From contig JACIWX010000004.1 in assembly GCA_014360755.1 (NCBI GenBank), forward strand, positions 13,172 to 77,171: DNA of 64,000 bases, given 5' to 3'. The first letter of the stretch is position 1, and each line of letters begins with the position of its first letter. Source of the stretch: Chloroflexota bacterium. GTDB taxonomy: Bacteria; Chloroflexota; Anaerolineae; UBA2200. The position numbers and the translations under genes are program-made. Below are positions 1 through 64,000 of the stretch, piece after piece. Under the pieces are notes generated by a model. That model had not been told where the DNA came from. It searched no databases and saw only the letters and a program-made list of their open reading frames with translations.

Positions 1-215
1 GTGATCTTGCACAAGCGCAGACACGCTTGTCTGAATTAAACGTGCCTGTACTGCGTGCTTTCCAACTGATGAACGCAGTGGCGATTTCCTGTCCAGCGGA
101 GACCGCTTTGGCACTGCTGCAGGAGCCTTGGGTGCAGGCAATCGAGGAAGATCGCCGCGTGTTTGCCCAGGCACAAAGCAAAGGAGAAGGAGGCAAGGGA
201 GACAGGAATGAGTGA
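1..215 (+). CDS. 3' end of an ORF open from the window edge; its C-terminal segment resembles a peptidase-inhibitor I9 (subtilisin propeptide-like) domain
   Basis: Frame 3 is open from nt 3 to the TGA at 213-215. The segment VLRAFQLMNAVAISCPAETALALLQEPWVQAIEEDRRVFA has the pattern of I9 propeptides. It overlaps the ATG at 208 of the next gene by 8 nt. Confidence 0.3.
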   Translation, partial: DLAQAQTRLSELNVPVLRAFQLMNAVAISCPAETALALLQEPWVQAIEEDRRVFAQAQSKGEGGKGDRNE

Positions 216-1410
216 AGGCAAAATAACCCCTGCTCTGGCGGAGGCGATGACAGCTCCGGGAGCGCCTCGGGAGCATCGCATTATCGTGAAATATCGGGAG
301 CACATTGCGCTCGCCGCGCGGCCCTTGATGGGCATTTCGCGGGTGCAGCATTTTTTCCTCATCCCGGCTGCTGCCATGCGGGCTTCAGCCGAGCAGATAC
401 AGGCGCTTGCTGCTGACCCTGCGGTGGAACACATCTGGCCGGATTTGCTCGTCCACACCTGCCTGGATGCTTCAGCCTCGCAGATCCGCGCCCCACAGGT
501 CTGGGCTGCCGGTTTTACCGGGCGCGATGTGCCCATTGCGATCGTGGATACGGGCATTGACCCGGGCCATCCTGATTTCGCCGGGCGGATTGTCGCGATG
601 GAGGATTTTACTGGCGAGGGTCCCCACGACAACCATGGACATGGCACCCATGTGGCTGGGATTGCCGCCGGGGCAGGCAATCAATATAAAGGCATCGCAC
701 CTGAAGCGCGCATCTATTCCGCCAAAGTGCTGCATGGCGATGGTTCGGGTTATATGAGCGAAGTGATGGCGGGCTTAGAATGGGCTGTACAGCAGAACGT
801 CAGGGTCATTAACCTCTCGCTCGGCGGTGTAGGGCCCTGTGATGGCACGGATGCCCTTTCCACCACTTGTGACGCAGTGGTGGACCGCGGGATAATGGTG
901 TGCGTGGCAGCGGGCAACTATGGCCCGGGCGCGTCCACCGTTGGGCCTCCCGGCTGTGCCAGGAAGGTATTGACCATAGGCGCCGCTTCCAAGCAGGATG
1001 CCATCGCGAACTTTTCGGCGCGCGGGCCCACGAGCGATGGCCGCGTCAAGCCAGACATCCTGCTACCTGGTGTGGACATCGTTTCCTGTCGTGCCCAAGG
1101 CACTGCGATGGGCACACCGGTGGATATGCTGTACACGCGGGCATCTGGCACCAGCATGGCTACGCCGCATGGCACCGGCATTGTGGCTTTGTTGCTGGAA
1201 GCTTTTCCAGATTTGACGCCGGCGCAACTGAAAGAACGGCTCATGAACACTGCCAAGAACCTGGGACTGGACGCCAATGCGCAAGGGAAAGGCCGAGCGG
1301 ATGCCTACCAGGCTTATCTCAACACGCCTTTTACACCGCCAGTAACTCCACCGCCTCCTCCAACAGGCTGTCTCTTGTCCCTTTTGCATCTCTTTATGCC
1401 AGGCGGGTAA
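208..1410 (+). CDS. Subtilisin-like serine protease (peptidase S8) with its own N-terminal I9-like propeptide
   Basis: Catalytic triad motifs are IVDTGID (Asp), HGHGTHVAG (His) and GTSMATPH (Ser). The ORF track starts at a TTG at 163; the ATG at 208 preceded by GGGAGA is preferred. No obvious signal peptide; Pro-rich C-terminus. Confidence 0.9.
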   Translation: MSEGKITPALAEAMTAPGAPREHRIIVKYREHIALAARPLMGISRVQHFFLIPAAAMRASAEQIQALAADPAVEHIWPDLLVHTCLDASASQIRAPQVWAAGFTGRDVPIAIVDTGIDPGHPDFAGRIVAMEDFTGEGPHDNHGHGTHVAGIAAGAGNQYKGIAPEARIYSAKVLHGDGSGYMSEVMAGLEWAVQQNVRVINLSLGGVGPCDGTDALSTTCDAVVDRGIMVCVAAGNYGPGASTVGPPGCARKVLTIGAASKQDAIANFSARGPTSDGRVKPDILLPGVDIVSCRAQGTAMGTPVDMLYTRASGTSMATPHGTGIVALLLEAFPDLTPAQLKERLMNTAKNLGLDANAQGKGRADAYQAYLNTPFTPPVTPPPPPTGCLLSLLHLFMPGG

Positions 1411-1464
1411 ACCTCTGATCTTGACTTCAGTGCTGATATCCCAATGGGAGGGAGAGTATCCACT

Positions 1465-3486
1465 ATGTCCGTGTCTTCAATCGCTTTTGTTTTCCCCATC
1501 GCTGGGTTATTGGGGTTGCTGTTGACCTTCTATTTCGCCCGTGTTACGATGAGCAAGGAGGTGGGGCCACCAGAAATTGCCAAATTCTCCGCTTTTATCC
1601 AGGAAGGTGCAGCCACGTTCCTGCGTCGCGAATACCGCGTCATGGCCATTGTCGCCGTGTTCTTTGCCGCCTTTTTGGTGGTAACATTGAATGTCTATAT
1701 GATGTTCACCTTCCTTATCGGCGCCGGCACCTCGGTGTTAGCAGGCTACATCGGGATGACCATTGCCACGCGTACCAATGGACGCACCACCTTTGCTGCC
1801 CGCAATGGTCTTACGCATGCCTTTGATGTCGCTTTCTCCGGAGGTACAGTGCTAGGCATGGCAGCAATCAGCCTGGGCATACTTGGCGTGTCCTCCATCT
1901 ACTTATTCTTCTCCTTGATGAAGCTGGTGCCCAATCCACTAACTGTTTTAACAGGCTATTCGATTGGCGCAAGTTTCGCGGCGATCTTTGCCCGCATTGG
2001 TGGGGGCATCTATACCAAAGCGGCAGATGTGGGCGCGGATCTGGTGGGTAAAGTCGAGGTGGGCATACCGGAGGATGATCCGCGCAATCCGGCCGTCATT
2101 GCTGACAATGTGGGGGACAATGTGGGCGATGTAGCAGGCATGGGTGCAGACACTTACCAAGCCTACGTGGATACATCCATTGCCGCGCTGATTCTGGGCG
2201 CCTCGGCAACGAGCATCTCGGGCACGTCGTTGGGCGAAAAGGGCATCCTCCTGCCCTTGTGGATCCTCTTGGCTGGGATGATTGGTTCTGTGCTGGCTAT
2301 CGTTGCGGTGAAGGCTTTGACCCACACTGGGAAGGTGGGACCGGAGATGCTCCTACGTCTGGGGATGGTTATCAGCGGAGGAACGACACTGTTGGGAGTT
2401 TTATTGCTGGCTATTTTCTACCTGGGTGACCTGCGCGCCTTTTACGCCGCGTCCTCAGGGCTGATCGCCGGCGTGGTCATCGGGTTGATTACGGATTACT
2501 TTACGTCAGGACGTCCGGTAGATGCCATTGCCCGTTCGGGAGAATCTGGCGCCGCTACCCTGCTCATCACGGGACTGGCGGTGGGTATGCAGAGTGCCAC
2601 GTTGCCAATGCTCATTTTGGGGCTGTCTATGATTGCAGCGTTCAGAGCCTGGGGAATCTATGGCATTGCCCTTTCAGGGGTTGGTTTGCTCTCGATTTTG
2701 GGCATTACGTTGACCATGGATGCGTATGGGCCCATCGCCGATAACGCTGGTGGCATCGCCCAGATGACACGGCAGCACCCATCCATCCGACGCATTACCG
2801 ATCGTTTGGACGCGGCAGGAAATACCACTGCTGCCATTGCCAAAGCCTTTGCGGTCAGTGCTACTGCGGCAGCAGCGCTTTCCTTGCTGACCGCTTACTC
2901 GGAAGCGACAAAAGTGCGCAGCCTTGATATCCGCGATGCCCGCGTGATGGCTGGGCTGCTCATTGGAGGGGCATTCCCCGCTCTGGTCTCTTCGATGACG
3001 CTGAAGGCTGTGGGCCGCACGGCAGGGTTGATTGTGGCGGAGGTGCGTCGTCAATTCAAAGAGATTGTTGGATTGCGTGAAGGCAAGGTGCCGCCAAACT
3101 ATCAGCGCTGCATTGACATTGCTACCAAAGGCGCTTTGGAACAATTGGTTGCGCCCTGCCTGATCGCGGTCGCTGCTCCCTTTGTCCTGGTTCTCTCCCT
3201 GGGGTGCGAAGCGCTGGCGGGCTTCCTGGGTGGCAACATCGTGAGCGGCATTTTCCTGGCTATTTTTATGGCTAATGCGGGTGGTGCTTGGGACAATGCC
3301 AAAAAACGTATTGAGGCTGGTGCGTATGGCGGCAAAGGTTCCCTGGCTCACCTCGCCAGTGTAGTGGGCGATACGGTAGGGGATCCACTGAAAGACACGG
3401 CGGGGCCCACTCTGAATATCCTCGTCGAATTGGTTGCCGCCGTTTCCCTTGCCTTTGTACCGCTGTTCTTGCGGTTCGTCCACTGA
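1465..3486 (+). CDS. hppA: Membrane-bound pyrophosphate-energised cation pump (H+/Na+-PPase), K+-stimulated type
   Basis: Motifs GGIYTKAADVGADLVGKVE and DNVGDNVGD. The GNTTAAIAKAF motif has Ala, not Lys, at the K+-dependence position. The ORF track start is 1444; the ATG at 1465 has a GGGAGGGAG Shine-Dalgarno about 10 nt upstream. Confidence 0.93.
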   Translation: MSVSSIAFVFPIAGLLGLLLTFYFARVTMSKEVGPPEIAKFSAFIQEGAATFLRREYRVMAIVAVFFAAFLVVTLNVYMMFTFLIGAGTSVLAGYIGMTIATRTNGRTTFAARNGLTHAFDVAFSGGTVLGMAAISLGILGVSSIYLFFSLMKLVPNPLTVLTGYSIGASFAAIFARIGGGIYTKAADVGADLVGKVEVGIPEDDPRNPAVIADNVGDNVGDVAGMGADTYQAYVDTSIAALILGASATSISGTSLGEKGILLPLWILLAGMIGSVLAIVAVKALTHTGKVGPEMLLRLGMVISGGTTLLGVLLLAIFYLGDLRAFYAASSGLIAGVVIGLITDYFTSGRPVDAIARSGESGAATLLITGLAVGMQSATLPMLILGLSMIAAFRAWGIYGIALSGVGLLSILGITLTMDAYGPIADNAGGIAQMTRQHPSIRRITDRLDAAGNTTAAIAKAFAVSATAAAALSLLTAYSEATKVRSLDIRDARVMAGLLIGGAFPALVSSMTLKAVGRTAGLIVAEVRRQFKEIVGLREGKVPPNYQRCIDIATKGALEQLVAPCLIAVAAPFVLVLSLGCEALAGFLGGNIVSGIFLAIFMANAGGAWDNAKKRIEAGAYGGKGSLAHLASVVGDTVGDPLKDTAGPTLNILVELVAAVSLAFVPLFLRFVH

Positions 3487-3498
3487 GGGGAAAAGCAC

Positions 3499-4224
3499 AT
3501 GCGTCCGTTGATTGGCATCCCTTGCCAGGGTAACCTACGCTCAGCATACCGCCGCTTTTGCGTTGGACAGAGCTACTGCCGCGCGCTGGAGATGGCAGGA
3601 GGCGCACCGGTGCTTATCCCCTTGCTCCGCGACGAGCAAGCACTGTGGGACATCTATCAGCGGCTTGATGGTTTGCTCTTAGCGGGTGGCGGGGATATTG
3701 CACCGCACCATTTTGGCCAGGTTCGCACGGCAAAAGTGAGCTATGTGGACCCGCCTCGCGATCGTGTGGAAATGTTCTTGGTACGGCGGGCAGTTGCCGA
3801 TGACCTGCCGGTGTTGGCTATCTGCCGTGGGATACAGGTGCTCAATGTCGCACTGGGGGGCACGCTGTATCAGGACATCCCTTCGCAAATCCCTCATGCC
3901 TTGCGCCATAATTTTCACCCCGATCATGCGCGCAATCACCTTGGCCACGAGGTGGAGATCAAGGGGGGGACGCGCTTGGCGGACATTCTCGGCGCGACAC
4001 GCGTGGAAGTCAACAGCTTTCACCACCAGTCCTTGCAGAACGTTCCTGACCTCCTCCAAGTAACAGCAGTGGCTCCGGACGGTGTGATTGAAGCCGTCGA
4101 GGCTTCGCGCCAACGCTTTGTCCTGGGCGTGCAGTGGCACCCCGAAGAATTGGTTGATGATGACCCCAGGATGAAACACCTCTTTGAGGTGTTTGTGGAA
4201 GAAGCAGGCAAGCATTTGCATTAG
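3499..4224 (+). CDS. Class I glutamine amidotransferase-like, gamma-glutamyl-GABA hydrolase family (peptidase C26)
   Basis: Nucleophile context LAICRGIQVLNV, and VQWHPE near the C-terminus; size is typical of the PuuD-like family. Confidence 0.8.
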   Translation: MRPLIGIPCQGNLRSAYRRFCVGQSYCRALEMAGGAPVLIPLLRDEQALWDIYQRLDGLLLAGGGDIAPHHFGQVRTAKVSYVDPPRDRVEMFLVRRAVADDLPVLAICRGIQVLNVALGGTLYQDIPSQIPHALRHNFHPDHARNHLGHEVEIKGGTRLADILGATRVEVNSFHHQSLQNVPDLLQVTAVAPDGVIEAVEASRQRFVLGVQWHPEELVDDDPRMKHLFEVFVEEAGKHLH

Positions 4225-4261
4225 GCAGAAGCGTGGGAGCATAAGCGTATTAAGCGCGCAT

Positions 4262-4291
4262 TTGGGATATTTGGGATATCCTTTGGGATAT
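4262..4291. repeat. Three direct copies of TTGGGATAT in a convergent intergenic gap
   Basis: tttgggatatttgggatatcctttgggatat read directly, between the stop codons of two convergent genes. Confidence 0.6.
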
Positions 4292-4296
4292 ATTGT

Positions 4297-5661
4297 CTAC
4301 TTAAGGATGTAATAGGCACCCTTCTTATCGCCGATGCGCAGCAAGATCCCCTTCTCCACCATGTCCGCCAGGTCCAGGCGCAGTGTTTCGGGAGTTACAT
4401 GGGGGCATAGGTCGTGGTACTCACGGTTAGTGATGCGGTCGTGTTCCTGCAGGTACTCTAGGGCTTTGATCTGTCGCTCGTTGAGCACTTTCTCCCACTT
4501 GCTCGCTGGGCGTTCGCGCACGTTGCGCAGAATCACTTTGAACGAGAAGGGCGTAGCTTCGAATTGCGGGCGGGGATGCCCCGCTTGAAGCATCTCGTCA
4601 ATCATGCGGTCAATGCCTAGGCCCAATTCCTCGATGAAGCCCCAATAGAAGAGTCCCCTCACAATGCGCGGGTTGCGCGAGAAATGCTCTTCGACGATGT
4701 TATCCAGAGTAATATGGCCTGGGAGCCCGCCGGGGCTGATGATTTCCAGTCGGTCGTCGAACATGCGCACTTCGATCCGGCGGCCCGTAATGCGATAGTC
4801 GCGGTGGGCGACGGCATTCACGATGGCTTCGCGCACTGCCGCTGGGGGGTATTCGGGGCGCTCTTCCCGTTCCAAGCCATGGATGACCGTTTCATGGCGC
4901 ATCTCCTCCCAAATGATGTTCCAGAGTTTGTCAATGATTTGGCATAGCGCTCCACGGATTTCTTCGCGTCGGGTATAGCCAGGCAGGCCATCCCGGTTGG
5001 TTGGTGTCGTGCCTGCAAAGCGCACCAAAACAGCATCGCTGTGGGGGATCATGCGCTGGGGGTTGCGCCCAAAGAGCAGCAAGCCGGCCACAGTGGGTTT
5101 GCCTTCTGCATTGATGGCGCCGCTATCCAATAAGAGCTCCTGTTCGCTCAACTGCTCGCCACGGGGGCCACGTAACCGACGCTTGGCAGCATATTCGGCG
5201 ATAATGCCCTGGTCAAAATCGTCCAAGGTCGCGCCAGGAACTGCCTCCAATTCATATTCTCCCGCCCCCTTGGCCGAAGCGAGATGTCTGATCTCTTCGC
5301 CGCTCAGAGGGCGGTTCTTCTCACCCGAGCGCAACAGGACGCGGCCGTCAAAAAGGCTGTGCAATTCTGGGCTGCGTGGCACGGAGATAGCAACTGCTGT
5401 CCCGCTCGGGGTCTCCAATGCCTGCCATTCCGTTTTGACTGGCGGACGGCACATCCCTTGTGCACGCAGGAGCACTGCTTCCAAGTGCTCCGGCTCAACC
5501 TCCTCCAGCAGCATCCCGGTGGTGCTGAGCCCAACCAGGATCGTGCCTCCATCAGCGTTGGCAAAAGCCACCAAAGTTTCTGCTAACGCTTCTGCATCAG
5601 GTTGTGGCATGAATTCCAGCAGTTGTCCGCGCCCTTTTCTCAACAGTTCTTTGAGATCCAT
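4297..5661 (-). CDS. AlbA_2 (Schlafen-like) / HATPase_c_4 / C-terminal winged-helix protein, usually annotated as a putative ATP-dependent DNA-binding regulator
   Basis: N-terminal LLEF...LVAFANADGGTILVGL (AlbA_2 pattern), central REAIVNAVAHRDY (HATPase_c_4 pattern), C-terminal HTH-like segment ITNREYHDL...VEKGILLRIG. Confidence 0.75.
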   Translation of the reverse strand: MDLKELLRKGRGQLLEFMPQPDAEALAETLVAFANADGGTILVGLSTTGMLLEEVEPEHLEAVLLRAQGMCRPPVKTEWQALETPSGTAVAISVPRSPELHSLFDGRVLLRSGEKNRPLSGEEIRHLASAKGAGEYELEAVPGATLDDFDQGIIAEYAAKRRLRGPRGEQLSEQELLLDSGAINAEGKPTVAGLLLFGRNPQRMIPHSDAVLVRFAGTTPTNRDGLPGYTRREEIRGALCQIIDKLWNIIWEEMRHETVIHGLEREERPEYPPAAVREAIVNAVAHRDYRITGRRIEVRMFDDRLEIISPGGLPGHITLDNIVEEHFSRNPRIVRGLFYWGFIEELGLGIDRMIDEMLQAGHPRPQFEATPFSFKVILRNVRERPASKWEKVLNERQIKALEYLQEHDRITNREYHDLCPHVTPETLRLDLADMVEKGILLRIGDKKGAYYILK

Positions 5662-5717
5662 ACACCTTTCCCTACTCTGCTACTCTGCCTCGCACTCTTT
5701 TCACCTTCCGCAGAACG

Positions 5718-8300
5718 CTACCCCTTGCGTGCCTTCTTCGTCGTTGCTTGAGGAGCAGCAGTGGTGTCTTGTACTTCTCCTTTCTTTGTCCGCCTGGTGC
5801 TTCCTTTCGCCTTGGTTGTGGACTGTTTCGCGGCAGGCCTGCGTGTCTGAAGAGCCCTCTTCTCCTCTCTGGAGGGTGCCTGGCGGGTAGCAGCAGACGC
5901 CTTGGATGTGGCTCGTATGCGCATGATGCTGATGACTTTATCCGTGCCTTTGAGGGGTACAATGATTGTGCCACGCGTGGAACGGCTTTGTTGGGGGATT
6001 TCGCTAGCTTTGGTTCGCAAGGTGGTTCCTCTGGCAGAGGAAATGCCAATCTCGTTATCCTTACGCACGACACAAGCTGCTGCCAGCAACCCGGTTTGCG
6101 CTAGGGCTTTGGACGAGAAGGTCTCAATGCCTTTGCCGTAACGGCTCTGGGCTGGATAGGCTGTCAGAGGCGTCTGTTTGGCATAGCCTTTTTCGCTCAC
6201 GACGAGCAGAGAAGCGCCTTCCTGCACGCCATCCATCCCGATAATGTAGTCATCAGTGGCTAGTTTGATGGCTTTCACGCCCGCGGCGTTGCGGCCCATT
6301 GCCCGTACTTCCTCTTCATGAAAACGTATCGCTTGCCCCCTTGCGGTAACTAAAATGAGCTCTTGGTTGCCGCCGGTGATCATGGCACAACGCAACTTAT
6401 CGCCTTCGTCCAATGCGATGGCAGTCAGGCCACTTGGACGGATAGCGGAGAACTCTTCTAGCGGGGTGCGTTTGATGCGGCCTTGGGCAGTGCACATGGT
6501 CAGGAAGGTGCCTGCTTGGAAGTCAGGCGTTTCTATCACTGCAGTTACCGTTTCGTCTGCTTCGGTGGTCAGCAAACTAGAGAGAGGGATGCCCGTTGCC
6601 GAATCAGGGATTTGATGCGCTTTGATGGTAAAGCAGCGGCCTTTGTCCGTGCAAAAGAGCACATTGTGCAGTGTGTTGGTCGCCACTATATGCTGTACGG
6701 CATCCCGGCTTGTCGCAGGAAACAGGTCGCTGCGCCGGGAAACCCTTTTCACATAGCCCCGTTGCGTCACGGCAACGAACACATCTTCCTCTGGAATCAG
6801 GTCTTCGACCCTGATTTCTTCGGCTTCCTTTTCCGAAATACGTGTGCGTCGGGCATCGCCATAGCGTTCTTTCAGTTCCTGCAGCTCTGCCTTGATGACC
6901 TGGAGGATTTTGCGCGGGCTAGCCAGCAGGCTCTGCAGGTATTGGATTTGCTTCAGTACATCCGCATATTCTTCCTCGATTTTGCGGCGTTCCAGTGCTG
7001 CCAAACGACGTAATTGCAAATCGAGGATGGCGCGTGCTTGTATCTCCGTCAGCTTGAACTTGCGCTGTAGATTATGCAAGGCGGTATCCGCATTTTGAGA
7101 TTGGCGGATGGTGGTGATGACTGCATCCAAGTTGTCCAGGGCAATTTTCAGCCCTTCGAGGATGTGGGCGCGCAACTTGGCGCGCTCCAGTTCAAAACGG
7201 CTGCGGCGGGTGATGACTTCCTGGCGATGTTCGATAAACAGTTGCAGGCACCGCTTCAACGATAGGACACGGGGTTCACCGTCCACCAACGCCAACAGGT
7301 TGACGTTGAACGTGCTCTGCATAGGCGTGTATTTGTACAATTGCATCAATGTGGGCTGTGGTTCCATCCCACGCTTCAGCTCAATGACGATACGCATGCC
7401 CTGGCGGTCGGATTCATCGCGCAAATCGGATATCGTCTCAATCCTTTTGTCGCGCACCAACTCGGCGATTCTCTCAATCAGGCTGGCTTTGCCCACTTGA
7501 TACGGGAGCTCGGTAACGATAATGACAGATTTGCCCCCGCCAGCGTCCTCAAAATGCGCCCTTGCCCGCACGACGATCTTCCCATTGCCAGTAGCATAGG
7601 CACTGCGGATGCCTTCCAGCCCCAGGATAGTGCCCCCGGTTGGGAAATCAGGGCCTTTGATAAACGTCATCAGTTCTTCCACAGAAATGGCATCTATACG
7701 CCGATAGTTGTCTATGAGGAAGATCAGGGCATCACACACTTCGTTCAAATTGTGCGGCGGTACATTGGTAGCCATGCCGACCGCGATGCCGGAGGCACCG
7801 TTCAGCAGGAAATTTGGCACGCGCGTGGGCAGCACCGTTGGCTCTTGCAATGTGCCATCAAAGTTGTCCATGAAATCCACGGTGTCTTTGTCTATGTCAG
7901 CCAGCAATTCCTCGGCAATGGGGGTCAGGCGCGCTTCGGTATAGCGCATCGCGGCGGGGTTGTCACCATCAATAGAGCCAAAGTTACCCTGGCCATCCAC
8001 CAGCAAATACCGCATTGTGAAATCCTGGGCCATACGCGTCATCGCATCGTAAACCGCGACATCGCCGTGGGGGTGGTACTTGCCCAGCACTTCACCGACG
8101 ATGCGGGCGCTTTTCTTGTAAGGTTTGTCGTGCTGCAAGCCCATGTCATTCATGGCGTAGAGGATACGGCGTTGTACGGGCTTTAATCCATCCCGGACAT
8201 CGGGCAGGGCGCGCGAAGTGATGACACTCATGGCGTAATCCAAATACGCTGTCTTCATTTCCTGCTCGATGTCAACCTGTCTGACGATGCCAATCTCCAT
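5718..8300 (-). CDS. gyrA: DNA gyrase subunit A with a Lys/Arg-rich C-terminal tail
   Basis: [34 protein letters not shown] and the active-site region AMRYTEARL. The ORF track start is 8330; the ATG at 8300 (MEIGIV) fits the TATAAT at 8335-8340 better. Confidence 0.97.
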
Positions 8301-8334
8301 ATCCTGGGACCTTTCCTTGCCTAATGTCATTCCT

Positions 8335-8363
8335 ATTATACCCTAAAGAGTTTGTATTCCCAA
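8335..8363 (-). promoter_or_regulatory. Candidate sigma70-type promoter for gyrA
   Basis: Minus strand reads TTGGGA, 17 nt, TATAAT, about 35 nt upstream of the ATG at 8300. Confidence 0.4.
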
Positions 8364-8388
8364 GAACCCCCCTGTTGCTGTAGACATG

Positions 8389-8417
8389 TTGACCATAAGG
8401 GCATAGCGTGCTATACT
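8389..8417 (+). promoter_or_regulatory. Candidate sigma70-type promoter (extended -10) for pfkA
   Basis: TTGACC (8389-8394), 17 nt, TGcTATACT (-10 at 8412-8417). Confidence 0.5.
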
Positions 8418-8539
8418 TGCTGACAGGGCAGGGAACATTCATTCTGATTTGCAAGGAGTTTGCTGCCCGCCTTGTGAGTGGTAGCAGAGTGAGCGTGGTG
8501 ACCTCATCGGTTTAATGCGCAAATGGATTGGAGGGGAGT

Positions 8540-9511
8540 ATGAAACGCATTGCTGTACTGACCAGTGGGGGCGATGCCCCGGGCATGAATGCGGCCATTC
8601 GCGCCGTGGTGCGAACTGGCCTTGACAAAGGATGGGAAGTATTTGGTGTGCGTCAAGGTTATGCTGGTCTCATTGTAGGCAATTTCATCCCATTGAAAGC
8701 TCGTGATGTCAGTGGAATCATCCAGCAAGGGGGTACTGTATTAGGCAGCGCCCGGTGCCTTGAGTTCAAGACGGAAGAGGGGCAATTGAAGGCATTGCGC
8801 GCCTTGCATCAGCAAGACATCGAGGCTTTGGTGGTGATTGGCGGGAATGGCTCCCAAAAAGGTGCCTATGACCTGTGGCGCATGGGGTTCCCGGTAGTGG
8901 GCATTGCTTCCACCATAGATAACGACCTCTATGGTTCCGAGGTCACTATTGGCGTGGATACTGCGCTGAATATCGCGTTGGAAGCGATAGACCGGCTGAA
9001 GGTTACCGCTTCTTCTCATCAAAGGGCATTCCTCGTAGAAGTCATGGGCCGCAATTGTGGCTACCTGGCATTGATGGCAGGCATTGCTGGCGGTGCCGAA
9101 GCCGTGGTCATCCCCGAAGTGGAAACGGATCCAGAAGCGTTGGCGGCTGAATTGCGCTCTTCTTACGAACGTGGCAAATCCCATGCTTTGGTCGTGGTCG
9201 CCGAGGGGGCAAAGTACAACGCCGAGGGCTTGCTGCAATATTTCCAGAAACACCGCGAACGGTTGGGATTTGAATTGCGTGCCACGACTCTGGGCCATGT
9301 GCAGCGCGGCGGTGCTCCCACTGCCTATGACCGCTTGCTGGCGACCCGCATGGGGGCAGCGGCGACGGAATACATCGCCTGCGGCGAATACGGTCTGCTA
9401 ATGGGCTTGGTGAAAGGTGAAATCACGGGCACGCCACTGGAAGAGGCAGCGCACAAGAAGAAAGAGATAGATATGCGACTGCTGAGATTGGCTGAGGTGC
9501 TGGCGAAATAG
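8540..9511 (+). CDS. pfkA: ATP-dependent 6-phosphofructokinase
   Basis: MKRIAVLTSGGDAPGMNAAIRAVVR, GIASTIDNDL, TTLGHVQRGG. GGAGGGGAG Shine-Dalgarno before the ATG at 8540. Confidence 0.95.
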   Translation: MKRIAVLTSGGDAPGMNAAIRAVVRTGLDKGWEVFGVRQGYAGLIVGNFIPLKARDVSGIIQQGGTVLGSARCLEFKTEEGQLKALRALHQQDIEALVVIGGNGSQKGAYDLWRMGFPVVGIASTIDNDLYGSEVTIGVDTALNIALEAIDRLKVTASSHQRAFLVEVMGRNCGYLALMAGIAGGAEAVVIPEVETDPEALAAELRSSYERGKSHALVVVAEGAKYNAEGLLQYFQKHRERLGFELRATTLGHVQRGGAPTAYDRLLATRMGAAATEYIACGEYGLLMGLVKGEITGTPLEEAAHKKKEIDMRLLRLAEVLAK

Positions 9512-9587
9512 CGTGAACCGGGTAGAAGCGTTTCACAGGGCATAATATATGGCTTGTACGTTGCTGGGATAAAGGAGGAACCACAAA

Positions 9588-10346
9588 ATGAAAAAGGTTG
9601 GACTGAGAGAAGTGCTCAATCTGCTTGCCTTTCTTGGCACAGTTACTGTAAACGGCTTAGCCAATGCTTTGCCCATTAATGGCCAGACCACGGGGGAGAT
9701 ATCCGATCGTTTCCAGGTTTATTTCGTCCCGGCGGGCTATGTTTTCTCCATTTGGGGGCTAATTTATCTGGGGCTATTGGGGTTTGTTGTGTATCAACTG
9801 CTGCCCACGCAAAGAAGCAGCCAGCGACTAGGGCGCATTGGCTATTGGTTTGTCCTGAGCTGTTTAGCAAATAGTCTATGGATTCTCCTCTGGCACTATG
9901 AGTTCTTTGCGCTGACCGTAGCGGTGATGCTGATCCTCCTTATCTCGCTTATTGCCATTTACCTGCGCTTGGACATCGGCCGCGTGCAGGTTGCAACAGC
10001 CGAGAAGTGGCTGGTAGACACCCCATTTAGTATTTACCTGGGCTGGATCACGGTAGCGACCGTGGCGAATGTCACAGCGCTTCTATCGTATTGGAATTGG
10101 AGTGGCTGGGGCATCGGTGCGCAGGTCTGGGCGGTCATCATGCTGGTCATCGCCACAGCACTAGCGGCAGCAATGAGCTTGACCCGCCGCGATATTGCCT
10201 ATGCCCTGGTCATTGTGTGGGCTTTTGTCGGTATTGCCGTCAAGCAAGGCGGGACACCACTCGTGGTTTGGAGCGCTGCATTGCTGGCAGTGATGGTGGC
10301 GGCCATAGGGGCGATCGGTGTGCTGCGGAGAAAGCCGGTAGTGTAA
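9588..10346 (+). CDS. Polytopic Trp-rich membrane protein, TspO/MBR-related
   Basis: About 7 hydrophobic segments; the N-terminal pattern NGLANALPINGQTTGEISDRF..FVPAGYVFSIWGLIYL is as in long TspO-like proteins. AAGGAGG Shine-Dalgarno. Confidence 0.5.
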   Translation: MKKVGLREVLNLLAFLGTVTVNGLANALPINGQTTGEISDRFQVYFVPAGYVFSIWGLIYLGLLGFVVYQLLPTQRSSQRLGRIGYWFVLSCLANSLWILLWHYEFFALTVAVMLILLISLIAIYLRLDIGRVQVATAEKWLVDTPFSIYLGWITVATVANVTALLSYWNWSGWGIGAQVWAVIMLVIATALAAAMSLTRRDIAYALVIVWAFVGIAVKQGGTPLVVWSAALLAVMVAAIGAIGVLRRKPVV

Positions 10347-10360
10347 CAAGCAGCAACATT

Positions 10361-10514
10361 GAGAGTGTTGAAAAAGCCCTTTCAGTGTCATGCTGAACGA
10401 AGTGAAGCATCTCACAGTACTTGGGAAAATACGGCTAAAGTTACGCGAGACCCCTTCGTTATACTCAGGGCAGGCTCTTCGCTTGCTCAGGGTGACAAGA
10501 TTTTCAACACTCTC
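10361..10514 (+). mobile_element. MITE-like palindromic repeat, copy 1 (154 bp)
   Basis: Terminal inverted repeats gagagtgttgaaaa / ttttcaacactctc. Flanked by direct repeats aacatt (10355-10360 and 10515-20). Near-identical blocks occur at 31553-31730 and, inverted, at 44528-44667. Confidence 0.8.
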
Positions 10515-10545
10515 AACATTGAGAGATCAAGAAAATGCGGTGGAA

Positions 10546-12399
10546 ATGGTCATCCCGCTGAGGAGCAGACATCACCGAAATGATTGGCTTGTTGATGCAG
10601 TGCTGTGCATCTCCATAGCGGGCTTGGCTTGCTCACTATATGTGCACACGTTGGCACCGTCGGTGTTGATCAGCGATTTGGGTGAGTACCAGTTTGTTCT
10701 GTACGAACTGGGTATCCCCCATCCTACCGGTTATCCTCTATATGTCCTTTTGGGCTATCTGTGGAGCCGTTTGCCCATTGGTTCAGTAGCGTACCGTATC
10801 AACTTGCTTTCTGCTGTCTTGGGAGCGGTAACGCTTGTACTTGTGTACCTGGGGTTACGGGATTGGACAAGGTACCGAGGAGTTGCTCTTGGTTTGACCC
10901 TCTTTTTCGCTGTGACGCCCACCTTTTGGTCTCAGATGCTCGTTGCCGGTAGCTATCCACTGAACGCGCTGCTTTTTGCACTGCTCCTCTACTTAGTTTT
11001 GTGTTACCTGGAGGATAGAGTGCGTGTAGAGTGGCTGCTGTTCGTGTTTGGGCTGGGGCTGGCGCATCACCGCACGATGATCCTGGTTACTCCAGCGTTG
11101 TTATATCTAATCTGGCAACGTCGCCAAGAGCGCTGGGAGTGGAAACGCATGCTAAAGGGAGTAGGATATCTGCTCGCACCTTTGCTGCTATATGCCTACA
11201 TTCCCATTCGCGCCTTCCAGCTCGGTCGCGATGATCTGACAACTGTCCCGGCGTTAGTTTCCTTTCTTTCTGGCAGGGTGTTCTCTGGTTTATTATTTCA
11301 ACAAGGCTGGGCAGGGCTGCCTAGCCAAATCGCGAAGTGGGTTGGATGGACAGTGCAGGAGCTCACGCCAATAGGCGTCTTGCTTGCCTTAGTTGGTATT
11401 GGCGTAGCCTGGCGTCATTGCCGCCCTTTTAGTCAGTTTACTATATTGGCTTACCTGGGGCATCTGGCTTTCAACCTGAACTATTACATTGGCAACATTT
11501 ATATCTATTACATCCCGTCCTACATGATCCTGTTGTTTTGGGCAGGGAGTTCTCTCTATGGGGTGTGTCGCTGGTTGGAACAGGCGGCTGATAAACGCGG
11601 ATGGCTACAAGTTGGAATCAGCGGCATATTGCTGGCGAGTGCCCTCCTGCGAGCCGTTGCCATTTACCCGATGGTCGATATGAGCCACGAGTACACGATG
11701 GAGAACCTCTGGCTGGATGCTTTCGCACTCCCGTTGGCAAAGGGAGGGGCAGTGCTTGCCAACTGGAACAAGCATACCTCGTTGGTTTACTATCAGCGCG
11801 TGGAAAAGCGGCGACCTGATTTACAACCTTTCATCGCCACGGATGAAAACGTACACCGGGCTATGGCGGAGGGGCGCGCGCTGTATGCTGCTGATCTGCC
11901 TCCTACCTTGGACCCTTTTTCTCTTTCCTGTATGGGACCGCTGATCGAGATACGTCCCCGCCCTTACCATCTGGCTGATATTCCTATCGCTTTTCCCACT
12001 GATGTCGTATTCGGCGGGTTTCTTCGACTACACGGTTATGACTTTACTTACCTCCGCCGGGATGTAGAGGGAAATGAGCGTTACCTCGTTACTTTATACT
12101 GGTCCCTTGTTACACCTACAGAGCGCACACTGGCTGTTTCGGTGCGTCTGTATACAGGCAACAGCCTGCTCATCCAGGTGGATGGCTTGCCTGTGCGGGG
12201 GTATTATCCACTGGCACGTTGGCAGCCAGGAGAGGTAGTCATTGACCAGTATATACTGCGCTTATCACAAGCACAGCAACCGCTGGATAAGAAGGCGGAG
12301 TTAGAGGTAGTTGTCTATACCCCCGATGACATGCAACCGTTGGTCGTAGAAGGAACGGAAGAAAAAGCATACAGGCTGGGCATAGTTGTCTTGCCATAG
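10546..12399 (+). CDS. DUF2723 family membrane protein (TMEM260/PMT-like putative glycosyltransferase)
   Basis: N-terminal DLGEYQFVLYELGIPHPTGYPLY motif and many TM segments. The ORF track start at 10390 lies inside the MITE, so the ATG at 10546 is used. Confidence 0.8.
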   Translation: MVIPLRSRHHRNDWLVDAVLCISIAGLACSLYVHTLAPSVLISDLGEYQFVLYELGIPHPTGYPLYVLLGYLWSRLPIGSVAYRINLLSAVLGAVTLVLVYLGLRDWTRYRGVALGLTLFFAVTPTFWSQMLVAGSYPLNALLFALLLYLVLCYLEDRVRVEWLLFVFGLGLAHHRTMILVTPALLYLIWQRRQERWEWKRMLKGVGYLLAPLLLYAYIPIRAFQLGRDDLTTVPALVSFLSGRVFSGLLFQQGWAGLPSQIAKWVGWTVQELTPIGVLLALVGIGVAWRHCRPFSQFTILAYLGHLAFNLNYYIGNIYIYYIPSYMILLFWAGSSLYGVCRWLEQAADKRGWLQVGISGILLASALLRAVAIYPMVDMSHEYTMENLWLDAFALPLAKGGAVLANWNKHTSLVYYQRVEKRRPDLQPFIATDENVHRAMAEGRALYAADLPPTLDPFSLSCMGPLIEIRPRPYHLADIPIAFPTDVVFGGFLRLHGYDFTYLRRDVEGNERYLVTLYWSLVTPTERTLAVSVRLYTGNSLLIQVDGLPVRGYYPLARWQPGEVVIDQYILRLSQAQQPLDKKAELEVVVYTPDDMQPLVVEGTEEKAYRLGIVVLP

Positions 12400-12412
12400 A
12401 GCGCTTGTTTGT

Positions 12413-13225
12413 CTAGCCAAAAGCCACATCCAGGATCATCATGGCGGCGAAGCCAACCATGGCGCCCATAGTAGCCCAATCGGTGTTGCCGCCGCGCTGC
12501 GATTCAGGCACGAGCTCCTCGACTACGACAAAGATCATCGCACCTGCCGCGAAAGCCAGGGCATAGGGGAGGGCGGGTTGCGCGATGAGGACGGCGGCTG
12601 CTCCGAGCACACCCGCAATGGGCTCCACGAGAGCGGACAATTGCCCGTACCAGAAGCTTTTCAACGGCGACATGCCCTCACGGCGCAGGGGCATGGAGAC
12701 AGCCATGCCTTCAGGAAAGTTTTGGATCCCGATGCCAATGGCGAGGGCGATAGCGCTAGCCAAGGTGGCCGAAGGCAAGCCGGCGGCAACCGCACCAAAG
12801 GCAACGCCCACAGCCAATCCTTCGGGGAAGTTGTGCAAGGTGATTGCCAGCACAAGCAGCGTGATGCGGCGGAATGTAGTATGGATGCCCTCTGCTTCTT
12901 CGGGTGGAGCGCCCGGATGCAGGTGTGGCAGGATTAAATCAATGCCGCGTAGAAACAGACCCCCCGCGAGAAAACCCATGGCAGCGGGGAACCAAGCGGG
13001 TACACTCTTACCTTCTGACATCTCGAGGGCAGGGGCAAGCAGGGACCAATAACTGGCCGCGATCATCACCCCAGCGGCAAAGCCAAGCAGTGTATCCAGC
13101 GTCTTTTTGCTGATGTCTTTGGCAGTGAAGACTGAGGCGGCTCCCAGAGCAGTGAGCCCCCAAGTAAAACAAGTGGCTAACAATGCCTGTAAGACGGGAT
13201 GCAAACTTGCAAAAATGTCAGCCAT
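12413..13225 (-). CDS. ZIP family divalent-metal (zinc) transporter
   Basis: About 8 TM segments; the HNFPEGLAVG and QNFPEGMAV motifs are characteristic of ZupT/ZIP. Confidence 0.88.
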   Translation of the reverse strand: MADIFASLHPVLQALLATCFTWGLTALGAASVFTAKDISKKTLDTLLGFAAGVMIAASYWSLLAPALEMSEGKSVPAWFPAAMGFLAGGLFLRGIDLILPHLHPGAPPEEAEGIHTTFRRITLLVLAITLHNFPEGLAVGVAFGAVAAGLPSATLASAIALAIGIGIQNFPEGMAVSMPLRREGMSPLKSFWYGQLSALVEPIAGVLGAAAVLIAQPALPYALAFAAGAMIFVVVEELVPESQRGGNTDWATMGAMVGFAAMMILDVAFG

Positions 13226-13227
13226 CT

Positions 13228-15810
13228 TTATGAACGTTTTGCTTTCTCCTGCAGCTCATAGAGTTTGTTGATTGCCTCCAGCGGCGACATCGAAGAAATG
13301 TCCAACTCCTTCAGTTCGTCCAGCACAGGGTGGTTGGCAGGGAAGAGGGACAATTGTTGCACCTGCATCACGCGGCGAGGAGCGGTACCTGCGGGTGAAC
13401 GCTGCACTTCTTCTTCCAGTTTTTTCAGAATCTCTTCTGCTCGGCGTATCACTGGCTTGGGCAAGCCAGCCAATTGGGCAACGTGGATGCCGTAACTGCG
13501 GTCTGCACCCCCAGGCACAATTTTACGCAGAAAGACCACCCGATCCTCCTCCTCTGCCACTGCCACATTGTAGTTGCGCACGCGGGGCAGGAACCTCGCC
13601 AATTCGGTTAGTTCGTGATAATGGGTCGCGAAAAGGGTTTTTGCCTGAAGACGAGGATGGTTGTGGATGTATTCCACGACGGCCCAGGCGATGGAAATGC
13701 CATCGTAAGTGCTCGTGCCACGCCCGATTTCATCCAGGATCAGCAAACTACGTTTCGTAGCGTGGTTGAGGATGTTCGCCGTCTCCACCATTTCTACCAT
13801 AAAGGTGCTTTGCCCCGCACTGATTTCATCCTGTGCACCCACGCGGGTGAAAATACGATCCACTAGGCCAATTTCTGCGGACTCAGCGGGCACGAAGGAA
13901 CCAATCTGCGCCATCAGCACAATAAGCGCAACCTGGCGCAGATAGGTGCTCTTGCCCGACATGTTCGGCCCTGTGATCACCAGGATTGCTTCTTGTGGTG
14001 AAAGGTGCGTGTCATTGGGCACAAAAGGCTCTTCGTGCAGGGTCAATTCGACCACTGGGTGGCGTCCACCGATGATATGGATGGAGTCTCCTTCGGTCAG
14101 GGTTGGGCGTACGTAACGATTGCGTTGCGCCACTTCAGCGAATGCTGCATACACGTCTATCTCTGCAAGAGCACGGGCAGTGGCGAGCATGCGTTGGGCG
14201 GCAGCCCCCACCTGTTCGCAGACTTGCAGGTAAATCTGGCGTTCCAATTCCGCGCGGCGCTCCTCGGCGTTAAGGATAAGCGATTCGTGTTCTTTCAGCT
14301 CCGGGGTGATAAAGCGCTCCGCATTGACCAGCGTCTGCTTGCGAATGTAATCCTTGGGCACCGCATCTAAATTGGCTTTGGTCACTTCGATATAATAGCC
14401 AAAGACTTTGTTATATCCCACCTTCAAGGACTTGATACCCGTGCGTTCGCGCTCCTGACGTTCCAGATTGGCAACCCAGGCTTTGGCATTGCGCGCTGCA
14501 TTTAACACCGTATCCAGCTCAGCGGAAAAGCCGCGTGCGATGACGCCTCCTGCCGCTAGCGTTGCCGGAGGGTCAGGCACGATAGCCCGTGAAATCAGCG
14601 TAACTACTTCAGGGCATGGATCGAGGGATTCTGCCAAAGCGGCGATACAAGGGGATGTAGCCATTTCTCGCAGCAGGGGGATGATTTCGGACACGGTCTG
14701 TAGTGAATTGCGCAGCCCAATCAGATCGCGCGGTGTAACAATGCGTTGCACGACGCGGTTGGTCAGCCGTTCCATATCGGCGACGCGCTTGAGCAAAGTG
14801 CGCAAGGCGGTGCGCCGGGGGATGTCGTCGTAAAAGGCCTGCACACCGTCCAAGCGGCGCTCCAAAGCGGCTAGGTCGAGTAATGGCTGGCTGAGCCATT
14901 GCCGCAAAAGTCTGCTGCCCATCGCCGTCTGGGTATCGTCTAGCACGCCCAGCAGTGAGCCGCGCACCGTGCCACTGCGGATAGTGCTCACAAGTTCCAG
15001 GTTGCGGCGTGTGGTTGCGTCGAGAGTCATAAATGCCTGTGTAGAGTAAGTGGATAACTGCGTGAGTTGCTGCACAGCCTTTTTTTGCGTTTCTTGCAGG
15101 TATTGCACAATGGCACCGGCTGCGGATATGGCGAGAGGTAAACCTGCACAGCCATAGCCATCGAGCGAAGCAACTTCAAAATGTTCGAGCAAGGCGCGTT
15201 GTGCGTTCCCCACATCGAAATGCCAGTCCGCGTATTTCGTGAAGGTATATTTGTTGGTCCATTCCTCTGGCAGGCTTATCTTTTCACTGATTAGCACTTC
15301 GGCTGGCTGCAGCCGTTCTATCTCTTGCCATGCCTGCTGTAAGGGCTGCTTGCCATCGAACTGCGTGGTCTTGAACTCGCCTGTGGTGATGTCCGTATAA
15401 GCCAGGCCTACTCGCTCCGGATGGAAAGCAAGGGCTGTCAGATAGTTATGGCGTTTTTCTTCCAGCAGGGCAGGTTCGACTACTGTGCCTGGTGTGACCA
15501 CGCGCACTACTTCGCGTCCCATCAAGCCCTTTGTCTCTTCCTGTTCCACCTGCTCGACGATGGCGACTTTGTGTCCAGCGGAAATCAACTTGGCTAGGTA
15601 GCTCTCAACTGCATGGTAGGGAACGCCAGCCAGGGGCACGCGTTCCCCCTTCCCAACCGGACGTGAAGTGAGCACGATGTCGCACACTTCTGAGACCAGC
15701 TTGGCATCGTCGTCAAAAGTCTCGTAAAAGTCGCCCAGGCGAAAGAGGACAATCGCATCCGGGAAGCGCTTCTTGATACGCAGATACTGTCTGCGCACAA
15801 GCGTAGTCAT
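13228..15810 (-). CDS. mutS: DNA mismatch repair protein MutS
   Basis: N-terminal RLGDFYETFDDDA, Walker A GPNMSGKST, and STFMVEM...DEIGRGTSTYDG. Confidence 0.97.
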   Translation of the reverse strand: MTTLVRRQYLRIKKRFPDAIVLFRLGDFYETFDDDAKLVSEVCDIVLTSRPVGKGERVPLAGVPYHAVESYLAKLISAGHKVAIVEQVEQEETKGLMGREVVRVVTPGTVVEPALLEEKRHNYLTALAFHPERVGLAYTDITTGEFKTTQFDGKQPLQQAWQEIERLQPAEVLISEKISLPEEWTNKYTFTKYADWHFDVGNAQRALLEHFEVASLDGYGCAGLPLAISAAGAIVQYLQETQKKAVQQLTQLSTYSTQAFMTLDATTRRNLELVSTIRSGTVRGSLLGVLDDTQTAMGSRLLRQWLSQPLLDLAALERRLDGVQAFYDDIPRRTALRTLLKRVADMERLTNRVVQRIVTPRDLIGLRNSLQTVSEIIPLLREMATSPCIAALAESLDPCPEVVTLISRAIVPDPPATLAAGGVIARGFSAELDTVLNAARNAKAWVANLERQERERTGIKSLKVGYNKVFGYYIEVTKANLDAVPKDYIRKQTLVNAERFITPELKEHESLILNAEERRAELERQIYLQVCEQVGAAAQRMLATARALAEIDVYAAFAEVAQRNRYVRPTLTEGDSIHIIGGRHPVVELTLHEEPFVPNDTHLSPQEAILVITGPNMSGKSTYLRQVALIVLMAQIGSFVPAESAEIGLVDRIFTRVGAQDEISAGQSTFMVEMVETANILNHATKRSLLILDEIGRGTSTYDGISIAWAVVEYIHNHPRLQAKTLFATHYHELTELARFLPRVRNYNVAVAEEEDRVVFLRKIVPGGADRSYGIHVAQLAGLPKPVIRRAEEILKKLEEEVQRSPAGTAPRRVMQVQQLSLFPANHPVLDELKELDISSMSPLEAINKLYELQEKAKRS

Positions 15811-16139
15811 GTCCCTCTCCAGTTAACTTCTGGCTGATTGGATAAGCCAAGTATAACGTACAAGTACGGTGCTGTCAAAGCAAAAATGCCCCAGGCGCAG
15901 GATAAAATTCTGCATCGGGATTTGACAAGAAAATAAATCAGATTAAGATATATGTTGACTCGTGCGGAACGCTTGTTCAATGGGGAACAGCGACAATACA
16001 TTGTAGATTCCCCTCACACAGTGCCGCTGATTCCCGCTCCATTGAAAGGAGGTGGTGAGTCGGCAAGTAAGCCATACCAGGCAATGCTTTACCTCGGTGA
16101 GAGGTAGAAGATTTTGGTATGCTATAGGAGGGGAGAAAA

Positions 16140-17855
16140 ATGAATACGATCTTTGTCTTAATCATTGCCGCCATTGCTTTGTTTTTGGGTTATGGGGTGT
16201 ACGCGCGCCGGATTGATCGCGATGTGATCCAACCCGACCCCAAGAGAGCCTGCCCGGCGAAATTGTACATGGACGGAGTGGATTTTATCCCCGCCAGCCG
16301 CAACGTCCTCTTTGGCTACCAATTCAAATCCATCGCTGCTCTTGGCCCCATCCTCGGTCCTATTGCAGCGGTGCAATGGGGCTGGCTGCCGGCGCTGTTG
16401 TGGATTATCTTTGGCACTTCCTTCATCGGCTGGGTGCAGGATTATGCCAGCATGATGATGGGCGTGCGTCGCGATGGAGATACTTTAGGAGCATTGAGCT
16501 ATAAGCTCATTTCCCCCCGTGCGCGCAACATTCTGATGCTTTTCCTGTATTTCTACCTGCTGCTGATCATGGGTGCATTTGGCAACACGGTTGGGAAAGG
16601 CTTGATGATTAACCCCAAAGTTCCCTTGGGCATGATCATTGTGACGCTGGCAGGCATCCTGGCTGGTCAGATGCTTTATAAGATGAAGCAGGATATTGTT
16701 CTTACCTCTATCGTTGCAGTTGCGATTTCTTTCCTGGGCATTGGGATCAGCACACTGCCGGCCGTGTCCAATATCTTCTCTGGCCTTTATGGCCTACCCA
16801 AATCACCGGTCGTGTTCCTCACTGTGACCAGGGCACAGTTCATTGGCACCTTGCTCGTTTTCGTTTTCTGCTACCTGGGTTCCGTGCTGCCTATCTGGTC
16901 ATGGGCACAGCCAGTGAACTATGTCTCCTTCTGGATCATCGCCTTGGGGATGCTGGGGGGTGTGCTGGGCATGCTCATCTGGCGGCCAGGTATGGGTGAG
17001 TTCCCTGCGTTCACCCAGTGGAGCATTCCTACCGGGCCGTTGTGGCCCATGCTGTTTGTCACTATCGCCTGCGGTGCCATCTCTGGTTGGCACAGCCTGG
17101 TGTCCACCTCTGGTACAGCGCGCCAGTTGGAGTGTGAGACAGATGCTCTGCCTGTAGGGGGCGGCGCCATGTTCATGGAGATGGTCCTGGCTACGATTGC
17201 CTTTTTGACTGCCACGGTCGCTTTCGGTAGCCTGGCCGCTTACAAGGAGACGCTAGGGAAGGTGGCCGCGTTGGGAGTATTCGCGGAGGGTTTGGCACGC
17301 TTCCTGGATCATATTGGCGTACCCCATGACTTTGGCGTAGCCTACGGCTCTGTCTTCCTGACCATCATGGGCTTGACCATCATGCAATTGGCGGTGCGTT
17401 TCATGCGCGTGGCCAGCGCTGAGTTGCTTGGGGACAAAGTGCCTGTTTTTAAGAATGTGCATGTGGGCACCATCGTGGCTCTGATTTTGACGGCTATCTT
17501 TGTCTGGATTGTGCCTTGGCTGACCATTTGGACCGCCTTTGGTGCTGCCAACCAACTGATGGCTGGCTTGGCTTTGCTGCTGATTTCGCTATGGTTAAAG
17601 GAGGAAGGGAAGAGGAACACCTGGGCACTCTATCCTTCCATCTTCATGCTTGTTACAACCGTAGCAGCGCTCATCTTGCTGGCTTACAACCAATTCAAGG
17701 GGATCGCAGTGGCCAAGACTTCTCAGGCAGCGATTGCTGCGGCGCTGGTGGCAATCATCGCGGTAGTTTTGATTGTGGCGGCGGCATTTCTCATTGCAGA
17801 TGGCTGGAAGGCGCTACAGAAGCGGCGCCCGGAGATGGCTAAGAAAACGCCATAA
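16140..17855 (+). CDS. cstA: Carbon starvation protein CstA family transporter
   Basis: 571 aa and polytopic; the FGYQFKSIAALGPILGPIAAVQWGWLPALLWI pattern is typical of CstA. Confidence 0.88.
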   Translation: MNTIFVLIIAAIALFLGYGVYARRIDRDVIQPDPKRACPAKLYMDGVDFIPASRNVLFGYQFKSIAALGPILGPIAAVQWGWLPALLWIIFGTSFIGWVQDYASMMMGVRRDGDTLGALSYKLISPRARNILMLFLYFYLLLIMGAFGNTVGKGLMINPKVPLGMIIVTLAGILAGQMLYKMKQDIVLTSIVAVAISFLGIGISTLPAVSNIFSGLYGLPKSPVVFLTVTRAQFIGTLLVFVFCYLGSVLPIWSWAQPVNYVSFWIIALGMLGGVLGMLIWRPGMGEFPAFTQWSIPTGPLWPMLFVTIACGAISGWHSLVSTSGTARQLECETDALPVGGGAMFMEMVLATIAFLTATVAFGSLAAYKETLGKVAALGVFAEGLARFLDHIGVPHDFGVAYGSVFLTIMGLTIMQLAVRFMRVASAELLGDKVPVFKNVHVGTIVALILTAIFVWIVPWLTIWTAFGAANQLMAGLALLLISLWLKEEGKRNTWALYPSIFMLVTTVAALILLAYNQFKGIAVAKTSQAAIAAALVAIIAVVLIVAAAFLIADGWKALQKRRPEMAKKTP

Positions 17856-17926
17856 TCAAATCCTGTCTTGTACGGCAGGGGCCTGCCGAAGCCTCCTGCT
17901 GTACAAGGCCCGACTGGTACAGACCA

Positions 17927-17957
17927 GAAACCAGGTTTCTAGCAGAAACCTGGTTTC
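17927..17957. promoter_or_regulatory. Nested palindrome GAAACCAGGTTTC-tagca-GAAACCTGGTTTC (candidate operator or hairpin)
   Basis: Two 13-bp units, each self-complementary and complementary to each other, 27 nt upstream of the GTG at 17984. Confidence 0.4.
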
Positions 17958-17983
17958 AAGTCATAAAAGAAGGATCGACATCG

Positions 17984-18277
17984 GTGCTGGATAGAGTGCA
18001 TAAGAAGCTCCGCAGAGCCATGCGCATGCTCAGCGAAATCCTTTACGGCATGACCGTTTTTGATTGGGTGCGCGGCTTGCGGCGCCAACGAGGGGAGATT
18101 GAGCAGCTTTTCATGCTCATCACCTTTGGTGACCTGATCGGAATTCCTGTCCTGCCTCCTTACTATGCCTTGCGCTTGTTGCCCTATGTGGTACCACACA
18201 TCAACCGCTGGAAGCATAGTTTGCTGCGGGAGCGAGATTGGACAGACTTGGCAGAACTGATTGAGGGAGTAGATTGA
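17984..18277 (+). CDS. Small conserved hypothetical protein, paralog A (97 aa)
   Basis: Shares the core LYGM...LF.LIT.GDL.G.P.LPPYY.LR.LPYVVP....WK...LRERD.TD with the next ORF. GTG start with GAAGGA upstream. Confidence 0.65.
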   Translation: MLDRVHKKLRRAMRMLSEILYGMTVFDWVRGLRRQRGEIEQLFMLITFGDLIGIPVLPPYYALRLLPYVVPHINRWKHSLLRERDWTDLAELIEGVD

Positions 18278-18332
18278 TTTTTCAAACTCGGTTTGATAAA
18301 ATCAAGGCAAATTTTTTAGAAAGGAGCCAAAG

Positions 18333-18614
18333 ATGACTGAGGAAGAAAAACAGGAGAGTGCACTTTCGCGTTTTGGCCGTTCGTTCAAAGAATTGCTCTA
18401 TGGCATGGCTGGTCATGACATGACCCGCTATGCGCTCAAGACGCGGGGCAGTATGGAGCACCTATTCATCCTGATCACCATGGGAGACTTGCTTGGCGTA
18501 CCCATTCTGCCGCCCTATTATTCATTGCGCATCCTGCCATACGTTGTGCCGCAAATCAGTACTTGGAAGCGGCGCATGTTGCGTGAGCGCGACCTGACAG
18601 ACGCGTTGGCTTAG
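18333..18614 (+). CDS. Small conserved hypothetical protein, paralog B (93 aa)
   Basis: Roughly 55-60 percent identical by eye to paralog A over about 73 residues. Strong GAAAGGAG Shine-Dalgarno. Confidence 0.7.
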   Translation: MTEEEKQESALSRFGRSFKELLYGMAGHDMTRYALKTRGSMEHLFILITMGDLLGVPILPPYYSLRILPYVVPQISTWKRRMLRERDLTDALA

Positions 18615-18628
18615 AAAGGAGCACACAC

Positions 18629-19612
18629 TTGACACTGCTTGCGCAAAGCTTCCGTGCCAATCCCAACCGCCGCTACATCGAATTCGGTGGCAAGGGTGGA
18701 TTGGGCAAGACAACCTTTTCTGCTGCTACCGCCTACTGGCTAGCCCAGCAGGGGTATAAAGTGCTGGTCTTTTCTGTAGACCCGCAAGCCTCGCTTTCGG
18801 ATATCTTTGAGCGCGATATTTTTGGCAAAGGGCCGATCGAGATCATTCCCAATCTCTTCGCACAAGAGATTGACGCTGACCGACGTATCAAGGATTACCA
18901 AGACGAGATCCGTCGCAAAATTCTCGATATGTATGGCATGGACACTGTGCCTGAGGAGATCGAGCACTATATCCAGGCTGCTGCTGCCGAGCCTGCTATG
19001 GAGGAAAGTGCCATTTTTGATGCAGTGGTGGATATTGTCGTCGGTGGTGACTATGACTATTACATCTACGACCTGGTGCCACTTGGCCATGCGCTGTACT
19101 ATTTGAGCATGGCTAGCATCTACAATGAATGGATTGAGAAGATCACCAAGTTGCGTGAAGAAATGCAGGAATATGCGCAGGTAGCAGCAATTCTGGAACG
19201 CAAGAAACAGACCGAAGAAGATCAGATATTGGCTGAGTTGCAATACATTCGGCAACGTATCAGCACTTCCTCCAGTATCCTCACTGATCGGGAAAGGACT
19301 GCCTTTTTCTTCGTGGTCACGCCGGAGGACATGATTATTCGCGACACCGTGAAAGCGGCTGCGCTGTTTGCCAAATATCAAGTGCCGATCTGTGGCTATA
19401 TTGTGAACCGCGTCATCCCACCAGAGTTGGCGCAACAGAATATCCCCGAGTATTTGCGCAACCGCATTGCTATGCAAGAGCGCTACCTAAAACAAATAGA
19501 GGAAACCTTTGGCAAAGATGTGCTGGCATGCGTGCCTGAATTTGAACGGGACATCACGGGGATGGAAATGATTGCCAAGGTAGCACATGCCCTGTATGGA
19601 GGTGAGGCATGA
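18629..19612 (+). CDS. ArsA/Get3-family P-loop ATPase, copy 1
   Basis: Deviant Walker A GGKGGLGKTT and DPQASLSD. The switch II region reads YDLVPLGHALYYL instead of DTAPTGHTLRLL. TTG start. Confidence 0.85.
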   Translation: MTLLAQSFRANPNRRYIEFGGKGGLGKTTFSAATAYWLAQQGYKVLVFSVDPQASLSDIFERDIFGKGPIEIIPNLFAQEIDADRRIKDYQDEIRRKILDMYGMDTVPEEIEHYIQAAAAEPAMEESAIFDAVVDIVVGGDYDYYIYDLVPLGHALYYLSMASIYNEWIEKITKLREEMQEYAQVAAILERKKQTEEDQILAELQYIRQRISTSSSILTDRERTAFFFVVTPEDMIIRDTVKAAALFAKYQVPICGYIVNRVIPPELAQQNIPEYLRNRIAMQERYLKQIEETFGKDVLACVPEFERDITGMEMIAKVAHALYGGEA

Positions 19613-20586
19613 TCACGACAAATACCTGCCAGTTTTTGGCTGAGCATCCGCAGATGAAGTACCTCTTTTTTGGTGGAAAGGGCGGCGTTGGCAAGACAGT
19701 GATGGCTGGAGCGGCAGCCCTATGGATGGCTCGCCAAGGGAAGCGAACTTTATTGGCTTCGACAAACCCCGTGCACTCCCTTAGCAGTTTGCTGGATCAG
19801 GATGTTTTTGGGAAGCCCACCCCGGTGAAAGGGGTGCCTAATCTCTGGGCATACGAGATCGATACCAAAGACACCATCGCCAAGTCGAAAGTGGAACTTA
19901 CACAGAAAATTGAGTGGTTTCTGCGTTATGCAGACATCAAAACCAAAGCGGATGAGTTTGTTGAGTCAGCCACAATGAACCCCGCCTTTGAAGAGTCGGC
20001 AATGTTTGAGAATATGATTGACCTCATGTTTGAGGACAAGTACGAAGCCTATGTTTTCGATACCGCCCCAACAGCCAATGCCAGGCGTCTTCTGGGCATG
20101 TCCAGCGTCTATTCGATGTGGGTAAATAAGATGTTACAGAGCCGTGAAGAGGCCAGGTCGCTGAAGGAGCTCCTCTCCTATAGCAAGAAAAAAGAGGAGA
20201 AGGACCCGCTGATGGAGTATCTAGTCAATCTCCGTTTGCGTATGGAGCGGGCCAAAAAGCTGCTTACAGATGACCAAAAAACGGCTTTCTTCTTTATCAC
20301 CTTGCCTGAAGCACTGCCTATTGCCGTCATCAAGCGTTTCATTAACTGGTTCAAAGATTTTGGCATCCCTGTGGGCGGCGTCATTGTCAACATGTTGATT
20401 GATAAAGAGTCTGTGGGGCCCGATGCACCAGAATTCGTGCGCAACCGCGTCCTGATGCAGGAGCGCTACATGGAGGAAATCTGGCGCAGTTTCCCGAACG
20501 TCTGCGCGCTGGTGCCTCTCTTCGAGACAGAGGTGCGGGGCGTGCCGATGCTAGAGCGCGTGGCAGAACGAGTTTTTGCTCGCTGA
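19609..20586 (+). CDS. ArsA/Get3-family P-loop ATPase, copy 2
   Basis: GGKGGVGKTV and NPVHSLSS. The switch II region reads FDTAPTANARRLL. The ATG overlaps the stop of copy 1 (ATGA). Confidence 0.85.
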   Translation: MITTNTCQFLAEHPQMKYLFFGGKGGVGKTVMAGAAALWMARQGKRTLLASTNPVHSLSSLLDQDVFGKPTPVKGVPNLWAYEIDTKDTIAKSKVELTQKIEWFLRYADIKTKADEFVESATMNPAFEESAMFENMIDLMFEDKYEAYVFDTAPTANARRLLGMSSVYSMWVNKMLQSREEARSLKELLSYSKKKEEKDPLMEYLVNLRLRMERAKKLLTDDQKTAFFFITLPEALPIAVIKRFINWFKDFGIPVGGVIVNMLIDKESVGPDAPEFVRNRVLMQERYMEEIWRSFPNVCALVPLFETEVRGVPMLERVAERVFAR

Positions 20587-20670
20587 GCATTTGGCCTCTG
20601 TCTTTCTCCCAGCAAATGTGCCACTTTCTGGATAAAGGTATTGCTTTTCTGCGGACTCAATGGGGTGTAG

Positions 20671-21267
20671 GTGCAGATGAATCCGTATGTGCTGCTTGTA
20701 TTGGTGGCATTGTTGTTCATTTTAGGCTTTGGCGGCCTGTCATGGCTACGAGGCGAGGGGTTGCCTGGCCGCTTTGCCTGGGAAGTGCTTGCCTTTACCG
20801 GTGTTACGCTTTTGGTAGCCTGGGTAATGCAAGTGCCTATTTCCCCTGTTTTGTTCCTGGTTTTGGTGTACCTCTTTACTATGCGGGCGCGGTTGTTGAT
20901 CGACGTGGGCAACCTCTTGTCGACACGGGGGTCCTATGCGCAGGCGTTGTCCCTTTTCCATCTAGCCTTGCGCCTGGACAGTGATGCTTTTAGCCAAGCC
21001 ATTGGACGTATCAATATCGGTGTTGTTTTGATACGGCAAAAGCGCTTTGAGGAAGCTATCGCGCTGCTGAGTGACGTGTTAGCCCATATACCTCGTGGTG
21101 GGCCAAAATATGAAGCAGCTTGTCGCTATAACCTGGGCATGGCTTATCTTCGCACCGGTCAGGAGGTGAAGGCTGTAGAACAGTTCAATGAAGTCATCCA
21201 GCTATTACCGCACTCCATCTACGCACGAAGCGCAGAGGCGATGCTCCAGAGGCGGGGCAGGAAATAA
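20671..21267 (+). CDS. Membrane-anchored tetratricopeptide-repeat protein
   Basis: Three N-terminal hydrophobic helices followed by TPR-like repeats (AQALSLFHLALRLD, EEAIALLSDVL, YNLGMAYLRTGQEVKAVEQFNEVIQL). Confidence 0.6.
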   Translation: MQMNPYVLLVLVALLFILGFGGLSWLRGEGLPGRFAWEVLAFTGVTLLVAWVMQVPISPVLFLVLVYLFTMRARLLIDVGNLLSTRGSYAQALSLFHLALRLDSDAFSQAIGRINIGVVLIRQKRFEEAIALLSDVLAHIPRGGPKYEAACRYNLGMAYLRTGQEVKAVEQFNEVIQLLPHSIYARSAEAMLQRRGRK

Positions 21268-21323
21268 GGAAACGCAGAACAAGATTATTGTGCCAGGCAG
21301 AAACGAGCTCGTATATTCTAGTC

Positions 21324-21725
21324 TTATACTGTCACTGGTTGCGGTACTTGCGGAAGGAGGACAAGTAGCAGTGGCAAGAATGCGAACAGCAGGAGCACAG
21401 ACGGCAGAACTTGTCGTAAGGGTTTGATCCCCCTTGTTCTAATATCTCTCAACAGCAGCATGACAGATGCAAGCCAGGAAAAGCACAGCGAAACAGACAG
21501 CGGTTTTCTACGTACGTCCCCAGGGTCTAGCAGGATCAGGATTGAGAGCAAGGCTAATGTCACAGTAGCAGCTACTTGCAAGAGCTCACCAGCATCAAGC
21601 AGACGCTCGTGTACCTTGACAGGGGACTGGTCAATATCCTGTCTAGTCCTCAGCTTCTGTTTAGGGCTGGCTCCTGTCGCAAGATCTTGACACGAGGCAA
21701 TAGAGTTTCCTGGTTTTCCCTTCAC
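21324..21725 (-). CDS. Hypothetical small membrane protein (weak call)
   Basis: GTG start with AAGGTGA upstream and three hydrophobic stretches. No recognisable family; it lies in a 650-bp otherwise non-coding gap. Confidence 0.3.
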   Translation of the reverse strand: MKGKPGNSIASCQDLATGASPKQKLRTRQDIDQSPVKVHERLLDAGELLQVAATVTLALLSILILLDPGDVRRKPLSVSLCFSWLASVMLLLRDIRTRGIKPLRQVLPSVLLLFAFLPLLLVLLPQVPQPVTV

Positions 21726-21840
21726 CTAGATCACCTTCTGCTGAGTAGTTCTGCTTATTATAATTATAGCTCCGAATTGCAATCCGTGCAAATTCACGGC
21801 CTGACCCACAAGTAGTAGTGGTATACCCTGATTAGGCTAC

Positions 21841-21869
21841 TAGACATTGCGTGTATTTGTAAGTAAAAT
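21841..21869 (+). promoter_or_regulatory. Candidate promoter for the beta-hydroxyacid dehydrogenase gene
   Basis: TAGACA, 17 nt, TAAAAT, about 55 nt upstream of the ATG at 21926. Confidence 0.35.
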
Positions 21870-21925
21870 TCATCGCAACTGGGGCCGCTAGAGCGTCTCC
21901 GACCAAAGATCAGGCGGAGGAGAGG

Positions 21926-22831
21926 ATGGAACGGAAAGTCATTGGCTTCATCGGTTTGGGGATTATGGGTGCACCCATGGCAACCAATTTGCTGCGCGGT
22001 GGGCATCCATTGGTTGTCTATAACCGCACGCCAGCGAAAATGCAGCCTCTGCTGGCGCTGGGCGCAGAGGCAGGCCAATCCTGCCAGGATGTAGCAGCAC
22101 GCAGTGAAGTGGTCATCTCCATGGTTTCCGATTCGCCAGATGTAGAGCAGGTTTACCTTGGTGCGGAAGGCGTGCTGGCGGGAGCGAAGCCTGGCACCTT
22201 GCTGATTGATATGTCCACCATCTCGCCGGTGACAGCGGTCAAGGTGGCTAAGGCAGCAAGTGAAAAGGGCTGCCCTATGCTCGACGCACCCGTTTCCGGT
22301 GGGGATGTAGGAGCGAGGAATGCCACGCTTGCCATTATGGTTGGCGGTGACCGAGAAGTTTTTGAGCGCGCCAAGCCTATTTTCGAACTGATGGGCAAGC
22401 CCGTCTACTGCGGGCCCTCCGGTGCGGGGCAGATTGTCAAAGCATGCAATCAGATCGCCACCGCGCTGCACATGATCGCCATGGCCGAGGCTCTTGTCCT
22501 GGGTGCCAAGGCAGGCGTTGACCCAGCCATTGTGCTGAAAGTACTCAGTGGCGGATTTGCGCAATCCCGTGTGATGGACGTGCGTGGCCCACGGGTCATC
22601 CAAGGCGACTTCCAGCCTGGATTTCGCAGTCGTTTGCACTATAAGGATCTGAATATTGTCCTGGAAACAGCACGGGCATACCAATGTAGTTTGCCGGCAT
22701 CGGCTTTAGCCCATGAGTTATTCGGCGCCATGCAAGCACAGGGCTGGGGCGAGCTCGACCATTCAGCCATTATTCAAGTGATCGAATCGCTTTCAAACGT
22801 GAAGGTGAGGAGCAGGAGAAATAACGAGTGA
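21926..22831 (+). CDS. NAD(P)-dependent beta-hydroxyacid dehydrogenase (GarR / 3-hydroxyisobutyrate dehydrogenase family)
   Basis: IGFIGLGIMGAPMATNL Rossmann motif, DAPVSGG and GAGQIVKACNQ. Confidence 0.88.
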   Translation: MERKVIGFIGLGIMGAPMATNLLRGGHPLVVYNRTPAKMQPLLALGAEAGQSCQDVAARSEVVISMVSDSPDVEQVYLGAEGVLAGAKPGTLLIDMSTISPVTAVKVAKAASEKGCPMLDAPVSGGDVGARNATLAIMVGGDREVFERAKPIFELMGKPVYCGPSGAGQIVKACNQIATALHMIAMAEALVLGAKAGVDPAIVLKVLSGGFAQSRVMDVRGPRVIQGDFQPGFRSRLHYKDLNIVLETARAYQCSLPASALAHELFGAMQAQGWGELDHSAIIQVIESLSNVKVRSRRNNE

Positions 22832-22918
22832 TCAGCGATGTGCAACGCCAGGAGAGTTAGGGGCAAAGAAACCTATGGAATGACCGTCTTTGCCCAATTT
22901 ATAGTGCTTGCTCTAGCA

Positions 22919-22952
22919 TAGAACCCCGTTTTCACAGGGAAAACGGGGTTCT
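22919..22952. terminator. Hairpin between convergent genes (bidirectional terminator candidate)
   Basis: agaaccccgttttc-acag-ggaaaacggggttct gives a 13-14 bp stem; it is flanked by A/T-rich sequence. Confidence 0.6.
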
Positions 22953-22980
22953 ATTTCCTGCCTTCCTATGCGAAGTGAAA

Positions 22981-23370
22981 TTATAGTTTGATCTCCTTGG
23001 AACTTTCCCACAGCCCATGGATGTTGCAGAAGGACAGCGCAATGAGTGTGCCGGGGTTGTTCACCTTCATGGAGAATTGTGCCTCGTGGTTGGTATACAC
23101 TGGCCCCTGATTGGCGCCTTTCACCGATTCTCCGTGGGCGCTGAATTCAAAGTGCCCTACCTGGTAAATGAATTTGTCCCCTTCTGGTTGAAAGTAGACG
23201 TCAATCCAGCGGATGTGATGCTCCGTGGTATTCGGGTGCGCGATCTCCTTACCAACACTGACCTTGACGGTGAACATCTTGTCTGCTTCAACTCGATCAG
23301 GACATTCAATCACCGGCACATGTTTTTCTGCTTTCCAATCGGCGGACTGGATCCTCTCACCTAGTTTCAT
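22981..23370 (-). CDS. Superoxide reductase (1Fe neelaredoxin-type, desulfoferrodoxin family)
   Basis: KHVPVIE, HPNTTEHHIRWI and CNIHGLWES are iron-ligand motifs. No N-terminal desulforedoxin domain. Confidence 0.88.
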   Translation of the reverse strand: MKLGERIQSADWKAEKHVPVIECPDRVEADKMFTVKVSVGKEIAHPNTTEHHIRWIDVYFQPEGDKFIYQVGHFEFSAHGESVKGANQGPVYTNHEAQFSMKVNNPGTLIALSFCNIHGLWESSKEIKL

Positions 23371-23385
23371 CGCTGATCTCCTCCC

Positions 23386-23547
23386 TCAGTTAATGGGCTC
23401 AAATTCGTCTTTCCCCGCCCCACATTCTGGACAGACCCAGTCATCGGGCAGGTCTTCAAATGCTGTTCCCGGTGGAACGCCGTTATCGGGGTCGCCTTTT
23501 GCCGGGTCATAGATGTATCCGCATACCTGACATTCCCACTTTTTCAT
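23386..23547 (-). CDS. Rubredoxin
   Basis: CQVCGYIY ... CPECGAG are the two CxxCG knuckles. GAGGAGG Shine-Dalgarno before the MKKWEC start; the ORF track start at 23580 is rejected. Confidence 0.93.
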
Positions 23548-23719
23548 AGACGCCTCCTCGCGCAGGATATTTGCTGGCAATTATGCTCCAATTTGTCCAA
23601 ATTGTCAAAATAGCAAGAAGTTCACTTTCTGGGCAAATATTGCAGAGAACAAGTTCCCTGGCTGAATAGCGGCAAGTTGGCCGAGATGAGCCAGGAATTT
23701 TCAATCCCTGGTGAGCCGG

Positions 23720-24721
23720 CTAGCGTGAAACAGTGCTCGCCATCCTAGCAGCCAATTTCAATGCTTCGATCATGCTAGTTGGCTGGGCAGTCCCCTTGCC
23801 TGCCTTGTCAAAGGCAGTGCCATGGTCAACCGAGGTACGGATAATGGGCAGACCCAGCGTAACATTCACGCCTTGCTCAAAAGCCAGGACTTTGACCGGA
23901 ATGTGCCCTTGGTCGTGGTACATAGCCACCACCGCATCGAATTGGCCTTCTTTCATGCGGTAGAAGACAGTATCTGGGGAGATGGGCCCACTCACATCCA
24001 TGCCTTGTGCCCGCGCCACCTCGACCGCCGGGCGGATTTCCCGTTCCTCTTCATCGCCAAAAAGCCCGCTTTCACCAGCATGTGGGTTGAGCCCGGCCAC
24101 CGCCAAACGCGGCTGGGCAATACCCAGCCGTTGCAAGGCATCATGTGTCAAGCGGGTCACTTCCACGATGCGCTCTTTTTTCACCCAATGGATGGCTTCG
24201 CGCAAGGGTATATGCGTGCTGACATGGCTCACGCGGAAATCCCCCGCAACCAGCAGCATCGTAACGCTTTTGACCCCGCATAGGTGGGCTAAGAGTTCCG
24301 TATGGCCTGCAAAATGGTGCCCTGCCAGGTTCAATGCTTCTTTGTGTAAGGCAGAGGTAACGATAGCAGCGATCTCTCCCGCCAGTGCCAATTCAACGGC
24401 TTTCACCACGCACTCGTATGCAGCCTGGCCTGTCATGGCATCTACTTTGGCATACTCCAAGCGGCTCAGGTCAATGTTGTGTAGGTCAATGACCTCGATG
24501 ACGTCCGCGTCGAAAGTCGCCTCGCTCACACGGTGGATAGCACGGATCGGGACACTACTGCCCACAATCCGTGCCGCCTGACGGAATGCCGCCGCATCGC
24601 CAATCACGATAGGGCGGCAAAGGCCGCGTACCTGGGATTGCGTGAGAGCCTTCACCACGATTTCTGGCCCAGCCCCACTGGCATCCCCCATTGTAACGCC
24701 TAGAATGGGTTTCTCTTTCAT
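23720..24721 (-). CDS. PdxA-family NAD-dependent 4-phospho-hydroxyacid dehydrogenase (PdxA2-like by context)
   Basis: GVTMGDASGAGPEI, HAGESGLFG, MYHDQGHIP and IRTSVDHGTAFD. The ATG at 24721 overlaps the stop of the upstream kinase (ATGA). Confidence 0.88.
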   Translation of the reverse strand: MKEKPILGVTMGDASGAGPEIVVKALTQSQVRGLCRPIVIGDAAAFRQAARIVGSSVPIRAIHRVSEATFDADVIEVIDLHNIDLSRLEYAKVDAMTGQAAYECVVKAVELALAGEIAAIVTSALHKEALNLAGHHFAGHTELLAHLCGVKSVTMLLVAGDFRVSHVSTHIPLREAIHWVKKERIVEVTRLTHDALQRLGIAQPRLAVAGLNPHAGESGLFGDEEEREIRPAVEVARAQGMDVSGPISPDTVFYRMKEGQFDAVVAMYHDQGHIPVKVLAFEQGVNVTLGLPIIRTSVDHGTAFDKAGKGTAQPTSMIEALKLAARMASTVSR

Positions 24722-25926
24722 GGCAACCTTCCCTGAATGCACTCTATACATCGCAGGATGGCTGTCTCATCCCCAAACGCACCCGCTTTGGTCACGATGC
24801 GCACGCCATCAGATAATCCGCCTACCAACGTTCCAGCGGGCACGCCGGCCTCTACTTCGCCGTGGATTTGGAGCGCTTTTGCCTCCAAAGCTCGGCACAG
24901 CGCACGGGCTATGTCCCCGCCGGTCACGACAAACCCAGCCAAGGATGAAAGGGCCCAAGCCTTTGCTGCTGCTTGGGCTAGCGCCTCAGCGATCACTTTT
25001 TCTTTTCCGCTCTGGTGCTCAGAAAAAGCCGTGGTCAAGGCTACATGGTGTCCTCGATTCAGCCGAGGAATCACTTCTGCCTGTATTTTCTGCGCCCAAT
25101 CCTCCCCGGCTGGCAAATGGATCAGATACACGTTGTTGCCCGAAGCAGCGCGCTGCAATTGACGCAGCGTCGCAGGGTGGCGGCTGCCAGCCACCACCAA
25201 CACCGGTCGGGAATCAGGGCACCAATGAAACGGCGCGTGGTCTGGCCGTGCCCATCCCAAAGCCTGTGGCCATTCCTCTGCCCAGCCAGCCGATCCACAT
25301 GGCAGCCACTGCTCCGCCATGCGGGTTAACACCCGTGCCAGTATACGTAGGTGCCTTTGTTCAGCAGCGTCGGCTGCCACAATGGAAGCTGGTTCATTCC
25401 TCAGTGCACGGATGACTGCTTGTTCCCCTTCCTCTATCACGGACAGTGGCAGATATCCAACGGAGCGGTGAGTTTGTCGCGACAGCACAGTAGGTAGGTG
25501 CGACTCGGTGGCTGGCCACAGGGGATCGTGGGCAAAGGCACTTTCGCTCAGCAATACGCCATCCACACGGTGATAGCCATCCACTGTCGTACGGCCCGCA
25601 GCGGGAAAGGCAGGCGCAACCAGCGCTCTTTGCCAACCTAACTCATCCAATGCTCCTTCTAATTCTGGGCCGATGTTCCCACGCAGATTGGAATCAATCT
25701 TCTTGTAGATAAAGCGCCCGTGCAATCGCTTGGCAGCTTGTCTTGCCCGGCGGTATGCTTCCCCAGCAGGCTCATCCCGGCTGTCGGTGCTGAGCGCTAC
25801 GACTTCGGCTGAAGGCTGTTCCTGATCGCTCAGCAGGACCAGTGTGTGCAATCCCTGTTTGGCAAATTGCGCGCCTGTATCCATGGCACCGGTCAGGTCA
25901 TCGGCAATAACGCCCAGTTGGATCAT
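24718..25926 (-). CDS. Four-carbon acid-sugar kinase (DUF1537, YgbK/OtnK/DtnK family)
   Basis: The N-terminal GVIADDLTGAMDTGAQF motif is diagnostic of DUF1537; C-terminal VTGGDIA and VTKAGAFG. Confidence 0.85.
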   Translation of the reverse strand: MIQLGVIADDLTGAMDTGAQFAKQGLHTLVLLSDQEQPSAEVVALSTDSRDEPAGEAYRRARQAAKRLHGRFIYKKIDSNLRGNIGPELEGALDELGWQRALVAPAFPAAGRTTVDGYHRVDGVLLSESAFAHDPLWPATESHLPTVLSRQTHRSVGYLPLSVIEEGEQAVIRALRNEPASIVAADAAEQRHLRILARVLTRMAEQWLPCGSAGWAEEWPQALGWARPDHAPFHWCPDSRPVLVVAGSRHPATLRQLQRAASGNNVYLIHLPAGEDWAQKIQAEVIPRLNRGHHVALTTAFSEHQSGKEKVIAEALAQAAAKAWALSSLAGFVVTGGDIARALCRALEAKALQIHGEVEAGVPAGTLVGGLSDGVRIVTKAGAFGDETAILRCIECIQGRLP

Positions 25927-26009
25927 TTATCTTCGCTTGCCCCTACAGGCTACAATCTCAGCAAGGTTTCTCCCTACCGACTGTAGGATGATGCAACTTG
26001 CATCGTTTG

Positions 26010-26804
26010 TCAAATGCTGGTATCCATAGCAAATCCCAGCACGCGCTCAAAGCGGCGCAGCACCTTGAGCAAAGGGGTGCCGAGAGAAAGAATAAGTACG
26101 GCATTGCCTGCCGCACGCCATGCATCCCACCATAAAGATGTGGCCAGATAGAAGACGGCGTAGCGCTTGATTGCCTCACGGAATGGCAGCCCTGTTTCCC
26201 AAGCCTGTCCGGGGGACACTTGCGCTGTGGAGATATAGGGCCAGAACCAGAGGTTCATGATCGCACCAAAGATGAATCCCCACAGGGCAGTCCAGGCAGC
26301 CAGCATGAGCAATTCGGCGATCCTCCATCGGCGTAGATCGGGCAGCCAACCCGAGGTTAATCCCATCCAGCCGGCGGTGAACATCTGGTAAGGAAGCCAT
26401 GGTCCCACGCCCCCGCCAATCAGCGCGGAAACCAGGAGCGATAGCACACCCACCAGGAAGCCCAATGTGCTACCATATACATAGCCGCAGAGTACAAGGA
26501 GGAAAAAGATCGCTGAAAAGCCGCCAGGCCCGGGGATAGTGCGCAGGATGGCATTCACTGCGCTCAGTACGCCAAGCACGGCGATCGTCCTAGCGCTCAT
26601 CTGGCGGCTGGTCAGGTTGGCGACGATGATGACCACGCACAATAAGGTCAGGATCAAGGTGACAGAGGGCGCGTCCTGAGCGTGCGCTATGGCAAAGGGG
26701 CTACCGCCTGTCGTTGGAGTGAAAAAAGGATAGGCAAAAGCGGCGATGCCAGTGAGGGTGGCGAGTATCAGGATGGCAGAATTCACCCATTGCCCCCATT
26801 TCAT
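26010..26804 (-). CDS. Putative ECF-transporter substrate-capture (S) component
   Basis: 264 aa and polytopic. It is the last gene of the ECF module and overlaps the ATPase gene by 4 nt. No family motif recognised. Confidence 0.5.
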   Translation of the reverse strand: MKWGQWVNSAILILATLTGIAAFAYPFFTPTTGGSPFAIAHAQDAPSVTLILTLLCVVIIVANLTSRQMSARTIAVLGVLSAVNAILRTIPGPGGFSAIFFLLVLCGYVYGSTLGFLVGVLSLLVSALIGGGVGPWLPYQMFTAGWMGLTSGWLPDLRRWRIAELLMLAAWTALWGFIFGAIMNLWFWPYISTAQVSPGQAWETGLPFREAIKRYAVFYLATSLWWDAWRAAGNAVLILSLGTPLLKVLRRFERVLGFAMDTSI

Positions 26805-28429
26805 CTTCCCAGAGCCTCCAGGACGTCCTTTACGGTGAGCAGGCGAGGATCGCGGAACAATTTGTTCACCTGTGAAGCAAAGACCAGCGACTGGCTCATT
26901 ACTTCGCGCGTTGGCCCATCTACTGCTACCTGGCCTTCGCTGAGGATGACCACGCGGTGTGCGCAGGCGGCGGCCAGTTCTACATCGTGCGTGGCAAGAA
27001 TGACAGTACGGCCTTGTTCTGTCTGGGCGCGCAGAAAATCAGCCAATGCCTGCTTCTCCACGGGGTCAAGCCCACGTGTCGGTTCATCAAGCAGCAAAGT
27101 AGGAGGCTCAGCAACGAGGATCGCAGCGATTGCTACGCGTTGCCGCTGGCCAACGCTCAGCTCGCGCGGATACAGTTCAGCCAGTTGGGTTAGTCCCAGC
27201 TTTTCCAACCAGGACTGTACTCCTGCTAAGGATAGTGCGTGGGCACGACGCGTGAATTCCAGTTCTTGGCGAACGGTATCGGCAAAAAGTAAAGTGCTTG
27301 GGTCTTGGGGGACATAGCCCACATAGCGGATGAGGGTTTCCAACGATGTCCGGCGTGTATCCTGTCCGTGCACCACGACATAGCCGCGCTTGGGCTGCAA
27401 AAGTCCCACGAGGTGCTTCAACAAAGTGGTTTTGCCCGATCCATTGCGTCCCATGAGCGCGATCAACTCACCCTCTCCGGCGCGCAAGGAGACCCGGCGC
27501 AGTGCCTCCACGCCATTGTAATTGAACCACACCTCGTGCGCTTCAACATGCACGGGGTTGTATTCGCGTCGCAACCCTGGCTGGTGAGTCTCACGAGGCA
27601 AAGCACGCTGCATGTCCATTTGGCTGATGAAAGGACGTGCTTCTTTGATAGTCAAGGGCAGAGGTTGCCAATGGAATGCCTTAGCCAGTTGCACCAGAGG
27701 AGGCGCAAAGGGAACTTGGGGCAGTACTTCTTCCGCCTTGCCCAGCATTGGCTGGCTACCTAGTGCAGGAAGATAGATGATCTGGTCTGCGTATTGCACG
27801 ACCCGTTCCAGACGGTGTTCTGAGAGCACAACCGTCAAGCCCAGGTCTTGGTTCAGATGGCGTAGCGTAGTCAGCACTTCTTCTGCCGCCTGAGGGTCGA
27901 GTTGTGAAGTTGGCTCATCCAGTACGAGCACTTTGGGCTGCAGCGTGAGCACAGAACCGATGGCAACGCGTTGCTTTTCGCCCGCCGAAAGGCTGCTAAT
28001 CCGCCGCTGACGCAGGTGCGCAATGCCCAGTTGATCCAGTACTTCTTCCACGCGCTTGCGCATTACCGTCTGTGGAAGCCCTTGGTTCTCCATGCCAAAG
28101 GCTAGTTCATCCTCTACTGTGTCTACCACGAACTGCGCTTCTGGATCCTGCTGCACCAAGCCAACGATAGGGCTCATCCGATGGGGGCCTTCCGCGATGG
28201 GATCGTGGCCTGCCACCGTGATCTTCCCGGCAATGCGTCCGCCACTGAAATGGGGCACCAGTCCGTTCAGTGTACGCAACAGGGTAGATTTGCCAGCGCC
28301 AGAGGGCCCAATGACCAGAACAAAATCCCCCTCTTGGATGGCCACGTTCACTTGGTTCAATGCAGGGCGATCACTATGCGGATAATGAAAAGTTACGTTC
28401 TGTAGTCTAATTAACGGTGTATGCATCAA
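26801..28429 (-). CDS. ECF transporter ATPase, fused EcfA-EcfA' (two ABC domains)
   Basis: Walker A GPSGAGKST and GRNGSGKTT; signatures LSAGEKQRV and LSVGQRQRV; Walker B LVLDEPTS and LLLDEPT. Confidence 0.92.
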   Translation of the reverse strand: MMHTPLIRLQNVTFHYPHSDRPALNQVNVAIQEGDFVLVIGPSGAGKSTLLRTLNGLVPHFSGGRIAGKITVAGHDPIAEGPHRMSPIVGLVQQDPEAQFVVDTVEDELAFGMENQGLPQTVMRKRVEEVLDQLGIAHLRQRRISSLSAGEKQRVAIGSVLTLQPKVLVLDEPTSQLDPQAAEEVLTTLRHLNQDLGLTVVLSEHRLERVVQYADQIIYLPALGSQPMLGKAEEVLPQVPFAPPLVQLAKAFHWQPLPLTIKEARPFISQMDMQRALPRETHQPGLRREYNPVHVEAHEVWFNYNGVEALRRVSLRAGEGELIALMGRNGSGKTTLLKHLVGLLQPKRGYVVVHGQDTRRTSLETLIRYVGYVPQDPSTLLFADTVRQELEFTRRAHALSLAGVQSWLEKLGLTQLAELYPRELSVGQRQRVAIAAILVAEPPTLLLDEPTRGLDPVEKQALADFLRAQTEQGRTVILATHDVELAAACAHRVVILSEGQVAVDGPTREVMSQSLVFASQVNKLFRDPRLLTVKDVLEALGR

Positions 28430-28432
28430 TCC

Positions 28433-29587
28433 TCATCCTCGATCGGTTTCGTAGTAGGATACGTGTAGAGAGGGCCATAGCCAAGCAGGTGTGGCGGTTA
28501 GGAGAATGGCTAGCCCAAGCGCTGGTGAAAACCCAGGCCAGGGGGAGTAAGGGGGATAGGGATAATAAAACAAGGCTGCGGGGTCCCGCACCTGGGTGTA
28601 GGCAGTGATGGCAAGGGATGCTAGACAAGCCAGGGATACCAGAGTATCCCGTTGTTGCCACAATTCATGGTGGTAGTGCGTACGTTTCAGACGTCTGCCT
28701 TGCGTGTAAAGAGCCGCAAATAAGAGCAATATACCCAGCGCAACTGATAACAGTCCTAGCCACTGTACAGAATCTGTCGCTCGCCACAGGAGACCCACTA
28801 GTAGCGCCAGCAATCCAGCCAACGTTGTCCCACGTTGGAGGTTTGTTGTGCTCCTTTCCGTCGTTGTTGGCATTGGGGAAACGCTCGAATCAGCCACTGC
28901 AAAGCGATCAATCCCGCCAAAGCCGCGTGCCTCCATTGATTCGGCTAGGGTCAAGGAACGCTCCAGGGCTGTCGTCAGTAAAGGCACAAACAGTGGTATC
29001 CAATCTCGGATGGCGCGAAACTTGTGTCCACGGAGGAGCTGAGCTTCCCGTATCTCTCGGAGGCTAGCGATTAGTTGTGGGATAAAAGACAAAGCAATAG
29101 AGACAATCAATCCAGCTTGGTAGAGCCCAGCGGGGAGCCAGCGCAACAATCGGTGTGCATCCAAACCTAGATTAAAGGTGGCAAAAACCAATAGCACGGC
29201 AAAAAGACTGGCGCCATTTGCCAATCCATATAGCAAGGCTTCTAATGTGATTGGTCCGCCGATGAATGGCCAGTTGCGTGGCAGCACCAATAATACGATG
29301 TTGCCGGCATGGGCAAAAAGCAGGTTGAAAAAGAGTGCTACCAACCAGACTGACAAGCCAAAGCGCAGAAAAGCGCTCCACCCTTGGACTTTCCAAGCCT
29401 GACCCGCATGTGAGGACGCATTTCTAGCCCCGGGGTTGGCTTCTGGTTGGTTTGCGCGGCTGACCGCGGCAAAAACCGTGCCCGTGGCTAGGATGAGCAA
29501 TATCGATTGGAGCGGCTGCTGGTTCACCAAGGCTAGGTATGCTGCAGCGCCAAGCCATGCTAGCCAAGTAAGCGTATGGTAGGCCAT
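28433..29587 (-). CDS. ECF transporter transmembrane (T) component, CbiQ/EcfT family, with an extra C-terminal polytopic extension
   Basis: Coupling-helix motifs LREIREAQLLRG and AESMEARGFG. About 130 residues with further hydrophobic helices follow the CbiQ core. Confidence 0.8.
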   Translation of the reverse strand: MAYHTLTWLAWLGAAAYLALVNQQPLQSILLILATGTVFAAVSRANQPEANPGARNASSHAGQAWKVQGWSAFLRFGLSVWLVALFFNLLFAHAGNIVLLVLPRNWPFIGGPITLEALLYGLANGASLFAVLLVFATFNLGLDAHRLLRWLPAGLYQAGLIVSIALSFIPQLIASLREIREAQLLRGHKFRAIRDWIPLFVPLLTTALERSLTLAESMEARGFGGIDRFAVADSSVSPMPTTTERSTTNLQRGTTLAGLLALLVGLLWRATDSVQWLGLLSVALGILLLFAALYTQGRRLKRTHYHHELWQQRDTLVSLACLASLAITAYTQVRDPAALFYYPYPPYSPWPGFSPALGLAILLTATPAWLWPSLHVSYYETDRG

Positions 29588-29590
29588 GAG

Positions 29591-30208
29591 TTACCGCTCC
29601 TGTCGGCGCAAGTGCAGGAAGAAAAAGCTGCCAACTAGCACTGCCGTCATCAGAGCAAAGGCAGCATATTGCATCAGTATAGTGCTTCGGCTATCCCTTG
29701 TGGTAGCATCCAGCTGGTTTGCGGTCACAGCTGCCCCGCGAGCACAAATTTGTTCTACAGGCACAACCGGAGGCGGTTGGCCATTGCTCCAAGCCCAGCC
29801 TTCGATATCGCCATCGCGTACGAGATAATCCGCAGCCCCTACTTGTGAGTAGACCCAACGGCCTTCGCGCCAATGCCAATAACTCCAATAGAGGCATTTT
29901 GCCCCCGTACATTGGCAGAAGCATGGCTCGGTAGGATAATCACAGCCATCCTGGTCGATGCGGCATACCGCGCCGCCCCATGTGACAACGTGCAATCCAG
30001 AGCGCATAAGCAGCTCCAGGCCGCTGAGGCTGTCCTCAGCAAAGGGTATACAGCGCGTGATGTAACTGCCATCGCCCAATTGTATCACCAGGCCAGCACG
30101 ATGGCTTGGTTGAGAGGCTGCCGCTGCAGTGGCGGCGGCATAGTAAGTTATTGCGATGGTGACCAAAGCCAGGGCTAGGATAGCGAGTGCCCATTTATTG
30201 CCATTCAT
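29591..30208 (-). CDS. Exported DUF4430-like (transcobalamin beta-domain-like) protein with a C-terminal membrane anchor
   Basis: N-terminal signal/anchor. YWSYWHWREGRWVYSQVGAADYLVRDGDIEGWAW resembles the DUF4430 pattern GW.Y.VNG....a..Y.l.dGD.i.W.Y. Cys-rich insert CRIDQDGCDYPTEPCFCQCTGAKC. C-terminal TM helix. Confidence 0.5.
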   Translation of the reverse strand: MNGNKWALAILALALVTIAITYYAAATAAAASQPSHRAGLVIQLGDGSYITRCIPFAEDSLSGLELLMRSGLHVVTWGGAVCRIDQDGCDYPTEPCFCQCTGAKCLYWSYWHWREGRWVYSQVGAADYLVRDGDIEGWAWSNGQPPPVVPVEQICARGAAVTANQLDATTRDSRSTILMQYAAFALMTAVLVGSFFFLHLRRQER

Positions 30209-30276
30209 CCGCGATGTTCCTCTAAGGAGAAGTATGGTGACCGGTGTCTTCCTTGACGCCGGTCACCTATTGCTCG

Positions 30277-31245
30277 CTAGCGCAGGCTGCGCAGCGGGAG
30301 GGTCTTGCCCAGCAGGGCTGGGATAGCCTGTACAGTAGCCATAACTGGGCTGCCCACTCCACGCTGGAACTCGATTTTGCCATCTTCCGCTTGCAGTGCG
30401 AGCAACGCGGTCACTGGGTTGCCACCAGCCTTGCTCCATTTCGCATCTTCTGGCTTTTCGCCAACGGCATACAACGCCATAATCACAGCAGCAGTGGAAT
30501 TGGCATTGGTGTCCGTACCCCACTCAGAAGGTTTGATAGCTGGAAACCCGCCGTCATCGTTCTGTTGCTCCAGGAAAAAGGCCAAGGCTTTACGGATCGC
30601 CGGGGAGTTGGTAGGTTCGCCTCCCGCGACAAGCGCCTGCAAGACACAGGAGACAGTATCATTGTCTGGACCAAAAGCGGAAGCCCACGCACCGTTTTCG
30701 AGTTGATAACTTTTGAGCACCGTTAAGGCTTCTGCTGGCACCTCCTGCCCTGCGGCCTTTAGGGCGAGGATAGCCCAGGCTTGGCCCACTGAACCTGGGT
30801 CATAGATTCCCTTGCTGCTGGCAAAGGATTGCAAGCGATCCACGTAATTGATACCCCCAAAGTTCTTGGGGTCAAGACCAGCTGCAACCACTGTTACAAT
30901 CAGTTTGCCTGTTGTCGCTGCATCCATGGCATACTCGTTGCCGTTGGCAGCCAAGTAATCCATGAGCGATGGCTTACCTGCGGCAGAGCGCCATGTCGCG
31001 GGATCGCCACCGCTGGCAACAATCGCCAGCACCGCATCGCAGGTTACGCCAGCGGGATGGCCAAAGCCAATATTGAAACTGCCGTCTTCCTGCAGTTGCG
31101 TACGCAGCCAGGTCAGAGCTTTCTCAGCTGCTTGTTGTCCACGGCTGGGTTGTGTTTTCGGTACACGAGGGCTGCAGGCACTGATGCAGAGCAACGCTAT
31201 AATCAGTGCCAGTGCAGCTAGTAAATACAGTTGTTTTTTTCGCAT
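30277..31245 (-). CDS. Lipoprotein with prenyltransferase/squalene-oxidase-like alpha/alpha-toroid repeats
   Basis: Lipobox LLCISAC. Repeated helical-hairpin units contain DGSF, NGAW, DGGF and DGKI turns, as in terpenoid cyclase / prenyltransferase repeats. Confidence 0.75.
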   Translation of the reverse strand: MRKKQLYLLAALALIIALLCISACSPRVPKTQPSRGQQAAEKALTWLRTQLQEDGSFNIGFGHPAGVTCDAVLAIVASGGDPATWRSAAGKPSLMDYLAANGNEYAMDAATTGKLIVTVVAAGLDPKNFGGINYVDRLQSFASSKGIYDPGSVGQAWAILALKAAGQEVPAEALTVLKSYQLENGAWASAFGPDNDTVSCVLQALVAGGEPTNSPAIRKALAFFLEQQNDDGGFPAIKPSEWGTDTNANSTAAVIMALYAVGEKPEDAKWSKAGGNPVTALLALQAEDGKIEFQRGVGSPVMATVQAIPALLGKTLPLRSLR

Positions 31246-31271
31246 CGCAAGGTCCTTTCTCCGTGTGATGG

Positions 31272-31307
31272 TAAAAAGAAACCCCCTGCCTCTTCGGACA
31301 AGGGGTT
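31272..31307 (-). terminator. Intrinsic terminator in the riboswitch expression platform
   Basis: Minus strand reads AACCCCTTGTC-cgaaga-GGCAGGGGGTT followed by TCTTTTTA. The stem is 11 bp including two G-U pairs. Confidence 0.7.
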
Positions 31308-31367
31308 AAATGGATTTTTTCTCTTTTCTCTCCCACCCCCTTTCTCGCGAAGGGTCGCTAGGAGCAC

Positions 31368-31487
31368 CACAGAGGCGGGTAATCTGGCTCCCTCGGATAA
31401 ACCGAGGCTACAGTTGCGGGACAGCGCCGGACTGAACCGGTCTTCCCCCATCGTCGCCGGGCTTCCGGGCCTTGGGCGACCTCTGTG
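31368..31487 (-). promoter_or_regulatory. Cobalamin (B12) riboswitch aptamer
   Basis: Minus strand has a closing helix CACAGAGG...CCTCTGTG, the core GGGAAGACCGGTTCAGTCCGGCGCTGTCCCGCAACTGTAG, and a B12-box-like GAGCCAGATTACCCGCC. Confidence 0.75.
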
Positions 31488-31511
31488 TTGCAGATATGCG
31501 ATTCATTTGCT

Positions 31512-31540
31512 AATATAGCAAATAAAAATGTTTTCGTCAA
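31512..31540 (-). promoter_or_regulatory. Sigma70-type promoter of the B12-regulated operon
   Basis: Minus strand reads TTGACG (31540-31535), 17 nt, TATATT (31517-31512). Confidence 0.6.
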
Positions 31541-31552
31541 ACACAGTGGCAC

Positions 31553-31730
31553 GAGAGTGTTGAAAAAGCCCTTTCAATGTCATGCTGAACCTTCGCCCTG
31601 AGCCTTGCTCTGAGCGAAGCGAAGGGAAAGCGAAGGGGAAGTGAAGCATCTCGCAGTACTTGGGAAAATACGGCTAAAGTTACGCGAGGCCCTTCGCTTT
31701 GCTCAGGGTGACAGGATTTTCAACACTCTC
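31553..31730 (+). mobile_element. MITE-like palindromic repeat, copy 2 (178 bp)
   Basis: Same termini as copy 1 plus an extra internal hairpin module (cttcgccctgagc...gcgaagg). Flanks are gtggcac / gtggtac. Confidence 0.8.
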
Positions 31731-31807
31731 GTGGTACCGGTTTTTACTAAGACTCGAGAATGCGCGAGATCGCTTACAAAGGATGTAGACATCTGCAGGA
31801 GGGTTTC

Positions 31808-32401
31808 ATGGATAACATTGGTTGGCGCAGGTTGATTTACCTAGTGCTTATCTTGTGGATTGGGCTCCTTCTCTACTCGCTTTTTCGCATCCCCGCGCCG
31901 GCGTTGTATCTGGCTGTGCGGGCCACTGCCTTGTTTAGCTATACAGCCGTTTTCTTAGCCATCCTCTCGGCCGAATACCTGCGCGAAATGCGCAGGCTCT
32001 TTGGCGAGCCTTTCCTTACCGTGCACCACATTTTGGCAGTAGCCGGATTGCTGCTTATGAGCTTGCATGCTGTACTCTTCGCTCTGCTGATGCGTGATAT
32101 AACAGTGTTTTTGCCGCGTTTTGACTCCTTGCGTATTTTCCTATCCTTAGGCGGTCGGCCTGCTCTGTATCTCTTTGCCATAGCCGCGTTGGCAGCAGTA
32201 GTACGAGGTCGTATTCGCCATATCTGGAGAACGATCCACTGGCTCAACTACCTCGCTTTCGCGCTGGCTTTTGTCCACTCCTGGCTGATTGGCACAGATG
32301 TTTCCAACCTCTTGCTGCGCTCCATCTGGGTAGTTCTCGCTGGGATTGTATTATGGGTTTTCATACGCAAGCGGCTGTTGCAGCGCAGAACACGACATTG
32401 A
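31808..32401 (+). CDS. Ferric-reductase-like transmembrane (di-haem, MsrQ/YedZ-like) protein
   Basis: Six hydrophobic helices with conserved His pairs (VHHILAVAGLLLMSLHAV; IHWLNYLAFALAFVHSW). GGAGG Shine-Dalgarno before the ATG at 31808. Confidence 0.6.
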   Translation: MDNIGWRRLIYLVLILWIGLLLYSLFRIPAPALYLAVRATALFSYTAVFLAILSAEYLREMRRLFGEPFLTVHHILAVAGLLLMSLHAVLFALLMRDITVFLPRFDSLRIFLSLGGRPALYLFAIAALAAVVRGRIRHIWRTIHWLNYLAFALAFVHSWLIGTDVSNLLLRSIWVVLAGIVLWVFIRKRLLQRRTRH

Positions 32402-32403
32402 TC

Positions 32404-33654
32404 TTATGCGTCTTCCAGTAACCTTCGCTCGCCAGTCAGTTCGCGGATACGCGTGATGTCCTGTGTCACTTCTATAGTGCCCACATATGCACCATTCTCG
32501 TCACGCACCGCAAAGTAGCGGATGTGCACGAATTTGCCCTTCATCTGAATCCAGAACTCAGCCACGTCTCGCTTGCCTTGCCGGAAATCATCCAAGATGC
32601 GGTTCACCACATGTATACTGGCGGGTGGGTGGCAATTCTGGACTTTACGACCAATAATGGCTTTGGCGCGTGGGAAAATGCGTTCTGGAGTCTGTGAAAA
32701 GTATCTCACAGTATCGTCCTTATCCACAAAGGTGATGTCAACCGGCAGGTGCTTCAGGAGCAAGTTAATTTCCTGGGGCGTCAAACTGCCTGTATCCAGG
32801 GACAAGGCGCTCGGTATCACTTGTGCCTCGGCAGGCTGCGCTGCTGCCGCGGGTTGTTCCTTGGCTACAGCCTGTGGCCATTCATCTCCCGGTTGAATCA
32901 AGCAATAGCCCAGCTCAGCGCTTTGTTCCTTAATTGCCAACCATTCTGCATCTGAGAACCTCTCTAAGGCTGCCGGATAGAGGATGTTGTTCTCCTTGTA
33001 GATCATCTCAGTAATGGCGGTGCTCAAAGGCTGGACTACTTGTTTAATGGCTGCCACCAGCGCAGCGAAATCATAATCTCGGTACTTGGTCAGTATCTGC
33101 TGCAGTTCCTTGAGTTTAGCGCGGATATCGTCATGAATAGCCCACATGACCGAAGATGGCCCGTAGAAACCATGCTTTTCTAGATAGGGGAAGAGCAGGT
33201 TTTCTTTGCGTAAATAGTGTTTATTGACTTGCATCAACCTGTCCAGAGTTTCGCGTGCGCGCTGTATTGGCTCACCTGCCGCCTCAATCGTCCCCGCCGC
33301 GGCTATCTGCTGTATCCTCTCTGCAAGTTCTTCCACTACTTTGGCTATGGCTTCGTTTTCAGCGCGGAAAGTATGCACCGGATGCCCAGGCACCATTTCG
33401 GGTGGCACTTGCTTGTCCAGTGACTCGCGGAACACCTGCACATGGACGTCGCATAGCTCTTTGATCTGCTCGCTAGGCACCCCTTCTGCAATCAGTGCTT
33501 GCTCCATTTGCGCGATTTCCGTCGCGCTGACATCCTTTATGAGCGCACGAAACTCTTCCTTTACCGCTTCAAGGTCACGTCCCTCGTGCAGTTCGCGGAT
33601 GAGTCGTTTTAGCGTTTCCTGTCGGTATTGACGGTTATTGATGTACTCGCTCAT
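32404..33654 (-). CDS. DUF438 protein (hemerythrin-like HHE domain plus C-terminal PAS)
   Basis: The N-terminal LIRELHEGRDLEAVKEEFRALIKDVSATEIAQMEQALI pattern is typical of DUF438. His/Glu-rich central domain; PAS-like C-terminus. Confidence 0.75.
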   Translation of the reverse strand: MSEYINNRQYRQETLKRLIRELHEGRDLEAVKEEFRALIKDVSATEIAQMEQALIAEGVPSEQIKELCDVHVQVFRESLDKQVPPEMVPGHPVHTFRAENEAIAKVVEELAERIQQIAAAGTIEAAGEPIQRARETLDRLMQVNKHYLRKENLLFPYLEKHGFYGPSSVMWAIHDDIRAKLKELQQILTKYRDYDFAALVAAIKQVVQPLSTAITEMIYKENNILYPAALERFSDAEWLAIKEQSAELGYCLIQPGDEWPQAVAKEQPAAAAQPAEAQVIPSALSLDTGSLTPQEINLLLKHLPVDITFVDKDDTVRYFSQTPERIFPRAKAIIGRKVQNCHPPASIHVVNRILDDFRQGKRDVAEFWIQMKGKFVHIRYFAVRDENGAYVGTIEVTQDITRIRELTGERRLLEDA

Positions 33655-33694
33655 TGATCCTCCTCAACCTTTCTCTCAGAAATCTGGTTTGTAA

Positions 33695-34912
33695 TCATCC
33701 TTCCTCACGGATGCTGCGGGCAAAGGCAGCGGCGAGTTCCTCTGCTTTGTGCAGGTCTTCGAGGGTTGGTGCCCCCTGAAATTCCAACGGAGTGAATTGT
33801 TCCCATTTTAAAGTTTGTGCGATGGCATCAAACTCGCGCTGGGCCCCACCTGACCAGCCATACGACCCATAACGGAAAACTTTTTTATTGGTCATATTCT
33901 TGCGCATAATGCTGTCCAGGACATGCGCCATAGGCGGGAACAGCTTGGTCTCGTAAGTCGGAGCGCCAACAACAACGCCCTTGTTCTTAAAGACGGAAGC
34001 CAGGATGTAAGATTCATCTGCCAAGGGTACTTCAAAGACTTCCATGGGCACTTGCTCGCGGGCGATGCCGCGCATTACGGCATCGGTGGCGATTTTGGTA
34101 TTGCCGTACATGCTGCTCCAAAGCAAGGTAATGCCCTTTTCAGCCTTTCCGGTGGGGTATTCGGCGAATTTCTTGTAATAGGCGACCACCTCTCCAGGGT
34201 TTTTGCGCCAGACCAAGCCATGGGAGGGCGCAATCACAGAGACTTCTGTCCCGGCCAGTTTGTCAATAGCCCGCAGCACCATGCGGGAAAAGTTCGCCAC
34301 GATGTTGGCATAGTAGCGCAGCATTTCATCGTAATAGAAAGCCCAGTCGGATTCCTGAACCTGGTCGTCAAAAAGGATGCCTTTCAACGCACCAAAGCCA
34401 CCGAACGCATCGCAGGAAAACAACACTTTCGTTGTGAGTTCGTAGGTCATCATCGTTTCAGGCCAATGGACAAATGGCGTGTGGACAAAAAGTAGCCTCT
34501 TGCCTCCACCTAAGTCGAGCTGTTCGCCATCCTCCACCGCTTTTAGCCCTTCGGTGATGCCAAAGAAGTGTTTGGTCATCTCGATTCCCTTGGGCGTGGA
34601 AATAATGACCGCTTGCGGGGCTATGCGGCGAAAGTTCTGCACAAACTCTGTATGATCTGGTTCTAGATGGTTCAAGATGACATAGTCAACATCCTGCGGT
34701 GCTATGCCTGTGGAGTGCAATTGGGTGAGGAGGTTGCGCGAACTGCCGCTCCACTCACGCACCAAGTCGATAATGGCGGTCTTTTCACCCTTTACCAAGT
34801 AGGAGTTAAGGGATACGCCATGCGGAATGGGCCAGAGGCCCTCAAACAAGTCATGCGATCTGACATTGACGCCAATCCACCAAATTCCTGGCTTAATTTC
34901 TATTGCAGTCAT
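33695..34912 (-). CDS. Flavodiiron protein (FprA-type A-flavoprotein, O2/NO reductase)
   Basis: Metallo-beta-lactamase-like di-iron motif NHLEPDH plus a C-terminal flavodoxin domain (LLWSSMYGNT). Confidence 0.9.
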   Translation of the reverse strand: MTAIEIKPGIWWIGVNVRSHDLFEGLWPIPHGVSLNSYLVKGEKTAIIDLVREWSGSSRNLLTQLHSTGIAPQDVDYVILNHLEPDHTEFVQNFRRIAPQAVIISTPKGIEMTKHFFGITEGLKAVEDGEQLDLGGGKRLLFVHTPFVHWPETMMTYELTTKVLFSCDAFGGFGALKGILFDDQVQESDWAFYYDEMLRYYANIVANFSRMVLRAIDKLAGTEVSVIAPSHGLVWRKNPGEVVAYYKKFAEYPTGKAEKGITLLWSSMYGNTKIATDAVMRGIAREQVPMEVFEVPLADESYILASVFKNKGVVVGAPTYETKLFPPMAHVLDSIMRKNMTNKKVFRYGSYGWSGGAQREFDAIAQTLKWEQFTPLEFQGAPTLEDLHKAEELAAAFARSIREEG

Positions 34913-34941
34913 TTTGCTCCTTTCTGAGAGGGCTGTAGATT

Positions 34942-35030
34942 GAGAGCGCTGAAAAAGTCCGCACTGTCATGCTGAGGCGAAGCCGAAGCATCTCGAAGAA
35001 ATGGTGACCTCTGAATGTTTTTCAACGCTC
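34942..35030 (+). mobile_element. MITE-like repeat, short derivative, copy 4 (89 bp)
   Basis: Termini gagagcgctgaaaaag / tgtttttcaacgctc, core gtcatgctgag..gaagcatctc. Flanked by tagatt on both sides. Confidence 0.65.
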
Positions 35031-35105
35031 CTAGATTTTTGTACGGAAAATGGACAAAACCCATTTCAGGTAAATGATAATGCGGGTAGTGAGATGTCCG
35101 TGAAG

Positions 35106-36062
35106 TCATCGGTTGATGGAAGCAGCCATGCGCCGATAGGTATGGCGGTGGCCACGGATAGCGAGCGAAAAAGCGATGATATTTTCTGGAATGGCCATGC
35201 CGCTGTATCCTGCGTCGCCAATGTGCAGAATGTCCGCTCCGGTCATCTTGCTCAGCAAAGCGATGCGTCGCACCGTATCCTCATCGCTGCCTTCCTGGGA
35301 TGTGCCTATCGCCGTCATGGCTAGTTTGCCCAGGTTGTGCGCTAGGTCCACAAGGGCTTTGATCGCCTCCAGTGTGGCGCCTGGTGTGGTGCCAGGAGCA
35401 GGTACGAGGATCACGTCCGCCCCGGCTGTGGCGAACTGCTCCACTGCTTCTGCGGAGACAATGCCCGCTGCGCCCAGCCCCGCTCCATGCATTTTCCCCG
35501 CAATAATGATGAGACGGTCGCCAAGGGCTTGGGCAATCTCTGCAGTTGCCTGCGCGATGGTTTCTGTGGAGACACCAGAACCTGGGTTGCCCGTTAACAC
35601 CAGGTAATCAGCTCCCAACTCCCATGCCCGGCGAGCATTCTCCACTGTCGCTACCCGCCCGCGGTACTCTTCGCTGATCCTCTCCGCTGGCACTGGCTCC
35701 AGGTTGATGCCAACCGGTCGGCCTACTAACGTTTTCACCTCATGGATCGTCATATTGATGCCTGCAGGTAACTTTGGAAGTATGGGCACTCCCGGCAACG
35801 TTGGCAGTGCCCCTTTGCGATAGCCCATGACCAAGGGCTGGAGCACGTCATAGACATTGAGGGTGATTAAATCCGCACCGCATGCAGCGGCGACCTCAGC
35901 GTTGGTCACGCCATCTATCAATGGCAGTGTGGTACAGACCACCTCCGCGCACACAGTACGGCCCTCAGCGAGGCGGATGCTTTCCAAAAGATCCGCTTTA
36001 CTCATGGCACAAAAATCACTGGCATAAGCATCAAGGATTCGTTTTACCACGTTTTTCTCCAT
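35106..36062 (-). CDS. Conserved hypothetical protein, probably a TIM-barrel enzyme, last gene of the PTS operon
   Basis: A recurrent strand-end pattern GAD(L/Y/V/I) occurs five times (GADLITLN, GADYLVLTG, GADVILVP, GADILHIG). No catalytic motif recognised. Confidence 0.4.
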   Translation of the reverse strand: MEKNVVKRILDAYASDFCAMSKADLLESIRLAEGRTVCAEVVCTTLPLIDGVTNAEVAAACGADLITLNVYDVLQPLVMGYRKGALPTLPGVPILPKLPAGINMTIHEVKTLVGRPVGINLEPVPAERISEEYRGRVATVENARRAWELGADYLVLTGNPGSGVSTETIAQATAEIAQALGDRLIIIAGKMHGAGLGAAGIVSAEAVEQFATAGADVILVPAPGTTPGATLEAIKALVDLAHNLGKLAMTAIGTSQEGSDEDTVRRIALLSKMTGADILHIGDAGYSGMAIPENIIAFSLAIRGHRHTYRRMAASINR

Positions 36063-36070
36063 CCAAACGT

Positions 36071-37354
36071 TTACGACTTCTTGCCGAAGAACTGGGGCAG
36101 ATATTCTTTGTTTGCCTCCAGCAACTCTGTCAGCATGGCTTTCGCTACGGAATAGGAAGGCACAAGCGGGTGAGTGAACAGGGCTTTGAGTGCTGTCTCT
36201 CGTGAACCGCTCACGCCAGCCTCTACCGCATACTGCTCATAGGCTTTGACGGTTTGCACCAAGGGCCGGATGATTTCTGGCAGATGGCCGACATGAAGTG
36301 GGCTGACTCCATGTGCTCCCACAACGCAAGGCACTTCAATCGAAGCAGATGCAGGCAGGTCAAGGATGCACCCATTGTTGCGAGTAATGACAATCTGCAC
36401 ATCCCGCCGGTCGGTGAGCAAGGAAGTGATCAAGCGCACAGCCATTTCCGAATAGTAGGCGCCACCGCGTTTCATCAGTTCTGGTGGCTTAACTACCAAA
36501 TTCGGATCCGCGTACATCTTCAGCAATTCCCCTTCCACTTCCTTGACCACCTCACCGCGTGTCTTCCCTGCTCTCTGGGCTTCCCGTACCGCTTCATCGT
36601 GATAGTAATAATAGGCAAGGTAGCCAATGGGCAGCATGCCCAGGAGGCGTATCAGGTCCGGCTCAAAGGGGAAATGACCGTGCTGGCTTGCCAGTTGTAC
36701 CAATTCTTCGATTTCCAGTGCTCGTCCTTTAACCCAGGCTCTGCGAATCCATGCCAGGTGGTTGAGCCCCACCCAATCCAGAAATACTTCTTCGTCAGGG
36801 ACACCAGCATATTCGGCAATCGCCATAATCGCATTGATGGGGTTGTTGCATAGCCCGACAACCTTCAGCGGGGTGTGGGTAAGCAGGGCTTCTGTAATAA
36901 TGCCGGAGGGGTTAGTGAAATTGAGGTACCAGGCATTGGGCGCGTAGCGCTCTACATCACGGGCAATGTCGAGGGTTGCTGGAATCGTGCGCATCGCTTT
37001 CATGAAGCCGCCAGGGCCTGTAGTCTCCTGGCCGATAACATTGTATTTCAGGGGGATCTTCTCGTCACGGATGCGGGCATCCACGCCACCGACACGGATC
37101 TGAGAGATGATGAAATCAGCGCCTTCAATCGCCGCCGGGCGGTTGGTGTAAGTAGCAACCGTTGTTTCCAGGCCAGCGTGAGCGGCCATGCGTCTCACCA
37201 GCCCGCCTACTAACTCCAATCTCTCAGCATTGATGTCGTACAGGGCAATTTCTCCGACGCTGAGCTGCTCACGTCGTTGGATAAACCCGTCTACGAATTC
37301 CGGGGTGTATGTGCTGCCTCCACCAATGACCGTAATTTTCTGGATAGGGATCAT
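36071..37354 (-). CDS. 6-phospho-beta-glucosidase, glycoside hydrolase family 4
   Basis: KITVIGGGSTYTPEF NAD motif, VVGLCNNP metal/catalytic Cys motif; size is typical of CelF/ChbF. Confidence 0.88.
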   Translation of the reverse strand: MIPIQKITVIGGGSTYTPEFVDGFIQRREQLSVGEIALYDINAERLELVGGLVRRMAAHAGLETTVATYTNRPAAIEGADFIISQIRVGGVDARIRDEKIPLKYNVIGQETTGPGGFMKAMRTIPATLDIARDVERYAPNAWYLNFTNPSGIITEALLTHTPLKVVGLCNNPINAIMAIAEYAGVPDEEVFLDWVGLNHLAWIRRAWVKGRALEIEELVQLASQHGHFPFEPDLIRLLGMLPIGYLAYYYYHDEAVREAQRAGKTRGEVVKEVEGELLKMYADPNLVVKPPELMKRGGAYYSEMAVRLITSLLTDRRDVQIVITRNNGCILDLPASASIEVPCVVGAHGVSPLHVGHLPEIIRPLVQTVKAYEQYAVEAGVSGSRETALKALFTHPLVPSYSVAKAMLTELLEANKEYLPQFFGKKS

Positions 37355-37719
37355 TTTCCTGCTCCTTGCGCCTTCTCTAGCTCGGCAATGCGCTTGTGCA
37401 GTTTGATAAACTGTTCAGCATAGTCAATCTCTGCCCAAGCCAGAAGAAGGAGGTCTAGCGCGTGTACCAATAAGATAGAAAAGGGAATCTGTTCTCCGCG
37501 TGCTTCGCGATGCAAGATATCCGCTTGCATCTTATGCGCAGCCAATTGTGCTTCGTTCGCTCGCTTCAGGGCTTCTTCTGCCCGTTCCCAATCGTTCTCA
37601 GCAGCATAGTCTGCTGCCTCTTTGGCAGCGCAGCGTGCATCCCCGCCATGGATAATCAGTGTACACAACGTTTGTTCCCAATCAGTGCCGCAAGTTTGTG
37701 TTGACATGCATTCCTCCAA
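37351..37719 (-). CDS. PTS lactose/cellobiose-family EIIA component
   Basis: IIHGGDARCAAKEA, AHKMQADIL and LLVHALD match the EIIA-Lac pattern. The stop overlaps the GH4 start (ATGA). Confidence 0.8.
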   Translation of the reverse strand: MEECMSTQTCGTDWEQTLCTLIIHGGDARCAAKEAADYAAENDWERAEEALKRANEAQLAAHKMQADILHREARGEQIPFSILLVHALDLLLLAWAEIDYAEQFIKLHKRIAELEKAQGAGK

Positions 37720-37783
37720 AAGATAACAACTTTGCCTTGATAGCGCGTTGGTTTGCCTTCCAAACTGGAAGGGCTTAGCGCGA

Positions 37784-38515
37784 TCACGATGGCTCTGGCG
37801 CTGTTTGTTTCTCGCCAGCGCTGGCAGCGGACACTGCGCTGGCGCTCATGACGCAACGGAAGCCCGTGTAATCGTTGCGGCGGCGAGGGGTATAAGGCAG
37901 CCGCGAAAAGCAACGGGCAGAATCGTGCGTGGTATTCCATGACCCACCGCGCATAGGTTGCAAGACACGCCCTCCTGGCCCGGAGGTCCATTCCCAGACA
38001 TTGCCAGACATATCTGCCACGCCGTAGGGGCTATCGCCCTGGGGCGAAAATTGGCCTACAGGTGTCGTATCAAAGATACGCGTTTCGCTGGTGTTCGCAC
38101 GGGACTTGTCCCATTCGTTGCCCCATGGATATATACGCCCGTCTGTGCCTCGTGCGGCTTTCTCCCATTCATCCTCAGTCGGCAACCTTTTACCAGCCCA
38201 TTTGGCATAGGCAGCAGCGTCATCCCAGTTGACCTGCACAACGGGATGGTTCTCCTTGCCTTCAGGGATCTTGCCCTGTCGCCAATGCGGTGGTGGAGGA
38301 TAGCCAGTGGCATCCACAAATCTCTTGTACTCCGCGTTGGTTACAGGGTATTTGTCTATATAGAAAGCCTCGACATAGACGAGCTTTTTCTCTTCGCCTT
38401 TGAGGAATTCACCAGCAGGGATATAAATCATCTCCTTGCCGTCTTTAGCGATGATCACAGGAGGGGGTTGTTGCACCTTTTTCTCTCCTTCCTTTTCGTT
38501 ATTGTTTTGATCCAA
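37784..38515 (-). CDS. Formylglycine-generating-enzyme (SUMF1/EgtB-like) domain protein, cytoplasmic
   Basis: YIDKYPVTNAEY, HPVVQVNWDDAAAYAKWAGKRLPTEDEWEKAARG, NVWEWT and RGGSW. No signal peptide. Confidence 0.85.
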   Translation of the reverse strand: MDQNNNEKEGEKKVQQPPPVIIAKDGKEMIYIPAGEFLKGEEKKLVYVEAFYIDKYPVTNAEYKRFVDATGYPPPPHWRQGKIPEGKENHPVVQVNWDDAAAYAKWAGKRLPTEDEWEKAARGTDGRIYPWGNEWDKSRANTSETRIFDTTPVGQFSPQGDSPYGVADMSGNVWEWTSGPGGRVLQPMRGGSWNTTHDSARCFSRLPYTPRRRNDYTGFRCVMSASAVSAASAGEKQTAPEPS

Positions 38516-38545
38516 TAAACATTTTAACTGCAGTGCTGTTCGTAG

Positions 38546-39328
38546 TCACTTACGCGCTTTCTTGCGTTTGACCGTCCGTGCGGGCGCAGGCAACTGTCCC
38601 TGCAACCACCACCACCCTACGGCAACTAGTACGCACTCAAAAGCCAAAGCAAGCACAGTGGGGAGTTGTCCCCTTCCTGCCAGCCCAAGGGTGATGGCGT
38701 TGTAAACCAGTTCGATCGCCGCATGGATCAACATGGCATAGAGCAGTAGATGCAGTTTTTTGTTCAGGATAGCATAGCCTGCTACTGCTCCCAAGCAGGC
38801 ATTGAAAAACAGCAGGGATAGCCGGTCTACCACTGAGACAACCGCAGACAAACCTAGGTCCGGTAGGGAGCGGGCTGCCGTCTCTGCGAGCAAAGCAGTG
38901 GAGGTGTCACCAAAAAGCAAACGGATGCCTACTCCAATCAACGCAAAACCCAGGAAAATCCTGGTAATCATACCTACCCCAAGCCCTACGGCGATGCCTG
39001 AGGGCACAAGTGCCTGGCCTGTTAAACGTTTGTATTTTAGCACAAGGTACTTCATGCCTTCGACAAAGAAACCCGTCAGCAGTGCCGTAATAGTGAACTG
39101 GATCACGGCACGGTCCGCTCCACCGGAAGCAGCCAGAATTTGACGGGACAGGCTGGTGAAAAAGTTCAGCGGCAGAAGGGCCAGCAGTAGGCCGCCTGCG
39201 CCCCACCAAATTAGCGCTCGGTTCACGGTGGGCATACGCTGTAAGAAAAGGAACATGACATAGCCTGGCAACAGCACAAAGAGGAAGCCTTGGCTGCAGA
39301 GCAAAATCCCTTTCAGAGCCATGTGCAT
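38546..39328 (-). CDS. Polytopic membrane protein of unknown function
   Basis: About 7 hydrophobic helices and a basic C-terminal tail. No motif recognised. Confidence 0.5.
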   Translation of the reverse strand: MHMALKGILLCSQGFLFVLLPGYVMFLFLQRMPTVNRALIWWGAGGLLLALLPLNFFTSLSRQILAASGGADRAVIQFTITALLTGFFVEGMKYLVLKYKRLTGQALVPSGIAVGLGVGMITRIFLGFALIGVGIRLLFGDTSTALLAETAARSLPDLGLSAVVSVVDRLSLLFFNACLGAVAGYAILNKKLHLLLYAMLIHAAIELVYNAITLGLAGRGQLPTVLALAFECVLVAVGWWWLQGQLPAPARTVKRKKARK

Positions 39329-39334
39329 CCCTTT

Positions 39335-40780
39335 CTACCAGCCATATTTTGCCGGACCCCACTCCTTGCGTTCTACTTCTTGCTTGAGCAGGAGCAGGCT
39401 ATTCTCGGGCACATCCCCGCTGATCATCACGCCGGGGCCAATCGCCGAGTATGCACCCACTTTGGAACCGGGCATAAAGATGGCGTTCACTCCGGTGCGG
39501 CAAAAGTCGCCAATGAACGTGGCGCAGGAAGCATACTGTGGGGTCTCCCAGCGGCCTTTTACTCTATGGGGTTGGGGTTGATCGTCGAAACGCAGAGTGC
39601 CGAACACTGTGCCCGCGCCAATGTCCACTGCTTCGCCTAACACTCCCCATACTTCACATTGATGCATTACGGTGCTGCGCCCAAACAAAACCCCGTGGAT
39701 TTCCGCACAGTATCCAATTTTGCAACGTGGGCCTATGCTGGTGCGCTCTCCGAGCAGGGCGTAATCCTTTATCTGTGTGTGCGGGCCGATATACGTATTG
39801 CCTCCGATAATCGCACCGTTGGTAACCACTGCATCCTTGTCAATCCAGACATTGCCCTCAATCACCACTCCTGGGCCAATAACGGCGTTCTCGCCTAACA
39901 CGACATGGCCCTGAATGTCCGCCCGTTCGGAAATCCGAGCAGAGGAATGGATGATGTTAGTGGACAGGGCTTGGCCCAGGAAACCAAGCCACACGTAATT
40001 GGCTGCAAGGATATCCCAAGGCCGGTCTATATCCAGAGCGAAAGCAACAGGTTCCACTGCCCGCACGGGCAGGCCATCCTCAATCATCATCTGTATGGTC
40101 TGAGCCAAATCAGCCTCATTCTGAGGAGGCATGCCCCCAGAAGGGATAGCGGCGACATAGCCAGGATGGGCGTCCAGGTAGGGCAAGATCATTTTGGGCT
40201 GGAAAACAAACGCGCCAGCCAGGCGATGGGTGACGCTATGGCGGGGATGGGCAATCACCTCTTCCACGCAGCCTTTTTGTACCCGTATCGCTAGGTACAT
40301 GGTTTGATTTTCCAGTTCGTGCAGTGGTGCGGCCAGGACTAGTGGGGTGCCTGGATCTTCTCTGTGTGCCGAAAGCAGCTTGGATAGTGTCTCTGGATCC
40401 CAGAGCATATCGCCATAGAGGACCAGCACAGGCTCATCCTCTGCGCTTTGCAAAGCGTAGTGCAAAGCCACGGCTGTGCCTTGTGGGGGGTCCCAAGCCA
40501 GAACCTGGACATTGGAACTCGGCGTTGAGTCTCCAAGCCGTCCCATGCCTGCTGCGCCAAGCGATTGCTCGCCTTTGCCCGAGACGAGATGCCTCAAATG
40601 TGCCTCAAAGCGCGAGGTCGCTACGACGATGATGGAGTCAATGCCTTCTGCCGCGAGGCTACGGATCTGCTGCTGCAGCAATGGCGCCCCACCAACCGGT
40701 ACAGCGGCTTTGGGCCGTGTTGTGCTAAAGGGCCAGAGCTTGCTGCCTGTTCCTTGAGCCAGAATGATCGCCCTTCTCAC
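39335..40780 (-). CDS. Sugar-phosphate nucleotidyltransferase fused to a left-handed beta-helix (hexapeptide) domain, GlmU-like architecture
   Basis: N-terminal AIILAQGTGSKLWP...PKAAVPVGG; C-terminal hexapeptide repeats (IGPGVVIEGNVWI..., IGPRCKIGYCAEI...). The GTG start overlaps the stop of the upstream EIIB (GTGA). Confidence 0.75.
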   Translation of the reverse strand: MRRAIILAQGTGSKLWPFSTTRPKAAVPVGGAPLLQQQIRSLAAEGIDSIIVVATSRFEAHLRHLVSGKGEQSLGAAGMGRLGDSTPSSNVQVLAWDPPQGTAVALHYALQSAEDEPVLVLYGDMLWDPETLSKLLSAHREDPGTPLVLAAPLHELENQTMYLAIRVQKGCVEEVIAHPRHSVTHRLAGAFVFQPKMILPYLDAHPGYVAAIPSGGMPPQNEADLAQTIQMMIEDGLPVRAVEPVAFALDIDRPWDILAANYVWLGFLGQALSTNIIHSSARISERADIQGHVVLGENAVIGPGVVIEGNVWIDKDAVVTNGAIIGGNTYIGPHTQIKDYALLGERTSIGPRCKIGYCAEIHGVLFGRSTVMHQCEVWGVLGEAVDIGAGTVFGTLRFDDQPQPHRVKGRWETPQYASCATFIGDFCRTGVNAIFMPGSKVGAYSAIGPGVMISGDVPENSLLLLKQEVERKEWGPAKYGW

Positions 40781-41112
40781 GATTGCTTCTTCCGTTGCAG
40801 AACATTCATGATTTGTTCAAATAACTTTTCCCCGTCCATCATGCCGTACGTAACCGATTCGATGTCTTCGACGGGAATGCCCAGGGGAGCTGCAGCTTGC
40901 ATGATGGAGCGCTTCTTGAAGCGTACCTGCGGTGCGACCAAGACCACATCCACAGGCTTGGCTGCAAAATCATAGACTGCTGCTTCGGCTGCGGAAAGCA
41001 AAACCATCTCCAAATCAGTTCCCTTGGCTTTGGCTGCTTCCTCCGTCCTAGCAGCTAGAAGGCTGGAAGATGCCCCCAAGGCACAGAACATGAGAACTTT
41101 GATTTTGTCCAT
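40777..41112 (-). CDS. PTS lactose/cellobiose-family EIIB component, copy 2
   Basis: KVLMFCALGASSSLL contains the phospho-Cys loop; 111 aa. Confidence 0.85.
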   Translation of the reverse strand: MDKIKVLMFCALGASSSLLAARTEEAAKAKGTDLEMVLLSAAEAAVYDFAAKPVDVVLVAPQVRFKKRSIMQAAAPLGIPVEDIESVTYGMMDGEKLFEQIMNVLQRKKQS

Positions 41113-41160
41113 TGTTCCCCCTTATTTGCTTGGATGGTTCATTTTACCACCAAATGGCGT

Positions 41161-41487
41161 TCATTTCTTCACCGCTTGCATAATCTGCTCGAATAGCTTT
41201 TCTCCATCCACCATGCCATATGTAACTGGGTCAATGCTTTGGACGACAATGCCCAATGGCTCAGCCATCTGAGCGATAGTGCGCCGCTTGTACACCACTT
41301 GCGGCGCAACCAAGACGATGTCCACTGCGCGTGCTTTAAAATCGTAGGTGGTTACCTCCGGCACAGGGATGGCATGTATCTCTAATTGGTGTCCACGCCG
41401 TTGTGCAGCTTCGATCGTGCTCGCCTCCAGCAGGCTGGAGGACATCCCTGCTGCACATACTAGCAGAACTTTATATACAGCCATCAT
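41161..41487 (-). CDS. PTS lactose/cellobiose-family EIIB component, copy 1
   Basis: KVLLVCAAGMSSSLL contains the phospho-Cys loop; paralogous to 40777-41112. Confidence 0.85.
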   Translation of the reverse strand: MMAVYKVLLVCAAGMSSSLLEASTIEAAQRRGHQLEIHAIPVPEVTTYDFKARAVDIVLVAPQVVYKRRTIAQMAEPLGIVVQSIDPVTYGMVDGEKLFEQIMQAVKK

Positions 41488-41554
41488 TGCCCCCTTACTC
41501 GCTATCCGGATCGGACTCGCTTTTCACAAAATTAGCGCTAGGCGCCCTAGTTTT

Positions 41555-42934
41555 TCAATGCAAGGAGGGGAAAGTGCCACCATGAGCCTGAATATAATCG
41601 TCCAGGATATGCTTGGCAATTTCGTAACTGGGCACCAGCGGATGCAAGGCTAGGGCGTTGAGAGCCAATTGATAAGAGGAAGAGAGAGTCGCTTCGATGG
41701 TGAGGCGTTCGTACTCCTTCACCTGCTTCATCAGGCCAAGGGCATGGTCAGGAACCGAACCAATGGCGATAGGGCGCACCACGGATTTGCCTAGGTAACA
41801 AGTGACTTCTACCACATCTTGTTCCCTCATGCCTGCGATAGCCCCTCGGTTCGGGACATTCACAATAGAAACACCTGGTCGCATACCACTGAGGCACTCC
41901 ATTACTCCTAGGGCAACTCCTTCATACCCTTCCTCTTCTATAGCCGACCTTATTTCTTCTTTCGCGAAGGGCTTGTGGCCGGTCTCGGTGGCCATGTACG
42001 TCTCGCCGCGCTTCACGAGATAGGAGATATAAGCCTCCTGAACCTGGTCTTCGTTCCCCTCTTCCCGCAGCCGCTTTAGTTCGGCAAAGAGCCAGTCATT
42101 GAGTTCCTGGATTTGTTCCCCACGCGTTTTTTCCGCGCTCAATATATGCTGCACCGCTTCTTCGGTATGATAATAAAAGTACAAGTACTCGTTAGGGATC
42201 ATGCCCAACGCACCGAGGAAGTCGGGGGGAAATGGCAAGTGCGCTATGGTCATACCGCTTTGCTGCAAGGCTGCAATCACTTCGGGCAGGATGTCCCGCC
42301 CACCGAGATAAACTGCCTTTACCCAACCCAGGTGGTTGAGGCCGAAATATTCGAGGAACAGGTCTTCAGGCGGCACATGCAAGGCAGCAGCCATGGCCCG
42401 CTGCATGGCGGCAGGGTTATCACAGATGCCAATGACACGTGGAAAACCTGCGTAGTTGATGACGGCTTCGGTAATCAGCCCAGATGGGTTGGTGAAGTTG
42501 ATTAACCAGGCTTTTGGAGCTAGTTCCTCGATTAGTTTCACATACTGGAAAATCACCGGGATGGTGCGCAATGCCATGGCAAAACCGCCGGGGCCTGTGG
42601 TCTCTTGTCCCAGCACGCGGTAGCGTAGGGGCACACGTTCATCAATGACGCGGGAGCGGATGCCTCCGACGCGAAAGGTGGTCAACACATAGTCAGCACC
42701 CTCGATGGCTTCGCGAGCGTCTGTTGTCCAGATGGTGCGGAAGGAAACTTCCTGCTGACGCAATACCGGCTCGCAGACCATGCGGATCAAGTCGAGGTGC
42801 TCGGCGTTGACGTCCATCAAGTATAGATCGGTCAGCCGCAGTTTTTCCTGTCGGCGCAGTATCCCGCGCAGCATAAGCGGGGTGCGCACACCCGCTGTGC
42901 CAATAATCGTTAGTTTCAACTGGTTACCTCTCAC
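41555..42934 (-). CDS. Glycoside hydrolase family 4 paralog with an atypical N-terminal dinucleotide motif
   Basis: Collinear with the other GH4 (VIGICDNP, NFTNPSG), but the N-terminus reads LTIIGTAGVRTPLM instead of IGGGSTYTPE. Confidence 0.8.
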   Translation of the reverse strand: MRGNQLKLTIIGTAGVRTPLMLRGILRRQEKLRLTDLYLMDVNAEHLDLIRMVCEPVLRQQEVSFRTIWTTDAREAIEGADYVLTTFRVGGIRSRVIDERVPLRYRVLGQETTGPGGFAMALRTIPVIFQYVKLIEELAPKAWLINFTNPSGLITEAVINYAGFPRVIGICDNPAAMQRAMAAALHVPPEDLFLEYFGLNHLGWVKAVYLGGRDILPEVIAALQQSGMTIAHLPFPPDFLGALGMIPNEYLYFYYHTEEAVQHILSAEKTRGEQIQELNDWLFAELKRLREEGNEDQVQEAYISYLVKRGETYMATETGHKPFAKEEIRSAIEEEGYEGVALGVMECLSGMRPGVSIVNVPNRGAIAGMREQDVVEVTCYLGKSVVRPIAIGSVPDHALGLMKQVKEYERLTIEATLSSSYQLALNALALHPLVPSYEIAKHILDDYIQAHGGTFPSLH

Positions 42935-43010
42935 CGCAGGATTAGGAATAAGGGAGGGTGCTGCTTAAGCACCCTCCCCTATGCCCGTGAAATTGGAGGA
43001 GAAAAGTGGG

Positions 43011-44282
43011 CTAGGCTCCCTCTTTCTCCAATACCTGGCGCTCCCAGGCGCGGAAGAACGGATACCAAATAATGCCTGGGATGATGAACTCGGTGAAGAT
43101 GACCAAGATGCTAGCCCTTATATCATATCCCGTTGCTAGGTACATGAGGATGGGCGAGGGCAATGTCCACGGCGCAGCGACCGCTGTAGCCCTGACCAAA
43201 CCAAGCACGTGGGCCGCGTATGCGACGGTGGCATTGATAAAGGTAATCACGATGAATGGGATGGCCATCACGGGGTTAAAGATGACCGGCGTGCCAAAGG
43301 TAATGGGCTCATTGATGTTGAAAATGCCAGGCCAAATGCCCAACCACCCCACGCGGCGCAGGCGGGCTGACTTGGATCGGAGCATGTAAATGGCCAATGG
43401 CAACGTGGCTCCAGAACCGCCAGGCACGACATAGCTGCGGAAGAGTTCCGTGTAAATCCACGGCAGGGGCTTGCCGGCAGCCAATGCCGCCGCGTTGTCT
43501 GCCAGGTTGCTGGTCCAAATCGGCGAGAGCACGATGCCAATGGTCAGATCGCCGTGAATGCCCAGTGTCCACAGGAAGCCATGCAGCGTCTCCGCGATGG
43601 CAACTGCTACATAGGAGGAGGCAGCAGGCACGATCTTGGACAAGGCCACCACTACTCCGTGGGCGAGGTCAATCCCCAATACAACGCGCACGATCCAAGC
43701 CAACGCAAAGACGGCAATCATGGGGATCAGGGCGATGAAAGCGGCTGTAATGGATGGCGGCACGCCAGCGGGCATTCTGATGACCAGGTTGCGCTTCACA
43801 AACCAATTGTAAATCTCTACGGTCAGCAGGCTGACGATGATGGCGGTGAACAAACCTTGGTTATCGAAATAGGTGCCGGGCAATCCCTGCTCACCCCATG
43901 CGCCCAAAATAGGGCTAGCGATAGTGATAAAGGCTAGCAATGATAGAGCAGAGGGCATCAGAGGATCCAGGCCTTTGCGCCGTGCGAGATGATAAGAAAT
44001 AGTAACTGACGCAAAGAGGGACAACAAACCATAAGCCATGTTAAACGGCACCCACAGCTTGCTGGCTAGGTCCGGGTTCGCATCCAGGTAATCCAACCAG
44101 GATTGTACAGGGAACTGCAGGAACAGGAGGCTAAATGCGCCAGTGATCAAGAGGGGCATCAACCCAGCCAAGCCATCGCGTACAGAAGCCAGATGGGGCT
44201 GGTCAAACAGAGGCGCCAATGCCTCCATTGCCTCAGACAGCCTATCAGCCCAACTTTTCTTTTCAGCAGATGCAGTAGCCAC
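43011..44282 (-). CDS. PTS lactose/cellobiose-family EIIC permease
   Basis: 423 aa and polytopic; N-terminal pattern ...SVRDGLAGLMPLLITGAFSLL and the general EIIC type-3 layout. GTG start with AAGGAG upstream. Confidence 0.85.
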   Translation of the reverse strand: MATASAEKKSWADRLSEAMEALAPLFDQPHLASVRDGLAGLMPLLITGAFSLLFLQFPVQSWLDYLDANPDLASKLWVPFNMAYGLLSLFASVTISYHLARRKGLDPLMPSALSLLAFITIASPILGAWGEQGLPGTYFDNQGLFTAIIVSLLTVEIYNWFVKRNLVIRMPAGVPPSITAAFIALIPMIAVFALAWIVRVVLGIDLAHGVVVALSKIVPAASSYVAVAIAETLHGFLWTLGIHGDLTIGIVLSPIWTSNLADNAAALAAGKPLPWIYTELFRSYVVPGGSGATLPLAIYMLRSKSARLRRVGWLGIWPGIFNINEPITFGTPVIFNPVMAIPFIVITFINATVAYAAHVLGLVRATAVAAPWTLPSPILMYLATGYDIRASILVIFTEFIIPGIIWYPFFRAWERQVLEKEGA

Positions 44283-44484
44283 TTGAGTACTCCTTTCTTT
44301 TAATAATGATTGTTTTCATTCGGAAAGTTAGCTCAGTAACCAATCCTTATGTTTCCCCTTGCATCACCTCCTTGTGCCGCAAGATAGGGCCCGCTTGGGC
44401 TTGCTGAGATGCCTGAGCGCAAACAAGTGGACCCGCTAATCTACTGAACTGCGATGGGACAAGAAGCACATTGCCTACGATAGT

Positions 44485-44513
44485 ATATTACATGAAAATA
44501 CCCTGTCTGTCAA
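44485..44513 (-). promoter_or_regulatory. Sigma70-type promoter of the PTS operon
   Basis: Minus strand reads TTGACA (44513-44508), 17 nt, TAATAT (44490-44485); this leaves a leader of about 195 nt. Confidence 0.55.
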
Positions 44514-44527
44514 AGTTTATTTAGATA

Positions 44528-44667
44528 GGGTGTTGAAAATCTTGTCACCCTATGCGAAGGGTCTCGCGTAACTTTATTTTCCCAAGTACTGCGAGATGCT
44601 TCACTCCCCCTTCGCGTTGCTCAGGGCGATGGTTCAGCATGACATTGAAAGGGCTTTTTCAACACTC
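44528..44667 (-). mobile_element. MITE-like palindromic repeat, copy 3 (inverted orientation, 140 bp)
   Basis: The reverse complement aligns block by block with copies 1 and 2 (gtcatgctgaac, gtgaagcatctcgcagtacttgggaaaata, agggtgacaagattttcaacac). Confidence 0.75.
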
Positions 44668-44674
44668 ATTGGGG

Positions 44675-44798
44675 GAGGTATTGAAAAAGCCTCTCGATGT
44701 CGCCCTGAAAATCTCCGTGCCGCCGCAGATCGGCATAGGAGCCCGATTTGCTGAACGGGTCATGTCCAGTCTACGCGAGATGCTTCACTTCGGTTCAG
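44675..44798. repeat. Degenerate or rearranged relative of the MITE family
   Basis: Starts gaggtattgaaaaagcctctcgatgtc (like the left end) and ends with the inverted gaagtgaagcatctcgcg block. It includes the stop codon of the adjacent gene. Confidence 0.4.
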
Positions 44799-46078
44799 TT
44801 GGCATCCTCCTGCACCAGTCGCGCTACTTTTTGCCCCATCTCCACTGCATAATTTGATCCCCTATCCCAAGGATAGACCTGGCTCATGCTGGCGAAATAT
44901 AGACCCGCTACAGGGGTGCGGACGGCTGGGATTTGTCGGGAATAGTAAACGGGCACAACCGGTTGCGCATATTTGCGCCGAAACAGCCAGCTTTTGCGCA
45001 CCCAAGATGGTTCAAACGCCGCATTAAACGCAGTCATGGCAGGCAGGAACTCTTGCAAGATTTCCTCTTCGCTCATGCGAAAGTAACGGTGCTCTGGCGG
45101 CGGATAGGCCCCCAGGTAAACAATGTAGTCACCACCATAATGTTCTGGAGACTGATAGTTCGTGTGCTCTACAAAAGCCAGGAAGGGGAATTCGCCTTTG
45201 GGCAGATTGATCCAATAGAAGCCATCCGTAACGGGCCGCTTCAAAGCGAGGATGAGAGTTAAAGCACCAATAGCGCGTAACTCGCGTATCTGCGCGGCAT
45301 AATGCTCTGGCAAGTCCGTTGCTAGGTGGAGCATCGTCTGCGGTGGAACCGTCGCAATCACCGCCTCAAACTCATGCACCCCTTTTGCTTCATATAAACG
45401 GAGCCTTGGTGCCGTTCCTGTGATACGATATACTGGCGTATTCAGGCGGATGACTCCACCTTGAGCCTGCACTTTGTCCATCAGGGCATTGATGAGCGTC
45501 TGATAGCCCCCAATGTAGTAACCCAAGCGCGGCGTGCGCTTGTGAAAGCGCGCCCAGAACCAAGCCATGTTGACTTCTCGGTAATAGTCTCCGAACTTGC
45601 CCGCTAGCAGCGGCTCCCAGAGCGCTTGATAGGCTCGTTGTCCTACGTAGCGAGGGAGCCACTCGTGCGCTGTGACGCGTTCCAGCGGTTGCCAGTTCTG
45701 GGAAAGCCGCAAGTAGAGGATCACGAGCCCAACGCGCATTTTGTCCACAAAGGATAGATATGGATAGCGCAGCACAGCAAGCGGGCTGTCAAAAGCATGG
45801 GCACCGCCGTTTTGCCAGATGGCGGTGATCGGCCTGGGGAAGAACACTTTGTCTGCAATCCCCAGCTCTCGATTCAGGTTCAATAGGATGTGGTCCGAGG
45901 CGAAGATGTGATGATAAAACATCTCCAGTGGCCACTCCCAATTTTCGTCTTTGAAAGTTCCACTCAAGCCGCCAGCCTGGGGTGCTTGCTCAAAAACGGT
46001 TACTTTGTGCCCTTGTTTGCCCAACTCATATGCGGCTGTCAGGCCCGTGAAGCCCGCACCAATGATGCCAATCTCCAT
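44795..46078 (-). CDS. FAD-dependent oxidoreductase (amine oxidase / phytoene desaturase-like)
   Basis: MEIGIIGAGFTGLTAAYEL dinucleotide motif at the proposed start. The ORF track start at 46222 would overlap the SWIM gene. Confidence 0.8.
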   Translation of the reverse strand: MEIGIIGAGFTGLTAAYELGKQGHKVTVFEQAPQAGGLSGTFKDENWEWPLEMFYHHIFASDHILLNLNRELGIADKVFFPRPITAIWQNGGAHAFDSPLAVLRYPYLSFVDKMRVGLVILYLRLSQNWQPLERVTAHEWLPRYVGQRAYQALWEPLLAGKFGDYYREVNMAWFWARFHKRTPRLGYYIGGYQTLINALMDKVQAQGGVIRLNTPVYRITGTAPRLRLYEAKGVHEFEAVIATVPPQTMLHLATDLPEHYAAQIRELRAIGALTLILALKRPVTDGFYWINLPKGEFPFLAFVEHTNYQSPEHYGGDYIVYLGAYPPPEHRYFRMSEEEILQEFLPAMTAFNAAFEPSWVRKSWLFRRKYAQPVVPVYYSRQIPAVRTPVAGLYFASMSQVYPWDRGSNYAVEMGQKVARLVQEDAN

Positions 46079-46119
46079 ATCCTCATTGCTCCTATCCCAT
46101 TCACCGGCATTGCCGCGTG

Positions 46120-46359
46120 CTACTGCCCCTTCTCTGGCAGCATGCCAGCCAGAATCCGTTCCATAGCCATTGTATGACTGCATACCCCTCGCTGCGCGAA
46201 GAAGTGACAGCCGCATTGCCACAATCCATGATCGTAACGAACGGTGTAGGTATCATGGTCGCCCCGAAAAGTCACAGCGAATTGCAGAAAACACACACGA
46301 TCCTTTTCTCCCGCGTAGCGCCTTGCTTTTTCGATCTTGCTCACCATCCCCGAGTCCAT
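46120..46359 (-). CDS. Small SWIM zinc-finger protein
   Basis: The CxC...CxH signature is WQCGCHFFAQRGVCSH; 79 aa. Confidence 0.65.
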   Translation of the reverse strand: MDSGMVSKIEKARRYAGEKDRVCFLQFAVTFRGDHDTYTVRYDHGLWQCGCHFFAQRGVCSHTMAMERILAGMLPEKGQ

Positions 46360-46368
46360 ACGTCCTCC

Positions 46369-47460
46369 TTACTGACAATCAGCCTGAGTTTCACTCAACC
46401 TTTTCTTGACAAAATTAATGTTCCCAATAGACCATGGATCAACCTGATACAACATAGCCAAATAAAAAGCGACGTAATCACCAAAATGCACTGCTGACAA
46501 CATCTGTGCGAGTTTGCTGCGACCGCGCGCTTCAATTATATCGAAAGAGAGGCCATCCCGGTGCAGCAAATCGCGCACAATCTCGAAACGCATTTGTACG
46601 CGGGGATGGTTCAATGAGGAAACCAGCATCACCACATGGACGTGTTGTGGCAAATCGGATGGAGCGGGGTAGCCTACCACTGAGTTGTGGCAGAGCTCAG
46701 GCAATACGTCGAAGAAAGCCCATGTTTTCGCGTTTTCATTGAACTGTCCCTTCCAACGACGTGCAACTTCGCTCAAGTGCTCCGCGCCATATACTACAGG
46801 CATCCGCCCGTAGAGCTTTTGGGCGAGCGATTTGGCTGCATTTTCTGGGGCAGGCACTGTCTCTCGAATCTCTTCCTGCCATTGGCGCATGACTGTGATG
46901 GCTTCAGCGACATCGGCTGACTTGTCGCTCACCAACCCCAGGCGCTGGACAATGCCCAGCAAAGACATGAAGGCGTAGCCAAGCGCCGCCCGAGGCTGTG
47001 TCTTGTAATGATATAAATACAGGGGCAGGCCATGCGCGCGGGTGCGCTGTGCCAGCTCACCACCTGTGGCAATGGACAGCAGTTTTGCACCACGCCGTAA
47101 GGCTTCTTCAAAGCCGCTCAGCGTTTCTTCTGTGTTCCCGGAATAACTGCAGGCAATAACCAACGTGCGCTGGTCAACGAAAGCTGGCACGCCATAGTCC
47201 CTGTGCACAATGATTGGGAGCGAACACTCCTCGAGCAATAGACAGCGCAGTAAATCGCCGCCAATTGCTGAACCACCCATGCCTAGGATGACCACTTGAT
47301 CCACCTGCTGATAGCTATCTGGCAATGCCAGCCCTTGGATTTCTTTCCAAGCCTCCGCGCATTGCTGGGGCAATCCTGCGATATGGTTCAGCATTCCCTG
47401 TGGATCAAACGCGGAAAAGTTTTGGTAAGCATCCAGGTCAAGCATGGTTTCCTCTTTCAC
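46369..47460 (-). CDS. Bifunctional phosphoglucose/phosphomannose isomerase (SIS domain)
   Basis: LGMGGSAIGGDL and SYSGNTEETL SIS motifs; the N-terminal pattern is typical of the PGI/PMI family. The start could be the Met at 47445. Confidence 0.85.
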   Translation of the reverse strand: MKEETMLDLDAYQNFSAFDPQGMLNHIAGLPQQCAEAWKEIQGLALPDSYQQVDQVVILGMGGSAIGGDLLRCLLLEECSLPIIVHRDYGVPAFVDQRTLVIACSYSGNTEETLSGFEEALRRGAKLLSIATGGELAQRTRAHGLPLYLYHYKTQPRAALGYAFMSLLGIVQRLGLVSDKSADVAEAITVMRQWQEEIRETVPAPENAAKSLAQKLYGRMPVVYGAEHLSEVARRWKGQFNENAKTWAFFDVLPELCHNSVVGYPAPSDLPQHVHVVMLVSSLNHPRVQMRFEIVRDLLHRDGLSFDIIEARGRSKLAQMLSAVHFGDYVAFYLAMLYQVDPWSIGNINFVKKRLSETQADCQ

Positions 47461-47497
47461 AACGATGATGGTTCTGCTGTTTGATGGGCATCTCGCC

Positions 47498-48343
47498 TCA
47501 TTTATTGTTCTCGCTTTGCCCTAGTTCTTGTACCGCGAGGCGGTAGACAGTGCGTCTGGGCCAGTGTGCCATACGGGCAACCTGGCATGCGGCATCGCGA
47601 CGACTCATCCCGCTTTGGATCATCTCAAATAATACCCGCCGCACACGTGACTCCTCCCAGGCACTTTCTTCATGGTCAGGCGCGCCAGCGAGCACCAGTG
47701 TAAACTCTCCACGTGGAGCATTTTGGCGAAAGTGGGTCAAGGCGGTCTGAACCGTTCCGCGCCAGATCTCTTCATATTTCTTGGTCAATTCACAGGCGAC
47801 TACCAACTGTCTGTCCCCGCAAATGGCGAGGATGTCTTCCAGGGCAGCCAGCAGGCGATGTGGTGCCTCAAAGCAGACGATGGTACGCGGTTCATCACGT
47901 ATAGAAGCCAGCACCCGCTGTCGAGCAGGGCGACGCCGGGGAAGGAAACCGAGGAAGATGAAGCTGTCTGTCGGAAGACCTGATACGGCAAGGGCAGCTA
48001 GGACCGCGGAGGGTCCTGGCACGACTTGCACAGGGAAGCCAGCAGCGATTACTGCCTGCACCAGACGGTATCCCGGGTCGGAGATGGTCGGCATGCCTGC
48101 TTCTGAGACCAGGGCAACATTCTGTGTTTCCAGAGCCTGCAAGATCTCTTCCTGTCTGACCAATTCGTTGTGTTCGAAGAAGCTGATCATCGGCGTGTGA
48201 ATGTCATAGCGGGTCAGGAGTTTGGCTGTTGTCCGTGTATCTTCCGCAGCGATAAGTTGCACCTCTCGCAATACGCGCAATGCGCGTAGGGTAATGTCTT
48301 CTAAATTTCCAATCGGTGTCGCTACGACATACAGTACGCCCAT
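47498..48343 (-). CDS. rsmI: 16S rRNA (cytidine1402-2'-O)-methyltransferase
   Basis: LYVVATPIGNLEDITLRALRVL, AEDTR and ISDPG motifs. Confidence 0.93.
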   Translation of the reverse strand: MGVLYVVATPIGNLEDITLRALRVLREVQLIAAEDTRTTAKLLTRYDIHTPMISFFEHNELVRQEEILQALETQNVALVSEAGMPTISDPGYRLVQAVIAAGFPVQVVPGPSAVLAALAVSGLPTDSFIFLGFLPRRRPARQRVLASIRDEPRTIVCFEAPHRLLAALEDILAICGDRQLVVACELTKKYEEIWRGTVQTALTHFRQNAPRGEFTLVLAGAPDHEESAWEESRVRRVLFEMIQSGMSRRDAACQVARMAHWPRRTVYRLAVQELGQSENNK

Positions 48344-48399
48344 CAGTTCGAATTATAACAGAGAAATCGCCCCATGCCTAACACTGTATCCAGAGGCTG

Positions 48400-49341
48400 T
48401 CATGCCCTCGCAGGCGAGCGACCTGATAGACGGCGGAAGAGGTTACGCCATTCCCCTTTCTCCCAGACGACAAGAAGGGGCACAGCGGTGAAGATGGATG
48501 AGTAGGTGCCGCTGAGCAAGCCTATCAGCAGGGTGGCAACAAACTGGTGGATAGTCGCTCCTCCAAAGAACAAGATAGCCACAAGGATAAAGATTGCATT
48601 CAATTGTGTAGCCAATGAGCGATGGATTGTCTCCAATAGGCTACGGTTAACAATCAACTCATACGGTTCGCCGCGACGCTTGGGGATATTCTCGCGGATG
48701 CGGTCAAAGACCACAATGGTATCCTGTACGGAATAGCCGGTCACGGTGAGCATGGCTGTAAGAAAGAGGGCATCAGCTTCCCAACCTAGCAATAAGCCAA
48801 AAAGGGAGAAGACTCCCATAGTAACCAAGACGTCATGCAATGTCGCGGCGGTAGCACAAATGCCATAGCGCAGGGCATTAGGCACTTTCCGCCAGGCAAA
48901 GATAATAAAGCTCATGATCACGATGGCAGCCGCAGCGATTGCCGTGATGGCGCTGCGCGTGACCTCGCGTCCTACCGTAGGGCCTACCTGATCGAAACGC
49001 AATTCAGTCAAGGGCCCGAACCTATCCACCAAGTCGGCCTGAATCTTAGCCTTCTCCCCTTCTTCCAGCTCTTTCGAACGGATCAGAACCGTCTTGGCAT
49101 CCAGAGTCGTCTGCACCAACGTGTCGCCATAGCCATGCTCGACGAACACTTGCCGAACCTCGGCAGGCGTCACCGGTTGCTCGAAAGCCAATTCCATAAG
49201 CGCGCCGCCGGTAAAATCAATACTCAACCGCACCGGACTGCCAAACCGTACCATGGAGATACCCATGGCGATCAGGCCAGGTACGATAATCAAAGCGGAA
49301 ATCAAAAAGTACCAGTATCGCTTGCCAACAATGTCTGTCAT
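48400..49341 (-). CDS. secF: Protein translocase subunit SecF
   Basis: Six-TM layout, IDFTGG and VVFDRIREN motifs; lies directly downstream of secD. Confidence 0.92.
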   Translation of the reverse strand: MTDIVGKRYWYFLISALIIVPGLIAMGISMVRFGSPVRLSIDFTGGALMELAFEQPVTPAEVRQVFVEHGYGDTLVQTTLDAKTVLIRSKELEEGEKAKIQADLVDRFGPLTELRFDQVGPTVGREVTRSAITAIAAAAIVIMSFIIFAWRKVPNALRYGICATAATLHDVLVTMGVFSLFGLLLGWEADALFLTAMLTVTGYSVQDTIVVFDRIRENIPKRRGEPYELIVNRSLLETIHRSLATQLNAIFILVAILFFGGATIHQFVATLLIGLLSGTYSSIFTAVPLLVVWEKGEWRNLFRRLSGRSPARA

Positions 49342-49423
49342 GAAACCTCCACAAAAATCGCGGGATTCAAGCCCCTGTTTGTCGTAGGCACTTCAGCATC
49401 TGAAAAATCGCGCCCTTGGGATG

Positions 49424-50893
49424 TTACAAACCGATCAGCCATTTGCTGTCGCGCAGGTTCTCGCCCCCGATCGCGTAAAGTGTACGGATAATGGTGCGTG
49501 TAACGGTGATCGCGGTGAACATGCTGACTAGCACGCCCAGGAAAAGTGTAACAGCAAAGCCTTTGACCATGCTGGCACCAAAATTGGAACCAAACCAGTA
49601 AAGAATCACACAGGTAATCAGAGTGGAAAGGTTGGAATCTCGAATAGAAGTCCAAGCGCGGTCAAAACCCGCTTGAATAGCTGAGCCGAACCGTTTTCCT
49701 TGGCGAAGTTCTTCCTTCATGCGTTCGAAAATCAAGATATTGGCATCTACCGCAGTGCCTACAGAAAATAGAAAGCCAGCCACACCAGGCAAAGTCAATG
49801 TTACAGGGATCAATTTGAATAAACTGAAAGTGACCAGCGCATAGAGAACCAGTGCAATGTCAGCTACTATGCCATGCAGGCGATAGTAGACCAGCATGAA
49901 CAGTAGGACGATGATGACACCGATGATGCCCGCGCGGGTGCTCTTGGCGACCGAATCTTGACCCAAAGTAGGGCCTACGGTACGGTTTTGGATGACTTTC
50001 AGTGGTACAGGCAGCGCGCCATAGCGCAATTGGATGACAATGCTGCGCGCTTCCGAGAGCTTAAAGTCACCAGTGATACGTCCTGATCCTTCCGTGATAG
50101 CGCTTTCGATGCGCGGGCAGGAGATGATCACCCCGTCCATCGCAATAGCCAGATAACGTCCAATGTTGGCTGCCGTATGCTCGGCAAAGATTTTTGCTCC
50201 CTCTTCGGTGAGAGTGAAATTGATCTGTGGCCGGCCGTATTCATCCTGTCCGACCTGTGCCGTCTTCAAGTGTCTTCCAGTGATCACCGTGCGGAAGATA
50301 CGCGGACGCGGGGTAGGTGAAGGCGTGGCTTCAGCGGTTACCGTGGGCGAGATGGCTTCCGTAGGAGTAACCGCTGGGGTAGGCGTCGCTGTCTCTGTAG
50401 CGGTTGCGGTTGGTTCAGGCGTAGGCGTTGGGATGCCGAATTCACCGCTCTCTCGGAAGCTGGTCTGAACTTCTAGACCCGGGGGCAGAAAAGTATTGCC
50501 AGCGTCTACGAATTCCAGGAGGCCGGTCTGGCGCAGAGTGGAAATAGCCAGTTCAGGATCCTGAATGCCAGGCAATTCGACCACAATCCGGTTGGAGCCT
50601 GCCAGTTGTACAATAGGCTCTACTACTCCTAGGCCATTCACCCGGTTGTCAATAATTCCTTTGACTGCGGCCATAGCATCTGCATCTACCTGTTGTCCCG
50701 GGGGCAAATCAGCTTCCAGTACTACCTGTACACCACCTTGCAGATCAAGGCCACGATGCACTTTGATGTCCCGGTCAAAGTGAATTGGGCCAAAATGGAT
50801 ATGCAAGCCAGGATTATTAGGCCAGACAATCCAGATGGTGATGCCTGTCAAAATGATGATGAGCATCAATAGAGTCATGTCACGCTGCTGCAT
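49424..50893 (-). CDS. secD: Protein translocase subunit SecD with a Thr/Pro-rich insertion in the periplasmic domain
   Basis: LGLDLQGG, GPTLG and LIFERMKEE motifs. The ORF track start is 50935; the Met at 50893 is preferred. Confidence 0.92.
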   Translation of the reverse strand: MQQRDMTLLMLIIILTGITIWIVWPNNPGLHIHFGPIHFDRDIKVHRGLDLQGGVQVVLEADLPPGQQVDADAMAAVKGIIDNRVNGLGVVEPIVQLAGSNRIVVELPGIQDPELAISTLRQTGLLEFVDAGNTFLPPGLEVQTSFRESGEFGIPTPTPEPTATATETATPTPAVTPTEAISPTVTAEATPSPTPRPRIFRTVITGRHLKTAQVGQDEYGRPQINFTLTEEGAKIFAEHTAANIGRYLAIAMDGVIISCPRIESAITEGSGRITGDFKLSEARSIVIQLRYGALPVPLKVIQNRTVGPTLGQDSVAKSTRAGIIGVIIVLLFMLVYYRLHGIVADIALVLYALVTFSLFKLIPVTLTLPGVAGFLFSVGTAVDANILIFERMKEELRQGKRFGSAIQAGFDRAWTSIRDSNLSTLITCVILYWFGSNFGASMVKGFAVTLFLGVLVSMFTAITVTRTIIRTLYAIGGENLRDSKWLIGL

Positions 50894-50984
50894 CGAAATC
50901 CTCCAAAAGTTTGAGCAGGCAAATAATAACCACACCCTGCCGGGTGTGGCCGGCTTGTGCCTGTTCAGGTTGCTCGATTATATG

Positions 50985-51362
50985 CTATCCTCCCTGACCT
51001 GTCAAATGATCCTTGCGCTTGGACGTATAATGCTCCAGGAACTCTCGCACCTTGTCCAGCACCTGCGATTCAGTGAGTTCGTCGGTCATGATGTACAAAT
51101 CGCAGTGGGCACGGGCATGGGCTAGACGTCGCCGTTGCTCCTCCACACATCCCGTCACATAGTGGCGCTGCCCGCGCCGATAGACCACCTCTTCGCTCGC
51201 ATCTAGGTAAATCAGCACGTCAGGTCGAGAGATAACCTGCCACATATAAGGGACTTCGGAATGCTCCTGTCCGCATTCGCGTACCTCATAACCCAACTTG
51301 CGCAGCCCTTGCGCTAAGGCAGTTTTGCCACTTCCACAAACGCCTACCAGCACTATGCGCAT
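50985..51362 (-). CDS. Small P-loop NTPase / kinase-like protein
   Basis: Walker A GVCGSGKT at the N-terminus; 125 aa. Confidence 0.5.
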   Translation of the reverse strand: MRIVLVGVCGSGKTALAQGLRKLGYEVRECGQEHSEVPYMWQVISRPDVLIYLDASEEVVYRRGQRHYVTGCVEEQRRRLAHARAHCDLYIMTDELTESQVLDKVREFLEHYTSKRKDHLTGQGG

Positions 51363-51407
51363 GATATCGCCCCTTATCTTACTGTGGGCATGCCAGTTGC
51401 GATTTTC

Positions 51408-52142
51408 TCAAAAAGGAGGCAATGGAAAGCGAACGGCCAGCCGCCGGATATTGTCCGTTGTTTGAATGGGTACAAGAGCCAGCACAAGCACGCTCATATC
51501 GTCTTGTGGGCGGCCCTGGTCTAACTCTATGGCGCGTGCCAACAGAGCATCAGCCAACGCGGAGGCGGTGCACTGGTTCTGTTTGACCAGAGGCGCGGCA
51601 TAGGCCATCACATCAAACGGCGTGCCAAACCGGCGCCCTGCATGGAGCACGCCATCTGTGAATGTGATCACCCAGATGTTGGCTGCTATTGGGATTTCGG
51701 TAATGATCGGCTTTGTGCCCATATAAATACCAATAGGCTGGGTGGGCTCATCAAGCGTATGCCACCCCTCCTTGTCCAATAGCAGCACTGGACAATGGGT
51801 GTTACGGGATACGACCAATGTGCGTGTAACCAGGTCAAGCGAAACCATACTGAGTTCAGCGGATACTTTGCCTTGGCGATAGGTACGCAGGTAATCATGC
51901 GCGGCTCTGGCTACTGCGCCATCCCGCACGCCTTCAGCCAGCAAGGAGATGGCTTTGCGTGCTACCAGGTTGCTAATGCGTTTGGCAGATAGCCCACTCT
52001 GCTGGCCATCCGCGAGGACCAGCGACAATCCCCCATGAGGCCGCTCGATCATCTCCAAGGTGTCACCGCTTTCCTGGACCGCGTACTTGCTGATTTTGGC
52101 TACTCCCACCTGCAGTTCTAGTTCTTCTTTCTGCGTTTGCAT
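51408..52142 (-). CDS. PP2C/SpoIIE-family protein phosphatase-like protein
   Basis: SGDTLEM...LADGQQSG and FTDGVLHAG match the metal-binding Asp motifs. The Met at 52142 is used as the start. Confidence 0.55.
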   Translation of the reverse strand: MQTQKEELELQVGVAKISKYAVQESGDTLEMIERPHGGLSLVLADGQQSGLSAKRISNLVARKAISLLAEGVRDGAVARAAHDYLRTYRQGKVSAELSMVSLDLVTRTLVVSRNTHCPVLLLDKEGWHTLDEPTQPIGIYMGTKPIITEIPIAANIWVITFTDGVLHAGRRFGTPFDVMAYAAPLVKQNQCTASALADALLARAIELDQGRPQDDMSVLVLALVPIQTTDNIRRLAVRFPLPPF

Positions 52143-52232
52143 AGTTGCAATTATAATTCCTGCAGCCCTCTGCTCAAAAGCGAGCAGGAAAACCTTGCAA
52201 AAGTTTGACAAAACACCGCAGTAGTTTCTATA

Positions 52233-52784
52233 ATGAAGATACAGGAGGCCGTGGTGGAAATTACGTTGGGTTTATGTTGGACCTTCTGGGGGTGGGTGGG
52301 AACAGCTTTTTCTCCCCATGGTTTGGCTGGCACCACCTTGCCATTCCCTACACTAGAGGAAGCCATGGCGCCTTTGTTACATAAATGGCCAGGCGCTCAA
52401 GAGGGAGTGCATCCGCGTTTGATGGCTCTGCACGAAAAGTTGCAACGCTATTTTCGAGGCGAACTTGTTGATTTCCGCAATGAGACCCTCGATGTGCATC
52501 AGTGTACTGACTTTCAGGCGCGCGTGTGGGATGTTGTGCGTTCCATTCCTTGCGGACAGGTTCGTTCCTATGGTTGGGTGGCTGCTCAGGTTGGGTCTCC
52601 TCAGGCTGCTCGTGCGGTGGGACGGGTTATGGCTACCAATCCTTTCCCCATTGTGGTGCCCTGTCATCGCGTTGTAGGATGGAATGGCCAATTGGTCGGG
52701 TTTGGCGGCGGGCTGGATATGAAACGCCGCTTGCTCGCACTCGAAGCAGCACAGGCTCAAGGCAGACCGTTCTATACGACGTGA
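52233..52784 (+). CDS. ogt: Methylated-DNA-protein-cysteine methyltransferase
   Basis: Active site VPCHRVVG; the helix-turn-helix region SYGWVAAQVGSPQAARAVG. Confidence 0.9.
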   Translation: MKIQEAVVEITLGLCWTFWGWVGTAFSPHGLAGTTLPFPTLEEAMAPLLHKWPGAQEGVHPRLMALHEKLQRYFRGELVDFRNETLDVHQCTDFQARVWDVVRSIPCGQVRSYGWVAAQVGSPQAARAVGRVMATNPFPIVVPCHRVVGWNGQLVGFGGGLDMKRRLLALEAAQAQGRPFYTT

Positions 52785-52869
52785 TATGTTGATCTAATGG
52801 CGGTGATCGGCTGTGGGTTTGACGAATCAGGTTTTGTGTGGTAAAATTTTTTACACCTGGGTCGCTGCT

Positions 52870-52910
52870 GCCCCCCATTTCTCGTGGTGGAAGTGGGGGG
52901 CTTGTTTATG
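52870..52910 (+). terminator. Rho-independent terminator after ogt
   Basis: gccccccatttc-tcgtggtg-gaagtggggggc is followed by ttgtttatgattt. Confidence 0.65.
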
Positions 52911-52945
52911 ATTTATCTAGCGGATAAGAGAGTAGGTCGCAGCCC

Positions 52946-54052
52946 ATGCGCATAGGTATAGACGCCCGACTGGTTTATTATCGGCAAGCCGGCATTAGCC
53001 AATACACACTTCGTCTCTTGGAAGAATTTGCTGTGATTGATCAAGACGACGAGTTCATTGTCTTTCAAAGTCGTAAGGACCACGCAGCCTTGGTCAATCA
53101 ACCCAATTTTCGCAGACATTCACTGTGGACGCCTCCCCACCATCGTTTGGAGCAAATATTTTTACCTCTGGAAATCGCTATGGTAGACATGGATGTCCTG
53201 CATAGCCCAGATTTCATCCCTCCATTTCGGCGCCGCTGTAAATCCGTTATTACGATTCACGACCTCAACTTCCTGCTCTATCCCCATTTTTTAACCCCTG
53301 AAAGCGCCAGCTACTATGGTCAGATAGACCAAGCAGTTCGTAATTGTGACCACATTATCGCCGTATCGGAGAGTACGAAACGGGATATCGTTCGGCTGAC
53401 AGGTGCACCTGAAAACAAGATTACCGTAGTGTATGAAGCAGCAAATCCTATCTACCGGCCTCTCCAAGACAAACGCCTCTGCCAGCAGGTCAAGGAAAAA
53501 TTCAACATTCACAATGACTATATCCTCTTTGTGAGCACTATCGAACCACGTAAAAATGTGCCTACCTTGCTCATGGCCTATAAGCAATTATTGGACAGTT
53601 ACCACGTGGATGTCAGTTTGCTGTTGGGTGGCGAAAAGGGCTGGCTTTTCGATGAAGTGTTCGCTTTGGTCGAAAAGCTAGGCCTTCAAGGGCGTGCTCG
53701 TTTTCTGGGTCGTGTCTCACCAGAGGATTTACTGGGACTTTACAATGCAGCACGGCTGCTGGTGCACCCCGCTTTTTACGAAGGTTTTGGGCTGCCTCCG
53801 CTAGAAGCCATGGCTTGTGGAACGCCAGTGGTGGCATCCAATACCTCCTCGTTGCCAGAAGTGGTGGGAGATGCGGCGCTTTTGGTCGATCCTACCGATG
53901 TGGATGGCATGGCTGTGGCAATGTGGCGCCTGCTGTCCGATGAGGCACTGCGCCAGCAGATGATCGAGAAAGGATTGAAGCGTGCTCGCCTGTTCTCTTG
54001 GAGAAGGGCAGCGCTGGAAACGTTAGAGATTTACCGCCGCTTGGCACAATAG
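52946..54052 (+). CDS. Glycosyltransferase family 4 (GT-B)
   Basis: The C-terminal EGFGLPPLEAMACGTPVV motif is typical of GT4. Confidence 0.88.
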   Translation: MRIGIDARLVYYRQAGISQYTLRLLEEFAVIDQDDEFIVFQSRKDHAALVNQPNFRRHSLWTPPHHRLEQIFLPLEIAMVDMDVLHSPDFIPPFRRRCKSVITIHDLNFLLYPHFLTPESASYYGQIDQAVRNCDHIIAVSESTKRDIVRLTGAPENKITVVYEAANPIYRPLQDKRLCQQVKEKFNIHNDYILFVSTIEPRKNVPTLLMAYKQLLDSYHVDVSLLLGGEKGWLFDEVFALVEKLGLQGRARFLGRVSPEDLLGLYNAARLLVHPAFYEGFGLPPLEAMACGTPVVASNTSSLPEVVGDAALLVDPTDVDGMAVAMWRLLSDEALRQQMIEKGLKRARLFSWRRAALETLEIYRRLAQ

Positions 54053-54057
54053 CCAAA

Positions 54058-55275
54058 ATGGGCAAGCGTATTCTTTTTCTGACACCACAACTGCCTTATC
54101 CCCCACAGCAGGGCACTGCCATACGTAACTACAACTTGATCAGGCAGGCAGCCAAGCGACATGAGGTGCATTTGCTTTCGTTTGAAGGCATTCCAGCCTC
54201 GGTGGCTGATCTCGGGCCGCTCCGAGATCTATGCGCTGCTCTGGATGTAGTACCGATTCCGCGTCGCAGCAACTGGCAGCGGTTGTTCACCGTTCTGGCT
54301 TCACCCAGACCAGACATTGCCTACCGTTTGTCTTCTCCCCTTTTCACCCAGAAGCTGGAAGCAGTGCTCAGGGAAACAAAACCAGATATTGTGCAGATAG
54401 AAGGGCTGGAGATGGCTCAGTACGGCTTATGGGCGCGTCAGCTCGCTAGTGAGTCCCTATGGCTGGTGTATGATGCGCATAACGCGGAGTACCTGCTGCA
54501 GCAGCGCATTTTTGAAACTGATGCACGCCGTCCACGGCGCTGGCTAGGAGCGCTCTATTCCTTTATCCAATGGCAGAAATTACACCGTTACGAAGCGCTG
54601 GTTTGTCGCCAGGTACAGCGGGTGATTGCCTGTTCTCTTGCTGATTCCAAGGCGTTGGCGCGCTTGGTCCCTGGCCTGGAAGCCGTGATTATCCCCAACG
54701 GTGTGGATACGCAGTATTATCAGCCCGATGCAGTAGCTGCTCTGCCATTGCACACGCAATCCTTGGTGTTCACCGGCAAAATGGATTTCCGGCCTAATGT
54801 GGATGCTGTCCTCTGGTTTTGTACAGAGGTTCTACCCATTATCCAGCGTGCCGTGCCAGATGTGCACTTTTACATTGTAGGCAAGAATCCCCATCCGCGG
54901 CTTGCACCACTGAGGAACATGCCGAACGTGACCATGACTGGTTTTGTTGAGGATGTGCGCCCCTACATCGCTGCCGCAGCGGTTTACGTTGTGCCGCTCC
55001 TCACGGGCGGTGGAACACGTCTCAAAGTTCTGGAAGCGATGGCCATGGGCAAAGCGGTTGTCTCTACTACACTTGGCTGTGAAGGCATCCATGTTGCTCC
55101 GGGCCAAGATGTCATACTGGCTGATGACCCTGCTGCTTTTGCTGCGCAGGTACTCGCCTTGTTGCAGGACAAGGCAAGGCGCGAGCAATTAGGGCGTGCA
55201 GCACGGACCTTCGTCGAGCGCTATTTCGATTGGGATACTGTCGCCGCCCCCTTGGAGCAAGTGTATGCCCACTAA
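54058..55275 (+). CDS. Glycosyltransferase family 4 (GT-B)
   Basis: MGKRILFLTPQLPYPP start and GGGTRLKVLEAMAMGKAVVST motif. The ORF track start at 53998 overlaps the previous gene. Confidence 0.85.
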   Translation: MGKRILFLTPQLPYPPQQGTAIRNYNLIRQAAKRHEVHLLSFEGIPASVADLGPLRDLCAALDVVPIPRRSNWQRLFTVLASPRPDIAYRLSSPLFTQKLEAVLRETKPDIVQIEGLEMAQYGLWARQLASESLWLVYDAHNAEYLLQQRIFETDARRPRRWLGALYSFIQWQKLHRYEALVCRQVQRVIACSLADSKALARLVPGLEAVIIPNGVDTQYYQPDAVAALPLHTQSLVFTGKMDFRPNVDAVLWFCTEVLPIIQRAVPDVHFYIVGKNPHPRLAPLRNMPNVTMTGFVEDVRPYIAAAAVYVVPLLTGGGTRLKVLEAMAMGKAVVSTTLGCEGIHVAPGQDVILADDPAAFAAQVLALLQDKARREQLGRAARTFVERYFDWDTVAAPLEQVYAH

Positions 55276-56431
55276 TCGTCAGCGTTTGCGCCTGGCTTTA
55301 TTGCGTATTTTTGCTACCTGCACTCCTTTCCTGCAACATCCCCCAAGAAGAGCCAGGGGTGATGGCTTGCGCATTTTAGTGATTCGCCCAGATCATATCG
55401 GGGACTTGCTTTTTGCCACGCCAACGTTGCGTGTATTGCGCAAAGCCTTTCCGGATGCGCATCTGGCAGGCATGGTAGGTCCCTGGGCTAAGGCAGTGGT
55501 AGAGCGTATCCCCCATTTCAATGAAGTCATCATTTGCCCATTCCCGGGATTCACACGGCGGCCAAAGGGCTCTGCTTTTGCCCCATATCGGATGCTCTGG
55601 GAATGGGCTAACCGATTGCGCACACGACACTTTGACATGGCGATTGTGCTGCGGTTCGATCATTGGTGGGGAGCATTGCTAGCCTATTTGGTTGGCATCC
55701 CTTATCGTTTGGGTTATGCAGTGGCTGAATGCGAACCGTTTCTGACCACAGCCGTCCCTTATGTGAGCCAGCGGCATGAAGTGCAGCAGAACTTGACCTT
55801 GGTCGCACAAGCCATCCGCGACTGTCATCGGGATATGCCACAGGATCCAGGGCATCTGGAGTTTTTCGTGGCGGAACAAGACCGGGAGTACATTGCCCAT
55901 TACCTGGCAGAGTGTGGCGTGGCTGCGGATGAAGCAATGATTGTCATTCATCCAGGTGCAGGGGCAGCGGTTAAGGAATGGCAAGCAGAATCTTTTGCGC
56001 AGGTTGCTGACGCGATCGTAGCACATTGGCGGGCTAGGATCGTGCTTACTGGCAGCCGTGATGACCTGGATAAGGTTTGGTCTATCTATGCCCGCATGCG
56101 CGGTGAGCCCATCGTCGCTGTAGGACACACCACACTCGGCCAGCTTGCTGCCTTGTACCAGCGCTCACGCTTGGTCATTGGACCGGATTGTGGGCCCTTG
56201 CACTTGGCAGTCGCAGTGGGGACACCAACGGTACATCTCTATGGCCCAGTAGACAAGCACAAATTTGGCCCATGGGGACCCCCGGAGAGGCATCTGGTTC
56301 TCACCTCGAGCCGTTCATGCATTCCCTGCAATCGCCTCGACTATACTGCCCAAGAATTGCCAGACCATCCTTGCGTGCGCGAGATCACTCCTGAAATGGT
56401 GCTGGATGCCATTCGAAAGTTGCTAGGGTAG
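55265..56431 (+). CDS. Glycosyltransferase family 9 (heptosyltransferase-like)
   Basis: ILVIRPDHIGDLLFATPTLRVLR, IHPGAGAAVKEW and VIGPDCGPLHLAVAVGTP motifs. The Met at 55265 overlaps the previous gene by 11 nt. Confidence 0.85.
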   Translation: MPTNRQRLRLALLRIFATCTPFLQHPPRRARGDGLRILVIRPDHIGDLLFATPTLRVLRKAFPDAHLAGMVGPWAKAVVERIPHFNEVIICPFPGFTRRPKGSAFAPYRMLWEWANRLRTRHFDMAIVLRFDHWWGALLAYLVGIPYRLGYAVAECEPFLTTAVPYVSQRHEVQQNLTLVAQAIRDCHRDMPQDPGHLEFFVAEQDREYIAHYLAECGVAADEAMIVIHPGAGAAVKEWQAESFAQVADAIVAHWRARIVLTGSRDDLDKVWSIYARMRGEPIVAVGHTTLGQLAALYQRSRLVIGPDCGPLHLAVAVGTPTVHLYGPVDKHKFGPWGPPERHLVLTSSRSCIPCNRLDYTAQELPDHPCVREITPEMVLDAIRKLLG

Positions 56432-56491
56432 GAGCACGTACCTGCAATTGAGATGGATGGCTCACAGTCAAGAGCATTGATTCAACGGGGC

Positions 56492-58087
56492 TTATAGGGG
56501 CAAACTGAAGATAAAGGTAGAGCCTTTGCCTACCTTGCTCTTGACCCAAATTTCGCCGCCATGGGCAACCACAATCTGTTTGCAGATATACAGACCCAGA
56601 CCAGTTCCACCAGCACGCCGCGTGGCAGAGCTATCTACCTGGTAGAAGCGCTCGAAGAGGTGTGGTAAAGCCTCTGGAGGGATACCAATGCCATCGTCTT
56701 GCACAGAAATCACGATTCGGCCGGGTTCCACTGTAGCGGAAATCGTTACATGGCCTCCTTTGGGGGTGAATTTGATAGCATTGTGGATCAAATTCCTGAC
56801 CACTTGTTTCAGGCGTTCCTTATCCCCGAAAACCGTAGGGAGTGCTGGAGCGAGGTTGTGGGTGAGTGTGATCTGTGCTTGTTCGGCCAGAGGTTCTAGT
56901 TCCGCAATGACTTCCTGGACAGCAGTGTACATTTGGACGGGTTCCTTCTGCAGTACCAGGCTAGCAGATTCCATGCGTGATGCATCGAGCAGGTCATTGA
57001 TCAAGTTGGTCAGGTGCTGCGTTTGCCGATAGATAATTTCTAGGCATTCTTGCCGTGTGGCTTCATCCGGAGCCTTGCCATCCAGCAGCAACTGTACATA
57101 GCCACTGATGGAATGCAAAGGAGAGCGCAGTTCATGGGATACCGTGCTGATGAAATCGCTTTTCATGCGATCGAGTTCCTTCAGTTGCTCATACGCGTTG
57201 CGGAGGCGAGTAAAAAGGCGTGCATTTTGAATGGCAATGGCAGCCTGACTGGCCAACACGGACAAAAGTTCGAGATCGCTGCGCATAAAGGCGTGCTCTT
57301 TCTTCTCCTTGCACAAGCCCAAGACGCCGATTTTCTCTTCTTTAACAACCAGAGGCAAAGCAACTGCTGTGGTGATGCGCTTGTTGATTGATTCGGATAC
57401 CAGAAAGGAACCCTGGCCTGGTCCCGCACGCCAAATGATGGGTTGTCCGCTTTGCAGCGCATTCCAGACTAGTTGGTCGTTTATCCTGTATTCTGGGCTG
57501 GGTGGCTGTGCGCCCTGCTCTGTAACTAGGCCGCATATTTCCAAACGCCCGCTATCTTCGTTCTTTAACATCAGCACGCCGAGATTGGCAGCCGTTTCTT
57601 GGGCTGCCAATTGTAACACCTGTTTCAATAGCATATCGAGGTCAGTAACCGTAATAAAAGTCTGGCTCAGTTGGAAAAGCGGAATGAGTGCCTTGAGGCG
57701 TTCGTTTTCTTTTTCCAGCCTTTTCCTGCTCAGAGCTTTAGCGACCGCAGCCTTGAGTTCATTCAGGGAGAAGGGTTTGAGCAGGAAGTCATCCATACCC
57801 AGCTTGAGTGCCTGTATGGCTGACTCCATGGAGCCATATCCAGTGATGATGATTCCAACGATGTCCGGGTTTGATTGCTGAATTGCCTGGAAGAGCTCAA
57901 GCCCGCTCATCCCGGGCATCTTGATATCGGTCAACACCAGATCAAAGTCGTGTTTCTTGGCTAATTCGATGCCTTCGAGCCCATTACGAGCGCTCCAAAT
58001 CTGGTAGCCCTCCCGGGAAAGTGCCTGGAGGCATAAATCCAGAATGCCCTCTTCGTCATCTACGATCAAAATGCGTTCATCCGGCAT
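56492..58087 (-). CDS. Hybrid sensor: receiver, GAF, HisKA and HATPase histidine kinase
   Basis: ILIVDDEEG...DLVLTDIKMPGMSG (REC), H-box SHELRSPL, N-box HNAIKFT, G-box GTGLGL. The start is placed at MPDERI, because the ORF track extension overlaps the upstream gene. Confidence 0.9.
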   Translation of the reverse strand: MPDERILIVDDEEGILDLCLQALSREGYQIWSARNGLEGIELAKKHDFDLVLTDIKMPGMSGLELFQAIQQSNPDIVGIIITGYGSMESAIQALKLGMDDFLLKPFSLNELKAAVAKALSRKRLEKENERLKALIPLFQLSQTFITVTDLDMLLKQVLQLAAQETAANLGVLMLKNEDSGRLEICGLVTEQGAQPPSPEYRINDQLVWNALQSGQPIIWRAGPGQGSFLVSESINKRITTAVALPLVVKEEKIGVLGLCKEKKEHAFMRSDLELLSVLASQAAIAIQNARLFTRLRNAYEQLKELDRMKSDFISTVSHELRSPLHSISGYVQLLLDGKAPDEATRQECLEIIYRQTQHLTNLINDLLDASRMESASLVLQKEPVQMYTAVQEVIAELEPLAEQAQITLTHNLAPALPTVFGDKERLKQVVRNLIHNAIKFTPKGGHVTISATVEPGRIVISVQDDGIGIPPEALPHLFERFYQVDSSATRRAGGTGLGLYICKQIVVAHGGEIWVKSKVGKGSTFIFSLPL

Positions 58088-58116
58088 GCCACTTCCCCTT
58101 TCTGGGTGATGCTCCG

Positions 58117-59265
58117 CTAGCGAGGCCTGAGCATGCGGCCAGAGAGCTGGGAATGTACGCGTTCCGACAATTCGCGCAAAGAGAGTGCAGCAGTACCCCC
58201 TGATTCGGCAAGCACAAGGGGCACACCCTGTTGGTAGGAGTAGGCTAATTCTTCTGCGGCAGGCGGGATAAAGCCCCACGCTGCTTTTTTCAACTGCTGC
58301 TCGATCTGGGGCACGGGTAGAGTTACTGCGGAGGGTGCACGGTTGACCACCACCAAATTGATTGCCTCTCCAGCCAACCCAACCCCCTCCAGCATGGTTT
58401 TCAGTTGCTCTGCGCACGCTACATCGGTGGGATGAGGACCTAGCACAAGCAATGCAACATCACTCAGAGCCAGCGCTTCTTTCGCACCAGGGGATAGCAT
58501 GTGAGGCAAATCCAGAAAGATGACATCGGCAAGTGGCCTAGAGCTACGTACAATGGCGCTGACCTGGGCTGGCGGCAATTCAATCATACCAGACCCAATT
58601 GGTGGGCTGGGCAGCACAGCTAGGCCCGAAGCATGCATATAGAGCCTCTTCGTTAGTTGGTGGCTGTCAATTTGGTGGGCTTCCATGGTCAGCAGTTCAG
58701 TTAAAGAAAGGCGATCGGGAAGCTTGAGTTGCCAGGCAACGGTGCCAGAATGGTGGTGTAAATCAATCAACATGGTAGGCACTTTACGCCGCGCCAGTGC
58801 TACGCCAAGGTTTACCGCAATAGTGGTGGTGCCTACGCCTCCTTTGGCTCCGATCAGGCTAATTATCCAACCCTGCTTCGCTACGGGGACACGTCTGGTG
58901 CGCGCTAACACAGCTTTTACCCGCGCGACAACTTCCCTGGGGTCTGCTGGCTTGGTAATGTAATCATCGGCGCCCGCTTGTAGGCCGGCGATTTTGTCAT
59001 CGAGTTGAATTTTAGCAGTGAGGAAAATAATAGGGATGTTAGCCGTTTGCGGGCGGCTGCGTAGCTGACGGCACATCTCCAGCCCATCTACGCCTGGCAT
59101 CATAATGTCTAAGAGGATTAGGTCGGGCTGTTCAGTCTGTACCGCAAGCAAGCCTTCTCGTGCATCCAAAGCGGTGGTTATTTCGAAGCCTTCAGCCGCG
59201 AGTGCAAGCCTCATCAATTTGACCGCCAGTGGGTCATCATCTACGATCAGAATCTTGTCCGGCAT
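58117..59265 (-). CDS. Response-regulator receiver fused to a MinD/ParA-type ATPase (CpaE/TadZ-like)
   Basis: ILIVDDDP...DLILLDIMMPGVDG (REC) followed by a deviant Walker A GAKGGVGTTTIAVNL. Confidence 0.85.
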   Translation of the reverse strand: MPDKILIVDDDPLAVKLMRLALAAEGFEITTALDAREGLLAVQTEQPDLILLDIMMPGVDGLEMCRQLRSRPQTANIPIIFLTAKIQLDDKIAGLQAGADDYITKPADPREVVARVKAVLARTRRVPVAKQGWIISLIGAKGGVGTTTIAVNLGVALARRKVPTMLIDLHHHSGTVAWQLKLPDRLSLTELLTMEAHQIDSHQLTKRLYMHASGLAVLPSPPIGSGMIELPPAQVSAIVRSSRPLADVIFLDLPHMLSPGAKEALALSDVALLVLGPHPTDVACAEQLKTMLEGVGLAGEAINLVVVNRAPSAVTLPVPQIEQQLKKAAWGFIPPAAEELAYSYQQGVPLVLAESGGTAALSLRELSERVHSQLSGRMLRPR

Positions 59266-59402
59266 CCATACACCTCGATAGGTTCTGTGGCTAAGCGCGC
59301 GGCATATACATATAACAGAACTTTTTCGCGTGCTACTTTGTTATTTATTTTAAACCCATTGATGAAACCTGTCAATCTGAGAGCGCTAAAGAATTTACGC
59401 AA

Positions 59403-59431
59403 TTGATAAAATAGGGAATTATTGCTATAAT
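59403..59431 (+). promoter_or_regulatory. Sigma70-type promoter
   Basis: TTGATA, 17 nt, TATAAT, then a GAGGAGG Shine-Dalgarno and the ATG at 59463. Confidence 0.6.
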
Positions 59432-59462
59432 AGCCTGCACATTTTGAGGAGGAATTGCCGTC

Positions 59463-59951
59463 ATGGTTCTACCTGCTACTGTGAAAACGATCATCAGCTT
59501 TGCCCTGATGTTAATAGGGGCTTATGCGGTGCTTTTCTTGATCAGTCTGGTTATCTGGACGTTCCGCGACATCCGTTCTCGTACGCGCGATGTATTGGTA
59601 CAAATCCTGGCTACATTGCTCGTGGTGGTATTCAATATCCCAGGATTGTTGCTCTATTTTGTCTTACGTCCGCGGGAAACGCTGACCGAGGCTTACGAAC
59701 ATGCGCTAGGGCAGGAAGCTTTGCTGCAGGACATTGAAGAGCGCTACATTTGCCCCAATTGCAAGCGTAAGGCAGATGCTGACTTTCTGATTTGCCCTTA
59801 TTGCCATCATGGATTGAGGAAGCGCTGCCCCAAGTGTGGACGCTTGCTAAGCCTGAACTGGGATATCTGTCCCTATTGCGGATTGCAGCAGGGCAGTGAA
59901 CAAATTGCGCAGAGCGAACAAAATGAAATGGGCAGTGAGGGTGTCACCTAA
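59463..59951 (+). CDS. Membrane protein with a PLDc_N-like N-terminal domain and a double zinc-ribbon
   Basis: IWTFRDIRSR...IPGLLLYFVLRP matches the PLDc_N pattern; four CxxC pairs (CPNC, CPYC, CPKC, CPYC). Confidence 0.7.
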   Translation: MVLPATVKTIISFALMLIGAYAVLFLISLVIWTFRDIRSRTRDVLVQILATLLVVVFNIPGLLLYFVLRPRETLTEAYEHALGQEALLQDIEERYICPNCKRKADADFLICPYCHHGLRKRCPKCGRLLSLNWDICPYCGLQQGSEQIAQSEQNEMGSEGVT

Positions 59952-59999
59952 TACCCACCTGCCCATCGCTGCTGTATATTCGCTCTGGTTTCTAATACG

Positions 60000-60962
60000 C
60001 TATTTGACCTCTTTGCTACCTTTGTAATGCACGTAGCCTGGCAAGAGGATGCCGCCCTTTGTTTGCCGCAGAGGTTCACCCGTTTCTTCTTCTGGAGGCA
60101 CTGTGTCGCCCCATTGTTTTTCAGCTTGCAAGGTCACTCTCTCTTGCTGCCTTTGCTCAGCCTCACGGAGCCTTTCCAGGGTCTCATAGGGGTCGTAATA
60201 CACCTTAGAAGCATATTGCGCCTTCCCAGTCACGGCCGCAGATCTGAGCAGATAGTGGTTGAACATGTAGCCATAATGGGACAGGAACTCAGGCCAAGGG
60301 GCCTGGGGGTGAATCTCCTGGTATTGCTTGTAGCCCTCTTTCACAAAGGTGGAGAATCCTTCCTCCATTGTCGCAGGCAGTAGAATAGCAGCCCAGGAAA
60401 AGTGCGGCGTGGTTGAGGAACGCAGTAGGCGTCCCAGGATGAGGTCCCCGCGTAATCCGCGCAGGCTCACCCCATCCCCTAGGATACGCTTTGGCACCTC
60501 CTGTAGCACATCAACGACAGGGATTGTTTCTCCTTCTACAGGGCCAGTGATGCGATACAAACTCAAATAAGAATTTTGCCAGACTCGCACACATTCTCGC
60601 TCGGCAGGCAGTAGTTCTGGTTCCAGTTCCTCAATGAACAGGTCAATAATGCGTCTTCGCTGCCTTTCCAGGCGATAATCATACATGTACCATTCCAGAA
60701 AGCGACTCACTTCGTGCCTGGGCAGTGTGTCCAGGGCATCTTGGCCATAGTTCCCATTCCAGAACAGGTTAAAAGCAACGGGAAACTGATCAGAAAACTC
60801 TGGTTGCTGCGCAAAGTCAACCAGTTTGTCCAGAACAAGCTGTTCATCGCGTCGCCAGGTGCTTTCGCGAATGCGCCTGGCGCGGTCCTTGAGGAGACAA
60901 CAATTTTTGTACTTTTTACCGCTGCCGCAAGGGCATGGGTCATTGCGTCCGATTTTATCCAC
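60000..60962 (-). CDS. SEC-C metal-binding motif protein
   Basis: N-terminal [17 protein letters not shown]. Confidence 0.7.
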
Positions 60963-60980
60963 AGTCTGTATCCCTCTTTT

Positions 60981-62732
60981 TTACCCCTCGAGCCAGCGAG
61001 GCACATAAATAATTAGAGAAAGCAGTGAATCCGTCAAGACGAAGATGAGATAGGCAGTGAAAAGCGTGTGGTATTTCGTTCTGCGGAAGTAAAACCACAA
61101 AGCTCCCAAAGCGACCAGTAGGGTAAAAAAGGGAGTGCCAAGCACGGGCAGGAAATGCAAGTTTTGCGGCAATCTATCCAGCAACGGAGCGTAGAGCAGC
61201 ACTCCCGGCATCAAGAACAGCTTGGAGAAAAGATATAGTAGGATCGCTATTGCCAATGCAATTTGCGAGGGTCGCCGATCTAACCCACCTTCCACTTTGA
61301 CAAAGTAGAAAAGGACAATCCAGGCAAAAGAGGCAAAGCTCCACAAGAGGAAGATGGCGGGGAAAAATCCAAAGGCGGGAGCCAGACCCCACACGCTGTT
61401 GAGGAAATCCATAGCTCGGTCTTGCATGGTTACACGGTCTAGATTGGCTTTGACTGCCGCAGAGGTGCTTGCATAGTATATTTCATAGCGGCCAAAACCC
61501 CCCGCGTTCAGCCAGGCCAAGTGCACATTTCCTTCTGCATCTAATACGCCTACAGGGCGTAGGGCGTTACCGAGCTTGGTAGGTACTTGATAGCCCTTGA
61601 CCTTGCCATCAGCCAGGATGACCCATATTACTTCCCGACTCGACTTACGTTGTGTAGCCACCTCACCGACGAGCAGCACACCCAATTCCTCACGTTGACC
61701 ATTCAATACCTTAGGCATATACAATAAGGATGTGGGCCAGCCCATTTCTGCCGAGGCTAATCGTTGGTACGGTAGGCTGCCAGATGTAGCCTGGTACATC
61801 GGCCTAGCCGTGCCCGGGATTTCCAATATCATCGCTTCAGCCTCGCGTGGTTCCTTTAGGGGAAAGGATACGAAATATGTCTTGGCTTCTCCAGGAGTCA
61901 AGCCTCCGCCGCGCTGCTCCAAAGCCCAGAGTAGGTAGCCATTTTCCTTGTCCAGCCCCAGGACAGGCGGATAGGAAACGAGTCCAGTGGCGGTCTTGTA
62001 CGTGCCCACTTTGGTTTTTTGGCTTACCTCTCCCGTAGCGGGATGAAACAGTGCATAATAAATGTAATTCACGCGAATCGCGGGCTCTTCTATCCAAGCG
62101 AGGTGAACTACCCCGTCCGAGGTCACCTGTGCGGTTGGTTTCTCCGCATTTGGGATGAGCAAACGGTTGTCGCTGATGACCCGACCATCTGTAGCCAGCC
62201 GCAAGTGGTGTATGCCACCCTCTGTCGGTATCTCATCAGACCAGAAGACATCTAAAGTGCCGTCTGGGTTACAAGCCAGTGCGTAATCGGACACACGGGC
62301 GTTATCTGGAGATAGCCGTGTTGGGCCGCTCAGCAGTTGTCCATCGTAGGTAAACCTGGCGAGGAATAATGCACGAGGGATCGCAGGATTGTCTGTCCAC
62401 AGCAGACCCAGCGTTCCATCTGCAGCAGGGAAAAGCTGTGGATAACTCGGATGTGCCGTGTCAATCGCCAAATTCACGCCGAGCTCAGCGTCTCCAGAAG
62501 CCGATAGACGAACGTAGCGCAATCCCTGGTCCTCGGCTGTCACAAAAATCAGGTGAATATTATTACCCTCAGCTAACAAACCTATAGGTTGGTTAAGAGC
62601 AGCAATGCCTACCTGTTGCCCGCGGCTCCATTCAGGCAAAACTTTGCGCGTTTTCAAAGCACCAGCCTGACACCCAACTATAGTGATGGCAAAGCACAGC
62701 ATGATACAAACCACGGATATTCGTTTCGTCAC
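60981..62732 (-). CDS. Lipoprotein with a repeat-rich, beta-propeller-like ectodomain and a C-terminal polytopic membrane domain
   Basis: Lipobox TIVGC. A recurring h-h-L-x-W strand motif (IHLIF, LGLLWTD, LDVFWSD, VHLAWIE, YLLWALE, VHLAWLN), then about 5 TM helices. Confidence 0.55.
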   Translation of the reverse strand: MTKRISVVCIMLCFAITIVGCQAGALKTRKVLPEWSRGQQVGIAALNQPIGLLAEGNNIHLIFVTAEDQGLRYVRLSASGDAELGVNLAIDTAHPSYPQLFPAADGTLGLLWTDNPAIPRALFLARFTYDGQLLSGPTRLSPDNARVSDYALACNPDGTLDVFWSDEIPTEGGIHHLRLATDGRVISDNRLLIPNAEKPTAQVTSDGVVHLAWIEEPAIRVNYIYYALFHPATGEVSQKTKVGTYKTATGLVSYPPVLGLDKENGYLLWALEQRGGGLTPGEAKTYFVSFPLKEPREAEAMILEIPGTARPMYQATSGSLPYQRLASAEMGWPTSLLYMPKVLNGQREELGVLLVGEVATQRKSSREVIWVILADGKVKGYQVPTKLGNALRPVGVLDAEGNVHLAWLNAGGFGRYEIYYASTSAAVKANLDRVTMQDRAMDFLNSVWGLAPAFGFFPAIFLLWSFASFAWIVLFYFVKVEGGLDRRPSQIALAIAILLYLFSKLFLMPGVLLYAPLLDRLPQNLHFLPVLGTPFFTLLVALGALWFYFRRTKYHTLFTAYLIFVLTDSLLSLIIYVPRWLEG

Positions 62733-62880
62733 GATTGTTCCTCCCTTTTCAAACAGGATATTATAATGTAGAGAAGCACTTATACAAAGCGGCGGCTCTC
62801 AGCCATGCACGTACTGCCCAAGCGTATCTGCATTGATAGGGTAGGATAAATAGGGTATAATGAAGCGCAAAGGAGGACCA

Positions 62881-63258
62881 ATGCGACAGATTCAAATTCG
62901 TGCAGGGGATGTTCAGGTCATCGCTGAACTAAATGACACCTATACCGCCGATGCCATTTGGAAAGCGTTACCTCTCTCTGCGGTTGGCAATAGGTGGGGG
63001 GATGAAATCTATTTTTCTATCCCTGTACAATTGCAGGAAGAAAACGCGCAGGCGGTAGTCTCCTCGGGCGATTTGGGGTATTGGCCACCGGGGTGCGCCT
63101 TTTGCATTTTCTTTGGCCCCACGCCTGTGAGCAGGGGAAAAGAGATCCGGCCAGCCAGTCCGGTCAATATTTTTGGCCGAGTGGTTGGTGATCCTACCGT
63201 GCTTAAGAAAGTGCAAGATGGGGAAACCGTCGTTGTAGAACCGCTCTCGACGATGTAA
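62881..63258 (+). CDS. Cyclophilin-like fold protein (non-PPIase, Cyclophil_like2-type)
   Basis: The pattern IAELNDTYTADAIWKALPL...GDEIYF...GDLGYWPPGCAFCIFFG is typical of this small family. Confidence 0.6.
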   Translation: MRQIQIRAGDVQVIAELNDTYTADAIWKALPLSAVGNRWGDEIYFSIPVQLQEENAQAVVSSGDLGYWPPGCAFCIFFGPTPVSRGKEIRPASPVNIFGRVVGDPTVLKKVQDGETVVVEPLSTM

Positions 63259-63298
63259 CATCATGACAGAATTTCACAGTGTAGAGGATGTGGGGAGA

Positions 63299-63838
63299 AT
63301 GGCGAAACGCAATATCCTTGTGGCTGGAGAACCGGTCTTGCGTCAGAAAGCCAAGAAGGTTACCAGTTTTGGACCGTTTCTTGAGGATTTGGTTACTGAT
63401 ATGATCGATACGATGCGGGCAGTCAATGGCCTTGGCCTTGCCGCACCGCAGATTGGCGTGCCTCTGCGCTTGATCGTGATTGAGATGCCAGCAGAGGAAG
63501 ATGAAGAGGGAAACGAAATCCAGCCGAGCCAGTTGTATGTTTACTGCAACCCAGAAATCGTCAAAGCCTATGGGGAAGAAGAAGATGAGGAAGGCTGTCT
63601 TTCCGTGCCTGGCTACGTAGGGATAGTCAAACGCGCTGCCGTTGTCACGGTAAAGGGCCAGGACCTGAAGGGGCGCCCTATCCGTACCAAGGCAGAAGGT
63701 TTGCTGGCTCGAGCCTTTCAGCACGAAATAGACCACCTGGATGGCAAGCTTTTCCTGGATCGTGTGGAAAGTCCAGAGAAACTACGCCGTATTGAGCCTA
63801 GAGCGAAACGACAAGAACAGGGCGCAGAGCCAATTTAG
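63299..63838 (+). CDS. def: Peptide deformylase
   Basis: GLGLAAPQIG, EGCLSVPG and HEIDHLDG motifs. GGGGAGA Shine-Dalgarno before the Met at 63299. Confidence 0.95.
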   Translation: MAKRNILVAGEPVLRQKAKKVTSFGPFLEDLVTDMIDTMRAVNGLGLAAPQIGVPLRLIVIEMPAEEDEEGNEIQPSQLYVYCNPEIVKAYGEEEDEEGCLSVPGYVGIVKRAAVVTVKGQDLKGRPIRTKAEGLLARAFQHEIDHLDGKLFLDRVESPEKLRRIEPRAKRQEQGAEPI

Positions 63839-63839
63839 G

Positions 63840-64000
63840 ATGAGACGACAGACAGATATACACGGGTTCCACAAGAAACTCTTATATCTCGATGTGACGC
63901 AGCGCCGTTATCAGGTAGAAGAACTGCCTGAGAACTTCTTGCGCCGTTACTTGGGAGGGCGTGGGCTGGGGAGCTATCTGCTGTGGCGGGAACTGCACGC
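63840..64000 (+). CDS. Aldehyde:ferredoxin oxidoreductase family, N-terminal fragment (runs off the window)
   Basis: Translation by hand gives MRRQTDIHGFHKKLLYLDVTQRRYQVEELPENFLRRYLGGRGLGSYLLWRELH, matching the AOR N-terminal pattern (L.vDLt......e.l.......yLGGRGLg..ll). Confidence 0.6.
   Translation, partial: MRRQTDIHGFHKKLLYLDVTQRRYQVEELPENFLRRYLGGRGLGSYLLWRELH

Follow-up and report, generated by a model that had tools for sequence, protein, structure and literature searches.

A conserved Lac-family PTS cluster of Anaerolineae with a probably non-catalytic pair of YhfC-like and FGE-fold proteins

Introduction

The presence of genes for a polytopic membrane protein and a stand-alone FGE-fold protein inside a sugar PTS gene cluster of an oil-field Anaerolineae (Chloroflexota) bacterium raises the question of what these two passengers do there, and which sugar the cluster serves. 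The cluster lies within a window of 64,000 nt, by which we mean the whole stretch of DNA that was analysed; the genome under study is labelled G000. An earlier note on this DNA had described a ten-gene operon and had suggested that the products of an unusual, possibly amino-sugar-containing disaccharide are re-activated to a nucleotide sugar. On balance we favour a catabolic role, for a PTS utilisation cluster of the Lac family (cellobiose/chitobiose type) that is characteristic of an Anaerolineae clade and in which the two passengers would form a non-catalytic scaffold/binding pair. Such an accessory pair, probably non-catalytic, is new for a chitobiose/cellobiose-type locus.

Results

Layout of the cluster

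The ORF list together with Pfam and NCBIfam matches places ten co-directional genes on the minus strand between positions 35106 and 44282 (Table 1), in the order EIIC, GH4a, EIIB, EIIB, GlmU-like nucleotidyltransferase/LbH, YhfC-like, FGE-fold, EIIA, GH4b and DUF7916 from 5' to 3', which is the order and strand that the earlier note had given. Both start/stop overlaps that it had read are real and measure 4 nt each (EIIB2/nucleotidyltransferase-LbH, 40777-40780; EIIA/GH4b, ATGA, 37351-37354), and the remaining intergenic gaps are at most 77 nt after refinement of starts. A 66-aa ORF links DUF7916 to a flavodiiron gene through 4-nt overlaps; it looks spurious, since it has no Pfam match and no counterpart in relatives, and is located on a repeat where contigs break.

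Table 1. Features of the PTS cluster, with positions in the window.
Feature	Coordinates	Strand	Basis or remark
DUF7916 TIM-barrel enzyme, recurrent PTS companion	35106..36062	-	PF25509, 406 bits
GH4b, canonical 6-phospho-beta-glucosidase type (LicH/ChbF-like)	36071..37354	-	full-length match to structural relative
EIIA, Lac/cellobiose family	37351..37706	-	PF02255, 84 bits
FGE-fold protein, stand-alone and cytoplasmic, catalytic cysteine pair absent	37784..38476	-	PF03781, 173 bits
Candidate internal promoter (weak), GTGACT-17-TAAAAT	38521..38549	-	YhfC-FGE gap; 9/12 matches, consensus match only
YhfC/APH-1-like polytopic membrane protein lacking protease motifs	38546..39328	-	PF10086, 27.5 bits (cut-off 24.2)
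Sugar-1-phosphate nucleotidyltransferase with left-handed beta-helix (archaeal GlmU/ST0452-like)	39335..40780	-	NTP_transferase and Hexapep domains
EIIB paralogue 2	40777..41112	-	PF02302; stop overlaps following start by 4 nt
EIIB paralogue 1	41161..41487	-	PF02302
GH4a, divergent 6-phospho-beta-glucosidase-like	41555..42934	-	both GH4 Pfam domains
EIIC permease, Lac/cellobiose/chitobiose family	43011..44282	-	PF02378, 167 bits
5' leader, about 196 nt	44283..44478	-	no assigned regulatory element
Sigma-70-type promoter, TTGACA-17-TAATAT	44485..44513	-	10/12 consensus matches

The claimed promoter and leader of about 195 nt were also recovered: the promoter is the top promoter-like site in a scan of 32-45 kb, and the leader extends to the GTG at 44282. 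The -35 box, the -10 box and their spacing are kept in the congeneric genomes G001 and G002, and TTGACA-17-TAAAAT occupies the equivalent position in G010. The leader itself yielded no evidence of a riboregulator, as no Rfam family matched it, its folding is not significant (z-score -1.4), and it is similar (78-79%) within the genus only, being unalignable in G005, G010 and G074. No PRD antiterminator was found in the genome. The weak candidate internal promoter sits at the junction where the G005-like and L130-like loci have an antisense PHP-domain gene.

PTS components and sugar enzymes

Domain matches of the PTS and GH4 proteins bear out the assignment to a Lac/cellobiose-family PTS operon. 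The permease, which is the sole PF02378 EIIC of the genome, scores 327 bits against the lacE subfamily model TIGR00410 (cut-off 236). The two EIIB proteins are 56% identical and both have the active-site cysteine; among six orthologues and paralogues, the cysteine of the VCAAGMSSS motif does not vary. EIIA starts at ATG 37706 after GGAGG, and its LVHALD histidine motif is readable. As had been stated, neither EI nor HPr was found within the window; both are encoded in the genome, HPr on the same contig as the operon.

The closest solved relatives of both GH4 proteins are 6-phospho-beta-glucosidases, in agreement with the earlier assignment to 6-phospho-glycosides. GH4b matches the Geobacillus stearothermophilus enzyme (5c3m/1s6y) over its full length with 427 bits, and Thermotoga maritima BglT with 268 bits. 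GH4a matches 5c3m/1s6y with 294 bits in two aligned stretches, residues ~284-337 being unmatched; its N-terminal motif IIG(T/A/V)(A/G)GVRTP, common to orthologues, replaces IGGGSTYTPE, and the ICD and LNH motifs are retained. The last gene had been called TIM-barrel-like, a fold that stands (AlphaFold2 model with pLDDT 91 and a (beta/alpha)8 pattern, fold matches to generic TIM barrels only), and the family can now be specified as DUF7916. This family has more than 6800 homologues, Bacillota among them, and none in 14 model genomes; a paralogue in G010 belongs to an EIIC-GAT/EIIA2/SIS/amidohydrolase operon.

The two passengers

The protein previously described simply as a membrane protein is one, and can be assigned to the YhfC family on the basis of PF10086 and of ESM features (0.94 to YhfC clusters). 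Its predicted structure is that of an APH-1-like 7-TM scaffold: the AlphaFold2 model has a pLDDT of 94.7, and its top fold match is gamma-secretase APH-1 (TM 0.61/0.67). Every one of the canonical YhfC motifs EExxR, GHGG..E and HAxxD is replaced, no conserved metal-ligand set is present in the YhfC-like clade, and the invariant polar residues are R31, R101, D141, S143, T144 and R169. Matches amount to 112 cluster representatives among 1.84 billion.

The FGE-fold protein starts at GTG 38476 after a GGAGAG ribosome-binding site and has no signal peptide. Its nearest solved relatives are CalU17, SUMF2 and ToxD. The sole cysteine in its active-site segment is unconserved among 28 homologues, in which many D, H, E, R and N residues are invariant. 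Orthologues (69-100% identity) are restricted to cluster-bearing genomes, and none of 80 loci of more distant homologues has PTS or YhfC neighbours.

Conservation across relatives

The cluster is not unique to this strain, as its order is also found in seven other genomes (G001, G002, G005, G010, G035, G074 and G208), representing at least five families, as well as in every one of 13 metagenome loci; the libraries labelled metatranscriptomic consist of contigs, probably DNA. All ten genes have dN/dS values of 0.00-0.19, measured against a relative with dS of ~0.15, with 0.06-0.13 for the YhfC-like and FGE-fold genes and 0.08-0.19 for the GlmU-like gene. In line with the earlier note, the non-PTS genes are embedded rather than chance neighbours; they are conserved, and purifying selection acts on them. 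The YhfC-like and FGE-fold genes are the invariant passengers, present in every version of the cluster; a search of 401 genomes of the class found the former in 8, each time in this context and always between EIIB-EIIB and FGE-EIIA. In two lineages (G005-like and L130-like loci) an antisense PHP-domain gene divides the cluster between them, which means that they are not necessarily translated together as partners, and the single ten-gene operon, correct for the layout in G000, is not a universal unit.

Other members vary. The GlmU-like gene, present in G000, G001, G005 and G010, is missing from the more distant versions of the cluster, in G035, G074, G208 and the metagenome loci resembling those, and is by this distribution a lineage-specific add-on. 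Related clusters contain the amino-sugar-type genes YdjC (YdjC/ChbG family, in G010), MupG (in G035), DegT and SIS, as well as histidine phosphatase, HAD and ROK-wHTH regulator genes, the last in G074. At family level, the histidine-phosphatase and HAD_2 genes found in G074 and G208 fall into groups that count mutases among their members. No YdjC, NagA or NagB gene is found in the G000 cluster itself.

Discussion

These variable accessory genes (GlmU-like here; YdjC, MupG, DegT, SIS, HAD, histidine phosphatase and PHP elsewhere) indicate that the sugar may be an amino sugar or a derivative of one, which makes the earlier suggestion of an amino-sugar-containing substrate plausible. In the catabolic reading that we favour, EI and HPr, encoded elsewhere, would relay phosphate, by way of EIIA and either or both of the EIIB proteins, to a beta-linked disaccharide during its import by EIIC. 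The resulting 6'-phospho-disaccharide would be split by the two GH4 6-phospho-beta-glycosidases, of which GH4a, as a divergent subfamily, would probably serve a second or modified substrate, and DUF7916 would then convert the released sugar phosphate. For the passengers, the roles most likely from their sequences are those of a non-catalytic membrane scaffold (YhfC-like) and a cytoplasmic binding module (FGE-fold), both of which would partner the permease in assembly, in handing over the substrate or in regulation.

A protease role for the YhfC-like protein and a formylglycine-generating role for the FGE-fold protein are unlikely, because family catalytic residues are lost in both. Absence of the family motifs is no proof that catalysis is absent, however, and either could have a novel active site, given the many invariant polar residues retained under strong constraint. 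Such a site might, for instance, add a modification to the imported sugar or to a membrane-bound intermediate, or remove one. The profile and structure matches include the FGE-fold proteins EgtB, OvoA and SenA, which act on small molecules. These enzymes rely on an added metal-binding DinB domain, however, which is missing here, just as conserved metal ligands are missing in the YhfC-like clade; the nearest solved relatives include SUMF2, which lacks the FGE catalytic cysteines, and CalU17, for which we found no published function. The CPBP-fold protein LnsB is required for an acyl-transfer reaction (PMC7387801). Taken together, we regard new chemistry in this pair as doubtful.

The alternative that the GlmU-like enzyme re-activates one cleavage product, which would then feed the synthesis of cell wall or glycans, so that the cluster would serve recycling rather than catabolism, appears improbable. 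The gene is intact, translationally coupled to EIIB2 and under purifying selection, the nearest solved relative of its product is Sulfolobus tokodaii ST0452 (E 1.6e-34), with which the N-terminal nucleotide-binding motif region aligns, and MupG in the G035 version represents a peptidoglycan-recycling enzyme family. However, the protein falls below every NCBIfam equivalog cut-off (TIGR03992, 205 bits against 292), and no phosphosugar mutase or anomeric kinase gene leading from the 6-phosphate to the sugar-1-phosphate is recognised in the cluster. Re-activation to a nucleotide sugar, proposed in the earlier note, cannot be the core logic, because the gene is absent from otherwise intact clusters. 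Maturation by the FGE-fold protein of a sulfatase that removes sulfate from an imported disaccharide is suggested by a Streptococcus pneumoniae island combining a ROK regulator, a Lac-family PTS, a hypothetical TIM-barrel protein, a sulfatase and a sulfatase-modifying factor (PMC3283741), and by the ROK-wHTH regulator in G074. This explanation is largely refuted and highly improbable, as the catalytic cysteine pair is missing and no sulfatase above the Pfam cut-off was found in the 94%-complete genome, and none in related clusters.

Comparison with known systems

The Escherichia coli chb (chitobiose) operon, chbBCARFG, encodes Lac-family EIIB, EIIC and EIIA together with a ChbF-type GH4 6-phospho-beta-glucosidase. 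The cluster described here resembles it in these components and, in the G010 version, in the YdjC/ChbG-family gene, but carries two genes each for EIIB and GH4, lacks a ChbR or NagC regulator in G000, and adds DUF7916, YhfC-like, FGE-fold and GlmU-like genes, none of which is in chb. The cellodextrin locus of Enterococcus faecalis, which serves beta-glucoside uptake, also has a Lac-family PTS in which EIIB (and EIIC) is duplicated and EIIA is single; according to its abstract, which does not mention FGE, YhfC or DUF7916 companions, that locus consists of three operonic structures and its EIIB pair is described as identical, in contrast to the divergent pair here (PMC11976118).

The accessory PTS island of S. 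pneumoniae parallels our cluster in a Lac-family PTS and an associated hypothetical TIM-barrel protein; the HHpred hits of the latter (IMPDH, GMP reductase, NanE) resemble the DUF7916 matches. Its sulfatase-modifying factor adjoins a membrane protein and its ROK regulator recalls G074, but where our cluster has a YhfC-like membrane protein, no sulfatase and a cysteine-less FGE fold, the island encodes a TauE-like membrane protein together with a sulfatase (PMC3283741). A link between the proteins of the two loci is a lead only.

The YhfC-like protein resembles gamma-secretase APH-1 and Staphylococcus aureus LnsB and SpdC in having the CPBP-superfamily fold (family link in PMC5874806) whose protease motifs have disappeared or diverged strongly; APH-1 and LnsB have been proposed to assist another enzyme or complex as chaperones or scaffolds, without catalysis of their own, SpdC being noted solely as lacking key catalytic residues (PMC7387801). 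We found no published link between a non-catalytic partner of this fold and a PTS permease. Similarly, the FGE-fold protein shares its fold and the loss of the copper-binding cysteine pair with SUMF2/pFGE, CalU17 and PvdO, but differs from them in being cytoplasmic, minimal (~230 aa) and genetically tied to a sugar PTS cluster.

Organization of the PTS cluster and its upstream region

The PTS cluster comprises ten open reading frames that all run in the same direction, in the order EIIC, GH4a, EIIB1, EIIB2, a GlmU-like NTP-LbH protein, a YhfC-like membrane protein, an FGE-fold protein, EIIA, GH4b and DUF7916. The overlaps between EIIB2 and the GlmU-like gene and between EIIA and GH4b, as claimed in the earlier note, are reproduced by the ORF calls. 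Start codons read from the DNA for the FGE-fold gene, whose product of ~230 aa is devoid of a signal peptide, and for EIIA refine the layout, so that all intergenic gaps are at most 77 nt.

Features of the PTS cluster, its surroundings and compared loci (positions refer to the window unless a locus is named)
Feature	Position	Strand	Remark
Ten ORFs of the cluster	35106-44282	minus	EIIC to DUF7916
FGE-fold gene start	38476	minus	GTG, RBS upstream
EIIA gene start	37706	minus	ATG
Promoter TTGACA-17-TAATAT	44513-44485	minus	best site of the region scan
AAGGAGGTGATG	44347-44373	minus	extended Shine-Dalgarno-like block in the leader
Contig break or cross-join points	31590-31730, 34967-34994, 44583-44638		contigs of four metagenome runs, DNA runs included
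Flavin amine-oxidase-family gene and bifunctional PGI/PMI-type SIS gene	44795-47460	minus	directly upstream of the PTS promoter
PHP-domain (phosphoesterase) gene, first lineage	L012, 8403-9245		antisense to the cluster
PHP-domain (phosphoesterase) gene, second lineage	L130, 9891-10796		antisense to the cluster
PTS operon of another type	L015 (G010:C8), 1892-10384		holds a DUF7916 paralogue, about 50% identical

Both promoter hexamers and their spacing are kept in two congeneric genomes. The leader is 78-79% identical within the genus and does not align outside it; this comparison involves three close sequences, a number at which covariation is powerless. A search of Rfam up to E 10 returned no family and only a chance miRNA match, and the fold z-score of -1.4 is no better than that of shuffled sequences. 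Because of these two results and the genus-limited conservation, a known cis-regulatory RNA (riboswitch, RAT/antiterminator) was rejected; no PRD protein was found in the genome. The leader itself is real, and nothing in it, including the Rfam search proposed in the earlier note, speaks in favor of a riboregulator. We also considered CTTGTGGCACAAG, a 13-bp palindrome of the leaders in both congeneric genomes, as an operator, and set it aside since its genome-wide enrichment is not clear (62 sites with at most two mismatches against ~33 expected under a uniform model). The sequence AAGGAGGTGATG, which we take to be nearly complementary to the 3' tail of 16S rRNA, lies within a 40-nt block that is near-identical in three congeneric genomes. 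The mini-ORF 3' of it varies in length and sequence among these congeners, which argues against a leader peptide and indicates that the nucleotide sequence is what is conserved.

PTS components and associated enzymes

The EIIC protein matches the lacE subfamily model TIGR00410 with 327 bits (cut-off 236) and PF02378 with 167 bits. EIIB1 and EIIB2 each contain PF02302 and retain the active-site Cys, invariant within VCAAGMSSS, and EIIA matches PF02255 with 84 bits and has a readable LVHALD histidine motif. In all sequence-level tests of membership the locus passes as a predicted Lac/cellobiose/chitobiose-family PTS (TC 4.A.3)/GH4 utilisation operon. The earlier note had seen neither EI nor HPr in the window; both are encoded elsewhere in the genome (EI on contig C20, PEP-utilisers_N, 113 bits; HPr on contig C18, PTS-HPr, 112 bits), and since the organism is PTS-rich, their absence from the window poses no problem. 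Besides its single Lac-family EIIC gene, the genome (2.98 Mb, 94%-complete) contains six EIIC-GAT genes and two EIIC genes of the mannose family (contigs C12, C1, C20 and C17; loci L118-L125). Such PTS richness in a 3-Mb Anaerolineae genome is unexpected for the phylum.

GH4a and GH4b each carry both GH4 domains, and the nearest solved proteins are 6-phospho-beta-glucosidases. GH4b aligns over its full length with the Geobacillus stearothermophilus enzyme (427 bits) and with BglT of Thermotoga maritima at 268 bits, and GH4a shows a weaker similarity to these G. stearothermophilus structures, of 294 bits, divided into two blocks by an unmatched segment. The N-terminal motif of GH4a is clade-specific, IIG(T/A/V)(A/G)GVRTP in place of IGGGSTYTPE; the Cys of the ICD motif and the His of the LNH motif are retained. 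The GlmU-like protein combines a nucleotidyltransferase domain (PF00483, 70 bits) with an LbH domain (Hexapep, 83 bits), and its nearest solved relative is ST0452 of Sulfolobus tokodaii (E 1.6e-34). It falls under all equivalog cut-offs (TIGR03992, 205 against 292 bits; NF041173, 172 against 600; TIGR01173, 80 against 367), the nearest NCBIfam models being of the archaeal GlmU type.

DUF7916 is an uncharacterised, recurrent PTS companion. The protein scores 406 bits with its profile and is confidently modeled as a TIM barrel (pLDDT 91), with K190 and H242 as invariant residues. The profile match to NanE (4utu; E 2e-5) covers just 59 residues, and a second matching stretch lies in another register. 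Fold searches yielded generic TIM barrels only, many unrelated ones ranking equally (Z 14-18). The family has more than 6800 homologues, Bacillota among them, and was not found in 14 model genomes; our literature search returned no mention of DUF7916, nor of CalU17, a relative of the FGE-fold protein. A paralogue is located in a different type of PTS operon, L015, together with EIIC-GAT, EIIA_2, SIS_2, a creatininase-family amidohydrolase, an RmlD-like reductase, an amidohydrolase, and further SIS_2 and SIS genes.

Conservation of the gene neighborhood

A search with DUF7916 among 41 relatives identified the cluster in G001, G002, G005, G010 and G035, representing three families, and a search with the YhfC-like protein across the whole class identified 8 of 401 genomes, newly adding G074 and G208. 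In every one of the eight, the YhfC-like gene lies between EIIB-EIIB and FGE-EIIA. Scanning metagenomes with a 7-sequence alignment of YhfC-like relatives yielded 13 loci; in each of them, the surroundings covered by the contig agree with this arrangement. The gene neighborhood, whose conservation the earlier note had proposed to check, therefore occurs in eight genomes in all, the one under study included, and at 13 of 13 metagenome loci. Compared pairwise with a close relative (dS about 0.15), the ten genes all have dN/dS values within 0.00-0.19. The passengers are not pseudogenes, a possibility that the earlier note had named as one that would undo its reading.

The invariant set consists of EIIC, GH4a, two EIIB, the YhfC-like and FGE-fold proteins, EIIA, GH4b and DUF7916. 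The GlmU-like gene is limited to the order to which the genome under study belongs (families f1 and f2), and is missing from G035, G074, G208 and the metagenome loci resembling them. Other genomes have insertions of their own: a second EIIC and a YdjC/ChbG-family gene in G010; MupG, a DegT aminotransferase, a third GH4 and a SIS protein in G035; a histidine phosphatase in G074 and G208, the former also with a HAD_2 hydrolase and a divergent ROK-wHTH regulator; a Cof-type HAD in G005; and, in loci like those of G005 and L130, a PHP-domain gene antisense between YhfC and FGE. The inserted genes mostly encode enzymes of sugar-phosphate and amino-sugar metabolism. This lends support to the proposal of the earlier note that the substrate may be an amino-sugar disaccharide, but re-activation to a nucleotide sugar, the other half of that proposal, does not hold as the core logic of the cluster, given the genomes without the GlmU-like gene.

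The position of the PHP-domain gene shows that some lineages have the cluster as two transcription units; in the genome under study, the YhfC-FGE gap contains a weak, promoter-like candidate site. The antisense gene is found in two separate lineages, and the histidine-phosphatase genes fill almost the same slot.

Orthologs of the FGE-fold protein (69-100% identity) are confined to cluster-bearing genomes, the rest of the class having paralogues of at most 66% identity. We looked for a wider link of FGE with YhfC or PTS by screening, with tblastn or HMM, the neighbors at 80 loci of FGE homologues (at most 59% identity, many phyla), and rejected it, as none has PTS or YhfC neighbors.

Borders of the cluster

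A 66-aa ORF apparently couples DUF7916 to the downstream flavodiiron gene. It belongs to no family, has no counterpart in relatives, and sits on a repeat at which contigs of four runs break; judged by these features, it looks spurious. Extension of the operon downstream was rejected, as it is only in close relatives, namely G002 and metagenome locus L132, that DUF7916 is followed by the flavodiiron and hemerythrin genes. On the other side, the amine-oxidase and PGI/PMI-type SIS genes are found with the cluster in its nearest relative (L129) alone and are absent there in other genera. The three break points fit copies of one short repeat, a MITE; these copies flank the PTS cluster on both sides, and they also adjoin the promoter of the B12 operon. 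Two runs labelled metatranscriptomic are flagged as probably DNA, and breaks at the repeats are also seen in DNA runs. Oil-field and oil-facility metagenomes of three studies match the stretch at 100%, hot-spring metagenomes match it in part, and near-identical proteins carry Anaerolineae/Chloroflexota MAG labels.

Two invariant proteins without canonical catalytic residues

The YhfC-like protein scores 27.5 bits (cut-off 24.2) with PF10086, the former DUF2324, and is linked to the YhfC family by an ESM score of 0.94 with 219 shared features. Its clade is small: 112 of 1.84 billion representatives match, 27 of these below 1e-30. Judged by its helix pattern and by the positive-inside rule, it would have seven TM helices, with the N-terminus out and the C-terminus in. 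Canonical YhfC members of our alignment have EExxR, GHGGxE and HAxxD. The PTS-linked clade has in their place a variable (V/L/E)(E/G/A)xx(K/Q) and GLG(V/A/F)G, and its residues at the His/Asp positions vary, so that the catalytic or metal-binding motifs are gone and the Arg of the ER motif alone is left. The best match of the structural model (pLDDT 94.7) is APH-1 (TM 0.61/0.67), a scaffold subunit of gamma-secretase without proteolytic activity of its own. This match fits the family link drawn between DUF2324, Rce1 and APH-1 (PMC5874806). It is also in line with a proposal on CPBP folds in which the catalytic residues are not conserved, such as APH-1 and LnsB, namely that they can act as non-catalytic partners; of SpdC, only the lack of key catalytic residues is noted there (PMC7387801).

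The FGE-fold protein matches PF03781 with 173 bits and solved FGEs with 82-90 bits, its nearest solved relatives being CalU17, SUMF2 and ToxD. The copper-binding catalytic Cys pair is absent: the segment RGGSWNTTHDSARCFSRL has a single Cys, which is Thr in most of 28 aligned homologues, and alignments of SUMF2 and CalU17 show the same Cys loss. No sulfatase was found over the cut-off in the 94%-complete genome (best PF00884 match 20.8 bits against 25). On this result and the missing Cys pair, a role as sulfatase maturase was rejected. The gene is the sole stand-alone one of its kind in the genome. In some related Anaerolineae, FGE-fold domains are much expanded, with up to 20 matches per genome, many within open frames of 600-1600 aa.

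By its residues, the locus fails the catalytic tests of both FGE and YhfC protease, and we read the two proteins as probably non-catalytic, or at least non-canonical, and tied to PTS. Their complete linkage in the eight genomes and 13 metagenome loci, together with purifying selection, suggests that the pair serves the transporter or the pathway. A scaffold or binding role is the most economical model and is consistent with the match to APH-1 and with the lost residues in both proteins. New chemistry performed by the pair is a live rival. The scaffold or binding role can be put in a more specific form, which we offer tentatively and consider rather unlikely as it stands: the two proteins may be dedicated non-catalytic subunits of the PTS permease, a membrane scaffold and a cytoplasmic binding module, which would assemble, gate or regulate EIIC, EIIB and EIIA. 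If true, they would constitute a class of PTS accessory components not recognised before and a bacterial counterpart of the scaffold role of APH-1. Solving the role of the pair would give the first function for a YhfC (DUF2324) clade and for a stand-alone FGE-fold protein, provide a biochemical context for DUF7916, a large family recurring in PTS operons, and reveal sugars used by PTS-rich Anaerolineae of oil reservoirs and hot springs.

Comparison with known systems

Loci combining a Lac-family PTS with GH4 are textbook systems. Among published descriptions we found none of a locus in which a catalytically stripped APH-1/YhfC-fold membrane protein and an FGE-fold protein lacking the cysteines are obligatory members. 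The cellodextrin PTS of Enterococcus faecalis and the chb operon of Escherichia coli are the known systems that come nearest. In contrast to chb-type operons, the cluster of the genome under study has no ChbG/YdjC deacetylase, which is present only in the G010 version, and no regulator matching ChbR/NagC, as no PRD protein was found and the two ROK homologues of the genome align only from residue 78-84 onward and so lack the wHTH part. A duplicated EIIB is common to this cluster and the E. faecalis cellodextrin PTS (PMC11976118). The pneumococcal island sph1922-1930 contains a ROK regulator, a Lac-family PTS and a hypothetical TIM-barrel protein whose HHpred matches are NanE/IMPDH-like, in addition to a sulfatase, a modifying factor and a membrane protein; the parallel to our cluster, drawn by gene description, is a lead only (PMC3283741).
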